Assembly (NCBI GenBank): GCA_963833575.1
Contig: CAWHXY010000003.1
Coordinates: 1 to 63,315, forward strand
DNA from: Candidatus Bathyarchaeota archaeon
Lineage (GTDB): Archaea > Thermoproteota > Bathyarchaeia > Bathyarchaeales > Bathycorpusculaceae
DNA: 63,315 bases
Direction: 5' to 3'
Positions 1 through 63,315 of the stretch are shown here, piece after piece. Each line of letters opens with the position of its first letter. Positions within the stretch are counted from its first letter, which is position 1. The position numbers were made by a program, and so were the translations under genes. The notes below the pieces were generated by a model. It was given only the letters and a program-made list of their open reading frames with translations, was not told the DNA's origin and ran no database searches.

Positions 1-1
1 C

Positions 2-1099
2 CATATTGTTGGAATGACAGGAGATGGGGTTAACGATGCGCCTGCTTTGAAGAAAGCTAACGCCGGCATTGCCGTTGAGGGCGCCACTGACGCTGCAAAG
101 TCCGCAGCAGCCATAGTTCTGACTAAGCCGGGTCTCTCTGTTATTATCGATGCGATTAAGGAAAGCCGCAAGATTTTCCAGCGCATGACGAATTACTGTA
201 CGTACCGCATCGCTGAAACCATACGGGTACTGCTTTTCATGACCGCGTCAATCGTCATTTTCAATTTTTTCCCTGTCACTGCCTTGATGCTTGTTTTGTT
301 GGCGCTTCTAAATGATCTGCCAATCATGACGATAGCTTATGACAACGTGAAATATTCGGATAAACCTGAGAAATGGGACATGCGGTCTTTGTTGGGAATA
401 GCGACGTTTCTTGGAGTAATCGGGATATTCTCTTCTTTCGGAATGCTCTATTTCGGATTAGTTGTACTGAAGTTAAACCCACTCGTGCTCCAATCGCTTA
501 TATACCTAAAGCTTTCAGTTGCTGGGCATTTAACTGTGTTTGTTGCGAGGACTAAGGGTCACTTTTGGTCGGTGAAACCGGCAAAGCCCCTTCTCTTTGC
601 AATCATTGCTACTCAACTTACTGCTACAATAATTACAGTTTACGGTATTCTGCTTCCCGCCATGGGCTGGGGACTAGCCGCTCTTGTGTGGGGATATGCA
701 CTTGCACTTTTCTTAATAACCGATTTTGCAAAAGTGCGTCTATACAAGCTACTGAATCCAACGGGCGAAGGCACCAAAAAAGGGAAAAACCTAAACTTAC
801 TCAACAACGTCCCCCTCGAAAATGGTTTTCAGTTTTTCACAGAACTCGGAAAAAACACGGGAATAACTGCGAATAGCACTGTTGAATTCGCCGAAAAACT
901 CCAAACAGTACCCATTCAATCTGTCACGTTTCATTTTCAGCATAAAGATTTTCAAAAATGGCTCAAAAATACTGTTGGCGATGAAGAACTAGCTAAAAGA
1001 ATTGACCACATTAAAGCGGGAACGCAAGATGAAAACTTGCGGAAAGATCTTTCCAAAACCGTTCAAAACCGCATTGCCGAATTACAACAGCATCCGTAA
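2..1099 (+). CDS. P-type (P3A) plasma-membrane H+-ATPase, 5'-truncated by the window edge, with an extra C-terminal soluble domain (DUF5752-like)
   Basis: MTGDGVNDAPALKKA hinge motif, SRKIFQRM..Y..YRI and LNDLPIMTIAYD typical of P3A ATPases; about 100 extra C-terminal aa (FQFF..LGKNTG...FHFQHKDFQKWL...GDEELA). Confidence 0.92.
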   Translation, partial: HIVGMTGDGVNDAPALKKANAGIAVEGATDAAKSAAAIVLTKPGLSVIIDAIKESRKIFQRMTNYCTYRIAETIRVLLFMTASIVIFNFFPVTALMLVLLALLNDLPIMTIAYDNVKYSDKPEKWDMRSLLGIATFLGVIGIFSSFGMLYFGLVVLKLNPLVLQSLIYLKLSVAGHLTVFVARTKGHFWSVKPAKPLLFAIIATQLTATIITVYGILLPAMGWGLAALVWGYALALFLITDFAKVRLYKLLNPTGEGTKKGKNLNLLNNVPLENGFQFFTELGKNTGITANSTVEFAEKLQTVPIQSVTFHFQHKDFQKWLKNTVGDEELAKRIDHIKAGTQDENLRKDLSKTVQNRIAELQQHP

Positions 1100-1152
1100 A
1101 CATTTTCTTAACGAATGACTACTTAATCATTCGGTGGCGCGCACTTAGCATA

Positions 1153-1437
1153 TTAAGTTTCTTTTGAGAGCTTTTTCACTAATTCAGGTTCTTCCTTCGT
1201 GAGCTCGTATTCGCGGTACACGTTGCGACCAGTCTCTTTGGTTTTTCCTTTCAATAAGTGGGCTCGTTCTAGCACGTCCAAATCTACCACATTTATGTTC
1301 AGATCGCCCTGTTGTGTTCCTTCAGACGAAACCAACACATCAAATGGCTGAACTTTTGCCACCCTGAGCAGAAGAGATTTGTAACGGTTCATCCCTTCCT
1401 TAAACGCTAGCGCGCGCCGATGATGAGCCTCGGTCAT
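1153..1437 (-). CDS. small hypothetical protein, possibly winged-helix
   Basis: 94-aa ORF; LDVLERAHLL...YELTKE resembles a wHTH wing. Confidence 0.45.
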   Translation of the reverse strand: MTEAHHRRALAFKEGMNRYKSLLLRVAKVQPFDVLVSSEGTQQGDLNINVVDLDVLERAHLLKGKTKETGRNVYREYELTKEEPELVKKLSKET

Positions 1438-1546
1438 TGTTAGCCAATAAACTGTACTTCCCTTGCATTTGCTGAGTATATTCTAATTCTCTAAAAGTTT
1501 ATTAGAGTTTTTGCAGTTTTGTTTCCATTAGTAGGATGTGTGATTT

Positions 1547-1945
1547 TTGGTTAGTATACCTAAAGAAGTAATGGATGTTTTAAGTGCAAGTGATTCAGCG
1601 AAAATGATAGCAACTATAGACGCTAAAGGCATTCCAAACGTAGTTCCATTATGGTTTGTAGTAGTAGACCCCGAAACTATTGCGTTCGCAGAAGTTTTCA
1701 TCAAGAGAACAAAAGAAAACCTTGAAAAAAACAAGCAAGTTGCTCTTGCAGTGTTCAAAGGACCAATGACAGGCTACCAACTGAAGGGAACATTCAGTGG
1801 TTTCCAAACAAACGGACCAATTTTCGATAACTTCGCAAAGAAGAGTATGGAAACCATGAAAATGAAAATAAAAAGTGTTGGAATAATAAAAGTCACTGAA
1901 GTCTTCTCTGCTTCGCCAGGACAAGGTAGCAAAAAGTTAGCATAG
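1547..1945 (+). CDS. pyridoxamine 5'-phosphate oxidase-like FMN-binding split-barrel protein
   Basis: IATIDAKGIPNVVP, RTKENLEKNKQVAL and GYQLKG motifs; T-rich terminator follows. Confidence 0.85.
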   Translation: MVSIPKEVMDVLSASDSAKMIATIDAKGIPNVVPLWFVVVDPETIAFAEVFIKRTKENLEKNKQVALAVFKGPMTGYQLKGTFSGFQTNGPIFDNFAKKSMETMKMKIKSVGIIKVTEVFSASPGQGSKKLA

Positions 1946-2351
1946 ATTCAATCACCTTGCCTTTTTTTCTTTTCAACTATGGCGAGTGTTAACAAGCAAG
2001 TGTCTCCCACTAAATCTATGCTTTACCGAGAATAATACTTTTTTTACTTCAAGCGGACGCTGCGGTGTTATGAATTTTATCTATTCGGTTAATATATCAT
2101 TTATTTGGTTAGTAGAATAGAAGGCTTGCTTGTGAACTCTGAAGAGCCAAAAAACCCCTCTGAACAAGGGGAATTTTCAGCATTCCAACCTTATTACTTT
2201 CGCAAGCATCTTTAACCTTTGTGCCTATTAGATTAGGATTAAGGGTTGCTTTATCAAAAACATCATTCGCTTTCTTGAGATTTTCTATAGCCCATATACA
2301 TTGTTGAAGTTTCATCAAAGAAATAGTTATTTTTGCTGGCAAGTAGGCAAC

Positions 2352-3050
2352 TCATTCACCCATCATGAATAACGCTATTTCAATATCAGCTGCTTTTAAT
2401 TTAAGCCCCTTTGAAAAAAAATACTCTCTAATAATCTCAACTACCCAGATGAGCCTTTCATAGTTTAACGCCCACTCATTTTTTGAGGCATAATCAAAAT
2501 CTCTCTTAAACCCCTGATCTGGAGGACATTTTATCAATTTTTTGCTATCTATCTTAAGGTCTTTTAATGCATTTCCAACTCTGCTATCGTATATACAGAG
2601 ATTCACTTGGTCTGATAAACCAATCACCTTTGTGGCGCGAGCAATGGCTACACCTGAAATCTGCATTAACCTTTTGGCTGCTTCAACGTAGTCTTTCTTA
2701 TCGACATATCCAAAGACTTCACGGGTAATTTCCAAAGCTTCCTCATTATCACTAAGAGGAAAATCACGGCCAAATCCCCACCGAGTGATTCTATTCAGAG
2801 TACCCAAATCAACTCCATTATTATTAGCTTCCCTCGATTTTTTAATTGCATATTCAAGCACATTACGTCTGTTGACTGAATTTAGATAGCTCTCCCCTTT
2901 CCACGAATATTTTTTGTCAGTTAGTATTTGAAAAATCTCTGCTTCATTGTTTCTTATCCAATCTATCACATAAGGCTTGAATTGACTGATGAATTCCTCT
3001 TTTTCAATTCTGCCAGAAAGCAACCAAGCCTTATTATCAATATAGGGCAT
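2352..3050 (-). CDS. hypothetical protein with helix-hairpin-helix-like motif (DNA glycosylase-like)
   Basis: LMQISGVAIARATKV, IYDSRV, AADIEIALF; ATG at 3050 (ORF extends to 3077). Confidence 0.55.
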   Translation of the reverse strand: MPYIDNKAWLLSGRIEKEEFISQFKPYVIDWIRNNEAEIFQILTDKKYSWKGESYLNSVNRRNVLEYAIKKSREANNNGVDLGTLNRITRWGFGRDFPLSDNEEALEITREVFGYVDKKDYVEAAKRLMQISGVAIARATKVIGLSDQVNLCIYDSRVGNALKDLKIDSKKLIKCPPDQGFKRDFDYASKNEWALNYERLIWVVEIIREYFFSKGLKLKAADIEIALFMMGE

Positions 3051-3256
3051 TTTTTTTCTTTCCCTCGATAAGCTCACTTATCTTACTTTGCGATCTTAGT
3101 ATTATAGTTATAAAGACTATGCAGCACGCGCAACAATAGAGCAACGACAGGCGGATAGTAGATCCGCGAAGAACCCCAAGCCGAACCGCGCCATCACGCT
3201 TAATTTCGTAAATCTTTATAACACAACAGGGTATGCATACAAAGAGGAAGATTGGA

Positions 3257-4012
3257 CTGTTTAAGCTCAAAGTAGCTGACTCAAAATTCTTAAGAGAAAT
3301 GGCCACAGCCATCTCAATACTCGTAGATGAAGCTACCTTCAAAATTGAACCCGACGGCTTGAAACTTCGGGCTATGGATCCCTCCCGCGTTGCCATGATC
3401 GATTTTGAATTGCCTAAAACAATCTTCGAAGAATACGTTTGCAGTGAACCCATTAAAATAGGCATGAAAATAAACGAACTGCTGAAATTGCTGAAGAGAG
3501 CCGGGAAAGACGAAGCAGTGGAGTTGTTGCTTGATGATAAGACTGGACGTTTGCAGGTTAAGATAACAGGAAAGTACAACCGAGACTTCACCATGCCCAC
3601 GATGTTAGCCTCGGAGGAAGAAGTGCCAACTCCAAAGATAACCTTCAACGTAAAAGCTAAGATTACAACGCACGGTTTGAGCGAAGCAATTGAAGATGCT
3701 GGACTAGTCAGTGACCATGTTAGATTTGAAGCGGACCCGGAAAAGCTGGTTTTGAACGCTATGGGCGACCTCATGGGTGCAACGATAACTCTGCAGAAGG
3801 GAAATGATGCTCTTTTGGATTTGGAGGTAAAAGAAGCCTCAAAGGCAACTTTTAGCCTAAGTTACCTGTCTGAAATCATGAAAGCGGCTTCAGCCACATC
3901 CGACATCGCCACATTAGAGTTCTCAACCGACATGCCTGTGCTCATCGATTTTCAACAGACGAAAGGAGGAAAACTAACTTTCTTCCTGGCGCCAAGAATC
4001 GAAACGGAATAG
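3257..4012 (+). CDS. pcn: DNA polymerase sliding clamp PCNA
   Basis: RAMDPSRVAM, FSLSYL, FFLAPRIE; ORF open from ATG 3233, but GAGGA at 3244 and the MFKL-type N-terminus favour CTG 3257. Confidence 0.96.
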   Translation: MFKLKVADSKFLREMATAISILVDEATFKIEPDGLKLRAMDPSRVAMIDFELPKTIFEEYVCSEPIKIGMKINELLKLLKRAGKDEAVELLLDDKTGRLQVKITGKYNRDFTMPTMLASEEEVPTPKITFNVKAKITTHGLSEAIEDAGLVSDHVRFEADPEKLVLNAMGDLMGATITLQKGNDALLDLEVKEASKATFSLSYLSEIMKAASATSDIATLEFSTDMPVLIDFQQTKGGKLTFFLAPRIETE

Positions 4013-4022
4013 AAACGGAATA
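4001..4022 (+). repeat. 11-bp tandem duplication GAAACGGAATA x2 across the PCNA stop codon
   Basis: read directly at 4001-4011 and 4012-4022. Confidence 0.85.
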
Positions 4023-4059
4023 ATGAACATTAGGAGATGATTCAGTTAGCAACGATGAG

Positions 4060-4235
4060 TGACGAGCTCATCCAAAATGGCATCCTTTGGATTTCCAATA
4101 AGCCCTAGTGCGATTGAAAGTCGCTGCTTTTGACCTCCGGATAGTTGTTTGAATTGGGCGTCACGTTTTTCAGTGATTCCAAGCGACTCGAGTAAACCAT
4201 GTGAATCAACAGGATCTGGATAGAATCCCCAAGAT
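4060..4235 (-). pseudogene. ABC transporter ATP-binding subunit fragment
   Basis: minus-strand translation LLESLGITEKRDAQFKQLSGGQKQRLSIALGLIGNPKDAILDEL (signature + Walker B); no Walker A, no intact ORF. Confidence 0.8.
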
Positions 4236-4533
4236 GACTACCGATAAAACAAGGAGAGTAAGGGCAGGTGCAATTTCCTGCCAACCCAGATACTTAGCTT
4301 TCATTTTTTGCCTTTCAGTCTTTGTCGCTAGCTCTTACTTTTGAGACACACACAAAGAAGCCAACGCTTAGAAAAATAGTCTGCTCAAGCAGACCGGTTT
4401 CTTTTAATTGGTAAAAAGCAGTTGCAGAACTTATGACCAAAAGGATCGCAAACAAAGCAGTAATAGTTGCTGGTTTAATGTTTGCAGCATTCAGTAAAAA
4501 GAGTGGAGCAAATTCAGATTGTATTAGAGTGTC

Positions 4534-4848
4534 CTATGTTTTTTTAAGTATTACTGCAATGAGTCCAATTAGTCCTCCGAGGATAACTAACAATCCGCCA
4601 AGTCCTCCGCCTATGATTCCAACGATTATGAGTACAATTGCCCAAACAATAGTAGTTACGCTTCTTGAGCCAATGATTGCTATTATGCCACAGATTACAG
4701 CTACAATTCCGAAGTAAGCAAAGCTAAATGATATAAACGGTCCAAAATAGCTGACAGCATATCCGATAAGTGATAGCAATCCGAAGATTACCAGCAGTAT
4801 TCCTCCAATTAGAGCTAAGTAGTAGGCTACGCGAGAAATTTCCGACAT
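4534..4848 (-). CDS. small Gly-rich multi-pass membrane protein
   Basis: hydrophobic helices, GGGLGG; GGAGGTG upstream of ATG 4848. Confidence 0.75.
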   Translation of the reverse strand: MSEISRVAYYLALIGGILLVIFGLLSLIGYAVSYFGPFISFSFAYFGIVAVICGIIAIIGSRSVTTIVWAIVLIIVGIIGGGLGGLLVILGGLIGLIAVILKKT

Positions 4849-4914
4849 ATTCAAATTCACCTCCCTTATGGAAAAGAACACAATAAGAAAAGAGTTTTTG
4901 AGCTCGCTTGGTTT

Positions 4915-5157
4915 TTAATTTTTTCGATTAGCTGCTAAACCGTAAATTGTCACGGCCAAACCGAGGATTGCCACGATGACTCCGCCAGCTGCCATAAACT
5001 TGTCTTGAGAAACCTTATTTCGAACCGCCTGGGAAAGAGCCTGCGATATTTGACCAAACAAACCGCCGTACTGCTGCAAATCGGAATAACCAACCCAGAA
5101 AACCACAACCCCGATAACCAACAGGAAAACTCCAACCGCCAATGCTCCAGCTCTCAT
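4915..5157 (-). CDS. small two-helix membrane protein
   Basis: 80-aa ORF, two hydrophobic segments, GAGG upstream. Confidence 0.7.
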   Translation of the reverse strand: MRAGALAVGVFLLVIGVVVFWVGYSDLQQYGGLFGQISQALSQAVRNKVSQDKFMAAGGVIVAILGLAVTIYGLAANRKN

Positions 5158-5199
5158 TTTCTCAACCTCGCACTCAAATCTTCATTAAACTTATACATG

Positions 5200-5358
5200 T
5201 TATATTCTACGTCCAGAAACTAGTCGAACTACTATTATGATAATGGCAACGACTAAAAGTAGCCATATAATTGCGCCAAGATTGAAGAAGACAAAGCCAA
5301 GGAGCCAAAGTACGATAAGAATTACTGCAACTACAAAAAGCAAATCAAGTAAACCCAT
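5200..5358 (-). CDS. 52-aa membrane protein (lmo0937/DUF5670-like), below the ORF-track cutoff
   Basis: MGLLDLLFVVAVILIVLWLLGFVFFNLGAIIWLLLVVAIIIIVVRLVSGRRI. Confidence 0.75.
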   Translation of the reverse strand: MGLLDLLFVVAVILIVLWLLGFVFFNLGAIIWLLLVVAIIIIVVRLVSGRRI

Positions 5359-5793
5359 CTTCTAAAACCCTACTTAGCCTTAAGTTGGAACCTTTATTTT
5401 AAGATATGTGACTGCAAATAGACAGTTACGCTTCATTATCTTGTCCATTTAGTCTTTTTAATGCGTATGTATTTGGGTTTTTGAATTATTTTTAGGTTCA
5501 GTTTCCTTTAAACGTCAGGATACCACTTTATTTATAATGTATCCTATTGCAGTAAACCTCAGAGATTTACAGACATCATTCAAGACCTGAAACTTAATCC
5601 TGCGTCTTTTAAGTTTCATTTAGGCGTTTTAACTGAAGATGAGTTACTTTGCAGAGTGGAAAGAGGGGTTTGTCAAACAACTGAATTAGGAAAACTTTCT
5701 TGTTAACCTTGTAGATGTTGCAAACAAAATTAAAGATGATAACTAAAAATCCCTTGAGTGCAAGCGATGCAAAAAACTTAAAACCCCATAGCG

Positions 5794-6036
5794 TTGATAG
5801 AAGAACTGAGGAAAAAGCGCGTGGAATACTTAACAATTTTTAGACCGTATAAACTTCGAGAACTTACAGGGACGGCAAAAAGCGAAAAAGAAGGCGGTTA
5901 CTTCGATGAAGCAGAGGCTAAAAATTGGGATGACGCACTTAACAAATACGCAAAGGATGGATGGAGAGTAATCAATTGTGGAACTATTGTATTTGGTGAA
6001 GATGTAATATTCTGGGCTATGTTAGAAAAGACATAA
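5794..6036 (+). CDS. small DUF4177-like protein
   Basis: ALNKYAKDGWRVI motif; T-tract after the stop. Confidence 0.6.
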   Translation: MIEELRKKRVEYLTIFRPYKLRELTGTAKSEKEGGYFDEAEAKNWDDALNKYAKDGWRVINCGTIVFGEDVIFWAMLEKT

Positions 6037-6116
6037 ACACTAGCCCTTTTGTTTTTTTGACTTCTAAGATGAGTCAAGCAAAATTCTAAATCTGTATTGC
6101 TACAGAAAAGTGAAAC

Positions 6117-6281
6117 ATGGCAAAACAGAAAAAAATCTTAAGGAAAGTTTTGAAGCAAGATAAGATACCAGAATTTGTTAGGAGTGTGCAAAAAATGAAA
6201 GACTCAGTTCTTGGAATATCGGCTGTCGCTACTTCTATTCTTGTTCTTATAGTCTTGCTAGTTTTGGTGAAGGTGGAATAA
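6117..6281 (+). CDS. 54-aa hypothetical protein with C-terminal membrane anchor
   Basis: ATG 6117 to TAA 6281; basic N-terminus, hydrophobic C-terminus. Confidence 0.4.
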   Translation: MAKQKKILRKVLKQDKIPEFVRSVQKMKDSVLGISAVATSILVLIVLLVLVKVE

Positions 6282-6457
6282 CTAAGGTTACGGATTGGTC
6301 GATTAATCCCAACAGCTACCCATATTATTCATCGTATTCAGCTCATACCAAAGGTCCACACTATTTCTTTCCTTATGCAGACCTTTCCACATACATAGTT
6401 ATCCCATATGCAAAATACGCTGAAACCTTTACCATTTATGATTCAATCATGTCATGT

Positions 6458-6652
6458 TTACTTTGGCTTTATAGCTAGCTTAACGTTGACCTCAACGATA
6501 TATTCTTTTTCAAGTTTTCCAACAGTAAAGTTCCATTCCTTGACATCTACATCCATATCTTTAAAATGGCTCAAGAGGGATTCTCTGTATTCGTTGACTG
6601 TTTTACCTATTTGCTGCAACCGCTCAGTCACGTCAATATGTTTCTCAGACAT
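6458..6652 (-). CDS. small hypothetical protein
   Basis: 64-aa ORF with GGAGGTG Shine-Dalgarno. Confidence 0.7.
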   Translation of the reverse strand: MSEKHIDVTERLQQIGKTVNEYRESLLSHFKDMDVDVKEWNFTVGKLEKEYIVEVNVKLAIKPK

Positions 6653-6767
6653 TCAATTACACCTCCCAAAACGTTATAACAACGTTAGTGTGATTCTGCG
6701 CACAGTTCTTAAAGTTGTGTGACTGTGAATTGACAGCAACTAAACCTTAAGAGTGCACAATTCCAAT

Positions 6768-7115
6768 TTACTTCGTCGCAGATTTCTTAGAAGATTTGAA
6801 TTGATTCATTATGATGATGACGAGCACCAAAATGAGCAGCCCGCCAATGACGGCTGAGGTGATGCCTGTGATGTACCAAGCTTCCCACGCGGGCATGGTA
6901 GTCATGAGGTATTTCAGTGACCCGATGAGAATAAAGAGGGAAGCAGATCCTATGAATGAAATTACCAGGGAAACCAGTATGCTAATAATTATGCTTGTGA
7001 TGAGAAGTTTTTTGAGGCGTTTCTTAAGAGCAGCCTCCTCTTCATGTACATATTCTTTTATAACGGTTTTTATCTCATTGAAGAAAGCTTCAATAATTTC
7101 CTTTATTGTGGGCAC
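6768..7115 (-). CDS. holin-X-like two-TM membrane protein
   Basis: charged helix followed by two TM helices (MPAWEAWYITG); start abuts the truncated corrinoid gene. Confidence 0.65.
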   Translation of the reverse strand: MPTIKEIIEAFFNEIKTVIKEYVHEEEAALKKRLKKLLITSIIISILVSLVISFIGSASLFILIGSLKYLMTTMPAWEAWYITGITSAVIGGLLILVLVIIIMNQFKSSKKSATK

Positions 7116-7500
7116 AATTGAAGGCGATGTCCACGATATTGGGAGACAAATAATTGCAACTATGTGGGCTGCAGCCGGCTACGAAGTTATTGACCTAGGC
7201 TATGATATTCCTCCCAAAGTCTTCGCTCTGAAAGCCAAGATGAAGAAAGCCGACATAATCGGTATTAGCTGTTCAATGGGCATGGCAAGAGTCGGAATAG
7301 GAACAACAGTTGAAGAATGTGAGAAAGCCGGAATCAGAAACAAAGTAAAAATAATAGATGGCGGCCAAGCCGCTTCTTACGGCGACGTTGAGACATACAA
7401 AATTGATGCGTTTGGTGCTCAAACAGAAGATGCTCTCAAAAAAGCAAGTGAATTAATGCGAATACTCAAAGAACAAAAAGCCCAACGAGGAGGTGACTAA
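7108..7500 (+). pseudogene. corrinoid (B12-binding) protein, N-terminal cap domain missing
   Basis: GTIEGDVHDIG (DxHxxG), ISCSM and DGGQA start abruptly at 7111; upstream in-frame codons are the antisense of the 6768..7115 gene. Confidence 0.85.
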
Positions 7501-7502
7501 GA

Positions 7503-8768
7503 TTGAAAGACGTTATTCAATGGGACGCTAAAGAAGTAAATGGTGATTACCCAAAAACTTGGGGGGCAAAAAACCTTACAGTTGAATTTAACGAACACGA
7601 AGAACTAATTATAGAAAAAGCTCGGCTAAAAGTCTTAGATAGAATCAAGAAAGAAAAATATAACCCGCGAGAACTCGTTGCTAAAAACTATTACACTAAT
7701 GAAGTTGTAGACCATATTCCAACTTGTCTCAGCGTTACTCAAAATCACATTGGGAGAATGCTTGATGGTTATGGAACAACGCCACCAGTAATTTCGCAGA
7801 AAGACGTAGTGAATTATCCCCAGTTAATGTGGCTGGCGGAAGTAATGTGGTATGCTAGATTCCACGTAGACTCCTTATATTCTTCACCCGTAACTTTTGG
7901 TGAAGACCTCTTAAGCAAAAAATTCCGATTCGTAGAACATGGTCCGCCATTACAAGTTGAACCCTTTGCCAAGACTAAGGAAGACCTCGAATTCTATCTT
8001 GATAACGTACCTGACCCAGCAAAACAAGGACTATTCCCTGTTAACATGTGGGTAACTAAAATGAGGATCAAACATTTAGGAGATCAATATCCTGTTTGGG
8101 GTTCATGCTGTCCTGGCCAAATTAGTTCAGCTGGTTTCTTGCTGGGCATCAAAGAATTTTTGATTGCGGTACGACAAGATCAGGAGCTGGCAAAGTTAGC
8201 ATTCCAATGCGCTACTGCAGTTCTTCACCGGAGAATCGACGTTATGCTACCCATACTAGGTGAGCAGTTGGATGAAAACGGTAATGGTAACATTGTTTGG
8301 TGGTGTGATGGCGCAGGCGGTTACATGACTGTTGATGAATTTACGAAGAACTTCGATGACCATTATGGTGCGAGCATAAGATACACTACTGACAAAGGCT
8401 GGAAACCATTCACTGCGTTAGGCGGTCCAAGAGGAACTCTTGAAGCAGTAGGTTCATGCATGCAAGAAAACGGTGGCGGTGGTGTGATGTTTGCTGAAGC
8501 AGCCGGTGCCATTGAACAAGGCTTTGATGTGCTCAACAAGTTTTCAGATGTTGTGCTAATGACTTATCCGGCGACAAGAACAATACTTAATGGCTCAGAA
8601 GATGACATACGAAAAGAACTTATGAGAATAGTCAACAGCGCTAAAGCTACGACAAAAGGACAACGTGTTAGCATCCACAACAATTATGACGTGCAAACTC
8701 CAATTGAAAAGATTGATCTAACGTTACGGTTAGAAAAAGAATTATTCAAACTGCCCCTAGGTGCATAA
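7503..8768 (+). CDS. UroD/MtaA-fold corrinoid-dependent methyltransferase, clade A
   Basis: coupled to a corrinoid gene; PDP..QG.FP, GSCCPG..SSAGFLLGIKEFL and WWCDG fit the UroD/MtaA TIM barrel. Confidence 0.8.
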   Translation: MKDVIQWDAKEVNGDYPKTWGAKNLTVEFNEHEELIIEKARLKVLDRIKKEKYNPRELVAKNYYTNEVVDHIPTCLSVTQNHIGRMLDGYGTTPPVISQKDVVNYPQLMWLAEVMWYARFHVDSLYSSPVTFGEDLLSKKFRFVEHGPPLQVEPFAKTKEDLEFYLDNVPDPAKQGLFPVNMWVTKMRIKHLGDQYPVWGSCCPGQISSAGFLLGIKEFLIAVRQDQELAKLAFQCATAVLHRRIDVMLPILGEQLDENGNGNIVWWCDGAGGYMTVDEFTKNFDDHYGASIRYTTDKGWKPFTALGGPRGTLEAVGSCMQENGGGGVMFAEAAGAIEQGFDVLNKFSDVVLMTYPATRTILNGSEDDIRKELMRIVNSAKATTKGQRVSIHNNYDVQTPIEKIDLTLRLEKELFKLPLGA

Positions 8769-8835
8769 TCAATTCCGCACTCCTTTTTTTTAGGATAAAT
8801 TGCAAAATTTTCATTTAGAAAGAGAGTTGAATACA

Positions 8836-9285
8836 ATGACTAAAATATTTGGATTCGAGTTCAAACCTGAACTTTACTATAACGAGCACGTATGGACTAA
8901 AATTGAGGAAGACGGTAACGTCCGTGTAGGGTTCGATGATATCGTGGCTAAAGGCTCACATGAGATTTTCTTTGTTAAAATATCGTATGAGGGGACTGAA
9001 TTAAAACAGAAGAAGAAAATGGGCATGCTCGAATCACGGAAATACACGGGACCTATTGTTTCACCAGTTTCAGGTACTATAGTAGCTTTAAATGAGGAGG
9101 TGTCACGGCTCGGACCTAGTGCATTTAAGGATGACCCATATGGAAATGGTTGGTTAGCTATAATAAAGCCGTCAAACCTTGAAGCAGAACTTAAGAATCT
9201 GCTTTATGGTAGCCCAGCTCAAGATTGGTTTACAAAAGAAGCCGAAAAAGCAGAAGTCGAAGGCAAATTCGTTAAAACTGCATAA
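8836..9285 (+). CDS. GcvH/LbpA-like lipoyl carrier protein, clade A
   Basis: HVWTK..GNVRVGFDD, LESRKYTGPIVSPVSG (lipoyl Lys), DPYGNGW; ATG 8836. Confidence 0.92.
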   Translation: MTKIFGFEFKPELYYNEHVWTKIEEDGNVRVGFDDIVAKGSHEIFFVKISYEGTELKQKKKMGMLESRKYTGPIVSPVSGTIVALNEEVSRLGPSAFKDDPYGNGWLAIIKPSNLEAELKNLLYGSPAQDWFTKEAEKAEVEGKFVKTA

Positions 9286-9499
9286 TCAACAAACGCGGAC
9301 TCGTCTAAAATTCTGATGGCTTTTTTCTATAACTACACTCCAAAAAGTAGAAGAAAATATTTGCGCGCTACTTTGGAATCTACTCCGGGGAGATGCAGTT
9401 CGTTAATAGTCTAAAATGGACGCTGAAAAGTAAGATGAATTAATATTAGAAGAGTTAGCGGGCAAACTGCAGCCAAAAAATATAGTATCTGCGCGTATT

Positions 9500-9638
9500 G
9501 CATGTTTGGGCTAAAAAAGAGGCTGACGGAAATGTCCGTGTGGGTTTCGATGAAATCGTAGCTAGAGGCGCTGCAAAAATTTTCATGGTAAAGTTGATGC
9601 CAACTGGAATGGGTTTAATTGAGAAAAAGAAAGGCTGA
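9500..9638 (+). pseudogene. fragment of a clade-B GcvH-like gene
   Basis: HVWAKKEADGNVRVGFDEIVARGAAKIFMVKLMPTG closely matches 14073-14210; stops before the lipoyl Lys. Confidence 0.85.
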
Positions 9639-9760
9639 TTTTTCATTAATTATTTTTGATATGAATTAATTATGTACTAAAATGAATGACTTGCTTCTGA
9701 AAAGCAGAGGAAAAATGAGGATGCTTGCCTCGCGTGGTTTTAAGCGTTATGTGGGAGCGT

Positions 9761-9946
9761 TTAAATAAAATTTATGATTAGTGCTACTACGCCAACTATG
9801 CCTACAACTATACTCATTAGCGAGGTTGCTTTCATGATTTTCATGAAGAGCTGCATTTTTTTTGCGCCAACCTTTATAGCGGCAACGCTTGACAACAGAG
9901 TTATTGCGCTTATGGCCAGCATTATTGGGACAAGTTCTTGTAACAT
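9761..9946 (-). CDS. 61-aa two-TM membrane protein (copy 1)
   Basis: near-identical paralog at 14686..14871 with mostly synonymous changes. Confidence 0.85.
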   Translation of the reverse strand: MLQELVPIMLAISAITLLSSVAAIKVGAKKMQLFMKIMKATSLMSIVVGIVGVVALIINFI

Positions 9947-9994
9947 TTGTTTATTATCCTTCTTTCTATTTTGATTGTTGGATACGTTCCGCTT

Positions 9995-10345
9995 CTACAT
10001 GAATGCTGATTGTAGTTTCATCACGACGTCCAGTGGGCCATCGACTTTTATTGCGCCGCTCATTAGCGCTCCCATGCCATCAATCATCCCACTATATATG
10101 GCGTCTACCGTATCGGTGGTAGTATTGATTGTAGCTTTAGCACCTTTTTTCTGCATTACTTTAAGATATCCTTTATCAACTTTTTCGACTTTGCCGTCCA
10201 TGCCGAATTTCAGAAAATAGACTTCTTCTGCATTGGTGAAATTAATTAGTATGGCTCCGCCCCAGCCTTTTGATCCTTCAGGTTTTGCGTTTACTTTGTC
10301 TGTTAGAGTTTTAATCAGTTCATCCGCTTTTTCTTGAGTCGACAT
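9995..10345 (-). CDS. SCP2 sterol/lipid-carrier domain protein (copy 1)
   Basis: DAIYSGMIDGMGALMSGAIKVDGPLDVVMKL is the SCP2 C-terminal pattern. Confidence 0.88.
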   Translation of the reverse strand: MSTQEKADELIKTLTDKVNAKPEGSKGWGGAILINFTNAEEVYFLKFGMDGKVEKVDKGYLKVMQKKGAKATINTTTDTVDAIYSGMIDGMGALMSGAIKVDGPLDVVMKLQSAFM

Positions 10346-10392
10346 TTTTCTCTACCTCTTTTTTTGGTGATTTATTTCTTTGTTGTTGTTCG

Positions 10393-10423
10393 CTTTTAAG
10401 ATGTGGTTTTCTAGTTTTGTGAC
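10393..10423 (-). promoter_or_regulatory. operator (GTCAC-AAAA-CTAGA) + TATA-like TAAAAG for SCP2 copy 1
   Basis: 11-nt spacing to the TATA element as in the other sites. Confidence 0.6.
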
Positions 10424-10456
10424 AACTATTTTTGTTTTTTAGAAGTTACATTTGTC

Positions 10457-11296
10457 TCAGGTGGGCTTCTCCAGCTGCTGTTCGTGCTTGAGCGTTATTT
10501 CTGAGGGCTCCGAGTTCTTCCATATTTCTTCAAAGAATAGACTAGCCAGAGCAATCAGCGCTTGATTAGTCGTGATTATTGCTTTTTTCATAAACCCCAT
10601 AGAGTCTTTTTCAACTTGCATTAACAGCTCCTTTCTATCTGCCATAAAAAAGCAAGGAAAGTTGTCATCATTTATTTTGGTGTATCTATTCTCAAAATTG
10701 GCCAACATCAATCCAGTTTTCATGAATCTTCTGGTATAATCTCTGTTTATCTTATTATCTTGACCAATAGCTCTGAAAGTGAGGACGCGTTTGAAGGCAC
10801 TTCTGGAGATTCGGTCACTTTTCTCGTAATCCGGAAGAACTCTGGATGCATCGCCGAGTATTATGATGACTTCTTTTTGGGCTTTCTTGATAAGCTGATC
10901 AATCAACGAATAGACAGTATTTCGATTCTCTACAATAACGAATTTATCTATATCAGATGGTGGTTGCTGATGTAAGGCTTCAAATATTGCCAGTAGTGAT
11001 GCTTTGCTTTTTCCGAGCAGCATGGCTTCCTTCCGCTTGGATTCCGCCACCAGATCTACTACTTTGTTAAAAGGTGTTGCAGAAAAATAAGCTGGCCAAC
11101 CAGTTGAAGATTCAATAAAATCCTTATTTTGTAGTTGTCTCAGGTTACGATAGACTTGCACTTTGTTTATTCTTAGAGTTCTCGATATTTCTCTTACCTT
11201 GGAGGGACCTATTTTTGCAAGCAGAATGTATATTCTTGCTTCTTGTTCTGTGAATCCTATTTCAATCAGTTTATCTAGAATCAAATTTTGACTCGA
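10457..11296 (-). CDS. TrmB-family transcriptional regulator (copy 1)
   Basis: GFTEQEARIYILL, INKVQVYRNLRQLQNKDFIE HTH plus effector domain; first canonical start is TTG 11284, the paralog-equivalent start codon at 11296 reads TCG. Confidence 0.9.
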   Translation of the reverse strand, partial: SSQNLILDKLIEIGFTEQEARIYILLAKIGPSKVREISRTLRINKVQVYRNLRQLQNKDFIESSTGWPAYFSATPFNKVVDLVAESKRKEAMLLGKSKASLLAIFEALHQQPPSDIDKFVIVENRNTVYSLIDQLIKKAQKEVIIILGDASRVLPDYEKSDRISRSAFKRVLTFRAIGQDNKINRDYTRRFMKTGLMLANFENRYTKINDDNFPCFFMADRKELLMQVEKDSMGFMKKAIITTNQALIALASLFFEEIWKNSEPSEITLKHEQQLEKPT

Positions 11297-11398
11297 GCTA
11301 GTTCCCCCTTATAGCCTTGCTATTTATGTTACGACGTAAATCGTATATAACTATATTGAACTGCCATAGTTTGGCAGAGGATTATCTGAAGGAGAGTT

Positions 11399-11429
11399 TT
11401 TACTTCTGTAAAATACTACAACCTATAAG
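11399..11429 (+). promoter_or_regulatory. operator TTTAC-TTCT-GTAAA + TATAAG
   Basis: perfect 5-4-5 inverted repeat 11 nt before TATAAG (11424). Confidence 0.72.
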
Positions 11430-11469
11430 GTTTTACTGTTTAACTGGTGCAAATGTCGGAGGTTGACAT

Positions 11470-12183
11470 TTGGAATCAGTTTATAACGCGCTTAAGGAGA
11501 CTCTTAAGGCGCAAAATCCGGACAAGTTTGGAGAATTAACCCAAAAAGCTTTGGATGCTGGCGCCGATCCTTATGATTTGCTCAATAGAATCGTTGGATA
11601 TGCTAAGGAACTCACGCAGAAGAGCTGGTGGGCAGGAGGAACAGAAGGCGTAAGTAATGTTTCCGAAAGCGAAGCCCTACTTTTATCAGATTTGATCGTG
11701 ATTGGCGAATGCCTCATAAAAAGCACAAGCATCTTAAAACCTCTATTGTTAGCAAGTGCAAAGAAGACCGAACTTCCAGGAAAGATAGTTATAGGAACTA
11801 TTGAGGGCGATGTACACGATATCGGAAAAAGCCTAGTTTCAACAATGTATGAATCAGCTGGATATGTAATCAACGATATTGGCTTAGACGTTCCAGCCAA
11901 AACCTTTGCAATTGAAGCAAAAAGATCGAAAGCGGACGTAGTTGGCATCAGCTGTTCTATGTCTATGTGCAAAACATCTATGCCTAAAGTCGTCAAAGAA
12001 TTGCAGAAATTAGGAATTCGAGACAACGTGAAAGTAGTTGCAGGCGGGCAATCAACCTTCGAAACTGACGCACCTACATATGGCTTAGACGGTTGGGGCG
12101 CAGACATGGTTGATGCAGTTAAAAAAACTGATGAACTAATGCGAGTACTTAAAGAAGAGAGACTAAAGAAGGGGGTGAAGTAA
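11470..12183 (+). CDS. corrinoid protein (MtaC/MtbC-like), clade B copy 1
   Basis: cap domain + GTIEGDVHDIGK, ISCSM, VAGGQ; GGAGG Shine-Dalgarno. Confidence 0.93.
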   Translation: MESVYNALKETLKAQNPDKFGELTQKALDAGADPYDLLNRIVGYAKELTQKSWWAGGTEGVSNVSESEALLLSDLIVIGECLIKSTSILKPLLLASAKKTELPGKIVIGTIEGDVHDIGKSLVSTMYESAGYVINDIGLDVPAKTFAIEAKRSKADVVGISCSMSMCKTSMPKVVKELQKLGIRDNVKVVAGGQSTFETDAPTYGLDGWGADMVDAVKKTDELMRVLKEERLKKGVK

Positions 12184-12211
12184 TGAATATAGAATGGAAT
12201 TCTGAAGAAGT
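11521..12211 (+). repeat. about 691-bp segment apparently identical to 16619..17309
   Basis: compared by eye, offset 5098; identical translations; flanks diverge. Confidence 0.85.
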
Positions 12212-13445
12212 CAATCAAGAATACCCCTTGAACTGGAACAAAGGTCCATACGTATATCAATTCTCGCCTACTGAAGAGTTAATGATAGAGAAAGCAAGAG
12301 CCAAATACCTAGAACAGAAAAGCGAAGAACCTATTACTATGAGAGAACGTTTCGCCAAAAACTTTTTCCGAGGCGAAAAAACTGATCGTATGCCAATGCT
12401 CAGCACAGGCACTCACTCATCGATGCCACGAATTTTCGATTCTTTCGCAACTGCACCCTCAACGCTTAGCATGAGAGACATGATTAATCATCCTAACTTA
12501 GACACTATCGGTCAAATGCTTTGGCTAGTGAAATGGGCTCCAATTGCAGACACTATTTTTCCCTATAATTATGGTTTCGGTGAGGAACTGGTTACACGGA
12601 AGTTCAGGTTTATTGAATCTGGTCCGCCATTAGCTGTTGAGCCTTTCGTTAAAACCAAAGAAGACGCTCAATTCTTTATAGAAAACGTACCTGACCCTGC
12701 ATTGCGTGCAGGAACGTGGCCAATCTATTTCTGGGAGACAAAACAACTAAACAAAATACTGCCTGAAGCGCCGATTTGGGGTTCTTGTTGTGGCGGCCCA
12801 GTAACTATGGCTGGCTTTTTGCGAGGCATCAAAGACTTTGTCATGGATATTAGAAACAACATGGAAATGGCACAGCTTTGTCTTAAAGGAACAACCATGC
12901 TGCTTAAGAAGAAAGTTAACAGAATGGCTGAAATCTTGGGGCAACAGATAGATGATACTGGAGAGGGCAACTTTATCTGCTGGTGCGACTCAACGAGCTA
13001 TCTTTCATCTGAAGAGTTTGCCAGAGTCTTTGACATCACTTATGGTGACGTAGTGCCATGGTGCGCAAAGAAAGGCTGGGCTCCAGAAGTTTTTCCTGAA
13101 GGTCCAATCACAGCTCATGCACGCATTGACAAAATTCTCAGTGAAAACTTAGGTGGAGGCATATTGGCTTTCACTGAACACCCAACTATTGAAGAATGGT
13201 ACGGGGAAATACGCAAATACGACAACTTATGGGTACACGATGGTTTTGACAGTACTGCAATGTTGTCCCCAGACTATCAGAATGCAATCAACAAAGACTT
13301 TGAACGCCATAGAAATGTCATCGACAAATATCCTACAAAGGGCCTGAGAACAATGGTAAGTCAGCCAGGCGGAGACGCTACAATACCGCTCCCTGCACTG
13401 GAGTTTGCTGGAAAACTGTTGCTTGAAAAGTTCAAGATGGAGTAA
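12183..13445 (+). CDS. UroD/MtaA-fold corrinoid-dependent methyltransferase, clade B copy 1
   Basis: TAATG-coupled to the corrinoid gene; GSCCGGPVTMAGFLRG, CWCDS. Confidence 0.8.
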   Translation: MNIEWNSEEVNQEYPLNWNKGPYVYQFSPTEELMIEKARAKYLEQKSEEPITMRERFAKNFFRGEKTDRMPMLSTGTHSSMPRIFDSFATAPSTLSMRDMINHPNLDTIGQMLWLVKWAPIADTIFPYNYGFGEELVTRKFRFIESGPPLAVEPFVKTKEDAQFFIENVPDPALRAGTWPIYFWETKQLNKILPEAPIWGSCCGGPVTMAGFLRGIKDFVMDIRNNMEMAQLCLKGTTMLLKKKVNRMAEILGQQIDDTGEGNFICWCDSTSYLSSEEFARVFDITYGDVVPWCAKKGWAPEVFPEGPITAHARIDKILSENLGGGILAFTEHPTIEEWYGEIRKYDNLWVHDGFDSTAMLSPDYQNAINKDFERHRNVIDKYPTKGLRTMVSQPGGDATIPLPALEFAGKLLLEKFKME

Positions 13446-13933
13446 ACCAGAAAAATATTCGTACAATAAGCGCGCTAACCCCTTTCCCTTTTTTATTCTA
13501 AAAAAACAAGACCTGAAAGGTTCTTTGTACATTAATTTGACTGTTCTATGAACCAGAAAAAACAATTGTGATAGGTATTATTTGTTTAGCCATAATAAAC
13601 GTTAGATCAATCAGTCTTTTTGCTTTTTTTTCCTAGAGTTTTATGGCCTGCATCAACTTGAACAAGACCTACATCAACAACTTCTACTACATGCGCGGCA
13701 TACTTACATTGACCGTTACAACGCAACCGCAGCTGTCTTACCCGGTTTGGACCGCTTCTGAGGGCATTGGCAAAGGTCAATAGAAGCAGAAAACCGGCTA
13801 TAAATCAGCCTTTCAGAAGCTCGCTAATAGGAGGATCAAATGATGCTAGTGCGCACGCTTCTTTCTCATAGCTACTTGTATCCTACATATATCACACATA
13901 TTTCATGCAATAATTTCTTAATTGCTTTAGGTT

Positions 13934-13964
13934 GTTACTTTTGAAAATAACCACTCCATATAAG
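13934..13964 (+). promoter_or_regulatory. operator GTTAC-TTTT-GAAAA + TATAAG
   Basis: 11 nt before TATAAG (13959), upstream of the GcvH-like gene. Confidence 0.68.
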
Positions 13965-14016
13965 AGCAAAATGCAATTCACAACCACTAAGAACAATGTA
14001 GAACGAGGTTATACTG

Positions 14017-14478
14017 ATGCCTGTGGAAGAAATTTTCGGTTTCAAGTTTCGACAAGACTTATACTATAATGAGCATGTTTGGCTGAAAAAAGAGGATAAC
14101 GGAAACGTCCGTGTGGGCTTCGATGACATTGTAGCTAGAGGCGCTGTAAAAATTTTCTTGGTAAAGTTGATGCCAACTGGAACGGTTTTAGTTCAGAAAA
14201 AGAAGCTTGGGATACTAGAGTCAATAAAGTATACTGGACCGATTGTTGCACCAGTATCTGGGTCAATAGTTTCCGTAAATGAAGAAGTACGAAAACGCGG
14301 AGCAAACGCCTTTAAAGATGATCCTTATGGAGCAGGGTGGCTATGTGTTATAAAGCCATCTAATCTCGAGGATGAGTTAAAGAACATACTCTTCGGCGAC
14401 GCCGCCTTGGACTGGTTTAAGAAAGAAGCAGAGAAATCAAAAGACGATATAGCAGGTGGAGAATACAAGGGTCTATAA
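14017..14478 (+). CDS. GcvH/LbpA-like lipoyl carrier protein, clade B
   Basis: LESIKYTGPIVAPVSG (lipoyl Lys), DPYGAGW. Confidence 0.92.
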   Translation: MPVEEIFGFKFRQDLYYNEHVWLKKEDNGNVRVGFDDIVARGAVKIFLVKLMPTGTVLVQKKKLGILESIKYTGPIVAPVSGSIVSVNEEVRKRGANAFKDDPYGAGWLCVIKPSNLEDELKNILFGDAALDWFKKEAEKSKDDIAGGEYKGL

Positions 14479-14685
14479 CAAAAGACCCATTTCCGAAAAC
14501 ACTACGGATTGTAACCTTCTATTTTCTTTGGGGAAGCATATGGTTGCAAAAAATCAGTGCATCTTTAATTAAATTGTTTTTTCATATTGAAGAATTATGA
14601 ACTAAAATGAAATGCTTTATCTTAAAAAGCAGAATAAAAAAAGAGGACGCTTGCCTCGAATGCGTCAAGAGCCTTGTCATGGCTT

Positions 14686-14871
14686 CTAAATCAAATATAT
14701 GATTAGTGCTGCTAGGCCGACTATGCCTACGACTATGCTTAGGAGCGAGGTTGCTTTCATGATTTTCATGAAAAGTTGCATTTTTTTTGCGCCGACCTTT
14801 ATTGCAGCAACGCTTGACAAGAGAGTAATAGCGCTAATAGCTAACATTATTGGGGCAAGTTCCGGTAGCAA
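14686..14871 (-). CDS. 61-aa two-TM membrane protein (copy 2)
   Basis: paralog of 9761..9946. Confidence 0.85.
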   Translation of the reverse strand: MLPELAPIMLAISAITLLSSVAAIKVGAKKMQLFMKIMKATSLLSIVVGIVGLAALIIYLI

Positions 14872-14917
14872 ACTTTTTCATCCATCCTTCCATTATAATC
14901 GTTGGTACGTTTGCTTT

Positions 14918-15268
14918 TTACATGAATGCTGGAGCTAGTTTCATCACGACATCTAGTGGACCATCGACTTTTATTGCACCGCTCATCATTGCTCCCATGC
15001 CATCAATCATCCCACTATATATGGCGTCTACCGTATCGGTGGTAGTATTGATTGTAGCTTTAGCACCTTTTTTCTGCATTACTTTAAGATATCCTTTCTC
15101 GACGCTTTCGACTTTGCCGTCCATGCCGAATTTCAGAAAATAGACTTCTTCAGCATTTGTGAAATTAATGATAATACTTCCGCCCCAGCCTTTTGAACCG
15201 TCGGGTTTTGCGCTCACTCTATCTGTCAGAGTTTTTATTAATTCATCAGCTTTTTCTTGAGTTGACAA
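14918..15268 (-). CDS. SCP2 sterol/lipid-carrier domain protein (copy 2)
   Basis: paralog of 9995..10345. Confidence 0.88.
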   Translation of the reverse strand: MSTQEKADELIKTLTDRVSAKPDGSKGWGGSIIINFTNAEEVYFLKFGMDGKVESVEKGYLKVMQKKGAKATINTTTDTVDAIYSGMIDGMGAMMSGAIKVDGPLDVVMKLAPAFM

Positions 15269-15313
15269 TTTTGTCTTTTACTCCTTTTTGTTTTTCTTGT
15301 ATGATCTAATTTG

Positions 15314-15344
15314 GTTTTAAAATGTGGTCAGCTACTTTTGTTAC
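15314..15344 (-). promoter_or_regulatory. operator (GTAAC-AAAA-GTAGC) + TATA-like element for SCP2 copy 2
   Basis: same register as the copy 1 site. Confidence 0.62.
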
Positions 15345-15570
15345 TCCCTAGTAAGGATGTTTGGCCGGAAACGCTTATTTCATATAAAATTGCTCGGTGT
15401 ACAAAGAATTCAATCCGATTTGTTTTCCCATTTTTTATTCAATCCAGAAAATGCTCAAGCGTCAATTGCTGATTAAATGCTGAAGAAAAGTTTACAGACT
15501 GCGAGTAGCTATTAGATTAACGCCTAAAAAAAATCTTAAAGGTGTAGTTCGACTTTTTCATGATTTCTTT

Positions 15571-16389
15571 TTAGAGTGGGCGTTTTGCAATTTCTGAAAT
15601 TTCTGAGTCAATCCATGTTCTTTCAAAGAACAGTCTAACTAGACTGATTAGTGCTTGGTTGTTCGTGATCATTATTTTTTTAATGTATCCGAAAGCGTCT
15701 TTCTCCATTGATAGTATTAGCTCTTTTCCGTCTCTCATGAAAAAGCACGGAAAGTTGTTATTGATTATTTTGCTGTATCTATTCTCAAAATTTCTCAAGA
15801 TCCATCCATCTTTCATGATTCTTCTGGTAGACTCATGATTTTGCTCGTTATCTTTGCCAATGCATCTGTATTTGACTCCTCGTTTGAGGTTAGCTTTTGT
15901 TATGCGATGATTCTCGTCAAAATTCGGTACTGCTTTATATGCATCATCCACCATTACCATGATTTCGTTTTGGGCTTTCTTAAAAAACTGATCGATTAAT
16001 GAATAAATAGTATTAGCATTTTCTATGACTGTAAACTTATCCATTTCATTTGGAGTTAGCTGTTCCATTCTTTCCAGTAGAGATAGCAATGCTCCTTTAT
16101 TGCTTCTTAGCAGCATAGCCTCTGAGCTTTTAGATTCCGCCACAAGATCTATTAGCTTGTCAAAGGGCGTTGCAGAAAAAAGTGCTGGGCACCCAAGCGA
16201 AGATTCGACATAATCTCTGTTCTGAAGGTTTCTCAGGTTACGGTAAACTTGGACTTTGTTTATTTTTAGAGTTCTAGAAATGTCTTTCGCCTTTAGAGTT
16301 CCTGTTTTTGCTAATAATATGTAAATTTGTGCTTCTTGATCAGTAAATCCTAAATCAATTAGTTTTGTCAATATCAGATTCTGGCTCAA
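15571..16389 (-). CDS. TrmB-family transcriptional regulator (copy 2)
   Basis: GFTDQEAQIYILL, INKVQVYRNL HTH; diverged paralog of copy 1. Confidence 0.9.
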   Translation of the reverse strand: MSQNLILTKLIDLGFTDQEAQIYILLAKTGTLKAKDISRTLKINKVQVYRNLRNLQNRDYVESSLGCPALFSATPFDKLIDLVAESKSSEAMLLRSNKGALLSLLERMEQLTPNEMDKFTVIENANTIYSLIDQFFKKAQNEIMVMVDDAYKAVPNFDENHRITKANLKRGVKYRCIGKDNEQNHESTRRIMKDGWILRNFENRYSKIINNNFPCFFMRDGKELILSMEKDAFGYIKKIMITNNQALISLVRLFFERTWIDSEISEIAKRPL

Positions 16390-16495
16390 TCTGATCCCTC
16401 ATCCTCTTATCAAATTAAAGTATATATGATCTTTTGGGTAATCCACAAACATTGTGGAATTAAATTTTTTTGAATAATATATGACATAGAAGGTG

Positions 16496-16526
16496 GTTAC
16501 TTTTGCAACTACCTACAACCTATAAG
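16496..16526 (+). promoter_or_regulatory. operator GTTAC-TTTT-GCAAC + TATAAG
   Basis: near-perfect 5-4-5 palindrome 11 nt before TATAAG (16521). Confidence 0.75.
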
Positions 16527-16567
16527 GTTTTTTTGATTAATTCGGTTCAGACGTCGGAGGTAAACAT

Positions 16568-17281
16568 TTGGAAGCAATATATACAGAGCTAAAAGAAACT
16601 CTTAAGGCACAAGATCCAGACAAGTTTGGAGAATTAACCCAAAAAGCTTTGGATGCTGGCGCCGATCCTTATGATTTGCTCAATAGAATCGTTGGATATG
16701 CTAAGGAACTCACGCAGAAGAGCTGGTGGGCAGGAGGAACAGAAGGCGTAAGTAATGTTTCCGAAAGCGAAGCCCTACTTTTATCAGATTTGATCGTGAT
16801 TGGCGAATGCCTCATAAAAAGCACAAGCATCTTAAAACCTCTATTGTTAGCAAGTGCAAAGAAGACCGAACTTCCAGGAAAGATAGTTATAGGAACTATT
16901 GAGGGCGATGTACACGATATCGGAAAAAGCCTAGTTTCAACAATGTATGAATCAGCTGGATATGTAATCAACGATATTGGCTTAGACGTTCCAGCCAAAA
17001 CCTTTGCAATTGAAGCAAAAAGATCGAAAGCGGACGTAGTTGGCATCAGCTGTTCTATGTCTATGTGCAAAACATCTATGCCTAAAGTCGTCAAAGAATT
17101 GCAGAAATTAGGAATTCGAGACAACGTGAAAGTAGTTGCAGGCGGGCAATCAACCTTCGAAACTGACGCACCTACATATGGCTTAGACGGTTGGGGCGCA
17201 GACATGGTTGATGCAGTTAAAAAAACTGATGAACTAATGCGAGTACTTAAAGAAGAGAGACTAAAGAAGGGGGTGAAGTAA
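16568..17281 (+). CDS. corrinoid protein, clade B copy 2
   Basis: DxHxxG motif; identical to copy 1 except the first 16 aa. Confidence 0.93.
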   Translation: MEAIYTELKETLKAQDPDKFGELTQKALDAGADPYDLLNRIVGYAKELTQKSWWAGGTEGVSNVSESEALLLSDLIVIGECLIKSTSILKPLLLASAKKTELPGKIVIGTIEGDVHDIGKSLVSTMYESAGYVINDIGLDVPAKTFAIEAKRSKADVVGISCSMSMCKTSMPKVVKELQKLGIRDNVKVVAGGQSTFETDAPTYGLDGWGADMVDAVKKTDELMRVLKEERLKKGVK

Positions 17282-18552
17282 TGAATATAGAATGGAATTC
17301 TGAAGAAGTTAACCGTGACTATCCATTGTGGTGGAATAAAGGGCCGTTCAGTTATCAATTCACTTCTACTGAAGAGGTTATGCTGGAAAAGGCAAAGGCA
17401 AAGTGGCTTGACACCAAGAAAGAAGAACAAATGATGCCTCGCCAAAGATGGGCCAAAGCCCTATTCACTGATGAACCACTAGACCGGTTACCCAGTCACT
17501 GCAGTGGGCTGCATCAAACTATGACACGAATATTCGACGGCTTTGCGGATCCACCATCAATACTCTCCACAAAAGATATGATTAATCACCCTAACTTGGA
17601 CGCAATAGGGCAAATGCTGTGGTATGCAAAATTTGCAAGTACTACCGACATGAATTGGCTGTACAACTATGGATTCGGAGAAGAGCTGGTAACAAGAAAA
17701 TTCAGATTCATCGAAAATGGTCCACCACTAGCAGTAGAGCCATTTGTCAAAACCAAAGAAGATGCACTATTCTTCTTAGACAACATTCCTGAGCCTGCAC
17801 TGAGAGCTGGAACTTGGCCAATATACTTCTGGGAAGTTAAAACACTCCTGAAACTGGTGCCAGAGATGCCTATGGTTGCATCTTGTTGTGGCGGTCCCAT
17901 AACTATGGCCGGTTTCCTTAGAGGTATCAAAGATTTCGTTATGGATATTCGAAACAACATGGAGATGGCTGAGTTATGTCTCAAAGGAACAACCGCTCTT
18001 CTGAAAAAGAAGATTGACAAACAAACCGAATTACTTGGGCAACAAATAGATGACACTGGAGAAGGCAACTGGATAACCTGGTGCGATTCAACAAGCTACC
18101 TGTCAGGTGAGGAATTTGCAAAAGTCTTCAACATAACATATAACGATGCCATAAAATACTGTGCAAAGAAAGGATGGCAACCTGAAGTAATCCCTGAAGG
18201 ACCGATGACCGCGCACGTATCAATCGCAAAGTGCCTCAGTGAAAACGGAGGCGGCGGAATGCTGGGCTTCAGTGAACATCCAAACGTCGACGAATGGTAT
18301 GACAACACCCGAAAATACGACAACGTTTGGGCTCACGATGCATTTGACAACGTAGCGATGTTCTCCCCAGACTACCAAAACGCTATACGAAACGACTTTA
18401 CAAGGCACGCAAAACTATTTATGAAATATCCAACTCAAGGACACAGAACCTACGTATCAGTTCCGACAGGAGATCCAACAATACCGCTACCATCAATCGA
18501 ATTCGCAGTCAAGACAATACTTGAAGTCTTCAAATACCCACTTCAAGCCTAA
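17281..18552 (+). CDS. UroD/MtaA-fold corrinoid-dependent methyltransferase, clade B copy 2
   Basis: ASCCGGPITMAGFLRG, TWCDS; diverged paralog of 12183..13445. Confidence 0.8.
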   Translation: MNIEWNSEEVNRDYPLWWNKGPFSYQFTSTEEVMLEKAKAKWLDTKKEEQMMPRQRWAKALFTDEPLDRLPSHCSGLHQTMTRIFDGFADPPSILSTKDMINHPNLDAIGQMLWYAKFASTTDMNWLYNYGFGEELVTRKFRFIENGPPLAVEPFVKTKEDALFFLDNIPEPALRAGTWPIYFWEVKTLLKLVPEMPMVASCCGGPITMAGFLRGIKDFVMDIRNNMEMAELCLKGTTALLKKKIDKQTELLGQQIDDTGEGNWITWCDSTSYLSGEEFAKVFNITYNDAIKYCAKKGWQPEVIPEGPMTAHVSIAKCLSENGGGGMLGFSEHPNVDEWYDNTRKYDNVWAHDAFDNVAMFSPDYQNAIRNDFTRHAKLFMKYPTQGHRTYVSVPTGDPTIPLPSIEFAVKTILEVFKYPLQA

Positions 18553-18564
18553 AAATATCAAGAA

Positions 18565-18593
18565 GCGCGAGTACAATCGCGCCCAAATTTTTT
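18565..18593 (+). terminator. hairpin + T-tract terminator
   Basis: GCGCGA-gtacaa-TCGCGC followed by TTTTTT. Confidence 0.55.
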
Positions 18594-18718
18594 ATCATTC
18601 TCAATGCTTGCACAATAGAATTTGTATTTTCAATGTCACTTCTAGTCAACATTAAGGGTTCTTACAGTGCCTAACCTTCATAAATTCCAAAACGCAAATT
18701 ATTCCTCAGTTTCGGTTT

Positions 18719-18749
18719 GTTATTTTTGTTATTAACTGGAATTTATTAG
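18719..18749 (+). promoter_or_regulatory. degenerate operator GTTAT-TTTT-GTTAT + TATTAG, lipoylation operon
   Basis: same gttt/taac flanks and 11-nt spacing as the other sites. Confidence 0.55.
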
Positions 18750-18857
18750 TTGGGTTCGCGTCCATAAACTCTACGCGCGCTAACCAGGTGTACTTAACAA
18801 CGATTATTATTTGGGCAATGGAGTAATTTAAGAAGGAAAAATAACGAGGAATAATAA

Positions 18858-19682
18858 ACGGTAGAACAATGGAGGCTCATAGATACAGATTTAGTGGATC
18901 CAGTGACTGGAGTTGCTACTGTAGAAGCAGTTGGCATTGCCCGATCAAAGAATCTGGTTCCTAACACAATCATTTTCTGGAGACCGACGACTCCATTTGT
19001 CTGTTTGGGCTATTTTCAACTCGTGAAGGAAGAGGTTTACGCAGACATATGCGAGAAATTGGGCGTAGGCATTGTTCGCCGAATCCTTGGTGGCGGAACA
19101 GGATACGTGGACAAAAATCAACTTCTATACGACATTGTTATCGGCACTGACCACCCTATTGCGCCAATTTCATCAAATATTCAAAGAATGTATATTTATG
19201 CTCTCCGTGGAGTCTTGCAGGGTCTACGAGACCTTGGTTTCAACGACGTTACTCTAGTGTCGGACTACAATAACGCAATTTGGATTAACGGCAAGAAAGT
19301 ATCCGGAAATTCCTCTACTGGTCTAACCGGAGCTCAAATCGTAGGTGGCAGTTTACTCGTCGACTTTGACTTTGAAACAATGTCAAAAGTTTTTAGGAAT
19401 CCATTCAAGAATTTGAAGCCCGGAATAAATTCAATCGAAGAAGGTCTGACCTGCGTCAATAGAGAACTATCGAGAAGAATCGAACTGCCTGAAGTCAAGA
19501 AAACAATAAAGTCAGGCTTCGAAAAAGTGCTGAACACCGAAATAAGATGTGAAAACCTCACCAGAAAGGAAACTGAATTAATCGAAAGTCTAGAACCGAA
19601 GTTCGCATCAAAAGAATGGACCTATAACATGGACATCAAGACCGGCAAACTCATGCCCTATGACAATATAGATGGTGCGTAA
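18858..19682 (+). CDS. lplA: lipoate-protein ligase/octanoyltransferase, catalytic domain only
   Basis: WRLIDT, LGYFQ..EV, VRRILGGGTGY, NGKKVSG; the conserved N-terminus implies a start at ACG 18858 (first canonical start GTG 18894). Confidence 0.88.
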   Translation, partial: TVEQWRLIDTDLVDPVTGVATVEAVGIARSKNLVPNTIIFWRPTTPFVCLGYFQLVKEEVYADICEKLGVGIVRRILGGGTGYVDKNQLLYDIVIGTDHPIAPISSNIQRMYIYALRGVLQGLRDLGFNDVTLVSDYNNAIWINGKKVSGNSSTGLTGAQIVGGSLLVDFDFETMSKVFRNPFKNLKPGINSIEEGLTCVNRELSRRIELPEVKKTIKSGFEKVLNTEIRCENLTRKETELIESLEPKFASKEWTYNMDIKTGKLMPYDNIDGA

Positions 19683-20720
19683 GTGTTAACAAACAAATTC
19701 ACGGAGCTACGAGGAAAAACATACGAGGGTAATGCAATATCCCTTCCCGAAGCAGCAGAACTCTTAGAGCTAAAGGATGAAACACAAATATCGTCTTTAT
19801 CGGCAATCACAAGAGCCTTATCCGATAAGCAGATGGGTCGAAAAATCAATTTTTACTATACATCACGATACTTCCCCGCATTATCCGTGACAGGCCGCGA
19901 ATGTGCTTTAAGATGTAAACACTGCCAGACCAAACTCCTGCAAAACTTGACCGCTGCTCCATCTCCTGAAAAACTCGTGGAAATTTGTGAAAAACTATCA
20001 AAGAAAGGCGCTAAAGGTGTTCTAGTCACTGGGGGTTGTCTACCAAGCGGTAAGGTTCCTCTTGACAACTTTTTAGACGCCATATCCTCAATTAAGAAGA
20101 AAACTAATCTCATAGTAATCGCCCACACTGGAATTGTAGATTTTCAAGAAGCAGAAAAATTGGCGGCAACTGGATTAGATGGCGCCGCCGTAGATGTTGT
20201 TGGTTCACCCGAAACGACAAAAGCTGTCTACGGAATCGAAATAAAACCCAAAACCTACACAAGAACTCTAAAAGCTCTCGAAAAAGCCAAAATACCGATA
20301 ATATCTCCACATGTTTGCGTTGGGCTCCATTTTGGCAACCTTAAACATGAATTAACATCTCTAGAAATAATCTCCCGCATCAAACCCACAACAGTTGTAA
20401 TAACTGCGCTAATGCCGCTAAGAGATACTCCTATGGAAAAAGTAAATGTGAACCCTTACGATGTTGCCAAGGTTGTTTCAGTCTCTCGATTGATGTTTCC
20501 CAACGTTCCCATAACTTTGGGGTGTGCAAGGTCCAAAGGAGCTGACAGGGCACTTATTGAGAAACTGGCAATTCAAGCAGGTGTTACGAGCATTGCGACC
20601 CCGTCTGATTTTGCTCTCAAGCAATCGGAGTCTTTTGGGTTGACGACTGAATCCTATGCTGCGTGTTGTGCAGTTCCCCCGGCGTCTTATCTTAGACTAA
20701 CATCAACGGAGGAACCCTGA
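19683..20720 (+). CDS. lipS1: radical SAM lipoyl synthase subunit LipS1
   Basis: CALRCKHC, GCAR and C-terminal CC motifs that define Thermococcus-type LipS1. Confidence 0.88.
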   Translation: MLTNKFTELRGKTYEGNAISLPEAAELLELKDETQISSLSAITRALSDKQMGRKINFYYTSRYFPALSVTGRECALRCKHCQTKLLQNLTAAPSPEKLVEICEKLSKKGAKGVLVTGGCLPSGKVPLDNFLDAISSIKKKTNLIVIAHTGIVDFQEAEKLAATGLDGAAVDVVGSPETTKAVYGIEIKPKTYTRTLKALEKAKIPIISPHVCVGLHFGNLKHELTSLEIISRIKPTTVVITALMPLRDTPMEKVNVNPYDVAKVVSVSRLMFPNVPITLGCARSKGADRALIEKLAIQAGVTSIATPSDFALKQSESFGLTTESYAACCAVPPASYLRLTSTEEP

Positions 20721-20723
20721 GAA

Positions 20724-21752
20724 GTGACACTCAATCAACTTGTTAAAAAAATACGTGTTTCCATAGGCACTGCAGTTATTTTAGGGCTTGAAATGGCTTT
20801 TATGAATCGCGATAATGCTCCAACTACGGCGTATTTACAGACTTACTACCCCGGCAGATGTGCCGCCAACTGCAAGTTTTGTGCTCAAGCGAAAACTTCT
20901 GAAGCTAAGGTTGACAAGATCGCAAGGGGGCTGTACTTGCCGTACGATGCTGAATTGGTAATCACTCGGCTCAAAAAAGCGGCCAAACGTAAATTCATTA
21001 AACGGATATGCATCCAAACCCTGAATTATCCTAACCTCATGAACGAATTGCTCTGGGTGGTCAACAGATTGAATACCGAGGTTGCCGCGCCAATATCAGT
21101 CTCTATTTTTTCAGTTCCGGCGGAGCAGATTAAGCGTCTAAGGGACAGTGGGGTTCAAAAAATAATAATTCCTCTGGATGCAGCGAACGAAGAAATATTT
21201 GATGATATTAAAGGCGCTAAGGCTGCAGGTCCTTACAGATGGGAAAGCCACCTTAAAGCGATACACGACGCGGTCGAAATAATGGGCAAAGGCAACGTCG
21301 GCACACATTTGATGCTGGGCTTAGGCGAAACTGAGCATGAAGCAGTGGATTTATTGGCGAAACTTAACGATGAGGGCGTTTACAGTGCGCTTTTCGCTTT
21401 CACCCCTATTGCCGGCACACGGTTGGCGGGCGGTCAGCCTCCGTCAATTGAGAGTTATCGACGGATAAAATTAGCTAACTACCTAATTTACCAAAATCTA
21501 ACTCGAGCAGAAAAAATGCGATTCAACGAATCTGGCGAAATCAAAGATTTCGGAATAGCCAAAGAAGAAGTGGAGAAGACAATCGCTCACGGTGAACCTT
21601 TCCTTACATCAGGATGTCCTGACTGCAACCGGCCATTCGCGAACGAGGCTCCTGAAAAGAAGATTTACAATTTTCCTGTCCTTCCTTCAGAGGAAGAGTT
21701 GAGGGAGATAAAGAAACAGGTTAACGTTTCAAAAGGAGCCGGTGTAAAATGA
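20724..21752 (+). CDS. lipS2: radical SAM lipoyl synthase subunit LipS2
   Basis: CAANCKFC and the TSGCPDCNRP motif that defines LipS2. Confidence 0.9.
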   Translation: MTLNQLVKKIRVSIGTAVILGLEMAFMNRDNAPTTAYLQTYYPGRCAANCKFCAQAKTSEAKVDKIARGLYLPYDAELVITRLKKAAKRKFIKRICIQTLNYPNLMNELLWVVNRLNTEVAAPISVSIFSVPAEQIKRLRDSGVQKIIIPLDAANEEIFDDIKGAKAAGPYRWESHLKAIHDAVEIMGKGNVGTHLMLGLGETEHEAVDLLAKLNDEGVYSALFAFTPIAGTRLAGGQPPSIESYRRIKLANYLIYQNLTRAEKMRFNESGEIKDFGIAKEEVEKTIAHGEPFLTSGCPDCNRPFANEAPEKKIYNFPVLPSEEELREIKKQVNVSKGAGVK

Positions 21753-22729
21753 GCGAGGCGATATTTACTCCGGTTGCAGGGGCACTTGGTGTAAAAATTT
21801 ATGCTCCGAAAGAGAGTTACGTTTCCTTCTGCAGCAGTCCTTATCCAGCACATCGAACGTTTGGAGCATTGGATATTTATCCAGCTGGCGCCAAATTCAA
21901 CGACGAGGTTGCTTGCCCAGTAAACGGCATAGTCAGAGACGTGAAGAAGTACTCCTCGCCCAGTCCATTTTCCGATAAACCCCCAATCTATGAATATCTG
22001 ACCCTCATTGAATCTGCCGAGAACCCTTCAGTATACGTGAAAATTATTCATGCATGTCCAAAAGTTGGATTAGACAAAAGCGTTAGCGTCGGGGAAAAAA
22101 TTGCTGTGCTGATTCGAAGTGGGTATTATCCTTTCTGGGTAGAGCCGCATATTCATGTTGAACTCCGCGACCCTAATGATTCCTTAAGGGCTCTAGGTTC
22201 TCATCGCCTTTCTGTTCTAAATGAATCAGACAACAAGAGCCCTGTTGCACCAAAGACCCAAGTTGAAGAACCCTTGACAGGCATCGTAACAAAGGTGGGG
22301 CCTCGTTACGCGACTATCCGACCAAGTCCTGAACATTGGGCAACCATGGGCAATTTCTCGGGTTTACGAGCAAGAGCCGACGAGGCTTTTGGGCTTCTTG
22401 ACGGGGGAATTCCCTTCCTAGGTTACGGAGCTTTAGTAACTAATGAGAAAATGAACATTGGCACCCCAGTGTACCTAAACCATACACAAATAGGGATTGT
22501 AAATGAAAGCTTTAATGGATTAACTAAGATGGAAATTACTCCTTTCAAAACAACTGTTAACGATTTCGAATATCAGGGAATTTCCAGCAGGCTATGTTTG
22601 GGCAGTGTCTGCGAAATCAAGCTCATCCCGTTGAAGGTCGGTCAAATCAAACTTGAAGTTGGTCAAACCATAAGTATTAACAAGAGTGAAAAGCATGAAC
22701 GAAAAAAATCTAAAACAGGTAAGAGATGA
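21749..22729 (+). CDS. M23/LytM-like putative zinc hydrolase, no signal peptide
   Basis: H..FGALDI, IIH and PHIHVELR motifs; ATGA overlaps with lipS2 and gcvH. Confidence 0.55.
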   Translation: MSEAIFTPVAGALGVKIYAPKESYVSFCSSPYPAHRTFGALDIYPAGAKFNDEVACPVNGIVRDVKKYSSPSPFSDKPPIYEYLTLIESAENPSVYVKIIHACPKVGLDKSVSVGEKIAVLIRSGYYPFWVEPHIHVELRDPNDSLRALGSHRLSVLNESDNKSPVAPKTQVEEPLTGIVTKVGPRYATIRPSPEHWATMGNFSGLRARADEAFGLLDGGIPFLGYGALVTNEKMNIGTPVYLNHTQIGIVNESFNGLTKMEITPFKTTVNDFEYQGISSRLCLGSVCEIKLIPLKVGQIKLEVGQTISINKSEKHERKKSKTGKR

Positions 22730-23181
22730 AATATATGGTTAAAGTTGAAGGCTTCAATTTCCCCTCCAACCTATACTACAGCAAGGATCATTTGTGGATA
22801 GACCTAACGGGAAGTGAGGCAAAAGTTGGCTTTACAAGTCTTGGAGAGGCTCTCTGCAAAGAAATCGTGCATGTCGATTTGCCGCTTGAAGGGGATCAAA
22901 GGAAACAGGGAGAAGAAATAGGTTCTTTCGAAACAATAAAGGCAGTGTTTAGGATTCATGCTCCTTTGAGTGGGAAAGTTACTAAGACAAATAATGCACT
23001 CTACAAGCAACCGGACATGATTAACGAGGAGCCATATGGCAAAGGCTGGTTATTTGTGATTGCCGTGAAAGACCCAAAGCTTGAACTGAAAGAACTTATG
23101 GACTCTAAGAAGGCGGCTAAATACTACAAGGCTATAATTGACGAGGAAAAAGAGAAATTCGGCGATTATGACGAACCATGA
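22726..23181 (+). CDS. gcvH: GcvH-like lipoyl carrier protein (more canonical type)
   Basis: YYSKDHLW, FETIKAV..APLSG, INEEPYGKGW. Confidence 0.9.
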   Translation: MKYMVKVEGFNFPSNLYYSKDHLWIDLTGSEAKVGFTSLGEALCKEIVHVDLPLEGDQRKQGEEIGSFETIKAVFRIHAPLSGKVTKTNNALYKQPDMINEEPYGKGWLFVIAVKDPKLELKELMDSKKAAKYYKAIIDEEKEKFGDYDEP

Positions 23182-23216
23182 TCCCTTAATGCTTTGACCT
23201 GGGAGTTCACTGATCT

Positions 23217-24230
23217 TTGACAAAACAAGACTTAAGCCAAATACATGACAAAGCGCATAAAGGCACGCCAATTAATGGCGATGAAGCCCAACTTCTAATG
23301 TCGATTTGCAACGATCAACTCCCCGAATTATTATCTGCATCAAGACATGTTTCGGACAAAAAAACTGGGAAGACCCTTACTGTTTATCATAAGGCATTCC
23401 AGCCGATATCTATTACGGGTCGAATCTGCAGTCTAAACTGTAAACACTGCAGTCAACATTACTTGAGGCACATGCTTCCTGCGAGTGATCCTGAAAAACT
23501 TCTTCGAGTCTGCAAAAAATTGAGTGCAAACCATGCTCCAGGCGTGCTTCTGAGCGGAGGAAGCAGAAAAGACGGGACTATTCCATTGGATCAATTTGCA
23601 GACACAATACGCAAAATCAAGCGAGAAACAGGCTTAATTATCTCTGCTCATACAGGTCCAGTAAATTATGAAAAAGCAAAGATACTCGTTGAGGCTGGCT
23701 TAGACATTGCCTTGCTCGACGTTGTTGGATCTGCTGAAACCACTAGAAATATTTATGGCGTTGAAATTACTCCGGATGACTACTCAAAAACTCTATCAGC
23801 ACTGAATGCTGCAGGAATTCCAAATATTTCTCCCCATATTTGTGTCGGACTTCACTTTGGACAATTAAAAGGAGAAGCCAAAGCTCTTGAAATAGTTTCA
23901 CATGCCAAAGTATCTACAATCGCCATCGTGGTTCTTATTCCAACCAAAGAGACAGCAATGGCGAATATTCTTCCCTCTTCCCCTGAGGACGTGGCAAAAG
24001 TTATTTCGATTGCCAATTTGATGTTTCCAAACACTCACGTCTCTCTGGGATGTGTGCGACCTGGAAAAAACTATCGAGAAAAGATAGACGAGATGGCTAT
24101 CAAAGCTGGAATTGGCAAATTGGCAATTCCTACAGAAAATTCACTTAGAATAGCGAGAAATCTGGGACTCAACATCAAATCATACAACGATATAATGTGT
24201 TGTTCGGTGGACGAGTCACAACTAAAATAA
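23217..24230 (+). CDS. lipS1: second LipS1-like radical SAM protein
   Basis: CSLNCKHC, SPHICVGLHFG, GCVR and MCC; paralog of 19683..20720. Confidence 0.85.
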   Translation: MTKQDLSQIHDKAHKGTPINGDEAQLLMSICNDQLPELLSASRHVSDKKTGKTLTVYHKAFQPISITGRICSLNCKHCSQHYLRHMLPASDPEKLLRVCKKLSANHAPGVLLSGGSRKDGTIPLDQFADTIRKIKRETGLIISAHTGPVNYEKAKILVEAGLDIALLDVVGSAETTRNIYGVEITPDDYSKTLSALNAAGIPNISPHICVGLHFGQLKGEAKALEIVSHAKVSTIAIVVLIPTKETAMANILPSSPEDVAKVISIANLMFPNTHVSLGCVRPGKNYREKIDEMAIKAGIGKLAIPTENSLRIARNLGLNIKSYNDIMCCSVDESQLK

Positions 24231-24275
24231 ACTACGTGTCTGAGCGATATGGCTGGAGTATGTTTCAACATGTTT

Positions 24276-24306
24276 GTCGCTTTTGCAACTTACTATACTC
24301 TATTAA
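24276..24306 (+). promoter_or_regulatory. operator GTCGC-TTTT-GCAAC + TATTAA
   Basis: 20-mer tgtttgtcgcttttgcaact identical to 26801-26820; 11-nt spacing. Confidence 0.78.
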
Positions 24307-24435
24307 CTCTAAAGGCAATGGGAAAATGAAAATACGATGTTTAGGAGCAACCTCAAGTTTCAGTCAAGCAATAATGAAAGAATGTTAAATGCCGCAAAAA
24401 TTAGACTGCGCAACGATTACTGAGTACAGTTGTGA

Positions 24436-25506
24436 TTGAGTGTGAAATCATTGGATAAATGGAGATTTGTTGATTTAGACATCATAGAGCTTCCTTTTCT
24501 TCATGCCATCGAAGAGGCTATTGCTGAAAAAAAGGTCAAGAATACCCTATTACTTTGGAGGGTAGACAAGCCGTATCTTACATTAGGATACTTCCAGAAC
24601 GTCTATGAAGAAGTAGATGTTCAAGCCGCCAAGGAACTTGGGGTTCAAATTATACGGCGAATGGGTGGCGGTGGAACAGGCTATCTCACACCGAACGTTT
24701 TGGCCTATTCAATAATTGCAGACGAAAGGAGCAAATCAATGCCCAAAAATGTTGAGGAAACCTACAAAGTAATCTGCAACGGTGTTACCCTCGGTCTTAA
24801 GGAATTGGGGCTAGATGCAACTTTTGTCCCAATCAACGACGTTTTAATTGGAGGGAAAAAGTTCTCTGGCAGTTCTCAGCACAGGAGTTTTGGAACGATA
24901 ATTCAACATGGCTTCATCACCACCGAAATAGATCTTCCAACATTGGCTTTGTTGATAAAGGCTCCCAAAGAGAAACTTCAAGACAAAGGCGTAACAAAGA
25001 TCGAAGATCGAATTACTTGGATAAATAAAGAGACTTTGAAATCGGGCAAGGATCCGTTTAGTTTGGACCAGATAAAGAAGGCTATTCGAACAGGATTTGA
25101 AAAAGCGTTGAATATCACACTTCTCGAAGGGGATTTGACAGATAGAGAACTCGAACCCACAGTCTTTGATGAAAGGTTCGAGCAAGATACATGGAACATT
25201 AACCCACGTTTGTTCAAACGTGTCAACGCAACACACATTCACAAAGCCAAAAAAGGAGTAATCAGAATAAACGCTTACATTGCTGACAACAGGATAATAG
25301 AGATAATGATAACAGGTGACTATCTAATGCATCCTGTAGAAGCAATAGTCGCCCTTGAAGCCATGCTCAGAGGAGTCAGAGCTGATGAGACATCAGTTCG
25401 TCAAGCTGTAACCTCCTTCTACTCTAAGGGAAATGTTACAACCCCTGGCGCTTCACCAGAAGATTTCATAACAGCAATAGTCAAAGCAATAGGCAAGGTA
25501 GCTTAA
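24436..25506 (+). CDS. lplA: lipoate-protein ligase with C-terminal accessory domain (LplAB)
   Basis: RRMGGGGTGY, INDV..GGKKFSG, QHG; C-terminal HKAKKGVIR...ITGDYLMHP. Confidence 0.92.
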   Translation: MSVKSLDKWRFVDLDIIELPFLHAIEEAIAEKKVKNTLLLWRVDKPYLTLGYFQNVYEEVDVQAAKELGVQIIRRMGGGGTGYLTPNVLAYSIIADERSKSMPKNVEETYKVICNGVTLGLKELGLDATFVPINDVLIGGKKFSGSSQHRSFGTIIQHGFITTEIDLPTLALLIKAPKEKLQDKGVTKIEDRITWINKETLKSGKDPFSLDQIKKAIRTGFEKALNITLLEGDLTDRELEPTVFDERFEQDTWNINPRLFKRVNATHIHKAKKGVIRINAYIADNRIIEIMITGDYLMHPVEAIVALEAMLRGVRADETSVRQAVTSFYSKGNVTTPGASPEDFITAIVKAIGKVA

Positions 25507-25508
25507 AA

Positions 25509-26201
25509 TTGTCAACTAAAACAAATCAGACTGACAATAGAAAAACAAAAAGTGGTCGTCACGCCGATTTGACATCTGCCAAATGCACTGAAAGAGTCTG
25601 TTCTATTGTAAAGGAATGCAAGGGTGTTTGTTCAATTTTACAAGAGCTCGATGATTCCCAACGAAAGAAAGTACTTGAGTTGGAAACTGCTGAAGAAAGT
25701 AAACTTGTGCAATTCGGCGCAGGCATCGAAAATCAAGGCGTAAAGGAAGTCTTAACAAGAGATGTCGTTCTTCTAATAACTAACGACGAGACTTTTGAGT
25801 ACAGAGACCCGACAATACTCCTTAAGGCCAACGACGAAATCGTCGGCGAAGAAATATCTGACCCAGCAAAACTGGAAGAGATTAGGGGAAAACCAGGCTA
25901 CTTCTTAACTGGTAAGAGCTCACGCCCATTCGTAATCTACACATATAAACTAAGAGGTAAGAGAGGTGTACCGGTGAAGTTCACAACGCTTCCTTTCTCG
26001 CTTCCACATGATGGATTTAAAAAGGGGTTGGAAAACACCGATGGGATTAAAGACTTGATTTGCGGTTGGCCCTCCCGGTCAGTTGATCAGTATCTTAAAA
26101 AAACGTTTAACCTCCCCATGGAAGACATCCAACTTGGAACCTTGTTAGTTGGGTTTAACTTAACGGCAAGTCCTAAAAAGAGCGAAAAGCAAGCGCAGTG
26201 A
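25509..26201 (+). CDS. hypothetical protein in the lplAB operon
   Basis: 230-aa ORF 2 nt after the lplAB stop. Confidence 0.75.
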   Translation: MSTKTNQTDNRKTKSGRHADLTSAKCTERVCSIVKECKGVCSILQELDDSQRKKVLELETAEESKLVQFGAGIENQGVKEVLTRDVVLLITNDETFEYRDPTILLKANDEIVGEEISDPAKLEEIRGKPGYFLTGKSSRPFVIYTYKLRGKRGVPVKFTTLPFSLPHDGFKKGLENTDGIKDLICGWPSRSVDQYLKKTFNLPMEDIQLGTLLVGFNLTASPKKSEKQAQ

Positions 26202-26214
26202 CAGGAGCCTTTCA

Positions 26215-26523
26215 ATGGTAACAAAAATCAGGATTAATCCGGGTAATTGCATGATGAAAGCAGTAGTAACAGTTCAAAAAAAGTCCAACGAAAGACAGAA
26301 TCCTGGGATGGAAGTTGATGTTTGCCTTGTGAGCGAATGCAAAAATCTGGATGTTTTCAAAGTGAAATTTAAGACCATAAGTATGCGCACTTATCCAGAT
26401 ATCATGAAAGAGACCATTCTTCACTGTATTTGTCCTGTCCCACTGGGCGTTGTAAAAGCTTGTGAGATGGAAATGGGGATTGGATTGAAGAAAGACATTA
26501 CCTATGAAGTAATAAGAGAGTAA
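26215..26523 (+). CDS. small Cys/His protein (DUF6951-like)
   Basis: PGNC...SEC..L...HCICPVP.G..KACE; paralog at 43689..44018. Confidence 0.75.
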   Translation: MVTKIRINPGNCMMKAVVTVQKKSNERQNPGMEVDVCLVSECKNLDVFKVKFKTISMRTYPDIMKETILHCICPVPLGVVKACEMEMGIGLKKDITYEVIRE

Positions 26524-26805
26524 AAATTTTCTTGAAATCCTTGAGTTAGTAGGAGACTTTAGTCTAGGCTTGTTCTCCTGCATTTCAAGATCGGTTCCAA
26601 CTAATTTCGTCACTGGACCCTAATCTTGGCTGGAATTTTGACTTCGGCATTCATATTTGCTCGTTTTGTAGAAACTTGTTTCATTTTTGAAGAAAAACAC
26701 GAAACTGATTTATAATCTTGGGACTCAAAAATCCAGAGGTTGCTCTCGGCTTTTCAAGAATTTTCAGCAAAACTTGGCTGCCAGCGGACTTTGGGTTCAG
26801 TGTTT

Positions 26806-26836
26806 GTCGCTTTTGCAACTAACCAGAGTCTATAAG
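26806..26836 (+). promoter_or_regulatory. operator GTCGC-TTTT-GCAAC + TATAAG, hdr/mvh operon
   Basis: 11 nt before TATAAG (26831). Confidence 0.8.
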
Positions 26837-26901
26837 CACTAAGAGCAATTCACATCTTGGAAAGAGCCACGTTCGAGAGGGCAAAGGTTAGAGTGAATAT
26901 A

Positions 26902-28926
26902 ATGACTGAGAAACCAAGAATAGGTGTCTACATTTGTCACTGTGGTTTGAACATTGCTGCTACAGTGGACGCGAAAGCAGTAGCCGAGTTTGCAAAAACT
27001 CTTCCGGATGTTATAGTATCTAAGGACTATAAGTACACATGTTCTGATCCTGGTCAAGAAATGATCAAAAAAGACGTAAAAGAACAAAAGCTCAACAGAG
27101 TAATAGTTGCTGCATGCTCGCCTCGAATGCATGAACCAACATATAGAAAATTAATGGAGCAGGCGGGGCTTAATCCATACCTTTTCGAAATGGTCAACAT
27201 AAGAGAGCAATCCTCGTGGGTTCACATGAAGGAACCAGCCAAGGCCACTCAAAAAGCCAAAGAATTGGTAAGCATGGCAGTTGCTAGAAGTCGGCTTCTA
27301 GAGCCCTTGGAAGTAAAAGAGATTCCCGCACTCAAATCAGTATTGATCATCGGTGGGGGTATAGCCGGTATTCAGTCAGCTCTTGACCTTGCAGAACAAG
27401 ATTACAAAGTATGTCTGGTCGAAAGACAGCCTACAATTGGTGGGCATATGGCTCAACTCGACAAAACCTTCCCAACCATGGATTGTTCGATTTGTATTTT
27501 TGCGCCGAAAATGGTGGATGTAGCCAAGAATCCAAATGTTACTCTTCTAACAAACAGCGAGGTTCAAGAGGTTTCAGGCGTTGCAGGAAACTTTCACGTA
27601 AAGGTACTGAAAAAGGCAAGATTCGTTAACGAGAAGAAATGTGTCGGTTGCGGAGTTTGTGCATCAAAATGTCCAGTCAAAACACCTAACGAGTTTGACA
27701 TGAATCTTGGAATGCGCAAAGCAGTCTACATACCGTTTCCTCAAGGAGTACCTGCAATTTACACAATTGACAAAGAACACTGTTTATATTTCACCAAAGG
27801 CGTCTGCAAAATCTGCGAAAAATTCTGCGAAGCCAAAGCAATTGACTATGAACAAAAAGACCAAATCGTCGAACTAGATGTAGGCGCTGTCATCGTTGCC
27901 ACAGGTTTTGAACCCTTCGACCCATCCACGCTAAAAGAGTTCCAATACGGAAAATACAAAAATGTTGTCACAAGCTTGGATTTCGAAAGATTGATCAGTG
28001 CATTTGGTCCGCAAGAAGGCAAACTTGTGCGTCCTTCCGATGGCAAAGAACCACACCGGATTGCTTTCATTCAATGCGTTGGCTCAAGAGATGAAAGAAC
28101 AGGAAATCTCTACTGCTCAAACATCTGTTGCATGAGCGCCATTAAACAAGCTGTTTTGATAAAGGAAAAGCACCCCGAATTTGAAGTTTATATTTTCTAT
28201 AATGATATTCGAGCTTTCGGAAAAGGATTTGAAGAATTCTACCAACGCGCGCGTGACCTTTGGGTTACCTTCGTGAAAGGAATCCCGGCTGAACTAACCG
28301 AAGATCCTGAAACGAAGAACTTGACCGTGAGAGTGGTGGATCTTGTTTTGGGAAAAATGGTGGAAGTAGACCTTGACATGGTAATTTTGTCTATAGGGAT
28401 GATTCCGCCAAAAGGAATTGCAGACCTGACACGCATTCTAAGAATTCCACGGGGCGCAGATGGGTTCCTGTTGGAGACTCATCCGAAGCTTAGACCTGTT
28501 GACACGCCCACAATGGGTGTATTTCTCGCTGGTGCCTGTCAAGGACCGAAGGATATACCTGCTAGTGTCGCGCAGGCGAAAGCAGCCGCCTCAGGCGTTG
28601 CATCATTACTATCAAAAGGAAAAATTAGAACTGAGTCTTCAATTGCAGTAGTGAATGAAGATTTTTGTAGCGGTTGTCGAGTTTGCGTTCCACTATGCAA
28701 GTACGATGCGATAAAAATGGAGGAGAAGAAAGGCAAGCAAGTGGCATCGGTATCTGAGGTAACCTGCATGGGCTGTGGTGTATGTGCTTCAGCGTGTCCA
28801 ACAAAATCGATATCCCTGCGGCATTTCACGGATCAACAAATATTGGCTCAGATAAAGGCATTGACACCGGAAGCATGCAATTGCACGGGTAGAACAGAAA
28901 CAATAAAGATTCAGGAGAAAACATAA
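26902..28926 (+). CDS. hdrA: heterodisulfide reductase subunit A (flavin-bifurcating)
   Basis: GVYICHCG, ACSPRMHE, GGGIAG, LDKTFPTMDCS, QCVGSRD..YCS..CC and ferredoxin motifs. Confidence 0.97.
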   Translation: MTEKPRIGVYICHCGLNIAATVDAKAVAEFAKTLPDVIVSKDYKYTCSDPGQEMIKKDVKEQKLNRVIVAACSPRMHEPTYRKLMEQAGLNPYLFEMVNIREQSSWVHMKEPAKATQKAKELVSMAVARSRLLEPLEVKEIPALKSVLIIGGGIAGIQSALDLAEQDYKVCLVERQPTIGGHMAQLDKTFPTMDCSICIFAPKMVDVAKNPNVTLLTNSEVQEVSGVAGNFHVKVLKKARFVNEKKCVGCGVCASKCPVKTPNEFDMNLGMRKAVYIPFPQGVPAIYTIDKEHCLYFTKGVCKICEKFCEAKAIDYEQKDQIVELDVGAVIVATGFEPFDPSTLKEFQYGKYKNVVTSLDFERLISAFGPQEGKLVRPSDGKEPHRIAFIQCVGSRDERTGNLYCSNICCMSAIKQAVLIKEKHPEFEVYIFYNDIRAFGKGFEEFYQRARDLWVTFVKGIPAELTEDPETKNLTVRVVDLVLGKMVEVDLDMVILSIGMIPPKGIADLTRILRIPRGADGFLLETHPKLRPVDTPTMGVFLAGACQGPKDIPASVAQAKAAASGVASLLSKGKIRTESSIAVVNEDFCSGCRVCVPLCKYDAIKMEEKKGKQVASVSEVTCMGCGVCASACPTKSISLRHFTDQQILAQIKALTPEACNCTGRTETIKIQEKT

Positions 28927-28928
28927 TC

Positions 28929-29441
28929 ATGCAATCAGTTGAGAATAGTTTTAAACTCGATCCATCGTTCAAGTACGAAGTTTCGGCGAGATCAGGCGGG
29001 GAAACGGTACGGCAGTGTTTTCAATGCGGGAAATGCGAAGCCACCTGCCCTATAGAACGCTTCAAGAATCAATATCGTCCAGCCCAAGTGATCAGAGCCG
29101 TTATGTTAGGTCTTCGCGAATTTGCACTGGATAGTCCTACGATTTGGCTATGTGCAACGTGCTATTCCTGCAGTGAGCGCTGCCCACAAGGAGTGCATTT
29201 TACCGACATAATGCGGGTTCTTCGGAACATGGCTGTTGAGCATGGGAAAACTAATCCATATTACAAGAAAGTCGCTGAAGCCATCGTTCAATACGGAAAA
29301 ACTTTCGATTCGCCAGACTTCATTAATGAAATGCGCGGAGACTTGGGTCTTCCTCCTGTCACATCCTTAGATAGGCAGGAGATCGCGAAAATCATAGACG
29401 AAGTAAAGGCTATGAAATCCAAGGAAAATCAAAACAAATAG
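28929..29441 (+). CDS. hdrC: heterodisulfide reductase subunit C
   Basis: CFQCGKCEATCP and WLCATCYSCSERCPQGV. Confidence 0.95.
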   Translation: MQSVENSFKLDPSFKYEVSARSGGETVRQCFQCGKCEATCPIERFKNQYRPAQVIRAVMLGLREFALDSPTIWLCATCYSCSERCPQGVHFTDIMRVLRNMAVEHGKTNPYYKKVAEAIVQYGKTFDSPDFINEMRGDLGLPPVTSLDRQEIAKIIDEVKAMKSKENQNK

Positions 29442-29449
29442 GTGATATT

Positions 29450-30313
29450 ATGAAGTACGTGTTTTTCCAAGGTTGCACAACCCCACAAAAAGAAAATGCT
29501 TACGAGCTTTCAATGAGAAAAGTAGCTTCAAAACTGGATATAGAATTAGTTGCTCTAGAAGAGCAAAACTGTTGTGGTTTCTTTGTGGAGCCAGTAGATC
29601 ACCTTAATGCCACAATAATGGCTGCAAGAGATCTCGCGTTATTTGATGCAAGCGGATTAAACGCCGTTACTCCATGCCCAGCGTGCTACGGACAACTAAA
29701 TCGGGTCAAGAAAGAGCTACTTGCAGATAAGAAATTGTACGACCAAGTAAACTGCATCCTGAAGGGAATCAACAGAAAGTTCACTGGTACATCTGAAATT
29801 AAGCACTTCATGAACGTTTTAATCGATGAAGTAGGAATGGAAAAAATTAAGGCTAGCATTGTCAAACCGCTTAACAATTTGAGAGTCGCGCCTCATTATG
29901 GCTGCCATATTTTAAAACCTTCATATGAGGTGAACACCGACAACCCTGAAGATCCACAACTACTTGACTCACTAATAGCAGTGACTGGAGCAAAAGTCGT
30001 TGATTATGGTGAGAAAAAGCTTTGTTGTGGTCAGTCTGCAGGCGGCGTCGACGAAGAATTATCTTTGAATCTCGGAAAGGCGAAACTGAAGAGCATCAAG
30101 AAGGCAGGGGCTGACGCCATGGTTACCGTATGTCCGGCTTGCCATATGCAATTTGATTTGGTTGCGGGTGCTAAGCTTCGGGATTTAGCAATTCCGGTGC
30201 TCCATTACACACAGCTGTTAGGGCTTGCTCAAGGTTTGAGTCCAAATGAACTTGGGTTGAGTGAAAACAGAGTTTCAACTGATAATATAGTAGAAATGAT
30301 AGGAGCAACCTGA
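29450..30313 (+). CDS. hdrB: heterodisulfide reductase subunit B
   Basis: two CCG domains: GC..CCG..CPAC and HYGCH..CCG..CPAC. Confidence 0.95.
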   Translation: MKYVFFQGCTTPQKENAYELSMRKVASKLDIELVALEEQNCCGFFVEPVDHLNATIMAARDLALFDASGLNAVTPCPACYGQLNRVKKELLADKKLYDQVNCILKGINRKFTGTSEIKHFMNVLIDEVGMEKIKASIVKPLNNLRVAPHYGCHILKPSYEVNTDNPEDPQLLDSLIAVTGAKVVDYGEKKLCCGQSAGGVDEELSLNLGKAKLKSIKKAGADAMVTVCPACHMQFDLVAGAKLRDLAIPVLHYTQLLGLAQGLSPNELGLSENRVSTDNIVEMIGAT

Positions 30314-30314
30314 A

Positions 30315-30767
30315 ATGACTGAGACCGAGTTGGCTTTCGAGCCTAAGATTGTTGGTTTTCTCTGCAATTGGTGCAGTTACGCCGGTGCAGACCTCGCAGG
30401 AATTAGCAGAATGCAGTACCCGACGAACGTACGAATAATCCGCGTTATGTGTAGCGGGCGGGTCGATCCAGCTTTTGTGCTTGAAGCTTTCAAAGGCGGT
30501 GCAGATGGAGTGTTGATAGCAGGATGCCATTTACCCTCTGACTGTCACTATATTTCTGGAAATTTCAAGGCACAGAGAAGAATCGCTCTTCTAAAGAAAG
30601 TTTTGGCTCAGTTTGGCTTAGAGCCTGAACGACTCAGAATAGAGTGGATTTCGGCTTCTGAAGGAGATCGATTTGCGAAGACTATTACGGAAATTACAGA
30701 ACAGATTAGGAAACTAGGTCCAAGTCCTCTAAAAAATGGCGGCGACTTAAATAAAAAGGTGAATTGA
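30315..30767 (+). CDS. mvhD: hydrogenase [2Fe-2S] subunit D
   Basis: FLCNWCSYAGAD, RVMCSGRV, GCH..DCHY. Confidence 0.96.
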   Translation: MTETELAFEPKIVGFLCNWCSYAGADLAGISRMQYPTNVRIIRVMCSGRVDPAFVLEAFKGGADGVLIAGCHLPSDCHYISGNFKAQRRIALLKKVLAQFGLEPERLRIEWISASEGDRFAKTITEITEQIRKLGPSPLKNGGDLNKKVN

Positions 30768-30769
30768 AA

Positions 30770-31753
30770 ATGAGTACACAAAAGCTCAAAGTGGCGTTTT
30801 ACTGGGCTGCGAGTTGTGGCGGATGCGAAATAGCAGTATTGGATATGAATGAAAAAATTCTTGATTTCTTGGGAATTGCTGACATTGTGTTTTGGCCAGT
30901 TGCATTGGACATTAAGTATAGAGCTGTGGAAGCGATGCCTGACAAATACATCGATGTTTGCTTTTTCAACGGTTCAATCCGTAGCGAAGAGCAAGAGCAC
31001 ATGGCCAAACTGATGAGACAGAAGTCTAAAACGCTTATAGCATTCGGTTCTTGCGCTCATGAAGGAGACATACCAGGTCTTGCTAACTTGCACACTCGGG
31101 AAGAAATCTTTGAAACAGTTTACCTAAAGAATCCATCCACATTAAATCAAACCGGTGTGGTGCCTTTAACCTCTTTTAAGGCAAAAGAGGGTAACTTAAA
31201 ACTCCCAGAACTTTATGATACCGTAAAGACCTTGGGCCAAACAGTTGATGTGGACTACTATCTGCCTGGTTGTCCTCCACCAGTTAAACTGATACTAAAA
31301 GCAGTTGATGCGATAGCGAAGAACCAATTGCCGCCCAAGGGTTCAGTCTTAGCTCCTTTGGAGTCAGTTTGTTTTGAATGTCCGCGGAAGAAAGAGAACA
31401 AGAGCATAGACAAGATTTATCGGGTTTACGAAAAAGCTCCCGAGCCGGAGAAGTGTCTGCTTGAGCAGGGAATACTCTGCATGGGTGTAGCTACCAGAAG
31501 TGGCTGTGGCGCTCAATGTTTAACTGTTGATATGCCTTGTACAGGATGCGGGGGTCCTTGTCCAAACGTGTTGGAGCAAGGAGCAGCGATGATGAGTGCA
31601 TTGGCATCTATCTTTGACTTGAACGATGAGCAGAAACATTACACTCAAGAAGACGTGGACAAGCTTATGGATCAAATCAAAGATCCACTTGGAACGTTCT
31701 ATATGTATTCGCTACCAAGCTCAATCTTAAGACGAAAGGTGACTAAAAAATGA
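30770..31753 (+). CDS. mvhG: group 3c [NiFe] hydrogenase small subunit
   Basis: SCGGC, FGSCA, LPGCPP, CLLEQG..CMG..TRSGC...CTGCGGP. Confidence 0.95.
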   Translation: MSTQKLKVAFYWAASCGGCEIAVLDMNEKILDFLGIADIVFWPVALDIKYRAVEAMPDKYIDVCFFNGSIRSEEQEHMAKLMRQKSKTLIAFGSCAHEGDIPGLANLHTREEIFETVYLKNPSTLNQTGVVPLTSFKAKEGNLKLPELYDTVKTLGQTVDVDYYLPGCPPPVKLILKAVDAIAKNQLPPKGSVLAPLESVCFECPRKKENKSIDKIYRVYEKAPEPEKCLLEQGILCMGVATRSGCGAQCLTVDMPCTGCGGPCPNVLEQGAAMMSALASIFDLNDEQKHYTQEDVDKLMDQIKDPLGTFYMYSLPSSILRRKVTKK

Positions 31754-33204
31754 AGGAAATAGTGATAGACCCAATCACACGACTTGAAGGCCACGGAAAC
31801 ATCTCGATATTCCTCGACGACTCAGGAGAAGTTGAAAACGCTTACCTCAAAATCCCAGAACTTCGCGGTTTTGAACGGTTCTGTGTTGGCAGAAGAGCTG
31901 AACTTATGCCCCAACTTACGACTAGAATCTGCGGAGTCTGCCCGGTTGCACATCATTTTGCCTCAGTGAAAGCACTAGATCAGGCTTTTAACGTAGAGCC
32001 GCCGTCTGCTGCAAAGAAACTTCGAGAACTAATGAACTCTGCATATTACATTTATGATCACACATTACATTTCTACTTCCTTGGCGGCCCAGATTTCATA
32101 GTTGGTCCTGATGCTCCGCCAGAGAAACGCAATATTCTCGGTGTAATTGAAAAGGCTGGCTTAGACGTGGCAAAGGAAGTAATCAAACACCGAGCTTACG
32201 GCCAGAAAATAACTGAAATCATCGGTGGAAAGGCAACTCATCCTGTATGCGGATTACCTGGTGGCATTTCTAAGGCACTAAGCGAGGAAAATAGGAAAGA
32301 AATCGAGCGCATGGCAGAATCTTCAATCGGCTTCGCTCAATTTACACTGAAGATATTCCATGACATTGTGCTTGGAAACAGCAAATATGTTGACATGATT
32401 AAGAGTGACGCGTTCACCGAGAAAACCTATTACATGGGTATGGTTGACAGCAACAACAAGGTTAATTTTTACGACGGAAAAATCCGCGTTGTAGACCCCT
32501 TAGGTCAGGAACTCTTGAAATTTGCTGGGGGCGATTATGCGAATCAAATAGGTGAACACGTTGAGGAGTGGTCATACGCTAAATTCCCGTACCTGAAAAA
32601 GGTTGGTTGGAAAGGGTTGACAGCTGGCCTTGGAAGCGGCATTTACCGAGTGGGTCCACTGGCGCGACTGAATGCTTCTAGCGGCATGGCTACTCCGTTA
32701 GCTCAATCAGAATACGAGGTCATGTATAAGACGTTGGGCGGTAAACCTGTTCACAGTACGCTTGCTTTCCACTGGGCTAGACTGATAGAGTTACTTTATG
32801 CTGCTGAGCGGACTTTGGAGCTATCTAAGGATTCCGAGATAACAAGCACTAATTTGCGTGCAAAGCCTGGTGAACCCGGAGAGGGCGTTGGTGTGGTAGA
32901 AGCTGCAAGAGGAACTTTGTTCCATCACTACATCTTAGACAAAGATGCGTTGATTAAAGGTGTGAACATGATTGTGGCGACAACCAACAACTACCCTGCC
33001 ATCTGCATGTCTATTCGTGATGCAGCAAAAGGGCTCATTCATAAGGGTAGCTACGACCAGGGTGTGCTGAATAAGATTGAGATGGCTTTTAGGGCATACG
33101 ACCCTTGTTTTGGTTGTGCGACGCATTTTGCTGTTGGGCAGATGCCTCTTGAAATCCGTGTTTATGACTCTGATCATAAAATCGTGAATCTCATCCGGCG
33201 ATAA
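31750..33204 (+). CDS. mvhA: group 3c [NiFe] hydrogenase large subunit
   Basis: TRLEGH, RICGVC (L1) and YDPCFGCATH (L2), with a cleavable C-terminal tail. Confidence 0.96.
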   Translation: MKEIVIDPITRLEGHGNISIFLDDSGEVENAYLKIPELRGFERFCVGRRAELMPQLTTRICGVCPVAHHFASVKALDQAFNVEPPSAAKKLRELMNSAYYIYDHTLHFYFLGGPDFIVGPDAPPEKRNILGVIEKAGLDVAKEVIKHRAYGQKITEIIGGKATHPVCGLPGGISKALSEENRKEIERMAESSIGFAQFTLKIFHDIVLGNSKYVDMIKSDAFTEKTYYMGMVDSNNKVNFYDGKIRVVDPLGQELLKFAGGDYANQIGEHVEEWSYAKFPYLKKVGWKGLTAGLGSGIYRVGPLARLNASSGMATPLAQSEYEVMYKTLGGKPVHSTLAFHWARLIELLYAAERTLELSKDSEITSTNLRAKPGEPGEGVGVVEAARGTLFHHYILDKDALIKGVNMIVATTNNYPAICMSIRDAAKGLIHKGSYDQGVLNKIEMAFRAYDPCFGCATHFAVGQMPLEIRVYDSDHKIVNLIRR

Positions 33205-33232
33205 AACAAGGCAAATATGAAGTGGACAAAAA

Positions 33233-33718
33233 ATGGATGCTAAAATTAGAAGTTCCGTTCCGAGCGATTTAAAATACCTTGCGGAAGTGAATTGGGACAA
33301 ACAAACCGGTGGAAACTGTCGTTTCGGAGATTCTGTTCAAGGCTTAAAGTACACTCTAAGTTTGGATAAGCCCACGGAATTTGGCGGAAAAGGAGATTTG
33401 CCAAGTCCTTGTTCAATTTTCTTTAATGGTTTTGGTGGCTGCATTCTAACGACGTTCTTGTACGCTAAAGAACGTATGCGTCTTGAAATAAGCGACTTAA
33501 AAGTGAGTATTGAGGCGGAAGTTAAATCATCTATGGTCGGTGGATACTCCTTAGATAATGTTAATGCAATAATTTACGTTACAACAAATAGCGAATTGAA
33601 CAAGGAGAAGGCTATTCGCTGCGGAAACTTTGTCAAGTCATACAGTTTCGCGATACGGGCCTTGCAAGCAGGGACAAAAATAGAATTGAAAACAGAAGTA
33701 ACAATCAAGCCCGACTGA
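33233..33718 (+). CDS. OsmC/Ohr-family protein
   Basis: DKPTEFGGKG..PSP...FGGC; the usual second Cys position reads Ser (VKSYSF). Confidence 0.85.
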   Translation: MDAKIRSSVPSDLKYLAEVNWDKQTGGNCRFGDSVQGLKYTLSLDKPTEFGGKGDLPSPCSIFFNGFGGCILTTFLYAKERMRLEISDLKVSIEAEVKSSMVGGYSLDNVNAIIYVTTNSELNKEKAIRCGNFVKSYSFAIRALQAGTKIELKTEVTIKPD

Positions 33719-33729
33719 AGAGAATAATT

Positions 33730-35388
33730 ATGGAGTTAGTAATTGGCCTAGATATAGGAACCAGCGGCGTTCGGCTGCAAGCTCTGGATGCCGACACCAA
33801 GAAAATAATATCGACAGCCATATCTCTGCATAATCCTCTTCCTGGAAGTAATGTTATTGACCATCTGCACTTTGCAGTCAAAGCAGGATCAGAGGTAGCT
33901 CAAGGCATCATTACAGATACCATAAATACTTTGCTAAACTCTTTGGAAATTGATCTTAAAGCTGTAAAACGCATGGCTCTATGCGGGAACCCAACGCAAA
34001 TGTCAATTTTTCAAGGCATGGAAGTTCGCGATCTAGTTTTTGGCGGAGACAATATGCTTCGAAGACTTGGCGTTAAAAGGCTCGATAGAAGAGTTACTGT
34101 TATGGATGCTGGCTCCTTAGGTTTAGCCATTAATCCTGAAGCAGAAGTATTTGTTCCCCCAACTATTCAACAGCAAATTGGCGCAGACGCATTAGCAATG
34201 ATCATCAAATCAGGAATTCTTGATCAAAACAAGTCGTGCATGGTTACTGATTACGGAACAAACGCTGAAATTGGACTTAAAGTCGGAGATACACTATATA
34301 CCGGTTCATGTGCAGCGGGACCTGCCATTGAAGGTGGCGAAATAGACAAAGGCGTATTAGCTTCGCCTGGGGCGATTTCCGATGTAACAGTGCTGGAAAA
34401 TGGCAACTGGAAAATGCAAGTCCTCAACGACGACATGATTTCTCAAGACAGCTTCACTGCAAATTCTCAGACGGGCGAAGTCCAAGAGAAATTACCGAAT
34501 TATTTTGAACCTAGAGGAATAACCGGGACAGGAACCATTGCAACAATGGCTACTGGCTTTGATTCTGGGTTGCTACAACGATTACCTCCATACATAAAGA
34601 CGCCAGATCATTGTCTTCACATCAGTAAAAACCAAAACATTGTTTTCACACCAAAAGACTACTTAAACTCGACTCGTTGCTTTGCCGCTTTCAAAGCTGG
34701 ACATACAGCATTAGTTGAAAAAAGCGGAGTAGCATTCGAAGACATTAAATCTATGTACCTTTGTGGGGCAAGCGGAACATACGTGGACGCTGTGAAAGCA
34801 CAAAAAATGGGTCTAGCCTTGCCTACAGTCAGCGACATATACCAAGTTGGAAACACATCACTTGCTATGGCAAACGACTGCGCTGCAGATCCAGAATGTC
34901 TTGACAAAATGCAGGAAATGGCTGACACAATGAAACCCACATATTTTGCCTTCATCAAAGACGAAACTTTCAAGAAAGCATACATTATTGAAATGGACCA
35001 TTGGGAACATGGTTTAACGCCTGAAAAAAGAATATTTGTCGCAAAAAGATTTAGGGTTCCAAACTATCCTGAGCAAAGAACCACGGCTAAGGTGCATAAG
35101 GTAGTTATCAGAGACATAGCTGACTTTGGACCAAAGGGTTTACACATAACCGAGCATGCCGGCATTATTTTAAATGCCACTTTTGAAGGATGCACAGGAT
35201 GTGGCGTATGCGAAAAGAATTGTATGTCACAGGCACTCAAGGTTGAAGAAAACGAGGGACAACACTTGATAAGAGTATCTAGTGAGAACTGCACTGGCCA
35301 AGTTTGCAGAAAATGTGAGTCAACCTGCCCTGCAAAAGTGTTTCGATTTGACGATTTAGAGTTTGCTCCAGGGAAGAAAGCGTGGTAA
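33730..35388 (+). CDS. ramA: ATP-dependent corrinoid reductive activase (RamA-type, ASKHA + C-terminal ferredoxin)
   Basis: GLDIGTSG, NPLPGSNVIDHLHFA, IGADALAM, TDYGTNAE, AAGPAIEG, GASGTYVD; two C-terminal 4Fe-4S motifs. Confidence 0.92.
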   Translation: MELVIGLDIGTSGVRLQALDADTKKIISTAISLHNPLPGSNVIDHLHFAVKAGSEVAQGIITDTINTLLNSLEIDLKAVKRMALCGNPTQMSIFQGMEVRDLVFGGDNMLRRLGVKRLDRRVTVMDAGSLGLAINPEAEVFVPPTIQQQIGADALAMIIKSGILDQNKSCMVTDYGTNAEIGLKVGDTLYTGSCAAGPAIEGGEIDKGVLASPGAISDVTVLENGNWKMQVLNDDMISQDSFTANSQTGEVQEKLPNYFEPRGITGTGTIATMATGFDSGLLQRLPPYIKTPDHCLHISKNQNIVFTPKDYLNSTRCFAAFKAGHTALVEKSGVAFEDIKSMYLCGASGTYVDAVKAQKMGLALPTVSDIYQVGNTSLAMANDCAADPECLDKMQEMADTMKPTYFAFIKDETFKKAYIIEMDHWEHGLTPEKRIFVAKRFRVPNYPEQRTTAKVHKVVIRDIADFGPKGLHITEHAGIILNATFEGCTGCGVCEKNCMSQALKVEENEGQHLIRVSSENCTGQVCRKCESTCPAKVFRFDDLEFAPGKKAW

Positions 35389-35438
35389 ATGAAGTAACGA
35401 AAGATATCTTTCATTGCTAAAGTGAGGGAAAAAAGAGA

Positions 35439-35687
35439 TTGAAAGAACTTGGAAAAGTCTACGGTTTAAACGGGAAGGAAATCAACATGTGCTATGGCAT
35501 TAACATAGCCACAAGCGTAATACCATCAGACAATTCCGCAACAATGAGCGGTGTGCGACTTTTTGAGGTAACAACTGATACAACAATATGTGACGGCTGC
35601 GCTGATAAAGGAAAATGCGTAATCGATAATGCCGAGATACTCAAAAAAACGCAAAGCTACCTTATCAAAAAAAAACTTTACCCCTAA
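35439..35687 (+). CDS. small Cys-containing hypothetical protein
   Basis: 82 aa with CDGC..GKC; inside the operon. Confidence 0.6.
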   Translation: MKELGKVYGLNGKEINMCYGINIATSVIPSDNSATMSGVRLFEVTTDTTICDGCADKGKCVIDNAEILKKTQSYLIKKKLYP

Positions 35688-35737
35688 GCACACTGCAACA
35701 AACAAAAACATAGAAAAAGAAATGAGGGAAAGATGGA

Positions 35738-36646
35738 TTGACAGAAAATCAATGCGACAACACCAGCGAGTTCAAAGAACAATTTGCTCGCCAACTAGCT
35801 TCTAGACCTTCTGAGGTAAAAATTGTTTTAGATGGGCAATACAAGAAAGCATATGAACTTTTGGATGATGCCGTTTCAGCAAGATTAACCCCAATAATTA
35901 TCGGTCCACCAGGTGTGGGTAAATCGCTTTTGGCCAGAAAATTTGCATATGATACTCAGCGTCCATTTTATGAATTATTTTTTGATGAACTCATGAGTCC
36001 AAGTCATCTCATAGGGACCTTTAACCCTGCCGTTCTAGTTAGCAAAGGCTACTGTATGGAGGCGTTCGAGCCCGGGCCACTATTGCTTGCGATGGTTGGC
36101 GGCGGAGTTTTTGTTGCACAAGAACTAAACAGGGCCTCTGAGTTTTGCCAAAATAGTTTCTTAGAGCCTCTTGAAGAGAAGACGCTGTATATTCCCAGAC
36201 TTGGCAAAATTAGGGCAAACGACAACTTCGTTTTCATAGCGGTAGCCAATCCCTACGAATTCTCTGGTGCTCACAGAATCTCTGAAGCTTTAAGGGACCG
36301 TCTTCATGTTTGGATAAGCCTATCCTATCCTAACAAAGAAACTGAACTCAAAATCATTGCTGCAAACACTCCAGAAAACAAGCTTGATCCTGAGACAATG
36401 CAGAAAATTTACAACATTATTGATCAGTCAAGGCAAAGCGAAGAATTCTCAAAGCTCGTTTCTGTGAGAGCTGGGATTTCGATTGCTCGAATAGCCTCGC
36501 GTTATGCCGAGATGGATCTCCTAACCGATTCGGTCCTTGTCGATATTGCATATCAGTCTCTTCTTGGATCCGTAACTGAACGTAACACCAGATGGAATGA
36601 AAGTAAACTCAAGGATTTAATAAGGAAGAGTTTAACATGCAAGTAG
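35738..36646 (+). CDS. MoxR/CoxD-type AAA+ ATPase
   Basis: GPPGVGKS, GPLLLAM, QELNR (Walker B D>Q), ANP, SEALRDR. Confidence 0.9.
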   Translation: MTENQCDNTSEFKEQFARQLASRPSEVKIVLDGQYKKAYELLDDAVSARLTPIIIGPPGVGKSLLARKFAYDTQRPFYELFFDELMSPSHLIGTFNPAVLVSKGYCMEAFEPGPLLLAMVGGGVFVAQELNRASEFCQNSFLEPLEEKTLYIPRLGKIRANDNFVFIAVANPYEFSGAHRISEALRDRLHVWISLSYPNKETELKIIAANTPENKLDPETMQKIYNIIDQSRQSEEFSKLVSVRAGISIARIASRYAEMDLLTDSVLVDIAYQSLLGSVTERNTRWNESKLKDLIRKSLTCK

Positions 36647-36921
36647 ACATACATTCTTTAATCACGCAATTTTCCGCAGATTTTGTGGAGAGCTTTCGTG
36701 AGCTCGAGAAGGTCAAGGAAAACGCTGCTCCAAGTACCAGGCAATCCATTGCTATTGCCCGACTTCTTTTAGCAAAATACCTCAAAAAGCGTGAACTAAT
36801 CGAAGCTGACTTTGTAGATGCTGCAATTGTGACATCTTACCCCCGAGTTCAAAAAATTGCTGAAGAAATTGCCAAAGATACAATTAGAAAATTGATCAAT
36901 CATAATACATCCAATATGTGA
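36637..36921 (+). CDS. small helical protein resembling a stand-alone AAA lid
   Basis: PSTRQSIAIARLL..DFVDAAIVTS repeats in the N-terminus of the next gene. Confidence 0.75.
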   Translation: MQVDIHSLITQFSADFVESFRELEKVKENAAPSTRQSIAIARLLLAKYLKKRELIEADFVDAAIVTSYPRVQKIAEEIAKDTIRKLINHNTSNM

Positions 36922-36930
36922 GAGAAAAAA

Positions 36931-38106
36931 TTGAGCTTAAACACAATTGTTGATCCAATAAAATTTGCCGATGAATTCTGCGGGGCGATTCGCAGTTCAC
37001 CGACTGTTCCTGAGGCGTTCAAACCGAGTTCACGACAACCAATTGCGATTACAAAATTATTAATAGCAAAGCAAATGCGAAAAAAGAATACTTTGAACCA
37101 ACAAGATTACGTTGAGGCTGCAGTTGTAACATCACATTTAGAAATAAGATGTGAAGCTGAATCCTTAGCAGTTCAGACTTATAGTTACCTCGCTTGTCCG
37201 CGAGAAGAAAAGTTGAAGGAGATATTGGTTGAGCTTGTCGAAGCCGTAGCTGGTAAAGCTAGCGACGAAAAAGTTCTCAACGATTGGTTCAAAAATCGAG
37301 ATGAGTACGCCGAAGATGAAAAGAAGGCTTTGTTAGCTAGAGCAAAACAAGCTTTGGCTAGAACAGGCATGTATTATGCTCGTCACTTCATCAATAATTT
37401 CTATATTTCGGGTACCGGTCCAGAAAAGGGCTACTCAATTCGTCAGTTCAAACAAGGTAATGATGACCCTTCAGCGATTGATTTTGAGCTAACTCTGGAA
37501 AACGCCATAGCCGACGGAAAAAATCTGTGTCAGCTCTCATACGAAGACTTCCTTACAAGGGAAGTCAGACGTCAACGGAGAAATGTCTTATATCTTCAAG
37601 ATATGAGTGCCAGTTTTGATTATCGCGTACTTGTTTCCTGCGCAGTCTGCGGATCGATTCTTGTGCATGGTTTGCCAAGAGACGATCAGAGTGCTATTTC
37701 TCTTTTTTCAGATAAACTGGAAATAATCAAAAGATTTAGTGCTAAAGAAGATATGATGAAAATAACTGATCAGCTTCTATCAATGGAGTCTTCGGGAGGC
37801 ACAAATCTTCACCAAGCGATCAAATGGGCGAGAACAGAATTCAGTCAAGGGAGCCGTAATCAAGCCAACTTTTGTCTTATTTTTTCTGACATGGGCTTCG
37901 AAACAGAAGATGTCGAGTTGGCACTTGACGAAATCAATGAAATGCAAAATATGGATGTTCGAATAACCTTTCTCAGGTTTAAACCATTCGAACATTATTA
38001 CAAAGCTGGAAACAAACTGCTTGCTGATTCAGGGTGTCGAATGATTACGGTTGACAATATTTTGGATTTTCCAGAATTGATGAGCAGAATAATCAGCCCT
38101 GCTTGA
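36931..38106 (+). CDS. VWA/CoxE-like protein
   Basis: IDFELTLEN, MIDAS LQDMSAS, GGTNL, IFSD. Confidence 0.88.
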   Translation: MSLNTIVDPIKFADEFCGAIRSSPTVPEAFKPSSRQPIAITKLLIAKQMRKKNTLNQQDYVEAAVVTSHLEIRCEAESLAVQTYSYLACPREEKLKEILVELVEAVAGKASDEKVLNDWFKNRDEYAEDEKKALLARAKQALARTGMYYARHFINNFYISGTGPEKGYSIRQFKQGNDDPSAIDFELTLENAIADGKNLCQLSYEDFLTREVRRQRRNVLYLQDMSASFDYRVLVSCAVCGSILVHGLPRDDQSAISLFSDKLEIIKRFSAKEDMMKITDQLLSMESSGGTNLHQAIKWARTEFSQGSRNQANFCLIFSDMGFETEDVELALDEINEMQNMDVRITFLRFKPFEHYYKAGNKLLADSGCRMITVDNILDFPELMSRIISPA

Positions 38107-38169
38107 TTCCTAAAGTCCCATGCCTTCATGTTCAAAATATCAGAATCATAGAAAAATCAGAGAAAAGGA

Positions 38170-40392
38170 ATGAGAGATATGGTTAAAATTGCCTTCTATG
38201 GTAAAGGGGGTATAGGAAAATCTACTGCAATCTCAAATGTTTCTGCAGCCTTAGCGGAGAAAGGATACAAAGTACTGCAGATAGGGTGCGACCCCAAACA
38301 CGATTCTACACGATTATTGCTAGGCGGTTACCAGCAAGCTACTGTTCTTGAACAATTAAATCATTCTGATACAGTAAAACTTGCTGATGTTATGTTGACT
38401 GGGTACAAAGGCACCAAATGCATTGAAGCTGGCGGTCCAGAACCTGGTGTTGGCTGTGCCGGAAGAGGCATTATCCAAATGATTAATCTGCTCAATAATC
38501 AAGGCTTAAACATGTCTGATTATAATTATGTGTTTTTTGATGTTTTGGGCGATGTGGTCTGTGGCGGTTTTGCCGTTCCAATGCGGGAAGGTTTTGCTCA
38601 ATCCATATACATTGTAACTTCAGGCGAATTAGCTTCTTTATACGCTGCGAATAATATTGCTAAAGGTTTACGAAGTCATTCTTCAGTCAAAGGCAAACTA
38701 GCTGGCATTATTGGAAATGAAAGGGGTACCAAAAAAGAACGTGAACTAATTGCGGCTTTTGCTCAGAAACTTGGGACAGAAATGGTTGCTTTTATCCCTC
38801 GAAGCGAAATTGTTCAACAGGCTGAGCTTGAATCGCAAACCGTTATTGAATACGCGCCTAATTCTGAGCTGGCAGCCGTTTATCGGTCACTAGCTCAGAA
38901 AATCGAACAAAACAAAACTTCTGTTGTTCCAACGCCTATGGAGGATTCAGGGCTTGAAGATTTCATCAATGAATTCTGCTACAACAAAAAACCTGCAAAA
39001 AAAATTTTTCATAATAATTATAACATTAAAAAAAATTTGAAAGCAACTGATTGCCAAACATACGATCCATTGAAAGACGCTAAAGAAATCAGTATTGACC
39101 GAGCCAGCGCAAAGTTTAAACCTCTAAAACCGAGAGCGCTTCTTTATGGCTGCTCATTAGCTGGAGCTTATGCTGTTGTCAGCCAAATCGAGGATGCAGT
39201 AGCCGTTATGGATTCTCCTAGGGCTTGTGCATTCAATACTTTTTACACTACGTTGAATACTCCTCAACCATCTGAAAAAACGATCCTGCCGAACTTAGTT
39301 TGCACTGATGTGCGCGAGAAAGAAGTGATTTTTGGTGCTGAAAAAAAACTAAAACAAGTAATCTTGGCAGCGAACAAACGTGTCTCGCCAGCTGTCACCT
39401 TTGTGATTACTTCTTGTCCCTCAGGCATAATCGGAGAAGACTCAGCCCGCATAATTGAGCAGCTTCGAGAAGGAGGCTTGGACGTTGTTGATCTTAAAAG
39501 CGACGGTGTTATGAGCGGTGACTTCAATGCAGGTGTCCAAAATTCTTACAAAATTATTGCTGAACATTTTATCAACAGAAACTTAACTCCTAGCGGCGAC
39601 ATGGTAAACATCATCGGTGAACAAGGGCTTTCCACGGTTGCCGATAAGAACTTTAACGAATTAACAAACGTTCTTAACGCTCTTGAGCTTAAGATTAACT
39701 GCAGGTTTATCAGAAAAACAACTGCGCAATCGATCAAGAACTTTAAATTAGCAACCGTAAATATTCCCGCGACCAACGAAATAGTCGTTCAAAATCTTTT
39801 AGATTACTTTGATAGGGATTTCAACGTTCCATACTTGAAGGCTCCACTTCCCTTGGGTTTTGAGCAGACAGTAGAGTTTACAAGGGCATTGGGAAAGATG
39901 TTCCAGCGGGAAAGCGAAGCTGAAACGTTAATCAATCAAGCCAGACTTAAGTATGATGCTCAGATCGCTCATTACCAACCATTTTGGGAAGGTAAAAAAG
40001 TAATGATCTTCTCCTTCGTCATATACATAGACTGGTTAATTGCGACCTTCCTTGATTTGCATGCAAACGTGCAAAAGGTGTGTGTATCAAAATTTTATTA
40101 TGAGACTGAGAACTTTTACTCGCGATTTACGGATAAAGTGCAAGTGGTCAACGATTACCCTTTTGATAACCGAGAAAAAGACATCTTGGAACATCAGCCA
40201 GACATAGTTCTGTACAATTTCATGCCCAAAAACCTGACAAATACCAACATCATTCACGATGTCTTCCCGTTCTGTCCATCCTACGGCTTTTTGAGTGGAA
40301 TGGAATACATCCGCAAATGGACAACGAGACTTAAAGTACCCTTTAGTGAAGGCTGGAAATATGACCGAAAACTTTTCAATCTCCATGCATAG
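38170..40392 (+). CDS. nitrogenase-like (group IV) NifH + NifD/E-like fusion
   Basis: YGKGGIGKS, GCDPKHDS, GPEPGVGCAGRG and DVVCGGF, then GCSLAGA, SPRAC and TSCPSGIIGED. Confidence 0.92.
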   Translation: MRDMVKIAFYGKGGIGKSTAISNVSAALAEKGYKVLQIGCDPKHDSTRLLLGGYQQATVLEQLNHSDTVKLADVMLTGYKGTKCIEAGGPEPGVGCAGRGIIQMINLLNNQGLNMSDYNYVFFDVLGDVVCGGFAVPMREGFAQSIYIVTSGELASLYAANNIAKGLRSHSSVKGKLAGIIGNERGTKKERELIAAFAQKLGTEMVAFIPRSEIVQQAELESQTVIEYAPNSELAAVYRSLAQKIEQNKTSVVPTPMEDSGLEDFINEFCYNKKPAKKIFHNNYNIKKNLKATDCQTYDPLKDAKEISIDRASAKFKPLKPRALLYGCSLAGAYAVVSQIEDAVAVMDSPRACAFNTFYTTLNTPQPSEKTILPNLVCTDVREKEVIFGAEKKLKQVILAANKRVSPAVTFVITSCPSGIIGEDSARIIEQLREGGLDVVDLKSDGVMSGDFNAGVQNSYKIIAEHFINRNLTPSGDMVNIIGEQGLSTVADKNFNELTNVLNALELKINCRFIRKTTAQSIKNFKLATVNIPATNEIVVQNLLDYFDRDFNVPYLKAPLPLGFEQTVEFTRALGKMFQRESEAETLINQARLKYDAQIAHYQPFWEGKKVMIFSFVIYIDWLIATFLDLHANVQKVCVSKFYYETENFYSRFTDKVQVVNDYPFDNREKDILEHQPDIVLYNFMPKNLTNTNIIHDVFPFCPSYGFLSGMEYIRKWTTRLKVPFSEGWKYDRKLFNLHA

Positions 40393-41689
40393 ACCTGACT
40401 CTCTCGCTGGCGCAGTTACAGCGTTTGAGGGCATAAAGAACTCTGCCGCTTTAGTTAATGGTCCGAATGGCTGCAGAACATATCTTTCTTATCTTACAAA
40501 TATTCAGGATGCCCAGACTACACCGCTTGGATTGGATAAATATTCAACTGACATCTATTTTCAGCGAGTGCCAAGTACCTCTCTGGATGAATATGATTAT
40601 GTTAACAGTGCAGAAGAAAAGCTTACAACCGCAATTAATTGCACATCAAGTTTCGATTATGACCTCGTAGGTATAATCAACTCCCCTGGAACTTCTCTAA
40701 TCGGGGACGATCTTATTGCTATCCTAGAAAGATCTTCTCCCAAATACAAGACCGTTCCGATTGAAAGCACCTGTTTCACGGGAACCTTTGTTGATGGCTT
40801 TAAGAGAGCATCGAATGAAATACTGAAAGCAGTAATAGAAAATGATGGCCCAAAAATCCCCAAAAGTGTGAACTTGATCGGAGCGAACATTTTTCAGTAC
40901 AACTGGGAAAGCGACATTGCCGAAATCAAAAGAACACTTGAACTAATGGGAATAAAAGTCATCTCCAAAATATGCGCTGGAGAAATCCTTGAGAATCTCA
41001 AAATGGCAAATAGAGCTGAGCTTAACGTTGTCCTATACGAGGAATATGGCAACACAATAGCGAAGCAACTTGAACATGACTATGGCACCCCATACATGGG
41101 CATTAAGGAGTCTTCACCTTACGGTTTTGTTTCTTCTGAGATCTGGTTCGGAAAGATTGCAGATTTTTTCAATTTGCCTAAAACAATGATTAATGAGGAA
41201 TCTACTCAGGTGAAGATGAAGTGTTATCGTACACTTGATCGGATATCTGTTTTGATGGGTGGTCTGCGAGGTATAACGTTTGGTTACTTTGGAGACTCCT
41301 CAACAGCTGTACCATTGATATCTTTCCTTCACAAATACTTGGGGTTGTACCCTGATATCATTGGCTTAAGAGAAGTTGGAGCCGAGAACCAGAAACTGCT
41401 AAACCAATACATTGCTGAAAACTCTTTAGATACAACCATACTTTATAGTCCAGATCAATACGACATACGCGAAGCGCTGTCCAACAAGAAGCCTGACTTG
41501 ATTTATGGAAGCAATGTTGAAGAGCGCGTGTCAAAGGGGATTCCTGACGCTAAATTCGGTTTCATCCCGTTCGCATATCCATATTATGATAAAGTCAGTT
41601 TGACTTTTCGACCTTTGATCGGCTTCAACGGTGTATTAACACTCCTTGAGGATACATTAAACACTCTTAAAGTGATCCAACGGCCATAA
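40385..41689 (+). CDS. nitrogenase component-1-like subunit (NifK/BchB-like partner)
   Basis: PDSLAGA, NGPNGC, NSPGTSLIGDD, KSVNLIG, PLIGFNG; ATG 40385 overlaps the upstream stop. Confidence 0.88.
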   Translation: MHRPDSLAGAVTAFEGIKNSAALVNGPNGCRTYLSYLTNIQDAQTTPLGLDKYSTDIYFQRVPSTSLDEYDYVNSAEEKLTTAINCTSSFDYDLVGIINSPGTSLIGDDLIAILERSSPKYKTVPIESTCFTGTFVDGFKRASNEILKAVIENDGPKIPKSVNLIGANIFQYNWESDIAEIKRTLELMGIKVISKICAGEILENLKMANRAELNVVLYEEYGNTIAKQLEHDYGTPYMGIKESSPYGFVSSEIWFGKIADFFNLPKTMINEESTQVKMKCYRTLDRISVLMGGLRGITFGYFGDSSTAVPLISFLHKYLGLYPDIIGLREVGAENQKLLNQYIAENSLDTTILYSPDQYDIREALSNKKPDLIYGSNVEERVSKGIPDAKFGFIPFAYPYYDKVSLTFRPLIGFNGVLTLLEDTLNTLKVIQRP

Positions 41690-41872
41690 TCAAATGCTTT
41701 TTTCAGTTTCAACGGATTAGGTCAGTTAGTTACAAAATGACAAGACTAATACTAATAAAGTGCAAATCTAACTGTGAAGCCCTCGTACAACAAGAAAAAG
41801 TAAGTTGTCGAACAAATAATATATAGATGGATATAGCTCCACAACCCAATCACAGCTTGAGATGAATAGGCT

Positions 41873-43636
41873 TTGAAGAATATCCCTAATGCGAAACAAA
41901 AAGGCGGTTTTGCTCCAAGTGGCCAACTGAATGCTTCAGATAAGACTGGGGCAAAAGAAGTACGAGTGACTAATATCGCTTTGTCATCTGTTATAGGTGA
42001 AATGTTAGAAGCGGGATTTGGACCTAAAGGTTCAAAGAAACTTATTACGATTGTTCAAGATGAGCTCGGTTGGGCTCCAAACATAACTGATCTGACAAGC
42101 GACGGGTACTCAATTATTAACGGAGCAAACTTCACAAACCCAGTTGGTCGAATGTTCGCCGAAACAGCCAAAGCCGTGAGTGACGAAGTCGGAGGCGGAG
42201 TGAAAACAACAATCATCCTAATTGGTAAGCTCTTAGACAAAGCTCAAAAATTACTGGATAATGGCTTGCATCCAAGAACAATAATTGATGGCTACCAGAA
42301 AGCATGCCAGAAAGCAGTTGAAATAGTTAATAACGAAACTGTTCCGTATAACATTTATGACAATGCTTCTATTAGAAAAATCGCTTCGACCGCGATGAGA
42401 AACAAATTTTCTCACAATTCTATTCAAAACATGACTGATATAATTACCAAGGCGGCTGAAGAAGCCTCCGAAGAAGTAGAAAAAGTCCGAAAACTTGACA
42501 TAGCGAATATTAAAGTTGAAAAAATAGAAAATGGCGTATTATCAGAAAGTTACCTTTTTGACGGTTGGGTTGTTTCCTTTCCAATGAGCCGCTTCGAAAT
42601 GCCCGAACGCATAGAAAACGCTCGAGTTGCATTTATTACGCGCCCTATGGAAGCTTTCTCGATGGGTCAATACTCAAAATACGGCGACTTCATCAAGATA
42701 GACGTTACGAAAAAAGAGAACATAGATGGGTTCGCCGAAAAAGAAAAAGAAATAGCGCAAACAATGGCTCAGAAAATTGTTGCTTCTGGAGCCAATGTGG
42801 TAATCTCAAATTGGAATATTGCTGACGTTGCCTTTGAATACTTCTCAAAAAGAGGTGTTTTAGCTTTTAAACGAATCCTTATTCCTGATCTGATGAGAAT
42901 ACAGAAAGTAACCGGCGGTATCTTAACCGATAACTTGGATGAATTGACCTCGGAATTCTTGGGATCAAGTGAGCTAGTGTACACAAAAAAGATGTATGAA
43001 AAAGAATACGTATTTTTCACCGGCAAACATGACTCTCGAGCAAAAACGGTAATTTTGCATGGGGGTTCAAAACTATTTGTTGATGAAGCCGCCCGCGGAA
43101 TAAAGGATGGTTTATCAGCTATCAGAGAAATCTACAAAGATCCCCGTGCTGTCTACGGCGGAGGCGCTTTAGAAATTGAGGTTGCTTCTCAACTCAAAAA
43201 ATTCGCCAACGAGATTTGTACGAAAGAGCAGCTTGCCATAACAGCTTTTGCAGAAGCGCTTGAAGAGCTGTGCAAAATACTATGCAAGAACGCCGGCTTC
43301 GATCCACTCGATATGATTTCTGAACTGAAACTGCAACATGAGAGAGGTGAAAAAACAATCGGAATTGAACCCTACAAAAAAATTCTCGATGATATGGAGA
43401 AACTTGGTGTTCTTGAACCTGTTCGTATTAAGTTGCAGGCTTTGAATTCAGCTTTTGAAACTGTTGAAGTGATTTTAAGAATTGACTATTCGCTCGCTGC
43501 AAAATCGTCGGGTGAAACAAAACCTGAAGAACCCAAGACTGAGGAAGAAATCGAAAAGATTGAGCAGGATATGGTACCTAAAGTTTTGGAAACTACGGCC
43601 GAAGGATATAAACAGCCTTGGGAAAAAAACCTGTGA
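41873..43636 (+). CDS. divergent group II chaperonin (thermosome-like) with degenerate ATP motif
   Basis: GPKG, TSDG, GLHP..IIDGY, GGGALE; GDGTT reads GGGVK. Confidence 0.9.
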   Translation: MKNIPNAKQKGGFAPSGQLNASDKTGAKEVRVTNIALSSVIGEMLEAGFGPKGSKKLITIVQDELGWAPNITDLTSDGYSIINGANFTNPVGRMFAETAKAVSDEVGGGVKTTIILIGKLLDKAQKLLDNGLHPRTIIDGYQKACQKAVEIVNNETVPYNIYDNASIRKIASTAMRNKFSHNSIQNMTDIITKAAEEASEEVEKVRKLDIANIKVEKIENGVLSESYLFDGWVVSFPMSRFEMPERIENARVAFITRPMEAFSMGQYSKYGDFIKIDVTKKENIDGFAEKEKEIAQTMAQKIVASGANVVISNWNIADVAFEYFSKRGVLAFKRILIPDLMRIQKVTGGILTDNLDELTSEFLGSSELVYTKKMYEKEYVFFTGKHDSRAKTVILHGGSKLFVDEAARGIKDGLSAIREIYKDPRAVYGGGALEIEVASQLKKFANEICTKEQLAITAFAEALEELCKILCKNAGFDPLDMISELKLQHERGEKTIGIEPYKKILDDMEKLGVLEPVRIKLQALNSAFETVEVILRIDYSLAAKSSGETKPEEPKTEEEIEKIEQDMVPKVLETTAEGYKQPWEKNL

Positions 43637-43688
43637 GAAGAGTTATTCATACTAAAAACCTTGCTTGAATAGAAAGTCGATAGCCCGA

Positions 43689-44018
43689 CTATTCCTTTAT
43701 ATTTTCAGTTACGAATTCTATTTTTACTTCTCTCTTAATTGCAAACTTAATTTCTGCTTCGCATGCTTTTATGATTCCAATGGGGATGGCGCATGCAGAA
43801 TGCGGTATTGATTCAGCCGCTTTTTGCAATATGAAGTTTGCTTTAGGTAGGTTTACAGCATCATACATTTTTACCGTCTTCACAGCATCTCTAAAATGAC
43901 TCAAGTTCGGGCACGCGCTTGCGATATTTATTTCAATTTCTTGATTCTGTTTCTTTTCAGCCTTTACAACGGTTACGAATTTGCATATTCCTGGATCAAT
44001 TCTGACCTTAGTTACCAT
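43689..44018 (-). CDS. small Cys/His protein (DUF6951-like), paralog of 26215..26523
   Basis: PGIC...SACP.L...HSACAIP.G..KACE. Confidence 0.78.
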   Translation of the reverse strand: MVTKVRIDPGICKFVTVVKAEKKQNQEIEINIASACPNLSHFRDAVKTVKMYDAVNLPKANFILQKAAESIPHSACAIPIGIIKACEAEIKFAIKREVKIEFVTENIKE

Positions 44019-44036
44019 AGTTTCGTAGTCCCTCAG

Positions 44037-45702
44037 TTACATCATATATTGCAGCTTTTCCATACGCTCTCGTCTGTCTTCTTCTGGGCTTTTCTTTGGC
44101 TGTTCCTCTCGTCTTATTTGTTTTTTCGTGGAAACTATCTCGTCAACTTTTAGTATCATTATAGCTGCTTCAGTCGCAGATTTAATAATCTGTTTTTTTA
44201 CCGACAATGGCTCATAAACTTCAAGAGATTTCATATCTTGAATTTTTCCCTCATAAACGTTGACTCCAGCCCACACTTCACCTTTTTCATGGCAACTTCT
44301 AAGTTTTGGCAGAGTGTCAATCGAGTTCAAACCAGCATTTTCGGACAGAATAGCTGGCACTATTTCGAGGGCGTCCGCGTACGCATTCACCGCAAGCTGT
44401 TCTTTTCCCACTAGCGTAACTGCATACTTCCTTAGTGATCTAGCTACTTCAACTTCTGGTGCTCCGCCTCCAGCCACAATTTTCTGTTCCTGAACTACGT
44501 CTCGCACAACGCACAATGCATCATGAATTGACCTTTCAGCCTCATCGACAATTCTCTTGTTTGCCCCGCGAATCAATATCGCGACTGAATGAGGGTTGCT
44601 GCAGTTTTCGACAAAAAGCATCTTTGAACCGCTGATGGTGCGTTCTTCTACAACTTCAGCAAAGCCCAAATCTTTTTCCGTTATGACATCAAAGTTGTTC
44701 ATTACGTGCCCGCCGGTGGCTTTTGCGACTTTTTTCATTATGGACTGGTTAACGCGGCGAATTGTCAGTATTCCCTTTTTCAGCTAGCAAATAATTTGCT
44801 AGCTTGTTCAGGTCTTCCTGTAAAATGAGTACGTTAGCACCCGTGCAGGCGATTTTGTCAACTAACTTTCCAACTAAAGCATCTTCTTGCTTGATAAATT
44901 CTTCAATTTGCTCCGGGTTGTCAATCCGTATTTTAGAATCAAATTGTGTCTTTTCAAGGTCCAATGCTTTGTCAATCAAGGCAATTCTAGCTTTTTCGAC
45001 TCGCTTTGGCATGGCGGGGTGAATTATTTCTTTGTTGATTATTACGCCCTTGATTAGATTTGTGCTAGCTAAGGATTCGCCAAGTTTTTTCTCCACCATA
45101 ACGTCATCCAAGTCAACTATGTTTTTACCGTCAACCTCTCTTCTTACGCTGAAAATTGCTGACACAACAATTTCAGATAATGGCTCTTTAAGGTTTGAAA
45201 TGATTTTGCTAGCCAAGGATGTTGCTGCTATCTTCTTTAGTTCATCCTTATTTTCAAGAGATATTGCGATGGCGATTTTATCAAGAGTTTCCAAGGCTTT
45301 TTCAGATGCCTTCTCATAACCGTCTGCGATAATGGTGGCGTGAATTCCATTCTTGATTAGCTGTTCAGCTTTACCAAGTAATTCGCCCGCAACCACAACG
45401 CTGGAAGTGGTGCCATCACCGACCTCGTTGTCTATTGTTCTCGCCACATCAACCATCATTCTGGCCACCGGGTGTTGAAGATCCATTTCCTGCAGCATTG
45501 TTCGCCCATCATTCGTTATGATTATGTCGCCAAAATTGTTAATCAGCATTTTGTCCATGCCTTTGGGTCCCAACGAACTCTTCATAATCTCAGATATTGT
45601 TCTAGCTGCCTGTATGCTGTTAATTAGAGAATTTTCCTTGTCTCCTGCTCCTTCTTTCAAAACCAGCAAAGGTTTTGCATTAACTTTGTTAAATGCTGAC
45701 GT
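44037..45702 (-). pseudogene. group II chaperonin (thermosome) split by a 1-nt insertion
   Basis: GPKGMDKM, TNDG and VGDGTT in 44749..45669, continuing as 44037..44738; removing one A of the run at 44776-44780 restores LAEKGILTIRRV. Confidence 0.88.
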
Positions 45703-45752
45703 TAGCGTACGCTCCTTATCAAGTATGATGTATGGTGAATTTAACAGTCCAA

Positions 45753-45783
45753 TTATTTAAGATTAGGTTGTTCTTTCTGTAAC
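45753..45783 (-). promoter_or_regulatory. operator GTTAC-AGAA-AGAAC + TTAAATA, chaperonin gene
   Basis: motif about 10 nt upstream of the TATA element on the minus strand. Confidence 0.55.
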
Positions 45784-46077
45784 TATCTATTATATTGATT
45801 CATTAAATTGTAGACTTTTCTTGAATTATTTAATAGCGAAAGGTCCTAAACTATTTCTAAAATAGTCTGAGTTTTAAAGATGCAAGGAAGTCGGGCAAAC
45901 GAGTTATTTTTGGCATCTCCCCTCAAAAAAGAAGTCTAAAAGAATTGAAAAATAAAGGAGCACTAAGCTCCTGTTGGATGTTTTTTTAAGCGCGCGCTCT
46001 TCATCCAGCTGGCTCGAGGGTAAGACCTAAAGTCACCTGCGCCGTGAAAACGCATTGCAAGGGAGCGTTAATAGTTT

Positions 46078-46108
46078 GTTGTAATCGTAACTAACTACTG
46101 CCTATATG
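46078..46108 (+). promoter_or_regulatory. operator GTTGT-AATC-GTAAC + TATATG, second hdr operon
   Basis: gttt/taac flanks, 11-nt spacing. Confidence 0.62.
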
Positions 46109-46160
46109 CACGCTTTCGAAGTGTACCCAAGAGAATATAATTTAGAAGTTACAAGAGGGG

Positions 46161-47150
46161 ATGTTGGTGACATTAAAGTACACATATTTTTCAGGATGTG
46201 TTACCCCGCAGAAGGAAAATGCATATGAACTATCAGTAAGAAAAGTCTCACAAAAACTAGGCATTGAATTAGTTGACTTGGAGAACGCAAACTGCTGCGG
46301 CTTTTTCATGAAATCCTCAGATTACCGAACATCGTTAGTGTTAGGCGCCAGAAACCTCTCATTAATGGATGCGACAGGTCTGGATGCAGTTACACCGTGT
46401 TCAGCATGCTTTGGACATTTAAATAAAGTCAGATCCACACTTTTGGAAGACAAAGAGCTCAGAGACAGTATAAACCAAACTCTCAATCAAGACAACAAAA
46501 CATTTGTTGGTTCCTCCAAAATAAAACATTTTGTAAGCATGTTGCTTCAAGATGTGGGAATTGACAAAATAAAAAACACTATTTCAAAACCTCTATCCAA
46601 CATCAAAATTGCACCACATTATGGATGTCACATTCTCAAACCTTCTGAGCAATTAAACTTAGACAATCCAGATGACCCAAAACTATTGGATTCCCTGATT
46701 GAAGTTACAGGAGTTACCTGCCTTAACTATACTGAAAAAAGTCTCTGTTGTGGCTCTTCAATAATGAACGTTGATGAAGAGTTATCTATAAAAATCACCA
46801 AAGCAAAAATCGACAGCATTAAGAAATGTGGCGCCGATGCAATAGTTACTGTTTGCCCAGCATGCCATGTCCATTTTGACCTTATCGCAAATGCATATCT
46901 AAAAGAAAAACTTGGTATACCCATTCTTCACTATTCTCAACTTTTAGGCTTAGCTCAAGGGTTTGATCCTCAAGAACTGGGACTTTACGAGAACAGGATA
47001 CCTGTCGACAAGATATTAGAGCTTATTGAATCACAACCGGAGAAACCAGAAATGACCCAATTGTCGGATAAAAGCGTCAAAAAGTCCAACTTCATTGCAG
47101 ATCTTTATTCTGACGATGCGGAATGCCTTCATTTTGCGGAGGTGCGTTGA
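46161..47150 (+). CDS. hdrB: heterodisulfide reductase subunit B (second copy)
   Basis: intact CCG domains; paralog of 29450..30313 (shared GC.TPQKENAYELS). Confidence 0.95.
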   Translation: MLVTLKYTYFSGCVTPQKENAYELSVRKVSQKLGIELVDLENANCCGFFMKSSDYRTSLVLGARNLSLMDATGLDAVTPCSACFGHLNKVRSTLLEDKELRDSINQTLNQDNKTFVGSSKIKHFVSMLLQDVGIDKIKNTISKPLSNIKIAPHYGCHILKPSEQLNLDNPDDPKLLDSLIEVTGVTCLNYTEKSLCCGSSIMNVDEELSIKITKAKIDSIKKCGADAIVTVCPACHVHFDLIANAYLKEKLGIPILHYSQLLGLAQGFDPQELGLYENRIPVDKILELIESQPEKPEMTQLSDKSVKKSNFIADLYSDDAECLHFAEVR

Positions 47151-47666
47151 ATGACTACCCAAGCAGGACTTAACGCTAGTTTCGGTGAGCCTATTCGATC
47201 TGCCAAACTAGATATGGACTTCCCTAAAATTGTTAGACAACAACCTGGTGGAAAAAACCTTTATCACTGTTATCAATGCGGACGGTGTACTGCCGGATGT
47301 CCAGTTGCAAAAAATGTCAAGTCATACAATCCTCGTCAAATAATTCGAATGACGCTAATGGGTCTAAAAGACGAGGTTTTATCAAGCAATTCAATTTGGC
47401 TCTGTGCATCCTGCTACACATGTCAAGAGAGTTGCCCGCAAGGGGTTGAAGTAGCAGATCTGATGTTTGTCCTGAGAAACATGGCCGTAAAAGAAGGATG
47501 GATTCACCCATTTTTCAAACAGTTGGCTGGCGTAATAGTGGAAAATGGGCGTACATTCAAGGATGATTCATTTATTAACGAAATTCGGGGTGATCTCGGT
47601 CTCCCATCAATATCGTCTATAAATCCTGAAGAGATGACAAAACTCTTACAAAAATCCCGGAAATGA
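47151..47666 (+). CDS. hdrC: heterodisulfide reductase subunit C (second copy)
   Basis: CYQCGRCTAGCP, WLCASCYTCQESCPQGV. Confidence 0.95.
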   Translation: MTTQAGLNASFGEPIRSAKLDMDFPKIVRQQPGGKNLYHCYQCGRCTAGCPVAKNVKSYNPRQIIRMTLMGLKDEVLSSNSIWLCASCYTCQESCPQGVEVADLMFVLRNMAVKEGWIHPFFKQLAGVIVENGRTFKDDSFINEIRGDLGLPSISSINPEEMTKLLQKSRK

Positions 47667-48274
47667 TGCTAATGGCAATTTCAAATGAATGGTGTGTAGC
47701 AGTTTTTAAGTGCCGTTCTGACTCTGTGAAAATGGTGCTTGTTGAATTTTATAGGTTTGTTGATAGCTTAAAAGGTGTTCGAAGTCTACATTTTTTGATC
47801 AGAGATAGAGTGGAAGATGAAGTTGTTTTCAGTTTTAGAATAATGGTTGAACCCAAATTCAAAGAAATAGTCAAAACAAAATTATCTTGCAAACTGGATT
47901 CCTTGTTATCTAACGATAAATACGCCATTGATCCAACTACGGAAAACAGTCTTGAAAAATATGCTGCTTGGCAGCCTGAAAAGAGAATTGCGAATTTTGG
48001 ACTAAGCAAGTTTAACCAATTTATTGATCTTCTTAAAAACATGAGCTCAATTGTCTTTCAGTTAATTGAGAGGGACTACTTTGCTTCAAAAGAGCGAGTT
48101 GAACTGGCAAACATCGTGTCTTGGATGGTTGGATGTACTGAATATGGGCAGCTTAGTGCCTCTGGAATGGAAGTGGGGTATTACGACCGCTTGGAGGATG
48201 AATACTGCCCTTGCTTGAGAGAATCCTTCGCACAATCAAATGCCCGAATGGAAACACAAACTACGCCAAAATAG
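47663..48274 (+). CDS. hypothetical protein in the hdr operon
   Basis: 203-aa ORF with ATGA overlap to hdrC. Confidence 0.75.
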   Translation: MMLMAISNEWCVAVFKCRSDSVKMVLVEFYRFVDSLKGVRSLHFLIRDRVEDEVVFSFRIMVEPKFKEIVKTKLSCKLDSLLSNDKYAIDPTTENSLEKYAAWQPEKRIANFGLSKFNQFIDLLKNMSSIVFQLIERDYFASKERVELANIVSWMVGCTEYGQLSASGMEVGYYDRLEDEYCPCLRESFAQSNARMETQTTPK

Positions 48275-48334
48275 TCTGTCAGGTGTTGGACTGATTTGTA
48301 CTGTGTATTCGAAAATTTCTTGGTGGCTAAATAA

Positions 48335-49279
48335 TTGCCATTTACAAAAGTGAAGAAAGAGGCAGCAGATGTTTTAACGTTAGAATGGATCTTGCATGTT
48401 AAGAACTACAAGTTGACACTTGACAAAAAACTCTGTATCGCCTGCCAAATGTGCAGTTTAGCTTGCCCAAAAGAAGCCATAAGAACGCAGAAGCAACCTA
48501 AAATTCAAGGGGAAAGGGCCAAAAAAGCCAAAATGAACTTTGATTTGGCGAAATGCAATTTTTGCGGTATTTGTGACGTCATCTGCCCCTATGGCGCAAT
48601 CAAGGTAACTTTGAATGGATCACATGATCTTTCTGTGTTGGCGAAAGAAAGTTTCCCACAGCTGGTTCGCGACATAAGAGTTGACTCTAGCCAGTGCCAG
48701 AAAGAATGTGTCGAATGCGAAACTGCATGCCCGCTGTCGCTGATAAAAATTTCTAGAATTGTACCTGAGTTGCCCGTCTTTAAGAGTTATTATGATGGTA
48801 AGCAGTTTGTGCGAAATGAGGCATTGCCTGTCCAAGTCCACATTGATATTCAAAAATATTATTGTCCAACTTGTAGAATATGCGAGTTCAAATGCAGCCA
48901 AGGAATTTTAAAAGTTAAAAAGACAATCGAAGGAGTAGTTGCTATTAATCGGGCTAAATGTCCTGATGGTTGCCACGACTGCATTGACGTTTGTCCTATT
49001 CCAGATGCAATATTTACTGGCGAAGGCAACAAAGTTCAGGTTAACGACTTATTCTGTACGTATTGTGGCGCATGTAAAAACGTTTGCCCAGTAGACGAAG
49101 CATTAGAGGTTAAACGAACAAAAATTCACCACACTGCAATCCATTCAGGCACATGGAACAAAGCCATAGAAAGACTAACTTCGCCAAAAGACGCCGTTAA
49201 AGAATTCAGAACTGAGGCTGCTGAGAAAACACACCGTCTAGTTTCTAAGAGATTTGTTTTGGAGGAAAAATCCAAATGA
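48335..49279 (+). CDS. polyferredoxin (FwdF/MvhB-like)
   Basis: six CxxCxxCxxxC-type motifs. Confidence 0.9.
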   Translation: MPFTKVKKEAADVLTLEWILHVKNYKLTLDKKLCIACQMCSLACPKEAIRTQKQPKIQGERAKKAKMNFDLAKCNFCGICDVICPYGAIKVTLNGSHDLSVLAKESFPQLVRDIRVDSSQCQKECVECETACPLSLIKISRIVPELPVFKSYYDGKQFVRNEALPVQVHIDIQKYYCPTCRICEFKCSQGILKVKKTIEGVVAINRAKCPDGCHDCIDVCPIPDAIFTGEGNKVQVNDLFCTYCGACKNVCPVDEALEVKRTKIHHTAIHSGTWNKAIERLTSPKDAVKEFRTEAAEKTHRLVSKRFVLEEKSK

Positions 49280-51732
49280 GTGAACGACAAGCGCCTCGAC
49301 AACCAGAGGCGATAAAGCCTGATGTGTTGCGGGTTGGTGTTTTCGTTTGTCACTGTGGCTTAAACATTGCAGGCACTGTAGATGTTAAAGCAGTCGCTGA
49401 ATACGCCAAAACCATTCCAGACGTCGTTTTCGTTAAAGAAAATCGTTATACATGTGCTGATCCAGGGCAAGAAGAGATACGCAAGGCCATACGTGAACAA
49501 AAATTAAACCGTGTGGTTATCGCTGCTTGTTCACCCAGAATGCATGAACCAACCTTTAGACGCACAGTTTCCGAAGCTGGTTTAAACCCGTTTCTCTATG
49601 AAATGGCTAACATCCGAGAGTTCGCTTCATGGTGCCACCAGAATGATCCAGCAGCTGCAACCGAACGCGCAAAAGATTCCGTGCGTATGGCTGTAGCTAA
49701 GGTGCGGTTGATGCAGCAACTTCAAACCATCGAAGTGCCAGTCACCAATAAAGCATTGATCATCGGTGGCGGTATCGCAGGAATGAACGCGGCTTTGGAC
49801 CTAGCTGAAATGGGCTACAAAGTCTATATGCTTGAGAACTCGCAGAGCATTGGCGGGCACATGGCAGCGCTCGACAAGACCTTTCCCACATTGGATTGTA
49901 GCATCTGTATTGAAGGGCCCAAAATGGTGGATTGTGGGCGTCACCCAAACATCACTATTTTTGCTAATTCGGAACTTGTAAAAGTTGACGGATACATCGG
50001 CAACTTCAAAGTAACAATCAAAAAAAACCCCCGATTTGTGATTCCTGAAAAATGCACAGGCTGCGGTGAATGTAAGGACGCTTGCCCAATCGAGTATCCA
50101 AACGAGTGGGACATGAACCTGGGGACACGCAAGGCGATTTCAGTGCCTTTTGACCAGACAGTGCCGCTCATTTATTCTATTAACAAGGATTATTGTATCG
50201 AATGTTTCAAATGCACCGAGGTTTGCGGTGAACGTCAGGCGATTGATTTTAACCAGAAACCTGAAGAAGTACAATTTGATGTGGGTGCAATTATTGTTTC
50301 AACAGGCTTTGACGTTTACTTACCATATGACATGCCACTGTTAGGCTATGGCAAATACCCCAATGTGATCACGAGTATGGAGTTTGAAAGACTCATATTA
50401 GCTGCTGGTCCAACAGGCGGCAAAGTGATTCGTCAATCGGACGGCAAAAAACCCCACACAATAGCATTCATCCAATGTGTTGGCAGCCGAGACAAAAGCA
50501 AGTACCCCTACTGCAGTAACTTCTGCTGTATGTACACGCTAAAACATGTTGTCCAGCTGAAAGAGAAGTACAAGGAAGACATTGAAGTCTACGTTTTCTA
50601 TATGGATATTCGTAGTCCAGGAAAAGGCTACGAAGAATTTTATGATCGCGCTCGGGAACGTGGTGTGAACTTTATTCGTGGGCGTGTAAGCCGCATTGAT
50701 GAGGATCCTGAAACTCATAGTTTGACGGTTCATTCGGAAGATTCTCTTTTGGGTCAGCCTATTGAAGTTGATGCAGATATGGTGGTGCTGGCAACTGCAG
50801 GTATACCTAAGAAGGGTTCGGCGGACATAGCGCGCATTCTTAATCTGTCGCGGGGCTCGGACGGCTTTTTTATGGAGTCGCATCCTAAGCTTAAACCCCT
50901 GGATGCACCAACTGACGGCGTCTTCTACGCTGGCGCCTGTCAAGGCTTAAAAGATATTCCTTATAGCGTTTCGCAAGGAAGCGGTGCTGCAGCAAGAGCA
51001 GCCACTGTAATCAGCAAGTCAAAGTGGAAGATTGAACCAATTATATCAATAGTTGATGAAACCAAGTGCCGAAACAAAACTGCAAAATGCGGTGTCTGCG
51101 TTGACAAATGCCCCTATGGCGCTATCAAAGCTGAGCCTGGCAAAGCAGCATTCATAACAACTGCCAACTGCCACGGCTGCGGAACATGCGTTGCCGAATG
51201 TCCACAACACGCGATTACTCAGATGCACTTCACTGACGCCCAAATTCTGGCTCAAATCCGGGCAGCTCTTGAAGATAAACCCGAAGACAAGATTCTTGCC
51301 ATCCTTTGCAACTGGTGTAGCTATGCAGGCGCAGACCTGGCAGGTATCAGCCGATTCGACTATCCAGCCAGCGTAAGGGCCATTCGCGTCATGTGCAGTG
51401 GCAGAGTGGCAAGAGAATTCGTTCTCGAAGCACTTCGGCTGGGTGCAGGAATGGTTTTGGTCGGCGCATGCCACTTACCCTACGACTGCCACTACATCAA
51501 CGGCAACTACAAGATGAAAGCGCGGACCGACGCTCTCAAAGGCATGTTGATTAAACTGGGTATGAGTTCAGAGCGGTTCCGAGTGGAATATGTTTCAGCC
51601 GCAGAAGGCATCCACTACGCTGAAATCATTAAAGAAATCGATGGTCAAAGAAAAGAGCTAGGCAAAGATAAAATTCAGGCTGAAAACGCCAAGCTTAAGC
51701 CTATCCTCGAAAACATGCTCAAACGAAAATAG
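49276..51732 (+). CDS. hdrA: HdrA-MvhD fusion protein
   Basis: full HdrA motifs followed by LCNWCSYAGAD..RVMCSGRV..DCHY. Confidence 0.96.
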   Translation: MSERQAPRQPEAIKPDVLRVGVFVCHCGLNIAGTVDVKAVAEYAKTIPDVVFVKENRYTCADPGQEEIRKAIREQKLNRVVIAACSPRMHEPTFRRTVSEAGLNPFLYEMANIREFASWCHQNDPAAATERAKDSVRMAVAKVRLMQQLQTIEVPVTNKALIIGGGIAGMNAALDLAEMGYKVYMLENSQSIGGHMAALDKTFPTLDCSICIEGPKMVDCGRHPNITIFANSELVKVDGYIGNFKVTIKKNPRFVIPEKCTGCGECKDACPIEYPNEWDMNLGTRKAISVPFDQTVPLIYSINKDYCIECFKCTEVCGERQAIDFNQKPEEVQFDVGAIIVSTGFDVYLPYDMPLLGYGKYPNVITSMEFERLILAAGPTGGKVIRQSDGKKPHTIAFIQCVGSRDKSKYPYCSNFCCMYTLKHVVQLKEKYKEDIEVYVFYMDIRSPGKGYEEFYDRARERGVNFIRGRVSRIDEDPETHSLTVHSEDSLLGQPIEVDADMVVLATAGIPKKGSADIARILNLSRGSDGFFMESHPKLKPLDAPTDGVFYAGACQGLKDIPYSVSQGSGAAARAATVISKSKWKIEPIISIVDETKCRNKTAKCGVCVDKCPYGAIKAEPGKAAFITTANCHGCGTCVAECPQHAITQMHFTDAQILAQIRAALEDKPEDKILAILCNWCSYAGADLAGISRFDYPASVRAIRVMCSGRVAREFVLEALRLGAGMVLVGACHLPYDCHYINGNYKMKARTDALKGMLIKLGMSSERFRVEYVSAAEGIHYAEIIKEIDGQRKELGKDKIQAENAKLKPILENMLKRK

Positions 51733-51844
51733 CAGCAATAGCTCTCTTAATTTATTCGTTACTTCGGTTTGTTTTTTATTAGTAAAAGAAATTATTTCAT
51801 TTCGGAAAGATTTTTTTCCCTTCCTTTTTAGATAAGATCTTTTA

Positions 51845-52085
51845 CTGGTAAAATGGGGCTCAACTTCTGGATGATGGCATTATCGGTGGCGAAAATGGCA
51901 TAGTAACTGGTCTCGCCAGAAAGAAAAACGTAGAAGGGACTGCTTGCTTGCGAAAACTAACGGGTACCAGACTCCAACTGGAGAATACGTTATAGATCCT
52001 CGTGCAGCGAAGGCGGCTTTGAAGGTCCTAACTTCAATGTTGAATTTGAGAGTAGATATGGAGCCAATGGACAAACAGGATTGCT
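51845..52085 (+). pseudogene. PAC2 (proteasome assembly chaperone) family remnant
   Basis: GIIGGENGIVTGLARKKNVEG / frameshift / CLLAKTNG...IDPRAAKAALKVL...VDMEPM. Confidence 0.7.
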
Positions 52086-52684
52086 TGATAGGAAAGGTTG
52101 TTTTATATTATGCTGGGTTGGCACGGAGTATCCCAAGTTTTTACCGATTATCCAACTTGCAATGACCCATGAAGTAACTATTAAGTTTGCAGCTTGGAAC
52201 TTTGGAGTTTCAACTTCAAGGAAAACGCAAAAGACCAAAAGAAGGATGTTTATTATCTAAGAATTACTGCCATCCAAGAAATTAAGCAAGTCTGTGAAAT
52301 GCTGAAGGATGATTCTATAACCAAAAAGAAGCAAATTCAAATATTTTTTAGATTACATCTCACTTAAAGAGAAACTAAAGAGGGGAAGGATGGAAAAGTT
52401 CGTGCATTTATGGCTTTGTACATTGCTGCTAATTGTATAGGGTTGAGGAGAACCGCTTGAAAGGGTACCTAGAGAAAAGTCCAGAAAAACAGCCATACTG
52501 TTGACTCTGGGTTCCGCAATTTTTTGAGAAAGGACATAGCCTTTTTGTTGTTTGTTTTGAGTATTTAGGTTTTGCCGAAAAATCTATGTGTCCCATAACG
52601 CACCATTATCCGTACAAGCAAATATAGCAAATATTAATTGGTAAGTGCTCTATACAAGTTCCTTTAGTTTAGGGGAATATAAGG

Positions 52685-53524
52685 GTGGAGAAGCAAGCTC
52701 AAATATCCGACTCTTTAAGAGTTTTTGAATTGATGGGGTTTAGTAAACTTGAGATTCAGATATATCGTCTTCTAGCAACTTTTGGACCCAAGAAAGTTAG
52801 AGAAATACAAAACGCATTACCCCTGAACCGAATTAGCCTTTATAAACTTTTGAAACAAATGGCAAACAAAGGCTTCATTGAATCTACCCTAGATTATCCT
52901 TCAAAATTTGTCGCTACAGATCCGTATGTTTTGATTGAACTGTATATTGAATCACGGAAAAATGAGGCGTATGCTTTAGAAACCCATAAAATGGACTTGG
53001 TTGATAGTTTAAGAATTAACAACCTTGAAGGTTCAAACATAGCGCACGATAAATTTTCGGTTATTATGAGTTTAGATGTTTTAATGGCGAAAAGCACACA
53101 AATCTCTAAAGCAACAAAACGTGAACTGCTTATTAATTATGGAGATCTATCTATAATAAGTCATGATTACGTAAGAACACTTGATGGATGGGTCAGAAAC
53201 TGCAGAAAAAATGGCGCTATTATTAGACACTTAGCATCTTTTAAACCAGAAAACGTTGAAATAGTTAAAAAGATAATGACTAAATATGCTAAATCAGGAT
53301 ATTCTAGTTCCATTTTCTTCGGAGTTATAAATAGGAATTTGGACGACTTACCTGACTTTTTTATTAGTGACGATCAAGATTTGATTTTCAGTATAATTTC
53401 AACTGAAGAAGGCAAAAGAATTTCTCATAAGGATGCTAAAGGTTTGTGGACAAACAATGACAACATGATAAAAGCTATTAGAGAATTGTTTGAAAATAAT
53501 TGGAAGAATAGTGTTAGATTATAA
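52685..53524 (+). CDS. TrmB-family transcriptional regulator (third)
   Basis: GFSKLEIQIY.LL, LYKLLKQMANKGFIE, LWTNN..LFENNW. Confidence 0.9.
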   Translation: MEKQAQISDSLRVFELMGFSKLEIQIYRLLATFGPKKVREIQNALPLNRISLYKLLKQMANKGFIESTLDYPSKFVATDPYVLIELYIESRKNEAYALETHKMDLVDSLRINNLEGSNIAHDKFSVIMSLDVLMAKSTQISKATKRELLINYGDLSIISHDYVRTLDGWVRNCRKNGAIIRHLASFKPENVEIVKKIMTKYAKSGYSSSIFFGVINRNLDDLPDFFISDDQDLIFSIISTEEGKRISHKDAKGLWTNNDNMIKAIRELFENNWKNSVRL

Positions 53525-53758
53525 AAATTTTGTAAATGCCTTAAATTCGATTATTTATTTTTGGTTCAGAAATAAGGCGTTTTTCGCCTGTAATTTTGTG
53601 TTTGTGTATCGGATGACAGCCTAGAATTAATAACAGATTTCTTGTGAATGGCGTTTATATTTGGGGCGAAAAAATGACAACTAATGATAGTTTAGGAGAG
53701 GGCTTTTCTGTGTATTCGATTGATGCAGAAATAAATCCTGAAGAGGGAGCGAACTAAA

Positions 53759-55003
53759 ATGACACAAGAAAATGCACAAACAGAGCCTACAAAAACCTTT
53801 AGTCGAAACAGTATATTGCTTTTTATGTCGCTATTCTTTTACATGGCTTCTCTATATGCTTCAAGTTCTTATCTGCCGAATTATGCTACTTCGCTTGGTT
53901 GCCCGGCCGCTCTAGCGACGACAATCATAGGACTAACTGGATTGGTCCCAGTTATACTAGCGATAGCTGTAGGAATATACATGGATAGAACCGGTAACCG
54001 GAAAAATTTAGTTCTGGTTAGTCTTATTATAAGCGCAATTGTTGGCATTGGATATATATTTTCTACGACTTGGCAAATGCTATTAGCTTTCAGAATTCTT
54101 CAGGGCGTCGGAATGTTATTCGTACTCAACTATATTGTTCTACTGGTGTTAGCTATGCCACGTGGAAAGCAACATACAGCTATAGGAATCTTTACGGTTG
54201 GACAATGCGCAGGGACCATCCTTATCTTTGCTATTGGTCCAATACTGTTCAGCTTAGGCGGAATTACGTATACTTTCTATGCTACGATTGCCACTGCCAT
54301 TATAGCTGCTTTAGTCCTGTTACCATTGAAAATGCCTGTTCATAAAGGAACGTTTAAAGTGACTGGTGGCGTAATTAAAGATGTCTTTAAAAATCCTGCT
54401 CTGATAGCACAGTGCGCAACAATATTCTTTGCGATGGGTATCCAGACTGCTTTTGCAGGCGTTGCACCTTTCGTTGCGATCATCTTGCTGCATATTCCAC
54501 TGGGTTCTGTTGCACTAATATTCATATCATCTGTAGTCGGAGGCGCAATTGGAGGGCTAGTAACTCCCCCAATGATTGGTAAAATAGGGTCAAAGATAGT
54601 GACAGTTGCATATGCTGCTGGGATACTAGTATTAATGGTTCTGTTGACATTCGTAACTGCCGTCAGTTCAACTACAGCCATCATCGTCTTCAACCTCATA
54701 TTTGCATTGCTGACATGGTGTATACTTGGAGTAAACATACCAATGGGAGGCGCAGTGTTGCAGAGATTGCCAAGAGAAGTGACTTCAGTGGCACAAAACG
54801 CGAATAACACCTTCATGAATCTGGGACAGGTAGTTCTACCTCTTGTCGTAGGAACTGTATTGGGGGCCACATATAATTTCAGCGCATCTTTTTTGGCCTT
54901 GATAGTGCTAGCAGTTGCTGGTCTCATCTGTGCTATCGTATTTGCTGTTATGCTCGGCAGAGTTAAAGTATTGGAAGGATCGGTAGCGGTTGGCCATCAT
55001 TAG
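53759..55003 (+). CDS. MFS transporter
   Basis: about 12 TM helices; G.YMDRTGNRK motif A and FRILQG motif B. Confidence 0.92.
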   Translation: MTQENAQTEPTKTFSRNSILLFMSLFFYMASLYASSSYLPNYATSLGCPAALATTIIGLTGLVPVILAIAVGIYMDRTGNRKNLVLVSLIISAIVGIGYIFSTTWQMLLAFRILQGVGMLFVLNYIVLLVLAMPRGKQHTAIGIFTVGQCAGTILIFAIGPILFSLGGITYTFYATIATAIIAALVLLPLKMPVHKGTFKVTGGVIKDVFKNPALIAQCATIFFAMGIQTAFAGVAPFVAIILLHIPLGSVALIFISSVVGGAIGGLVTPPMIGKIGSKIVTVAYAAGILVLMVLLTFVTAVSSTTAIIVFNLIFALLTWCILGVNIPMGGAVLQRLPREVTSVAQNANNTFMNLGQVVLPLVVGTVLGATYNFSASFLALIVLAVAGLICAIVFAVMLGRVKVLEGSVAVGHH

Positions 55004-55374
55004 ACGAATCAACTCGTAAAATATCCCAAAAAAACCCTTTTTTTATTTTTATCCAATATTTAACCTGATTTTATTGTTAGCAATTACTAAATTGTTGTTT
55101 TTCCTTCAGAAACGATCGTCGCCTGTCCTCTAATTTAATCGTACTACGACCCCTTATTCTTGAATAGCGAATAACGCTAGCAACTTTTGAATTATTCTAC
55201 TAAAAAAACGGCAGCATGTCCATAAGAAAACTCACTTCAAAATAGTATGATTAAACGTGGTTTGGTTAATTAAATCCAAGGTTGATTTGAGAACCTTAGA
55301 AAACTCCTTTTATCTGCTGGAATGCCTTTTTTTTGTATGAAAAGCCTTTTTGCTCTAACAGTTTGAAACGCTAA

Positions 55375-56576
55375 TCACTATATACCATGCGCTTCTCAAA
55401 ACCTCAGCAATCTCCTCCAAAGGAACATGACCAGCATAAACCCGCTTTCTATACTTCAAAGATTTCTCAAACCCACCTCAACATACTTCTCGCCATTAAC
55501 CAGCAAATGCCAAATAATCGTTAGCATCTTCTTATCAACAGCAACATAAGCAGTTTTACTTCCCTTCCTTGTCTTCACACGCAAAAACAAAGCCCTAAAC
55601 TTTGAATCCCTAACTCTTACAGCGGCATGAGCAACCTCAACCATGTTCATCTCAACCACTTAGAACCCCGCCTAATAATCGACCCCAAAACGCATACACC
55701 AGCTGACTGATGAAGAGAAGGAGCAAGCCCAGTCCAAGCTGCGATTTGCTTTCCGTTAGAAAAACGTTTAGCGTCGCCAATCTCAGCCAAAATAGCAGCA
55801 GCAGAACGCTTTCCCACACCCGGCACAGAAGAAACTGTTTCAATGTCACGCTCATTGGCAAGACCTCTATTCTAGCCTCCACATCTCTAATTTGCTCGTC
55901 CAAATGTTTAATCGTCTGAGTCAATTTTGAGTTCAAAAATGTCATTTTCACTCAGTGAACATTTCGAATAAGCCTTAATCTCTTCGCATCTGCTTTTAAG
56001 CTGCTTATTTTCTGTGTGCTCCAAGATAGCCTCCATACTTTTACCCGAGCTTAAACCGCTTAGAATTTCCATCCCAGCCTTCCCAAAGACATCGCTTAGC
56101 TTAGAACGCAATCTGATGTTTACTCTGCTGAGTACTTTTTGGCAGCGATTCTTAAACTGGGTTCTGTTCTGAACGTATTTTATCCTCATTCGAGTTAGGT
56201 CACGTAGTTCTCTTAGGTGTTTGTCTGAGACATAGCTGGGTTTTTTCTGTCCTCCTCTTAGGAGATGTGCAAGCTATTCAGAATCAAACTGGTCAGTTTT
56301 GCGTCCAGGAATACCCTTCATGTGATTAACGTTGGCCAGCACTACTTCAAAACCTGATTCTTCTAGGGCTAAGTATAATGGATCCCAATAGATACTAGTT
56401 GACTCCATCACTGCTCTTTTACACTCATTGATTTTGAGCCATTCTTTGAGCTTGTCTATGTCGTCTGAGTCATTTGTGAAGTGTATTGTTTCTTTGGTTT
56501 GGTCAATTAGGATGGTTGCGACGAGTAGGTCTTGGTGTACGTCTACACCGAAAAACTTTTCAACCATTTCCTTCAC
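55375..56576 (-). pseudogene. IS110 transposase with internal stop and frameshifts
   Basis: GVDVHQD, MESTSIYW, GRKTD..DSE*, SDVFGKAG, AYVAV..KMLTIIWHLL spread over four ORF fragments. Confidence 0.9.
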
Positions 56577-56589
56577 ATCTATAGTGTGG

Positions 56590-56735
56590 AATGCTGGAAG
56601 ATGCTCCTTTAAGCTCTGACAGCATTTTTGTATGCGAGATAAAGCTCATCCATCTATCCGCCAGAAGGAGCGCAAACCATTTTCTATGTCGAGGTCTAAA
56701 AAGCCAAAAAAGACGGTGTTTATTCCAGCGCTCCA
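56590..56735. ncRNA. candidate IS110 bridge/guide RNA region
   Basis: non-coding end of the IS; GCTGGAA...TTCCAGC long-range pairing and two similar CATTTT..ATG loops. Confidence 0.4.
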
Positions 56736-56814
56736 AGACTAGAGTTAGCTTGAGCAAAAAGGTTTTTCATGGCACTTCAATGAACGCTTGCATTATGAAA
56801 TTTCTATTGTGTTT

Positions 56815-56845
56815 GTTTACTCGATGACTACCAATTTTCTATAAG
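56815..56845 (+). promoter_or_regulatory. degenerate operator GTTTA-CTCG-ATGAC + TATAAG
   Basis: gttt flank, 11 nt before TATAAG (56840). Confidence 0.55.
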
Positions 56846-56880
56846 ATAGATAAAGAAAGACAATATCAGGATGTGCGAAA

Positions 56881-57621
56881 TTGCCGCAAAGCATAGAGAA
56901 TATTATCGGAGAGCTGAAAAAATCATTTTATGATGAAAACGTCGAAGCTGTTACAAAATTCACACAAGAAGTAATGAATTCAGGAGGCAGTGCTATAGAA
57001 CTACTTGATAAATATCTGCTTGCATGGACTAAAGAAATTTGTTCCAGAGATGATACCGCTGCCATTCATGACGATGCTAAGTTAGCACAAGAAAAAATGC
57101 CTGAAAACGCAGTGTATTTATCTGATTTAATTGTTATTGCTGAATGTTTAACTGCTGCAGTTGCGATTCTTAAACCTTACCTGATAAATGAAGCTAAAGG
57201 CAAAGAAACTATGTCTGGTCAAGTTCTGTTAGGCACAATTGAAGGCGATGTCCATGACATTGGTAGACAAATTATCGGCACAATGTTCACTGCTGCAGGT
57301 TATGATGTTACAGATTTAGGAGCAGATGTGCCCGCTCAAAGGTTTGCTTTACAAGCGAAGCTGAAAAAAGCTGATATTCTCGGCATTAGTTGCTCGATGG
57401 CTATGTGCCGCTCAAATATCCCTAAAGTTGTCGAACAGTTAAAAAAAATGGGTATACGAGACAACGTTAAAGTTATTGATGGAGGGCAAGCTGCTACCCC
57501 TGATGATCCAGCAACCTGCAATATTGACGGTTTTGCGGCGCAATCAGAAGAAGCTCTAACGAAAGCCTTTGAGCTGATGCGCATTCTCAAAGAACAAAGA
57601 GCAAAAGGAGGAAAACAATAA
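56881..57621 (+). CDS. corrinoid protein, clade A
   Basis: cap domain + GTIEGDVHDIGRQII, ISCSM, DGGQA. Confidence 0.93.
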   Translation: MPQSIENIIGELKKSFYDENVEAVTKFTQEVMNSGGSAIELLDKYLLAWTKEICSRDDTAAIHDDAKLAQEKMPENAVYLSDLIVIAECLTAAVAILKPYLINEAKGKETMSGQVLLGTIEGDVHDIGRQIIGTMFTAAGYDVTDLGADVPAQRFALQAKLKKADILGISCSMAMCRSNIPKVVEQLKKMGIRDNVKVIDGGQAATPDDPATCNIDGFAAQSEEALTKAFELMRILKEQRAKGGKQ

Positions 57622-58886
57622 TGAATGGTAGACTAGTTTGGGATTCACAGGAAAAAAATGGAGAATATCCAAAAAATTGGAATGCCGCAGGATATAGCTG
57701 CGCTTTTACCGAAACTGAAGAATTAATCTTCGAAAGCTGCAAAAAAAAGATAGCTGATAGACAAAAGAAGGATAAGTATACACCAAGAGAGAGATGTGCA
57801 AAAAATGAGTTTACCGCAGAGATGGTGGATCGTTTGCCATCATGTTATGTATATACGCATAACTTCTCGCCAAGAGTGCTTGATAGCTTTCTTGAACCAA
57901 CACCTGTTATTAGCCAAAAAGACGTTCTAAACCATCCTAACTTGAACTGGCTTGCTGAAATGATGTGGTATACAAGGACCCCAGGAGACTACACTAAAAC
58001 AACTCCAGTTACCTTTGGCGAAGAAATATTGAGCAGAACATTCAAGTTCATCGACTACGGACCGCCACTGATGGTTGAACCTTTTGCCAAAAATAAAGAG
58101 GAACTTCAATTCTTTTTCGATAACTGTCCTGACCCGGCGAAGCAAGGCTTATTTCCACTTAACTTGTGGGTTACAAAGATGCGAATGAAATATCTGTCGG
58201 ATTTGATGGTGATTTGGGGAAACATTTGTCCTGGTCCTCTTGCAAGCGCTGGCTTCCTTATGGGCATAAAAGAATTCGTGCTAGCTATGCGTAATGACCG
58301 CGAAATGGCTACTTTGGCATTAGATGGTGTTTCAAAACTCTGCATGAAAAGAGCAACAGCTATAGCCCCGATTGTTGGTCCCCAATTAACTGAAGATGGT
58401 AAAGGGAACATTATATGGTTCTGCGACGGCGGAGCAGGCTATCTTAAAGGTAAAGAATACATAGAGACATTTGATCATCACTATAAAGCCATCTTTGATC
58501 ATTTAGCTGGAATGGGTTACCGATCATACGTAGCTGGCGGTGGCGTTGAAGAAGGCTTTGAATTCACCTTCAAGTACTTAAATGACCTGTTGGGCGGCGG
58601 ACTTCTTAACATCTTAGAACAACCTGGTTTTGAGGAGAAATCAGAGATTATTCGAAAATACGAAAAGATGTTCTACATTACTGCCAACTCAACCCGAAGA
58701 GTGCTGAAAGGCACAGAAGCAGAATACCGTGCAGATGTCGAACGTGTCATGCGAACCTACAATAAGATGACTGGAGGCCAACGATCAACCTACTGGACAT
58801 CATACGACGCTTTGACATCAGTCAGCCAATTCGAGATGTCTATCAAAGTGAACCAAGAGTGTATTCAACTGCCACTCAAATATTAA
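57621..58886 (+). CDS. UroD/MtaA-fold corrinoid-dependent methyltransferase, clade A
   Basis: TAATG-coupled; PVTFGE, PDPAKQGLFP, GNICPGP, WFCDGGAGY; paralog of 7503..8768. Confidence 0.8.
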   Translation: MNGRLVWDSQEKNGEYPKNWNAAGYSCAFTETEELIFESCKKKIADRQKKDKYTPRERCAKNEFTAEMVDRLPSCYVYTHNFSPRVLDSFLEPTPVISQKDVLNHPNLNWLAEMMWYTRTPGDYTKTTPVTFGEEILSRTFKFIDYGPPLMVEPFAKNKEELQFFFDNCPDPAKQGLFPLNLWVTKMRMKYLSDLMVIWGNICPGPLASAGFLMGIKEFVLAMRNDREMATLALDGVSKLCMKRATAIAPIVGPQLTEDGKGNIIWFCDGGAGYLKGKEYIETFDHHYKAIFDHLAGMGYRSYVAGGGVEEGFEFTFKYLNDLLGGGLLNILEQPGFEEKSEIIRKYEKMFYITANSTRRVLKGTEAEYRADVERVMRTYNKMTGGQRSTYWTSYDALTSVSQFEMSIKVNQECIQLPLKY

Positions 58887-58961
58887 ATCCTTTTTTTTTC
58901 AAAAATTTAGTCAAGAATAACTTAATAGTCAGGGAAAATATACACGGGTGAAAAATTACTC

Positions 58962-59426
58962 ATGACTAAAATATTAGGCTTTGAATTTAGACCTGAGCTA
59001 TACTACAATGAAAATATTTGGGCTAAAGTCGAGCCGGATGGCAACGTGCGTGTCGGTTTTGATGATGTTGTTGCGAAGGGTTCGCATGATATCTTTGCCC
59101 TTAAACTTTCAGACGTTGGAACCGTAGTTAAATACAAAGGTAAGATAGGGCTTATTGAATCAAGAAAATATACCGGTCCTATCGTTTGCCCCGTTAACGG
59201 TACCATAATTAAAACCAATGATGAAGTTAGAAAATATGGCGCTGAAGGGTTTATGAATGACCCTTACGGAGAGGGGTGGCTAGCCATAATAAAGCCTTCT
59301 AATTTAGAAGAAGATTTAAAGAAACTCCTGTTTGGTCAACCTGCCGTTGAATGGTACACAAAAGAGGCAGACAAAGCTAAGGAAGAATTAGACTTCGATC
59401 CAAGCATGAAGGGTACCGGTTTCTAA
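58962..59426 (+). CDS. GcvH/LbpA-like lipoyl carrier protein, clade A
   Basis: IESRKYTGPIVCPVNG, DPYGEGW; paralog of 8836..9285. Confidence 0.92.
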   Translation: MTKILGFEFRPELYYNENIWAKVEPDGNVRVGFDDVVAKGSHDIFALKLSDVGTVVKYKGKIGLIESRKYTGPIVCPVNGTIIKTNDEVRKYGAEGFMNDPYGEGWLAIIKPSNLEEDLKKLLFGQPAVEWYTKEADKAKEELDFDPSMKGTGF

Positions 59427-59439
59427 GCAGGTGTAATTG

Positions 59440-59850
59440 ATGTCTAATGAATCTGTAATAACAGAATTGAAGAGGGCATTCTATGAACAGAATCAAGAAA
59501 AATGTGCTGCAATTACTCAAAGAGCTCTCGACGCGGGAATTGATCCGATCGGATGGAGATCTTAGAAAAATCTCTTAGAATGGGTTAAAGAGATTACAAA
59601 AAGAGACTATTCCGCAACAATCTTTGACGAAAAAACCAAAACCACAGAAGATGAAAATCCGATTATGCTCTCCGATCTTATTATGATCGGCGAGTGCTTA
59701 ACCGCTGCTATGAATGTACTCAAGCCTGCGCTTGTAAAAAACGCTGCTAAAGCATCAAACTTGGACAGAGTGATCTCGGGAACCATAGAACGGGATGTAC
59801 ACGATATTGGACGACAAATTATCGCAACAACCACTGTTCTGAGAATTTAG
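59440..59850 (+). pseudogene. corrinoid protein pseudogene (frameshifted, 3'-truncated)
   Basis: MSNESVITELKRAFY...ALDAGIDP / frameshifts / LSDLIMIGECL...GTIERDVHDIGRQIIAT, then similarity ends. Confidence 0.88.
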
Positions 59851-59869
59851 GGTGAACCGATTACTATAT

Positions 59870-60830
59870 TATACTTGGTTTAGTCAAAATCCAGCGGCAT
59901 AATTTCGATCAATCAATGGCATCTGGCTAAAGATTGGGTATAGTGGGATTACTGACGCATTTGTAGTTAACTTTCGCTGCTATCCAAAGCCGTTTTGTAT
60001 TGACATCGATAGTGATACAGAAGCGTTGGCATGAATCTTAAGAAAGTGGTTAACTTATTACTATCTCATCTTGGTGATATCAGGATAGCAGACTCCATAA
60101 AGAGCTGATCCGCCTTTTCAATTTTATTGATAACAGAAGCCATTAAAGCAGTACCTCCAACCTGTCGAATTGCAGGCATTAAAATACCTCATAATCTAAT
60201 TGAGTGAACGCCGATTGAATGTTAGAACGTTGGCTAAGAGGTTTGGAAGAAGTTCATGCAATGCATAGTTGCAAAATATGGGAAAAACTCACGGTAAATA
60301 ATCTCCGTAGAGGTTGAAAAGGCTGTCCTTTAACTCGTAAAGAAAGAAGCTAAAACAGAAAGATAGCCTATCAATTTCAATTCGTTTCCTGTTCATTAGA
60401 ATTTTTTCGTTTAACTATTCTCGGTGAAGTTATAGTAAATCATCTTAAACGAAGCATGCGTGCTCGGTTGGCAAGCGTTAAAATACAGAAGGCCAAATGT
60501 TAGGAACAGCATGACCAAAGCGCGCACGCTAATGCGGCTTGCCAGGAATTTAAGAACAAATATCCCATGCCAACGGCAATAAGGACCAGATCACCAAATG
60601 AGAATTAGGCTCTTTTTTCGACCTCTCTATCTGAATAGATACCAATAACGATTGCTGATAATAGCGGAACAAGATTCAAAATTGTTGCAAGCGAGGTTGC
60701 AATGGAAATTGGATTCCCATCTGTACTGCATACAAAGGCAAGTAGGGTGGAACAATATACATGCTACCCACTATAAAGAATGTTGACAATATCAGAAGTG
60801 GAATTTTTTTGGGTTAGAGATTTTATTTGG
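59870..60830 (-). pseudogene. heavily degraded MFS transporter, paralog of 53759..55003
   Basis: minus-strand fragments FFIVGSMYIVPPYLPLYA, LVPLLSAIVIGIYSDR and AVGMGYLFLNSWQ align with the intact MFS; boundaries approximate. Confidence 0.75.
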
Positions 60831-60904
60831 TGTTTCAATATTTTGTAACATATTTTTCCCTTCTCTTTTTTAATTTTTCGGTTTTTCTTTTTTTTAAAAA
60901 AAAA

Positions 60905-62092
60905 TTAAGTGATTGGGGTGTTAATCATTGGTTCGTTAATGCCCAACCCATCAGTTATTTGAACAACGCGCCCATCTTTGTATGTGTATGTTCCAGTTAC
61001 CGCCATAGGTAGTGACCAAAAAATGAAATACCAGCCTTGAATATCATCACGCATCTTATTTGGGTCGTAGACGCCAAGTCTCATTTGAGGCTTTGTTACT
61101 GCCTTGAGCTTCAAGTTTATTGTAGCGCCATCATCAGTTGTTGCAACTACTTCCTGTTCGATTGGCAGCATTCTCATGTGCTCAGGGTGCCAAGCAAGTT
61201 TAGTGTTTTTATAGTTACAAGACCTCAAGTAGGCTACTACTGATTTATTATCTTGGAATAAGTACATGCAACCAAAAATCACTCTCTGGGCTTGTTTGGT
61301 TTCATCGTTCATAGCTGCTTCATAAAACAAGCCGTAACCTTGACTTGATTTCCACCAGGTCCAATTACTAGTTTTGTAATCTAATAGGGCAATATTTGGC
61401 ATCCAAGCATGTTCACGCAAACCATAAATGGTTTTAACTTCGTATTCCTTGCCTTCATAAGTGATTGTGCCTGCTACATTACAATATTCTTCAGTTCCAG
61501 ATGAATCAAAATCTTTCCCAAGATGAAGAGAGCCCATGGGTTTTTCGCCTTTCCAGAAAATTGGACCAACTGGTGTCCAGGTTAAGTCACATTTTATTTT
61601 ATGATGTTTTAATACATGATGTGACGATCCGTCATTGTTGTATGTGAATTTTGCTCCGTTAAGACTAATGATAAAGCCATCCGAGCCTCTGTCTTCTTCT
61701 TTAAGGTCTGTTGGTTCATGATAATCGTTGAACAAAAGGTCTATGTTTGATTCTTTGATTTCTTGGTAGTTACCTAATGGATGTTCGCCGTGCCACAGCT
61801 TCATGTTTCTTTCATTGACTTTATCCTCCAATAGTAAGGGGCCCTCGAGAAATTGTACGTTAACTTTAGATTTTCGTCCCTGAACCACTGATACAAGAAA
61901 CAGGTATTTTCTTCCTTCGAATTCGAAAATGCATTCATTGTACCAGTCGCAAAATCTGCCTGGCCGATATGGCAGCAAGTTTGCTGTATGGTCCTTAAAA
62001 AATGTCGCTTCAACGTTTTTCGTGTTAAACACCCAAAACGGATAGGCTTGAATAATTAATATTATCTTGTTTGTTGATCGGTCTACAAACAC
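60905..62092 (-). CDS. beta-rich CrtC/AttH/tocopherol-cyclase-like protein
   Basis: DWY, VAGTITYEG..Y.V..YGLREHAW, WTWW, G.G..E pattern; true start may be near 62032. Confidence 0.6.
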   Translation of the reverse strand: MFVDRSTNKIILIIQAYPFWVFNTKNVEATFFKDHTANLLPYRPGRFCDWYNECIFEFEGRKYLFLVSVVQGRKSKVNVQFLEGPLLLEDKVNERNMKLWHGEHPLGNYQEIKESNIDLLFNDYHEPTDLKEEDRGSDGFIISLNGAKFTYNNDGSSHHVLKHHKIKCDLTWTPVGPIFWKGEKPMGSLHLGKDFDSSGTEEYCNVAGTITYEGKEYEVKTIYGLREHAWMPNIALLDYKTSNWTWWKSSQGYGLFYEAAMNDETKQAQRVIFGCMYLFQDNKSVVAYLRSCNYKNTKLAWHPEHMRMLPIEQEVVATTDDGATINLKLKAVTKPQMRLGVYDPNKMRDDIQGWYFIFWSLPMAVTGTYTYKDGRVVQITDGLGINEPMINTPIT

Positions 62093-62289
62093 TTATCTGC
62101 AGACTTGGTTGAAATGAGCGATTTTTAGCTTTTCTGATATGTTAGATTGTTAAATCCAACTTTTTTACATTTAGCGCGATGGTATGGGCATAGCTGTATT
62201 CGGTTCGGTAGCTACTATTGCGTCTTTGATGTACCTGTCATCACGTAAATCGAAGAAACAATAGCCCTATTTTTCTAATAGGTGCAGGT

Positions 62290-63315
62290 ATGCAGAAGAA
62301 AATGGCTGTGTTAATCATCTTTGCGTGTCTGGTCGCCACTCCTTTCATCACTCAGGTTCATGCTACCCCGATTTTTAATTGGACAAACCTGACTGCTGGC
62401 TACGATGCTAGTTTAAGTCCAAGCCTCTCCACTTTTAACGCTACTTTTGTTCTTTCAGGCGCCACTTTCGACGCAAGCCATCCAACAAGAATATTGTTGG
62501 CAGATAGCCAGCTTTGGTACGGATGGGGCATACTGATAGACCCTAGTGCTACCAACAAAGTAACAATAACGGATAATTGGGATGGTTCTCCTGTTCATAC
62601 ATTAAGTTCGATACCTTCAAGTCTTGCTTTCAGTTTTGACGGTTCTCATCTTTACGTCAATTCAGTTCTGTCCACCAGTAGCGGACTAAGCGTTTCACAT
62701 ATTACCGTTGGAAACCCGATAACGGATATTGTTGGACAGGACAATCCAGGCAGTTCCGTTTCTGGTTCTATAACAGGAACGATTGTTGCGTATTCAGCAT
62801 CGCCTTCCCCAACGCCAACTCCAACTCCCACTCCTTCGCCAACTCCCACGCCCACTCCCACTTCGACGCCAACTCCGACTCCAACTGCGTACTCTACTAC
62901 ATCTGACGATTTCAATGAAAACAACTATTTCATTTTCGACCAAACTTTGTCTTCGTCAATAGACACATCAAACCCCTTTACGATAGCTGTTCACTTCCAA
63001 AATATGCCAAATGCTTCTGCTGTGAATTCTGGGTGGAATCAATGCTACCGCCTCTGGTTTGAGGGAACAGCCGATGTCTTCACAGTTGAATTTGACGTTG
63101 TGAATGCTTACCACAGCGACATAATAACTCAAACTGGCAATTTGACTCAATTCAGAAACAATGTTGGTACGCTTGTAGTCAATGGCGGTTTGTACCTTGC
63201 TAACCCCATTACTCACAATGATACTGTAACTTTGACTGGCAATGGTTCACAACTTAGCGTTTATTTTGGGTCAACTTTAGTCGGTACTGACACGATGAGT
63301 TCGTCTGTCATAACG
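62290..63315 (+). CDS. secreted/surface protein with signal peptide and Pro-Thr linker, 3'-truncated by the window edge
   Basis: MQKKMAVLIIFACLVATPFITQVHA; frame stays open for 342 codons to the end; absent from the ORF track because it has no stop. Confidence 0.88.
   Translation, partial: MQKKMAVLIIFACLVATPFITQVHATPIFNWTNLTAGYDASLSPSLSTFNATFVLSGATFDASHPTRILLADSQLWYGWGILIDPSATNKVTITDNWDGSPVHTLSSIPSSLAFSFDGSHLYVNSVLSTSSGLSVSHITVGNPITDIVGQDNPGSSVSGSITGTIVAYSASPSPTPTPTPTPSPTPTPTPTSTPTPTPTAYSTTSDDFNENNYFIFDQTLSSSIDTSNPFTIAVHFQNMPNASAVNSGWNQCYRLWFEGTADVFTVEFDVVNAYHSDIITQTGNLTQFRNNVGTLVVNGGLYLANPITHNDTVTLTGNGSQLSVYFGSTLVGTDTMSSSVIT
62800..62886 (+). repeat. coding low-complexity (PT)n linker
   Basis: SPSPTPTPTPTPSPTPTPTPTSTPTPTPT. 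Confidence 0.9.

Follow-up and report, generated by a model that had tools for sequence, protein, structure and literature searches.

A NifH-NifD-like fusion protein of a Bathyarchaeon belongs to a widespread nitrogenase-like family whose gene context suggests a reductive role in corrinoid handling

A nitrogenase-like gene pair found behind hdr, mvh and ramA genes in a Bathyarchaeon raises the question of what kind of enzyme it encodes and which substrate this enzyme reduces. The window, i.e. the whole stretch of 63,315 nt that was analysed, carries a gene (38170..40392, + strand; ATG with AAGGA just ahead) encoding a protein of 740 aa with a NifH-like Fe-protein domain, a linker and a NifD/E-like component-1 domain. 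The NifH-like domain (aa 6-269; 38185..38976, + strand) matched PF00142 (Fer4_NifH) with an E value of 2.2e-106 and the NifD/E-like domain (aa 328-721; 39151..40332, + strand) matched PF00148 (Oxidored_nitro) with an E value of 2.4e-62. The gap between the two Pfam envelopes corresponds to a linker of ~58 residues (38977..39150, + strand); in a predicted model of the D-half starting from aa 296, the pLDDT was <50 over the first 31 residues. The following gene (40361..41689, + strand) encodes a NifK/N-like partner of 442 aa (P0123; PF00148, E 1.9e-62). Its ATG at 40361 overlaps the 3′-end of the fusion gene by 32 nt, its longest frame starts with a GTG at 40295, and an overlap of the same kind occurs in relatives, such as locus L033 (9974 versus 10005).

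The Fe-protein half contains a Walker A motif at aa 11-18 (38200-38223) and the two cysteines expected to ligate the [4Fe-4S] cluster, C96 (38455-38457) and C131 (38560-38562). Both cysteine motifs were conserved in 116 of 116 fused homologues and the Walker A pattern in 112. A P-loop ATPase with two cluster cysteines, as found in the nitrogenase superfamily, is thus present, and so is the superfamily's pair of paralogous Oxidored_nitro subunits (one of the alpha type, one of the beta type), each with a PF00148 match of about E 2e-62 and with folds that agree. In structure comparisons of the predicted models, the folds closest to the D-half were NifD, NifE and MarD, and its best matches included NifEN with a TM score of 0.71-0.74. 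The partner resembled BchB, NifK, AnfK and MarK about equally; its top fold match was BchB (3aer_D, TM 0.77-0.82) and its top PDB sequence match was MarK (E 1.2e-17). The NifH half matched PDB NifH with an E value of 2e-89 and reached 375 bits with the nifH model (cut-off 394), 364 bits with CfbC (cut-off 402), 220 bits with BchL (cut-off 345) and 178 bits with BchX. The fusion protein stayed below every NCBIfam equivalog cut-off.

The cluster ligands were assigned by alignment, and the spacing seen in NifD and NifK of proteobacteria served to set the reference positions. The D-half cysteines in the motifs GC, PRAC and TSC, namely C328 (39151-39153), C353 (39226-39228) and C416 (39415-39417), align with NifD C62, C88 and C154 and are invariant in all 116 fused homologues. 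At the FeMo-co ligand site C275 the protein has T535, and none of the 116 homologues has a Cys there; the site of the second FeMo-co ligand, H442, falls into a gap in all 116. An L-cluster Cys was not found in the aligned D-half. In the partner, D13 (40397-40399) occupies the NifK C70 site, where 59 of 63 homologues have Asp, three a gap and one Gln. C38 (40472-40474) is at the NifK C95 site and is Cys in 63/63 homologues, and S108/P109 lie at the NifK C153 site, which is Ser in 36, Pro in 23, Cys in 3 and Thr in 1 of the 63. Four of the six P-cluster cysteines of nitrogenase (NifD C62/C88/C154; NifK C70/C95/C153) are therefore kept, from which we infer one interface [4Fe-4S] cluster in the style of dark-operative protochlorophyllide oxidoreductase (DPOR). 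The three cysteines on the D-type side match the layout of the DPOR NB-cluster, but the C95 site holds Cys, not Asp. The partner Asp does not coincide with the Asp ligand of BchB, which occupies the NifK C95 position in both BchB references. A first-pass annotation made from the DNA letters had described an intact Fe-protein half, a D-half with these three cysteines and no FeMo-co ligands, and a partner with Asp, one Cys and SP at the three sites; the alignments agree with it throughout. They also favour its reading of the product as an ATP-driven reductase; the enzyme is nitrogenase-like, has a simple cluster and is not a nitrogenase.

To place the proteins, we compared them with characterised relatives. 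A nitrogenase of the Mo, V or Fe type was ruled out by the retention of four of six P-cluster cysteines, the missing FeMo-co ligands and the absence of NifB and NifE/N. The genome (2.75 Mb, 94% complete) gave no match to the NifB model TIGR01290, and its PF00148 matches are confined to the fusion protein and its partner, so that this is its sole nitrogenase-like locus and no NifE/N was found. These searches, which covered the NifB model, CfbD and the PF00148 family with its bch members, uphold the claim that nifB, nifE and nifN are missing, and the absence of NifB argues, as had been proposed, against a Mar-type enzyme. CfbCD was rejected on the basis of CfbD model scores of 36 and 26 bits (cut-off 268), the CfbC score below its cut-off, the presence of a K-type partner and a separate clade; in addition, a true CfbD was present alongside the fusion in all five methanogen-type genomes examined. 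DPOR and chlorophyllide oxidoreductase (COR) were rejected as BchL, BchB (72-93 bits, cut-off 490), BchN (47, cut-off 420) and BchZ (62, cut-off 529) all fell short. In a phylogenetic tree, the D-half of the fusion formed its own clade (SH-aLRT 98), sister to NifD plus NifE and apart from CfbD and Bch, and the partner formed a separate clade of its own. Neither protein grouped with CfbD, NifD/E/K/N or Bch, an outcome that accords with the first-pass annotation. By sequence, the enzyme is outside all characterised relatives compared, in a tree that did not include Mar, Isr, Nfa or Group VI.

The pair of fusion and partner genes is widespread and was found in Bathyarchaeia, Clostridia, Desulfobacterota, Methanolobus and Treponema. 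Both Pfam domains were present in all of the best 120 homologues listed. Among 80 related loci, the partner was conserved in 80, compared with 79 for the D-half and 74 for the NifH half; the fused ORF had at least 680 aa in 71 of them, and the remainder were mostly truncated by contig ends. NifH-NifH-D triple fusions made up 18 of 116 homologues, which argues that the Fe-protein domains dimerise on their own D/K. The fusion is not unique to our data, as fused nitrogenase-like genes were already mentioned in 2012, as 'data not shown' (Dos Santos et al., BMC Genomics 13:162, PMC3464626).

Upstream on the same strand lie genes for HdrA, HdrC, HdrB, MvhD, MvhG, MvhA, an OsmC-like protein, RamA (33730-35388) and an 82-aa ORF (26857..35687 altogether, + strand; Pfam assignments). 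RamA, an ATP-dependent reductive activase of corrinoid proteins, was identified with 599 bits by TIGR04270 (cut-off 500) and is the only RamA match in the genome. The block is followed by genes for a MoxR-type AAA+ protein (35738-36646, + strand; AAA_5, E 4e-20), a 94-aa protein similar to the N-terminal part of the product encoded next (36637-36921, + strand) and a VWA protein (36931-38106, + strand; weak matches to VWA_2 and VWA). The co-directional genes from MvhA to the fusion are separated by gaps of 10-64 nt and apparently form an operon, as had been annotated; the Hdr-Mvh block likely supplies low-potential electrons, and the MoxR-type and VWA proteins are possibly a chaperone or a chelatase-motor pair. 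Their gene order, including the 94-aa ORF, is the same in L133 and L134, and the block from MvhG on (RamA-MoxR-VWA-fusion) is conserved in L134, where the nitrogenase-like proteins show 56-61% identity. Across the 80 loci, a VWA protein was found in one and a MoxR-like gene in four. The window also contains four cassettes, each encoding a B12-binding protein, a GcvH-like protein and a protein of ~420 aa that matches URO-D weakly, as well as LipS1, LipS2, LplA and GcvH; these four corrinoid-protein cassettes represent most of those detected in the genome. Apart from L006, a near-copy of the window, none of the related loci (79 in all) had a lipoyl, Hdr, Mvh or RamA gene within 10 kb, and the hdr-mvh-ramA context is confined to this sublineage.

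The neighbourhood shared by the wider family points to corrinoids. A scan of 53 of the 58 bacterial loci (892 kb) detected 33 cobalamin riboswitches, distributed over 20 loci. Five of the same genomes contained 79 in 29.4 Mb, equivalent to an enrichment of ~14-fold against a background that was picked from riboswitch-positive loci and contains those loci. The riboswitch lies immediately 5′ of the fusion gene in L033 and L063 and leads an operon-like run into it in L032, L047, L049, L042, L036 and L030. By Pfam, Peripla_BP_2/FecCD importer genes, a class that also transports siderophores and haem, were neighbours in 25 of 79 loci, and BtuFCD-type importers recur. Other neighbours in the 79 loci were CobN (8), ChlD-like proteins (6), BtuR (6), CbiZ (4), CbiK (3), ECF/CbiQ/DUF4430 (3) and TonB receptors (3); in Methanolobus (L072) the order is CbiZ-?-ChlD-BP-FecCD-ABC-fusion-partner-CbiK-CobN, the second gene being unassigned. 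Neither a riboswitch nor one of these families occurred within 10 kb in 29 of the 58 bacterial loci, five of the 58 not having been scanned for riboswitches. In Bathyarchaeia the importer is the only recurrent neighbour (14 of 16 loci). In the genome studied here, the orthologue of this importer, 48-53% identical to the copy adjoining the fusion in L008, is not on the fusion contig and lies next to CbiZ on contig C7. CbiC was not found in this genome and two CbiB genes were present, so that the organism probably relies on corrin salvage; CbiC was found in all five other fusion-bearing genomes tested, and salvage and de novo synthesis thus cannot be told apart from the context. The genome also gave no match to an adenosyltransferase of the CobA/BtuR or PduO type, which weakens for this organism the version in which the enzyme provides Co(I) for adenosylation.

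This family-wide context suggests an ATP-driven reduction step in B12 handling that had escaped recognition, and we consider the chance that the enzyme is an ATP-driven reductase with a corrinoid as its substrate to be somewhat better than even. The first-pass annotation had offered two guesses at the substrate, a corrinoid or tetrapyrrole and an S-alkyl-lipoyl thioether. The corrinoid guess gained support from a strong family-wide association with the riboswitches, importers, CobN, ChlD-like proteins, BtuR, CbiZ and CbiK. The thioether guess did not, since lipoyl genes were absent from the 79 other loci, which leaves the synteny of this sublineage (L133, L134) as its basis.

In a fuller version of that second guess, the cassettes would methylate the dihydrolipoyl thiol and the enzyme would cleave S-methyl-lipoyl, as Mar and Isr cleave their thioethers, with release of methane and recycling of the carrier by Hdr-Mvh. 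The four cassettes with LipS1, LipS2, LplA and GcvH, the Hdr-Mvh genes directly upstream and the order kept in L134 are in its favour, and Isr, another C-S cleaver, is likewise reported to be without the ligand set of nitrogenase (PMC13474568). Against it, besides the absence of lipoyl, Hdr and Mvh genes near the 79 loci, the ligand set is the same as in the rest of the corrinoid-associated family, there is neither a NifB/MarB-type gene nor an L-cluster Cys, and MarD (E 1e-19) and MarK (E 1e-17) are no closer than NifD. The immediate neighbours in this genome (Hdr, Mvh, lipoyl carriers) would suit thiol or thioether chemistry just as well as they suit the corrinoid reading, and in this respect speak against the latter. 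We regard a thioether reductase as unlikely, and similarly improbable is the bolder reading, based on local synteny, that the enzyme of this sublineage releases methane from S-methyl-lipoyl without MCR.

The importers, as the commonest neighbours, and the TonB receptors in three loci would also fit a reductive release of metal from a non-corrinoid chelate, for instance haem or a ferric siderophore, taken up by a FecCD-type importer, and Dos Santos et al. (PMC3464626) saw ABC transporters beside nitrogenase-like genes and proposed metal transport. The regulatory signal observed is the cobalamin riboswitch, however, CbiZ, BtuR, CobN, CbiK and DUF4430/ECF accompany the genes, and the importer of this genome is paired with CbiZ, so we hold this reading to be doubtful. 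We think equally little of a ring reductase of a non-corrinoid tetrapyrrole of the DPOR/COR/CfbCD kind in some novel cofactor pathway, perhaps working with CobN/ChlD-type chelatases: it could draw on the DPOR-like 3+1 ligand layout, the CobN, ChlD-like and CbiK neighbours and the MoxR and VWA genes immediately upstream, but the B12 riboswitches together with CbiZ and BtuR specifically indicate cobamides, CobN and CbiC were not found in this genome, and the spread over ordinary anaerobes speaks against an exotic cofactor. Least probable is a role as a NifEN-like scaffold or maturase in the assembly or insertion of a metal cluster, with the aid of MoxR/VWA. Pairs of this kind are known as maturation chaperones of metallo-enzymes, the D-half is sister to NifD plus NifE, and NifEN is among its fold matches; yet the genome contains no NifB or other nitrogenase-like acceptor, and the MoxR/VWA adjacency is confined to this sublineage.

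For the preferred reading, a corrinoid reductase, we propose a partly fused two-component nitrogenase-like complex of the form (NifH-D)2(K)2. Two Fe-protein domains would dimerise around a [4Fe-4S] cluster reduced by ferredoxin, and ATP hydrolysis would drive single electrons into the interface [4Fe-4S] cluster, held by three Cys from D and one from K with the Asp nearby, and thus like that of DPOR but all-Cys. The final acceptor would be an organic or metallo-organic substrate, bound in the cavity occupied by FeMo-co in nitrogenase and by protochlorophyllide in DPOR. From the gene context, this substrate may be a corrinoid or a closely related metallo-tetrapyrrole, either imported or synthesised in the cell. 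A Co(II)-to-Co(I) reduction at very low potential, as required ahead of adenosylation and CbiZ-type salvage, would be the most likely reaction, with reduction of the corrin macrocycle as the alternative. In this Bathyarchaeon, MvhADG-HdrABC probably provides reduced ferredoxin, and RamA would activate corrinoid proteins. A tentative extension is that the whole fused family is an unrecognised corrinoid reductase, riboswitch-repressed in bacteria, which would provide a missing anaerobic Co(I) route, equivalent to CobR and leading to adenosylation and CbiZ-type salvage, or a new macrocycle step and would be wired here to Mvh-Hdr electron bifurcation and to RamA, supplying a large set of corrinoid methyltransferases.

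Among known systems, the proteins fit the fused NifH-NifE-like plus NifN-like family of 2012: an in-frame fusion is followed by a nifK/N-like gene and FeMo-co ligands are missing. The architecture, the hosts (Archaea, Firmicutes, Deltaproteobacteria), the missing FeMo-co ligands and the ABC neighbours agree; in its text on the fusions, the 2012 paper gave no data, removed the fused sequences from the phylogeny and proposed no function or link to B12. DPOR (BchL/BchNB, ChlL/ChlNB) likewise has an ATP-driven Fe protein and an interface cluster with three Cys plus one ligand, and its substrate is a tetrapyrrole. In contrast to DPOR, the proteins described here form their own clade, have Cys as the fourth ligand and a conserved Asp at the NifK C70 site, and carry a fused Fe protein nearer in sequence to NifH and CfbC than to BchL. 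CfbCD is similar in having only [4Fe-4S] clusters and a metallo-tetrapyrrole substrate and in the score of the NifH half with CfbC, whereas CfbD is a homodimer without a K-type partner and methanogens carry both systems. Mar (MarBHDK; PDB 9D9U, 9FMG) is also a nitrogenase-like reductase that lies towards NifD/E within the superfamily, but according to a review it combines P-type with L-type clusters and depends on MarB or NifB (PMC13474568), whereas here four of six P-cluster cysteines, no L-cluster Cys and no NifB are found, in a gene context of corrinoids and not of sulfur; with no Mar sequence in the tree, the comparison with the MarD/MarK clade is that of the PDB matches, which were no better than NifD. 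Group VI of Elusimicrobia (Meheust et al., bioRxiv 10.1101/765248), compared by its published description and not in the tree, is similar in lacking NifB, in retaining at most four of six P-cluster cysteines, in having no FeMo-co ligands and in its proposed tetrapyrrole role. As described there, its NifH branches beside BchL/BchX and is ~40% identical to NifH, whereas the half studied here scored 375 bits with NifH versus 220 with BchL; no fusion is described for Group VI, which has radical SAM neighbours.

In its proposed task, the enzyme would resemble CobR (cob(II)yrinic acid a,c-diamide reductase) and RACo/RamA, which likewise yield a low-potential Co(I) corrinoid, in RamA with ATP. These protein families are unrelated to it, and the functional equivalence is suggested by gene context only. 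The aerobic pathway proceeds in the order CobNST-CobR-CobO, and the family's neighbours CobN and BtuR parallel it. If the proposal is correct, the fusion protein and its partner would be an anaerobic, ATP-driven counterpart of CobR.

The gene at 38170 to 40392 on the plus strand encodes a fusion protein of 740 residues, in which a complete NifH/frxC domain (PF00142, residues 6 to 269, E 2.2e-106) is joined by a linker of ~58 residues to a nitrogenase component-1 domain, the D-half (PF00148, residues 328 to 721, E 2.4e-62). It is followed on the same strand by the gene of a second component-1 protein, the partner (PF00148, E 1.9e-62), which ends at 41689. The longest frame of the partner begins with a GTG codon at 40295, and the form used in our protein collection (P0123, 442 amino acids) begins with an ATG codon at 40361, 32 nt ahead of the fusion stop; a short overlap of the two genes is also present in relatives. 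Fusion and partner were the sole PF00148 matches in the genome of this archaeon (2.75 Mb, 94% complete), the fusion was its sole strong PF00142 match, and a search of the same genome for NifB gave no hit. Neither protein reached any NCBIfam equivalog cut-off. The scores of the fusion and the respective cut-offs were 375/394 for nifH, 364/402 for CfbC, 220/345 for BchL, 114/505 for NifE, and 36/268 for CfbD; those of the partner were 100/505 for NifE, 93/490 for BchB, and 26/268 for CfbD. No Mar model was among the NCBIfam matches of the two proteins.

All of the best 120 fusion homologues contained both Pfam domains, the named hosts among them being Bathyarchaeia, Acidobacteria, Desulfocicer vacuolatum, and Treponema primitia. 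A scan with the partner alignment, using one genome per species, yielded 292 relatives, of which the best 80 loci were analyzed. These 80 belong, among others, to Bathyarchaeia (including termite-gut Bathycorpusculum), Clostridium lundense, C. tetanomorphum, Christensenella tenuis, Formimonas warabiya, Desulfosarcina variabilis, Desulfatibacillum alkenivorans, Methanolobus species, and Treponema. By tblastn all 80 loci gave a match to the partner, 79 to the D-half, and 74 to the NifH half; a fused open reading frame of at least 680 amino acids was present in 71, the remaining loci being mostly broken off at contig ends. Among 1.84 billion cluster representatives, 95 relatives of the partner were found at E ≤1e-30, these being clusters at 50% identity, and 415 at E ≤1e-10. 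In 18 of 116 full-length fusion homologues (1010 to 1106 amino acids, all within P0061 to P0114 of our collection; an example is locus L074), tandem Fe-protein domains precede the D domain, as confirmed by NCBIfam for P0068. Such a NifH-NifH-NifD-like triple fusion amounts to a covalent Fe-protein dimer joined to the catalytic subunit. The fused architecture is already in print (Dos Santos et al., PMC3464626); according to the methods of that paper, the fused sequences were taken out of the authors' own phylogeny, the one phylogeny whose methods mention them. The words "fused" and "fusion" are absent from the 2026 review by North and Shafaat (PMC13474568). Within the nitrogenase superfamily, the pair belongs to a fused clade that is widespread and uncharacterized and had been noticed before.

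The position of this clade was analyzed in a quick IQ-TREE run (57 rows, 431 columns, midpoint root) with references drawn from five fusion-bearing genomes. NifD, NifK, NifE, NifN, BchB, BchZ, and CfbD were labelled by NCBIfam equivalogs, BchN and BchY by their position, and four more CfbD sequences were added. In this tree, whose rows did not include Mar, Isr, Nfa, or Group VI, 14 D-halves formed one clade (SH-aLRT 98), whose sister was an unfused D-like protein from Desulfosarcina; both together were sister to NifD plus NifE (99). The partners formed a clade of their own with the matching unfused K-like protein (98), apart from NifK/N, BchB/Z, BchN/Y, and CfbD. The question raised with the first-pass annotation, whether the pair groups with a characterized clade, is thereby answered in the negative for the Nif, CfbD, and Bch references. 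A true CfbD scoring above its cut-off coexisted with the fusion in five of five methanogen-type genomes examined. The PDB sequences 9D9U/9FMG, identified as Rhodospirillum rubrum MarD and MarK through the text of PMC13474568, were matched with E values of 1e-19 and 1e-17, no closer than NifD.

The predicted folds were confident (pLDDT 85 and 81) and not discriminating: the partner matched BchB, NifK, AnfK, and MarK about equally (TM 0.76 to 0.82), and so did the D-half with NifD, NifE, and MarD. The D/K pairing is a textbook case. The unfused D-like/K-like pair of Desulfosarcina variabilis (L112:153-2808, genome G002), the sister of the fused clade, has Cys at all six P-cluster sites and no Cys at the C275 site; as a Mar-like stand-in it was rejected, as it is as far from the PDB MarDK sequences as the fusion and partner are. 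Judged by sequence, fusion and partner are placed outside nitrogenase, NifEN, CfbCD, and DPOR/COR and are not close to Mar.

For the metal sites, reference ligand positions were set from the known spacing in proteobacterial NifD and NifK of related genomes. The landmarks were C62 in RGCAY, C88 in GPVGC, C154 in SECP, C275 in HCYRS, and H442 in HSWDY for NifD, and C70 in AKACQP, C95 in GSQGC, and C153 in TTCM for NifK. Residues C328, C353, and C416 of the fusion align with the NifD P-cluster sites C62, C88, and C154, and each is Cys in 116 of 116 fused homologues. The column of the FeMo-co ligand C275 holds Thr in the fusion and Cys in none of the 116 (Y in 28, T in 17, A and S in 13 each, N in 11, and others), and that of H442 is a gap in all of them. 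In the 63 partner homologues, the C70 column was Asp in 59, a gap in three, and Gln in one; the C95 column was Cys throughout; and the C153 column was Ser in 36, Pro in 23, Cys in three, and Thr in one. The Fe-protein half keeps the Walker A motif (residues 11 to 18) and the cluster cysteines C96 and C131. These alignments show that the Cys and Asp motifs picked out in the first-pass annotation lie exactly at the P-cluster positions, so that its description was correct. The predicted ligand set is three Cys plus one Cys with a conserved Asp nearby, as would be expected for one [4Fe-4S] cluster at the subunit interface rather than for an 8Fe P-cluster.

Fusion and partner together make up a conserved two-gene module, and its relatives lie within loci for corrinoid uptake and salvage that are regulated by cobalamin. 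Neighbors were counted in 79 loci, leaving aside L006, the near-copy of the window, by calling and clustering all open reading frames and assigning Pfam domains to the representatives. An importer of the Peripla_BP_2/FecCD/ABC-ATPase type was present in 25 of the 79 loci, including 14 of 16 from Bathyarchaeia, usually directly upstream. CobN was found in eight loci, a ChlD-like AAA+/VWA protein and BtuR/CobA in six each, CbiZ in four, and CbiK, an ECF/CbiQ/DUF4430 set, and TonB-dependent receptors in three each. Rfam detected 33 cobalamin riboswitches in 20 of 53 bacterial loci scanned (892 kb; 58 bacterial loci in total), corresponding to ~37 per Mb versus 2.7 per Mb in five of the same genomes (79 in 29.4 Mb). 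In L033 and L063 the fusion immediately follows a riboswitch. Elsewhere, one heads a same-strand run into the fusion via a TonB receptor in L032 and L047, via BtuR-CobN-ABC-ABC2-radical SAM in L049, and likewise in L042 (with an ECF-type transporter), L036, and L030. Scans of the window and of seven archaeal loci gave no riboswitch and no Rfam match of any kind. Downstream of the pair in the bacterial loci L026 to L028, L059, L033, and L024, very large surface proteins (1758 to 2469 amino acids) with DUF4430 and S-layer homology domains are under the control of cobalamin riboswitches; these proteins are probably cell-surface corrinoid-binding proteins.

In the genome of this archaeon, an importer orthologue (48 to 53% identity to the fusion-side importer of other Bathyarchaeia) is located on contig C7, divergent from CbiZ. 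This corrinoid salvage locus (L140, C7:555000-568000) comprises CbiZ and, divergent from it, Peripla_BP_2, FecCD, an ABC ATPase of 451 amino acids with a long C-terminal extension, a radical SAM/SPASM protein, and DUF2284. CbiB is present twice in this genome; searches of it for CbiC, CobN, and adenosyltransferases of the CobA and PduO types were negative. CbiC was present in five of five other fusion carriers tested.

In the window, every gene from HdrA (26857) to the partner (41689) lies on the plus strand, in the order HdrA, HdrC, HdrB, MvhD, MvhG, MvhA, OsmC-like, RamA, 82-aa ORF, MoxR-type AAA+, 94-aa ORF, VWA, fusion, and partner, with intergenic gaps of 10 to 64 nt from MvhA onwards. 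RamA scored 599 bits against TIGR04270 (cut-off 500) and was the sole RamA match in the genome. Upstream of the hdr block, an archaeal-type lipoate assembly set at 18894 to 25506 encodes an LplA-like catalytic domain (18894), LipS1 (19683; 225 bits, just below the cut-off of 230), LipS2 (20724; 312 bits), an unknown 326-aa protein, a GcvH-like protein (22726), a second LipS1 (23217; 256 bits), and LplA with a C-terminal LplB-like part (24436). Four corrinoid cassettes (6811 to 9285, 11470 to 14478, 16568 to 18552, and 56881 to 59426) each encode a B12-binding corrinoid protein (~230 to 245 amino acids) and a protein of ~420 amino acids with a weak URO-D (MT2-type methyltransferase) match. A GcvH-like lipoyl carrier is present in all of them except 16568 to 18552, TrmB regulators lie near three, and SCP2 genes occur in two. 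The cassettes look like corrinoid methyltransferase systems with a lipoyl-protein thiol as partner, and most corrinoid proteins of the genome, searched with those of the window, are encoded on this contig. A second Hdr-like set at 46161 to 51732 comprises an HdrB-like protein with CCG domains, an HdrC-like protein, an unknown 203-aa protein, a polyferredoxin, and an HdrA-MvhD domain fusion (818 amino acids).

On the related metagenome contig L134, the order MvhG-MvhA-x-OsmC-RamA-82aa-MoxR-94aa-VWA-fusion-partner is kept with identities of 84% for RamA and 88% for MvhA, 56% for the D-half, and 61% each for partner and VWA; the same order around such diverged nitrogenase-like genes indicates that the arrangement is conserved within the sublineage. 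Outside the sublineage it is not the rule. Of the 80 loci, 79 had no Hdr, Mvh, RamA, OsmC, or VWA gene within 10 kb, the exception being L006, from a 94%-identical MAG. RamA homologues at E ≤1e-50 were found in none of 40 same-genus genomes and partner homologues, with only 43 to 49% identity, in four of 24, so that co-occurrence of the two within the genus was uninformative.

Several other features of the window were observed. The 94-aa ORF (36637 to 36921) is similar to the first ~78 residues of the VWA protein (36931 to 38106), with 39 to 41% identity on related contigs, and thus looks like a small duplicated domain. Two adjacent minus-strand ORFs at 44037 to 45669 (306 and 233 amino acids) read like the N- and C-terminal halves of a thermosome subunit, so that this paralogue looks split in the window; on the related contig L133 the region gives a single alignment of 522 residues. 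DUF6951 proteins at 26215 to 26523 (plus strand) and 43689 to 44018 (minus strand) bracket the block from hdr to thermosome. The last cassette (57226 to 59396) gave the same tblastn identities as the contig end C6:348996-351166 of the same assembly (G000), indicating that the two contig ends probably overlap or represent a repeat. A fragment of an IS110 transposase is located at 56274 to 56576.

Taken at the level of its protein sequences, the pair belongs to the nitrogenase-like, ATP-dependent reductases; its Fe protein is fused, and its ligands are those of one simple interface cluster. We infer that it acts on a corrinoid, or on a metallo-tetrapyrrole closely related to one, and that this substrate would occupy the cavity in which relatives bind FeMo-co or protochlorophyllide. 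The reaction is most likely a one-electron, very low-potential step from Co(II) to Co(I), which would come before BtuR/CobA can adenosylate the corrinoid and so before salvage through CbiZ; a possible parallel in the aerobic pathway is CobNST-CobR-CobO. The main alternative is a reduction of the macrocycle in its place. A thioether substrate, also suggested in the first-pass annotation, may still apply in this sublineage, given the genuine local synteny with Hdr and lipoyl carriers, but it receives no support from the family at large, from the ligand set, or from the absence of NifB. The earlier interpretation was upheld in part only: the observation itself was confirmed, and the expected gene association held for corrinoids (riboswitches in 20 of 53 loci, CobN, BtuR, CbiZ) and not for lipoyl genes, which occurred within 10 kb in none of 80 loci. 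In this archaeon, Mvh-Hdr would be the source of reduced ferredoxin for RamA as well as for the fused Fe-protein domain, and the MoxR/VWA pair might serve as a chaperone or chelatase-type motor; the genome has no CobN, which makes a complete class I chelatase improbable in this case.

The functions of the uncharacterized nitrogenase-like clades were recently counted among the greatest challenges of the field, gene context being considered of little help (PMC13474568). Unlike this general remark, gene context does yield a lead for the fused family. The new element is a specific, testable one, namely, cobalamin-riboswitch control together with corrinoid uptake and salvage neighbors; none of the open-access papers and bioRxiv preprints searched (main texts in the case of bioRxiv) links a nitrogenase-like enzyme to either. 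The clade is large, and its carriers in culture include the anaerobes Clostridium tetanomorphum, Desulfosarcina variabilis, Desulfatibacillum alkenivorans, Methanolobus, and Treponema primitia. If the proposal is true, it would add a new enzyme class to the B12 metabolism of anaerobes and provide studies of electron gating with natural Fe-protein/component-1 fusions, some of them with covalent Fe-protein dimers. With respect to DPOR, the difference lies in the position of the Asp: in each of the two BchB references the Asp falls in the C95 column, which the text of PMC13474568 gives as the known Asp ligand site of BchB, whereas the conserved Asp of the fused family occupies the C70 column.
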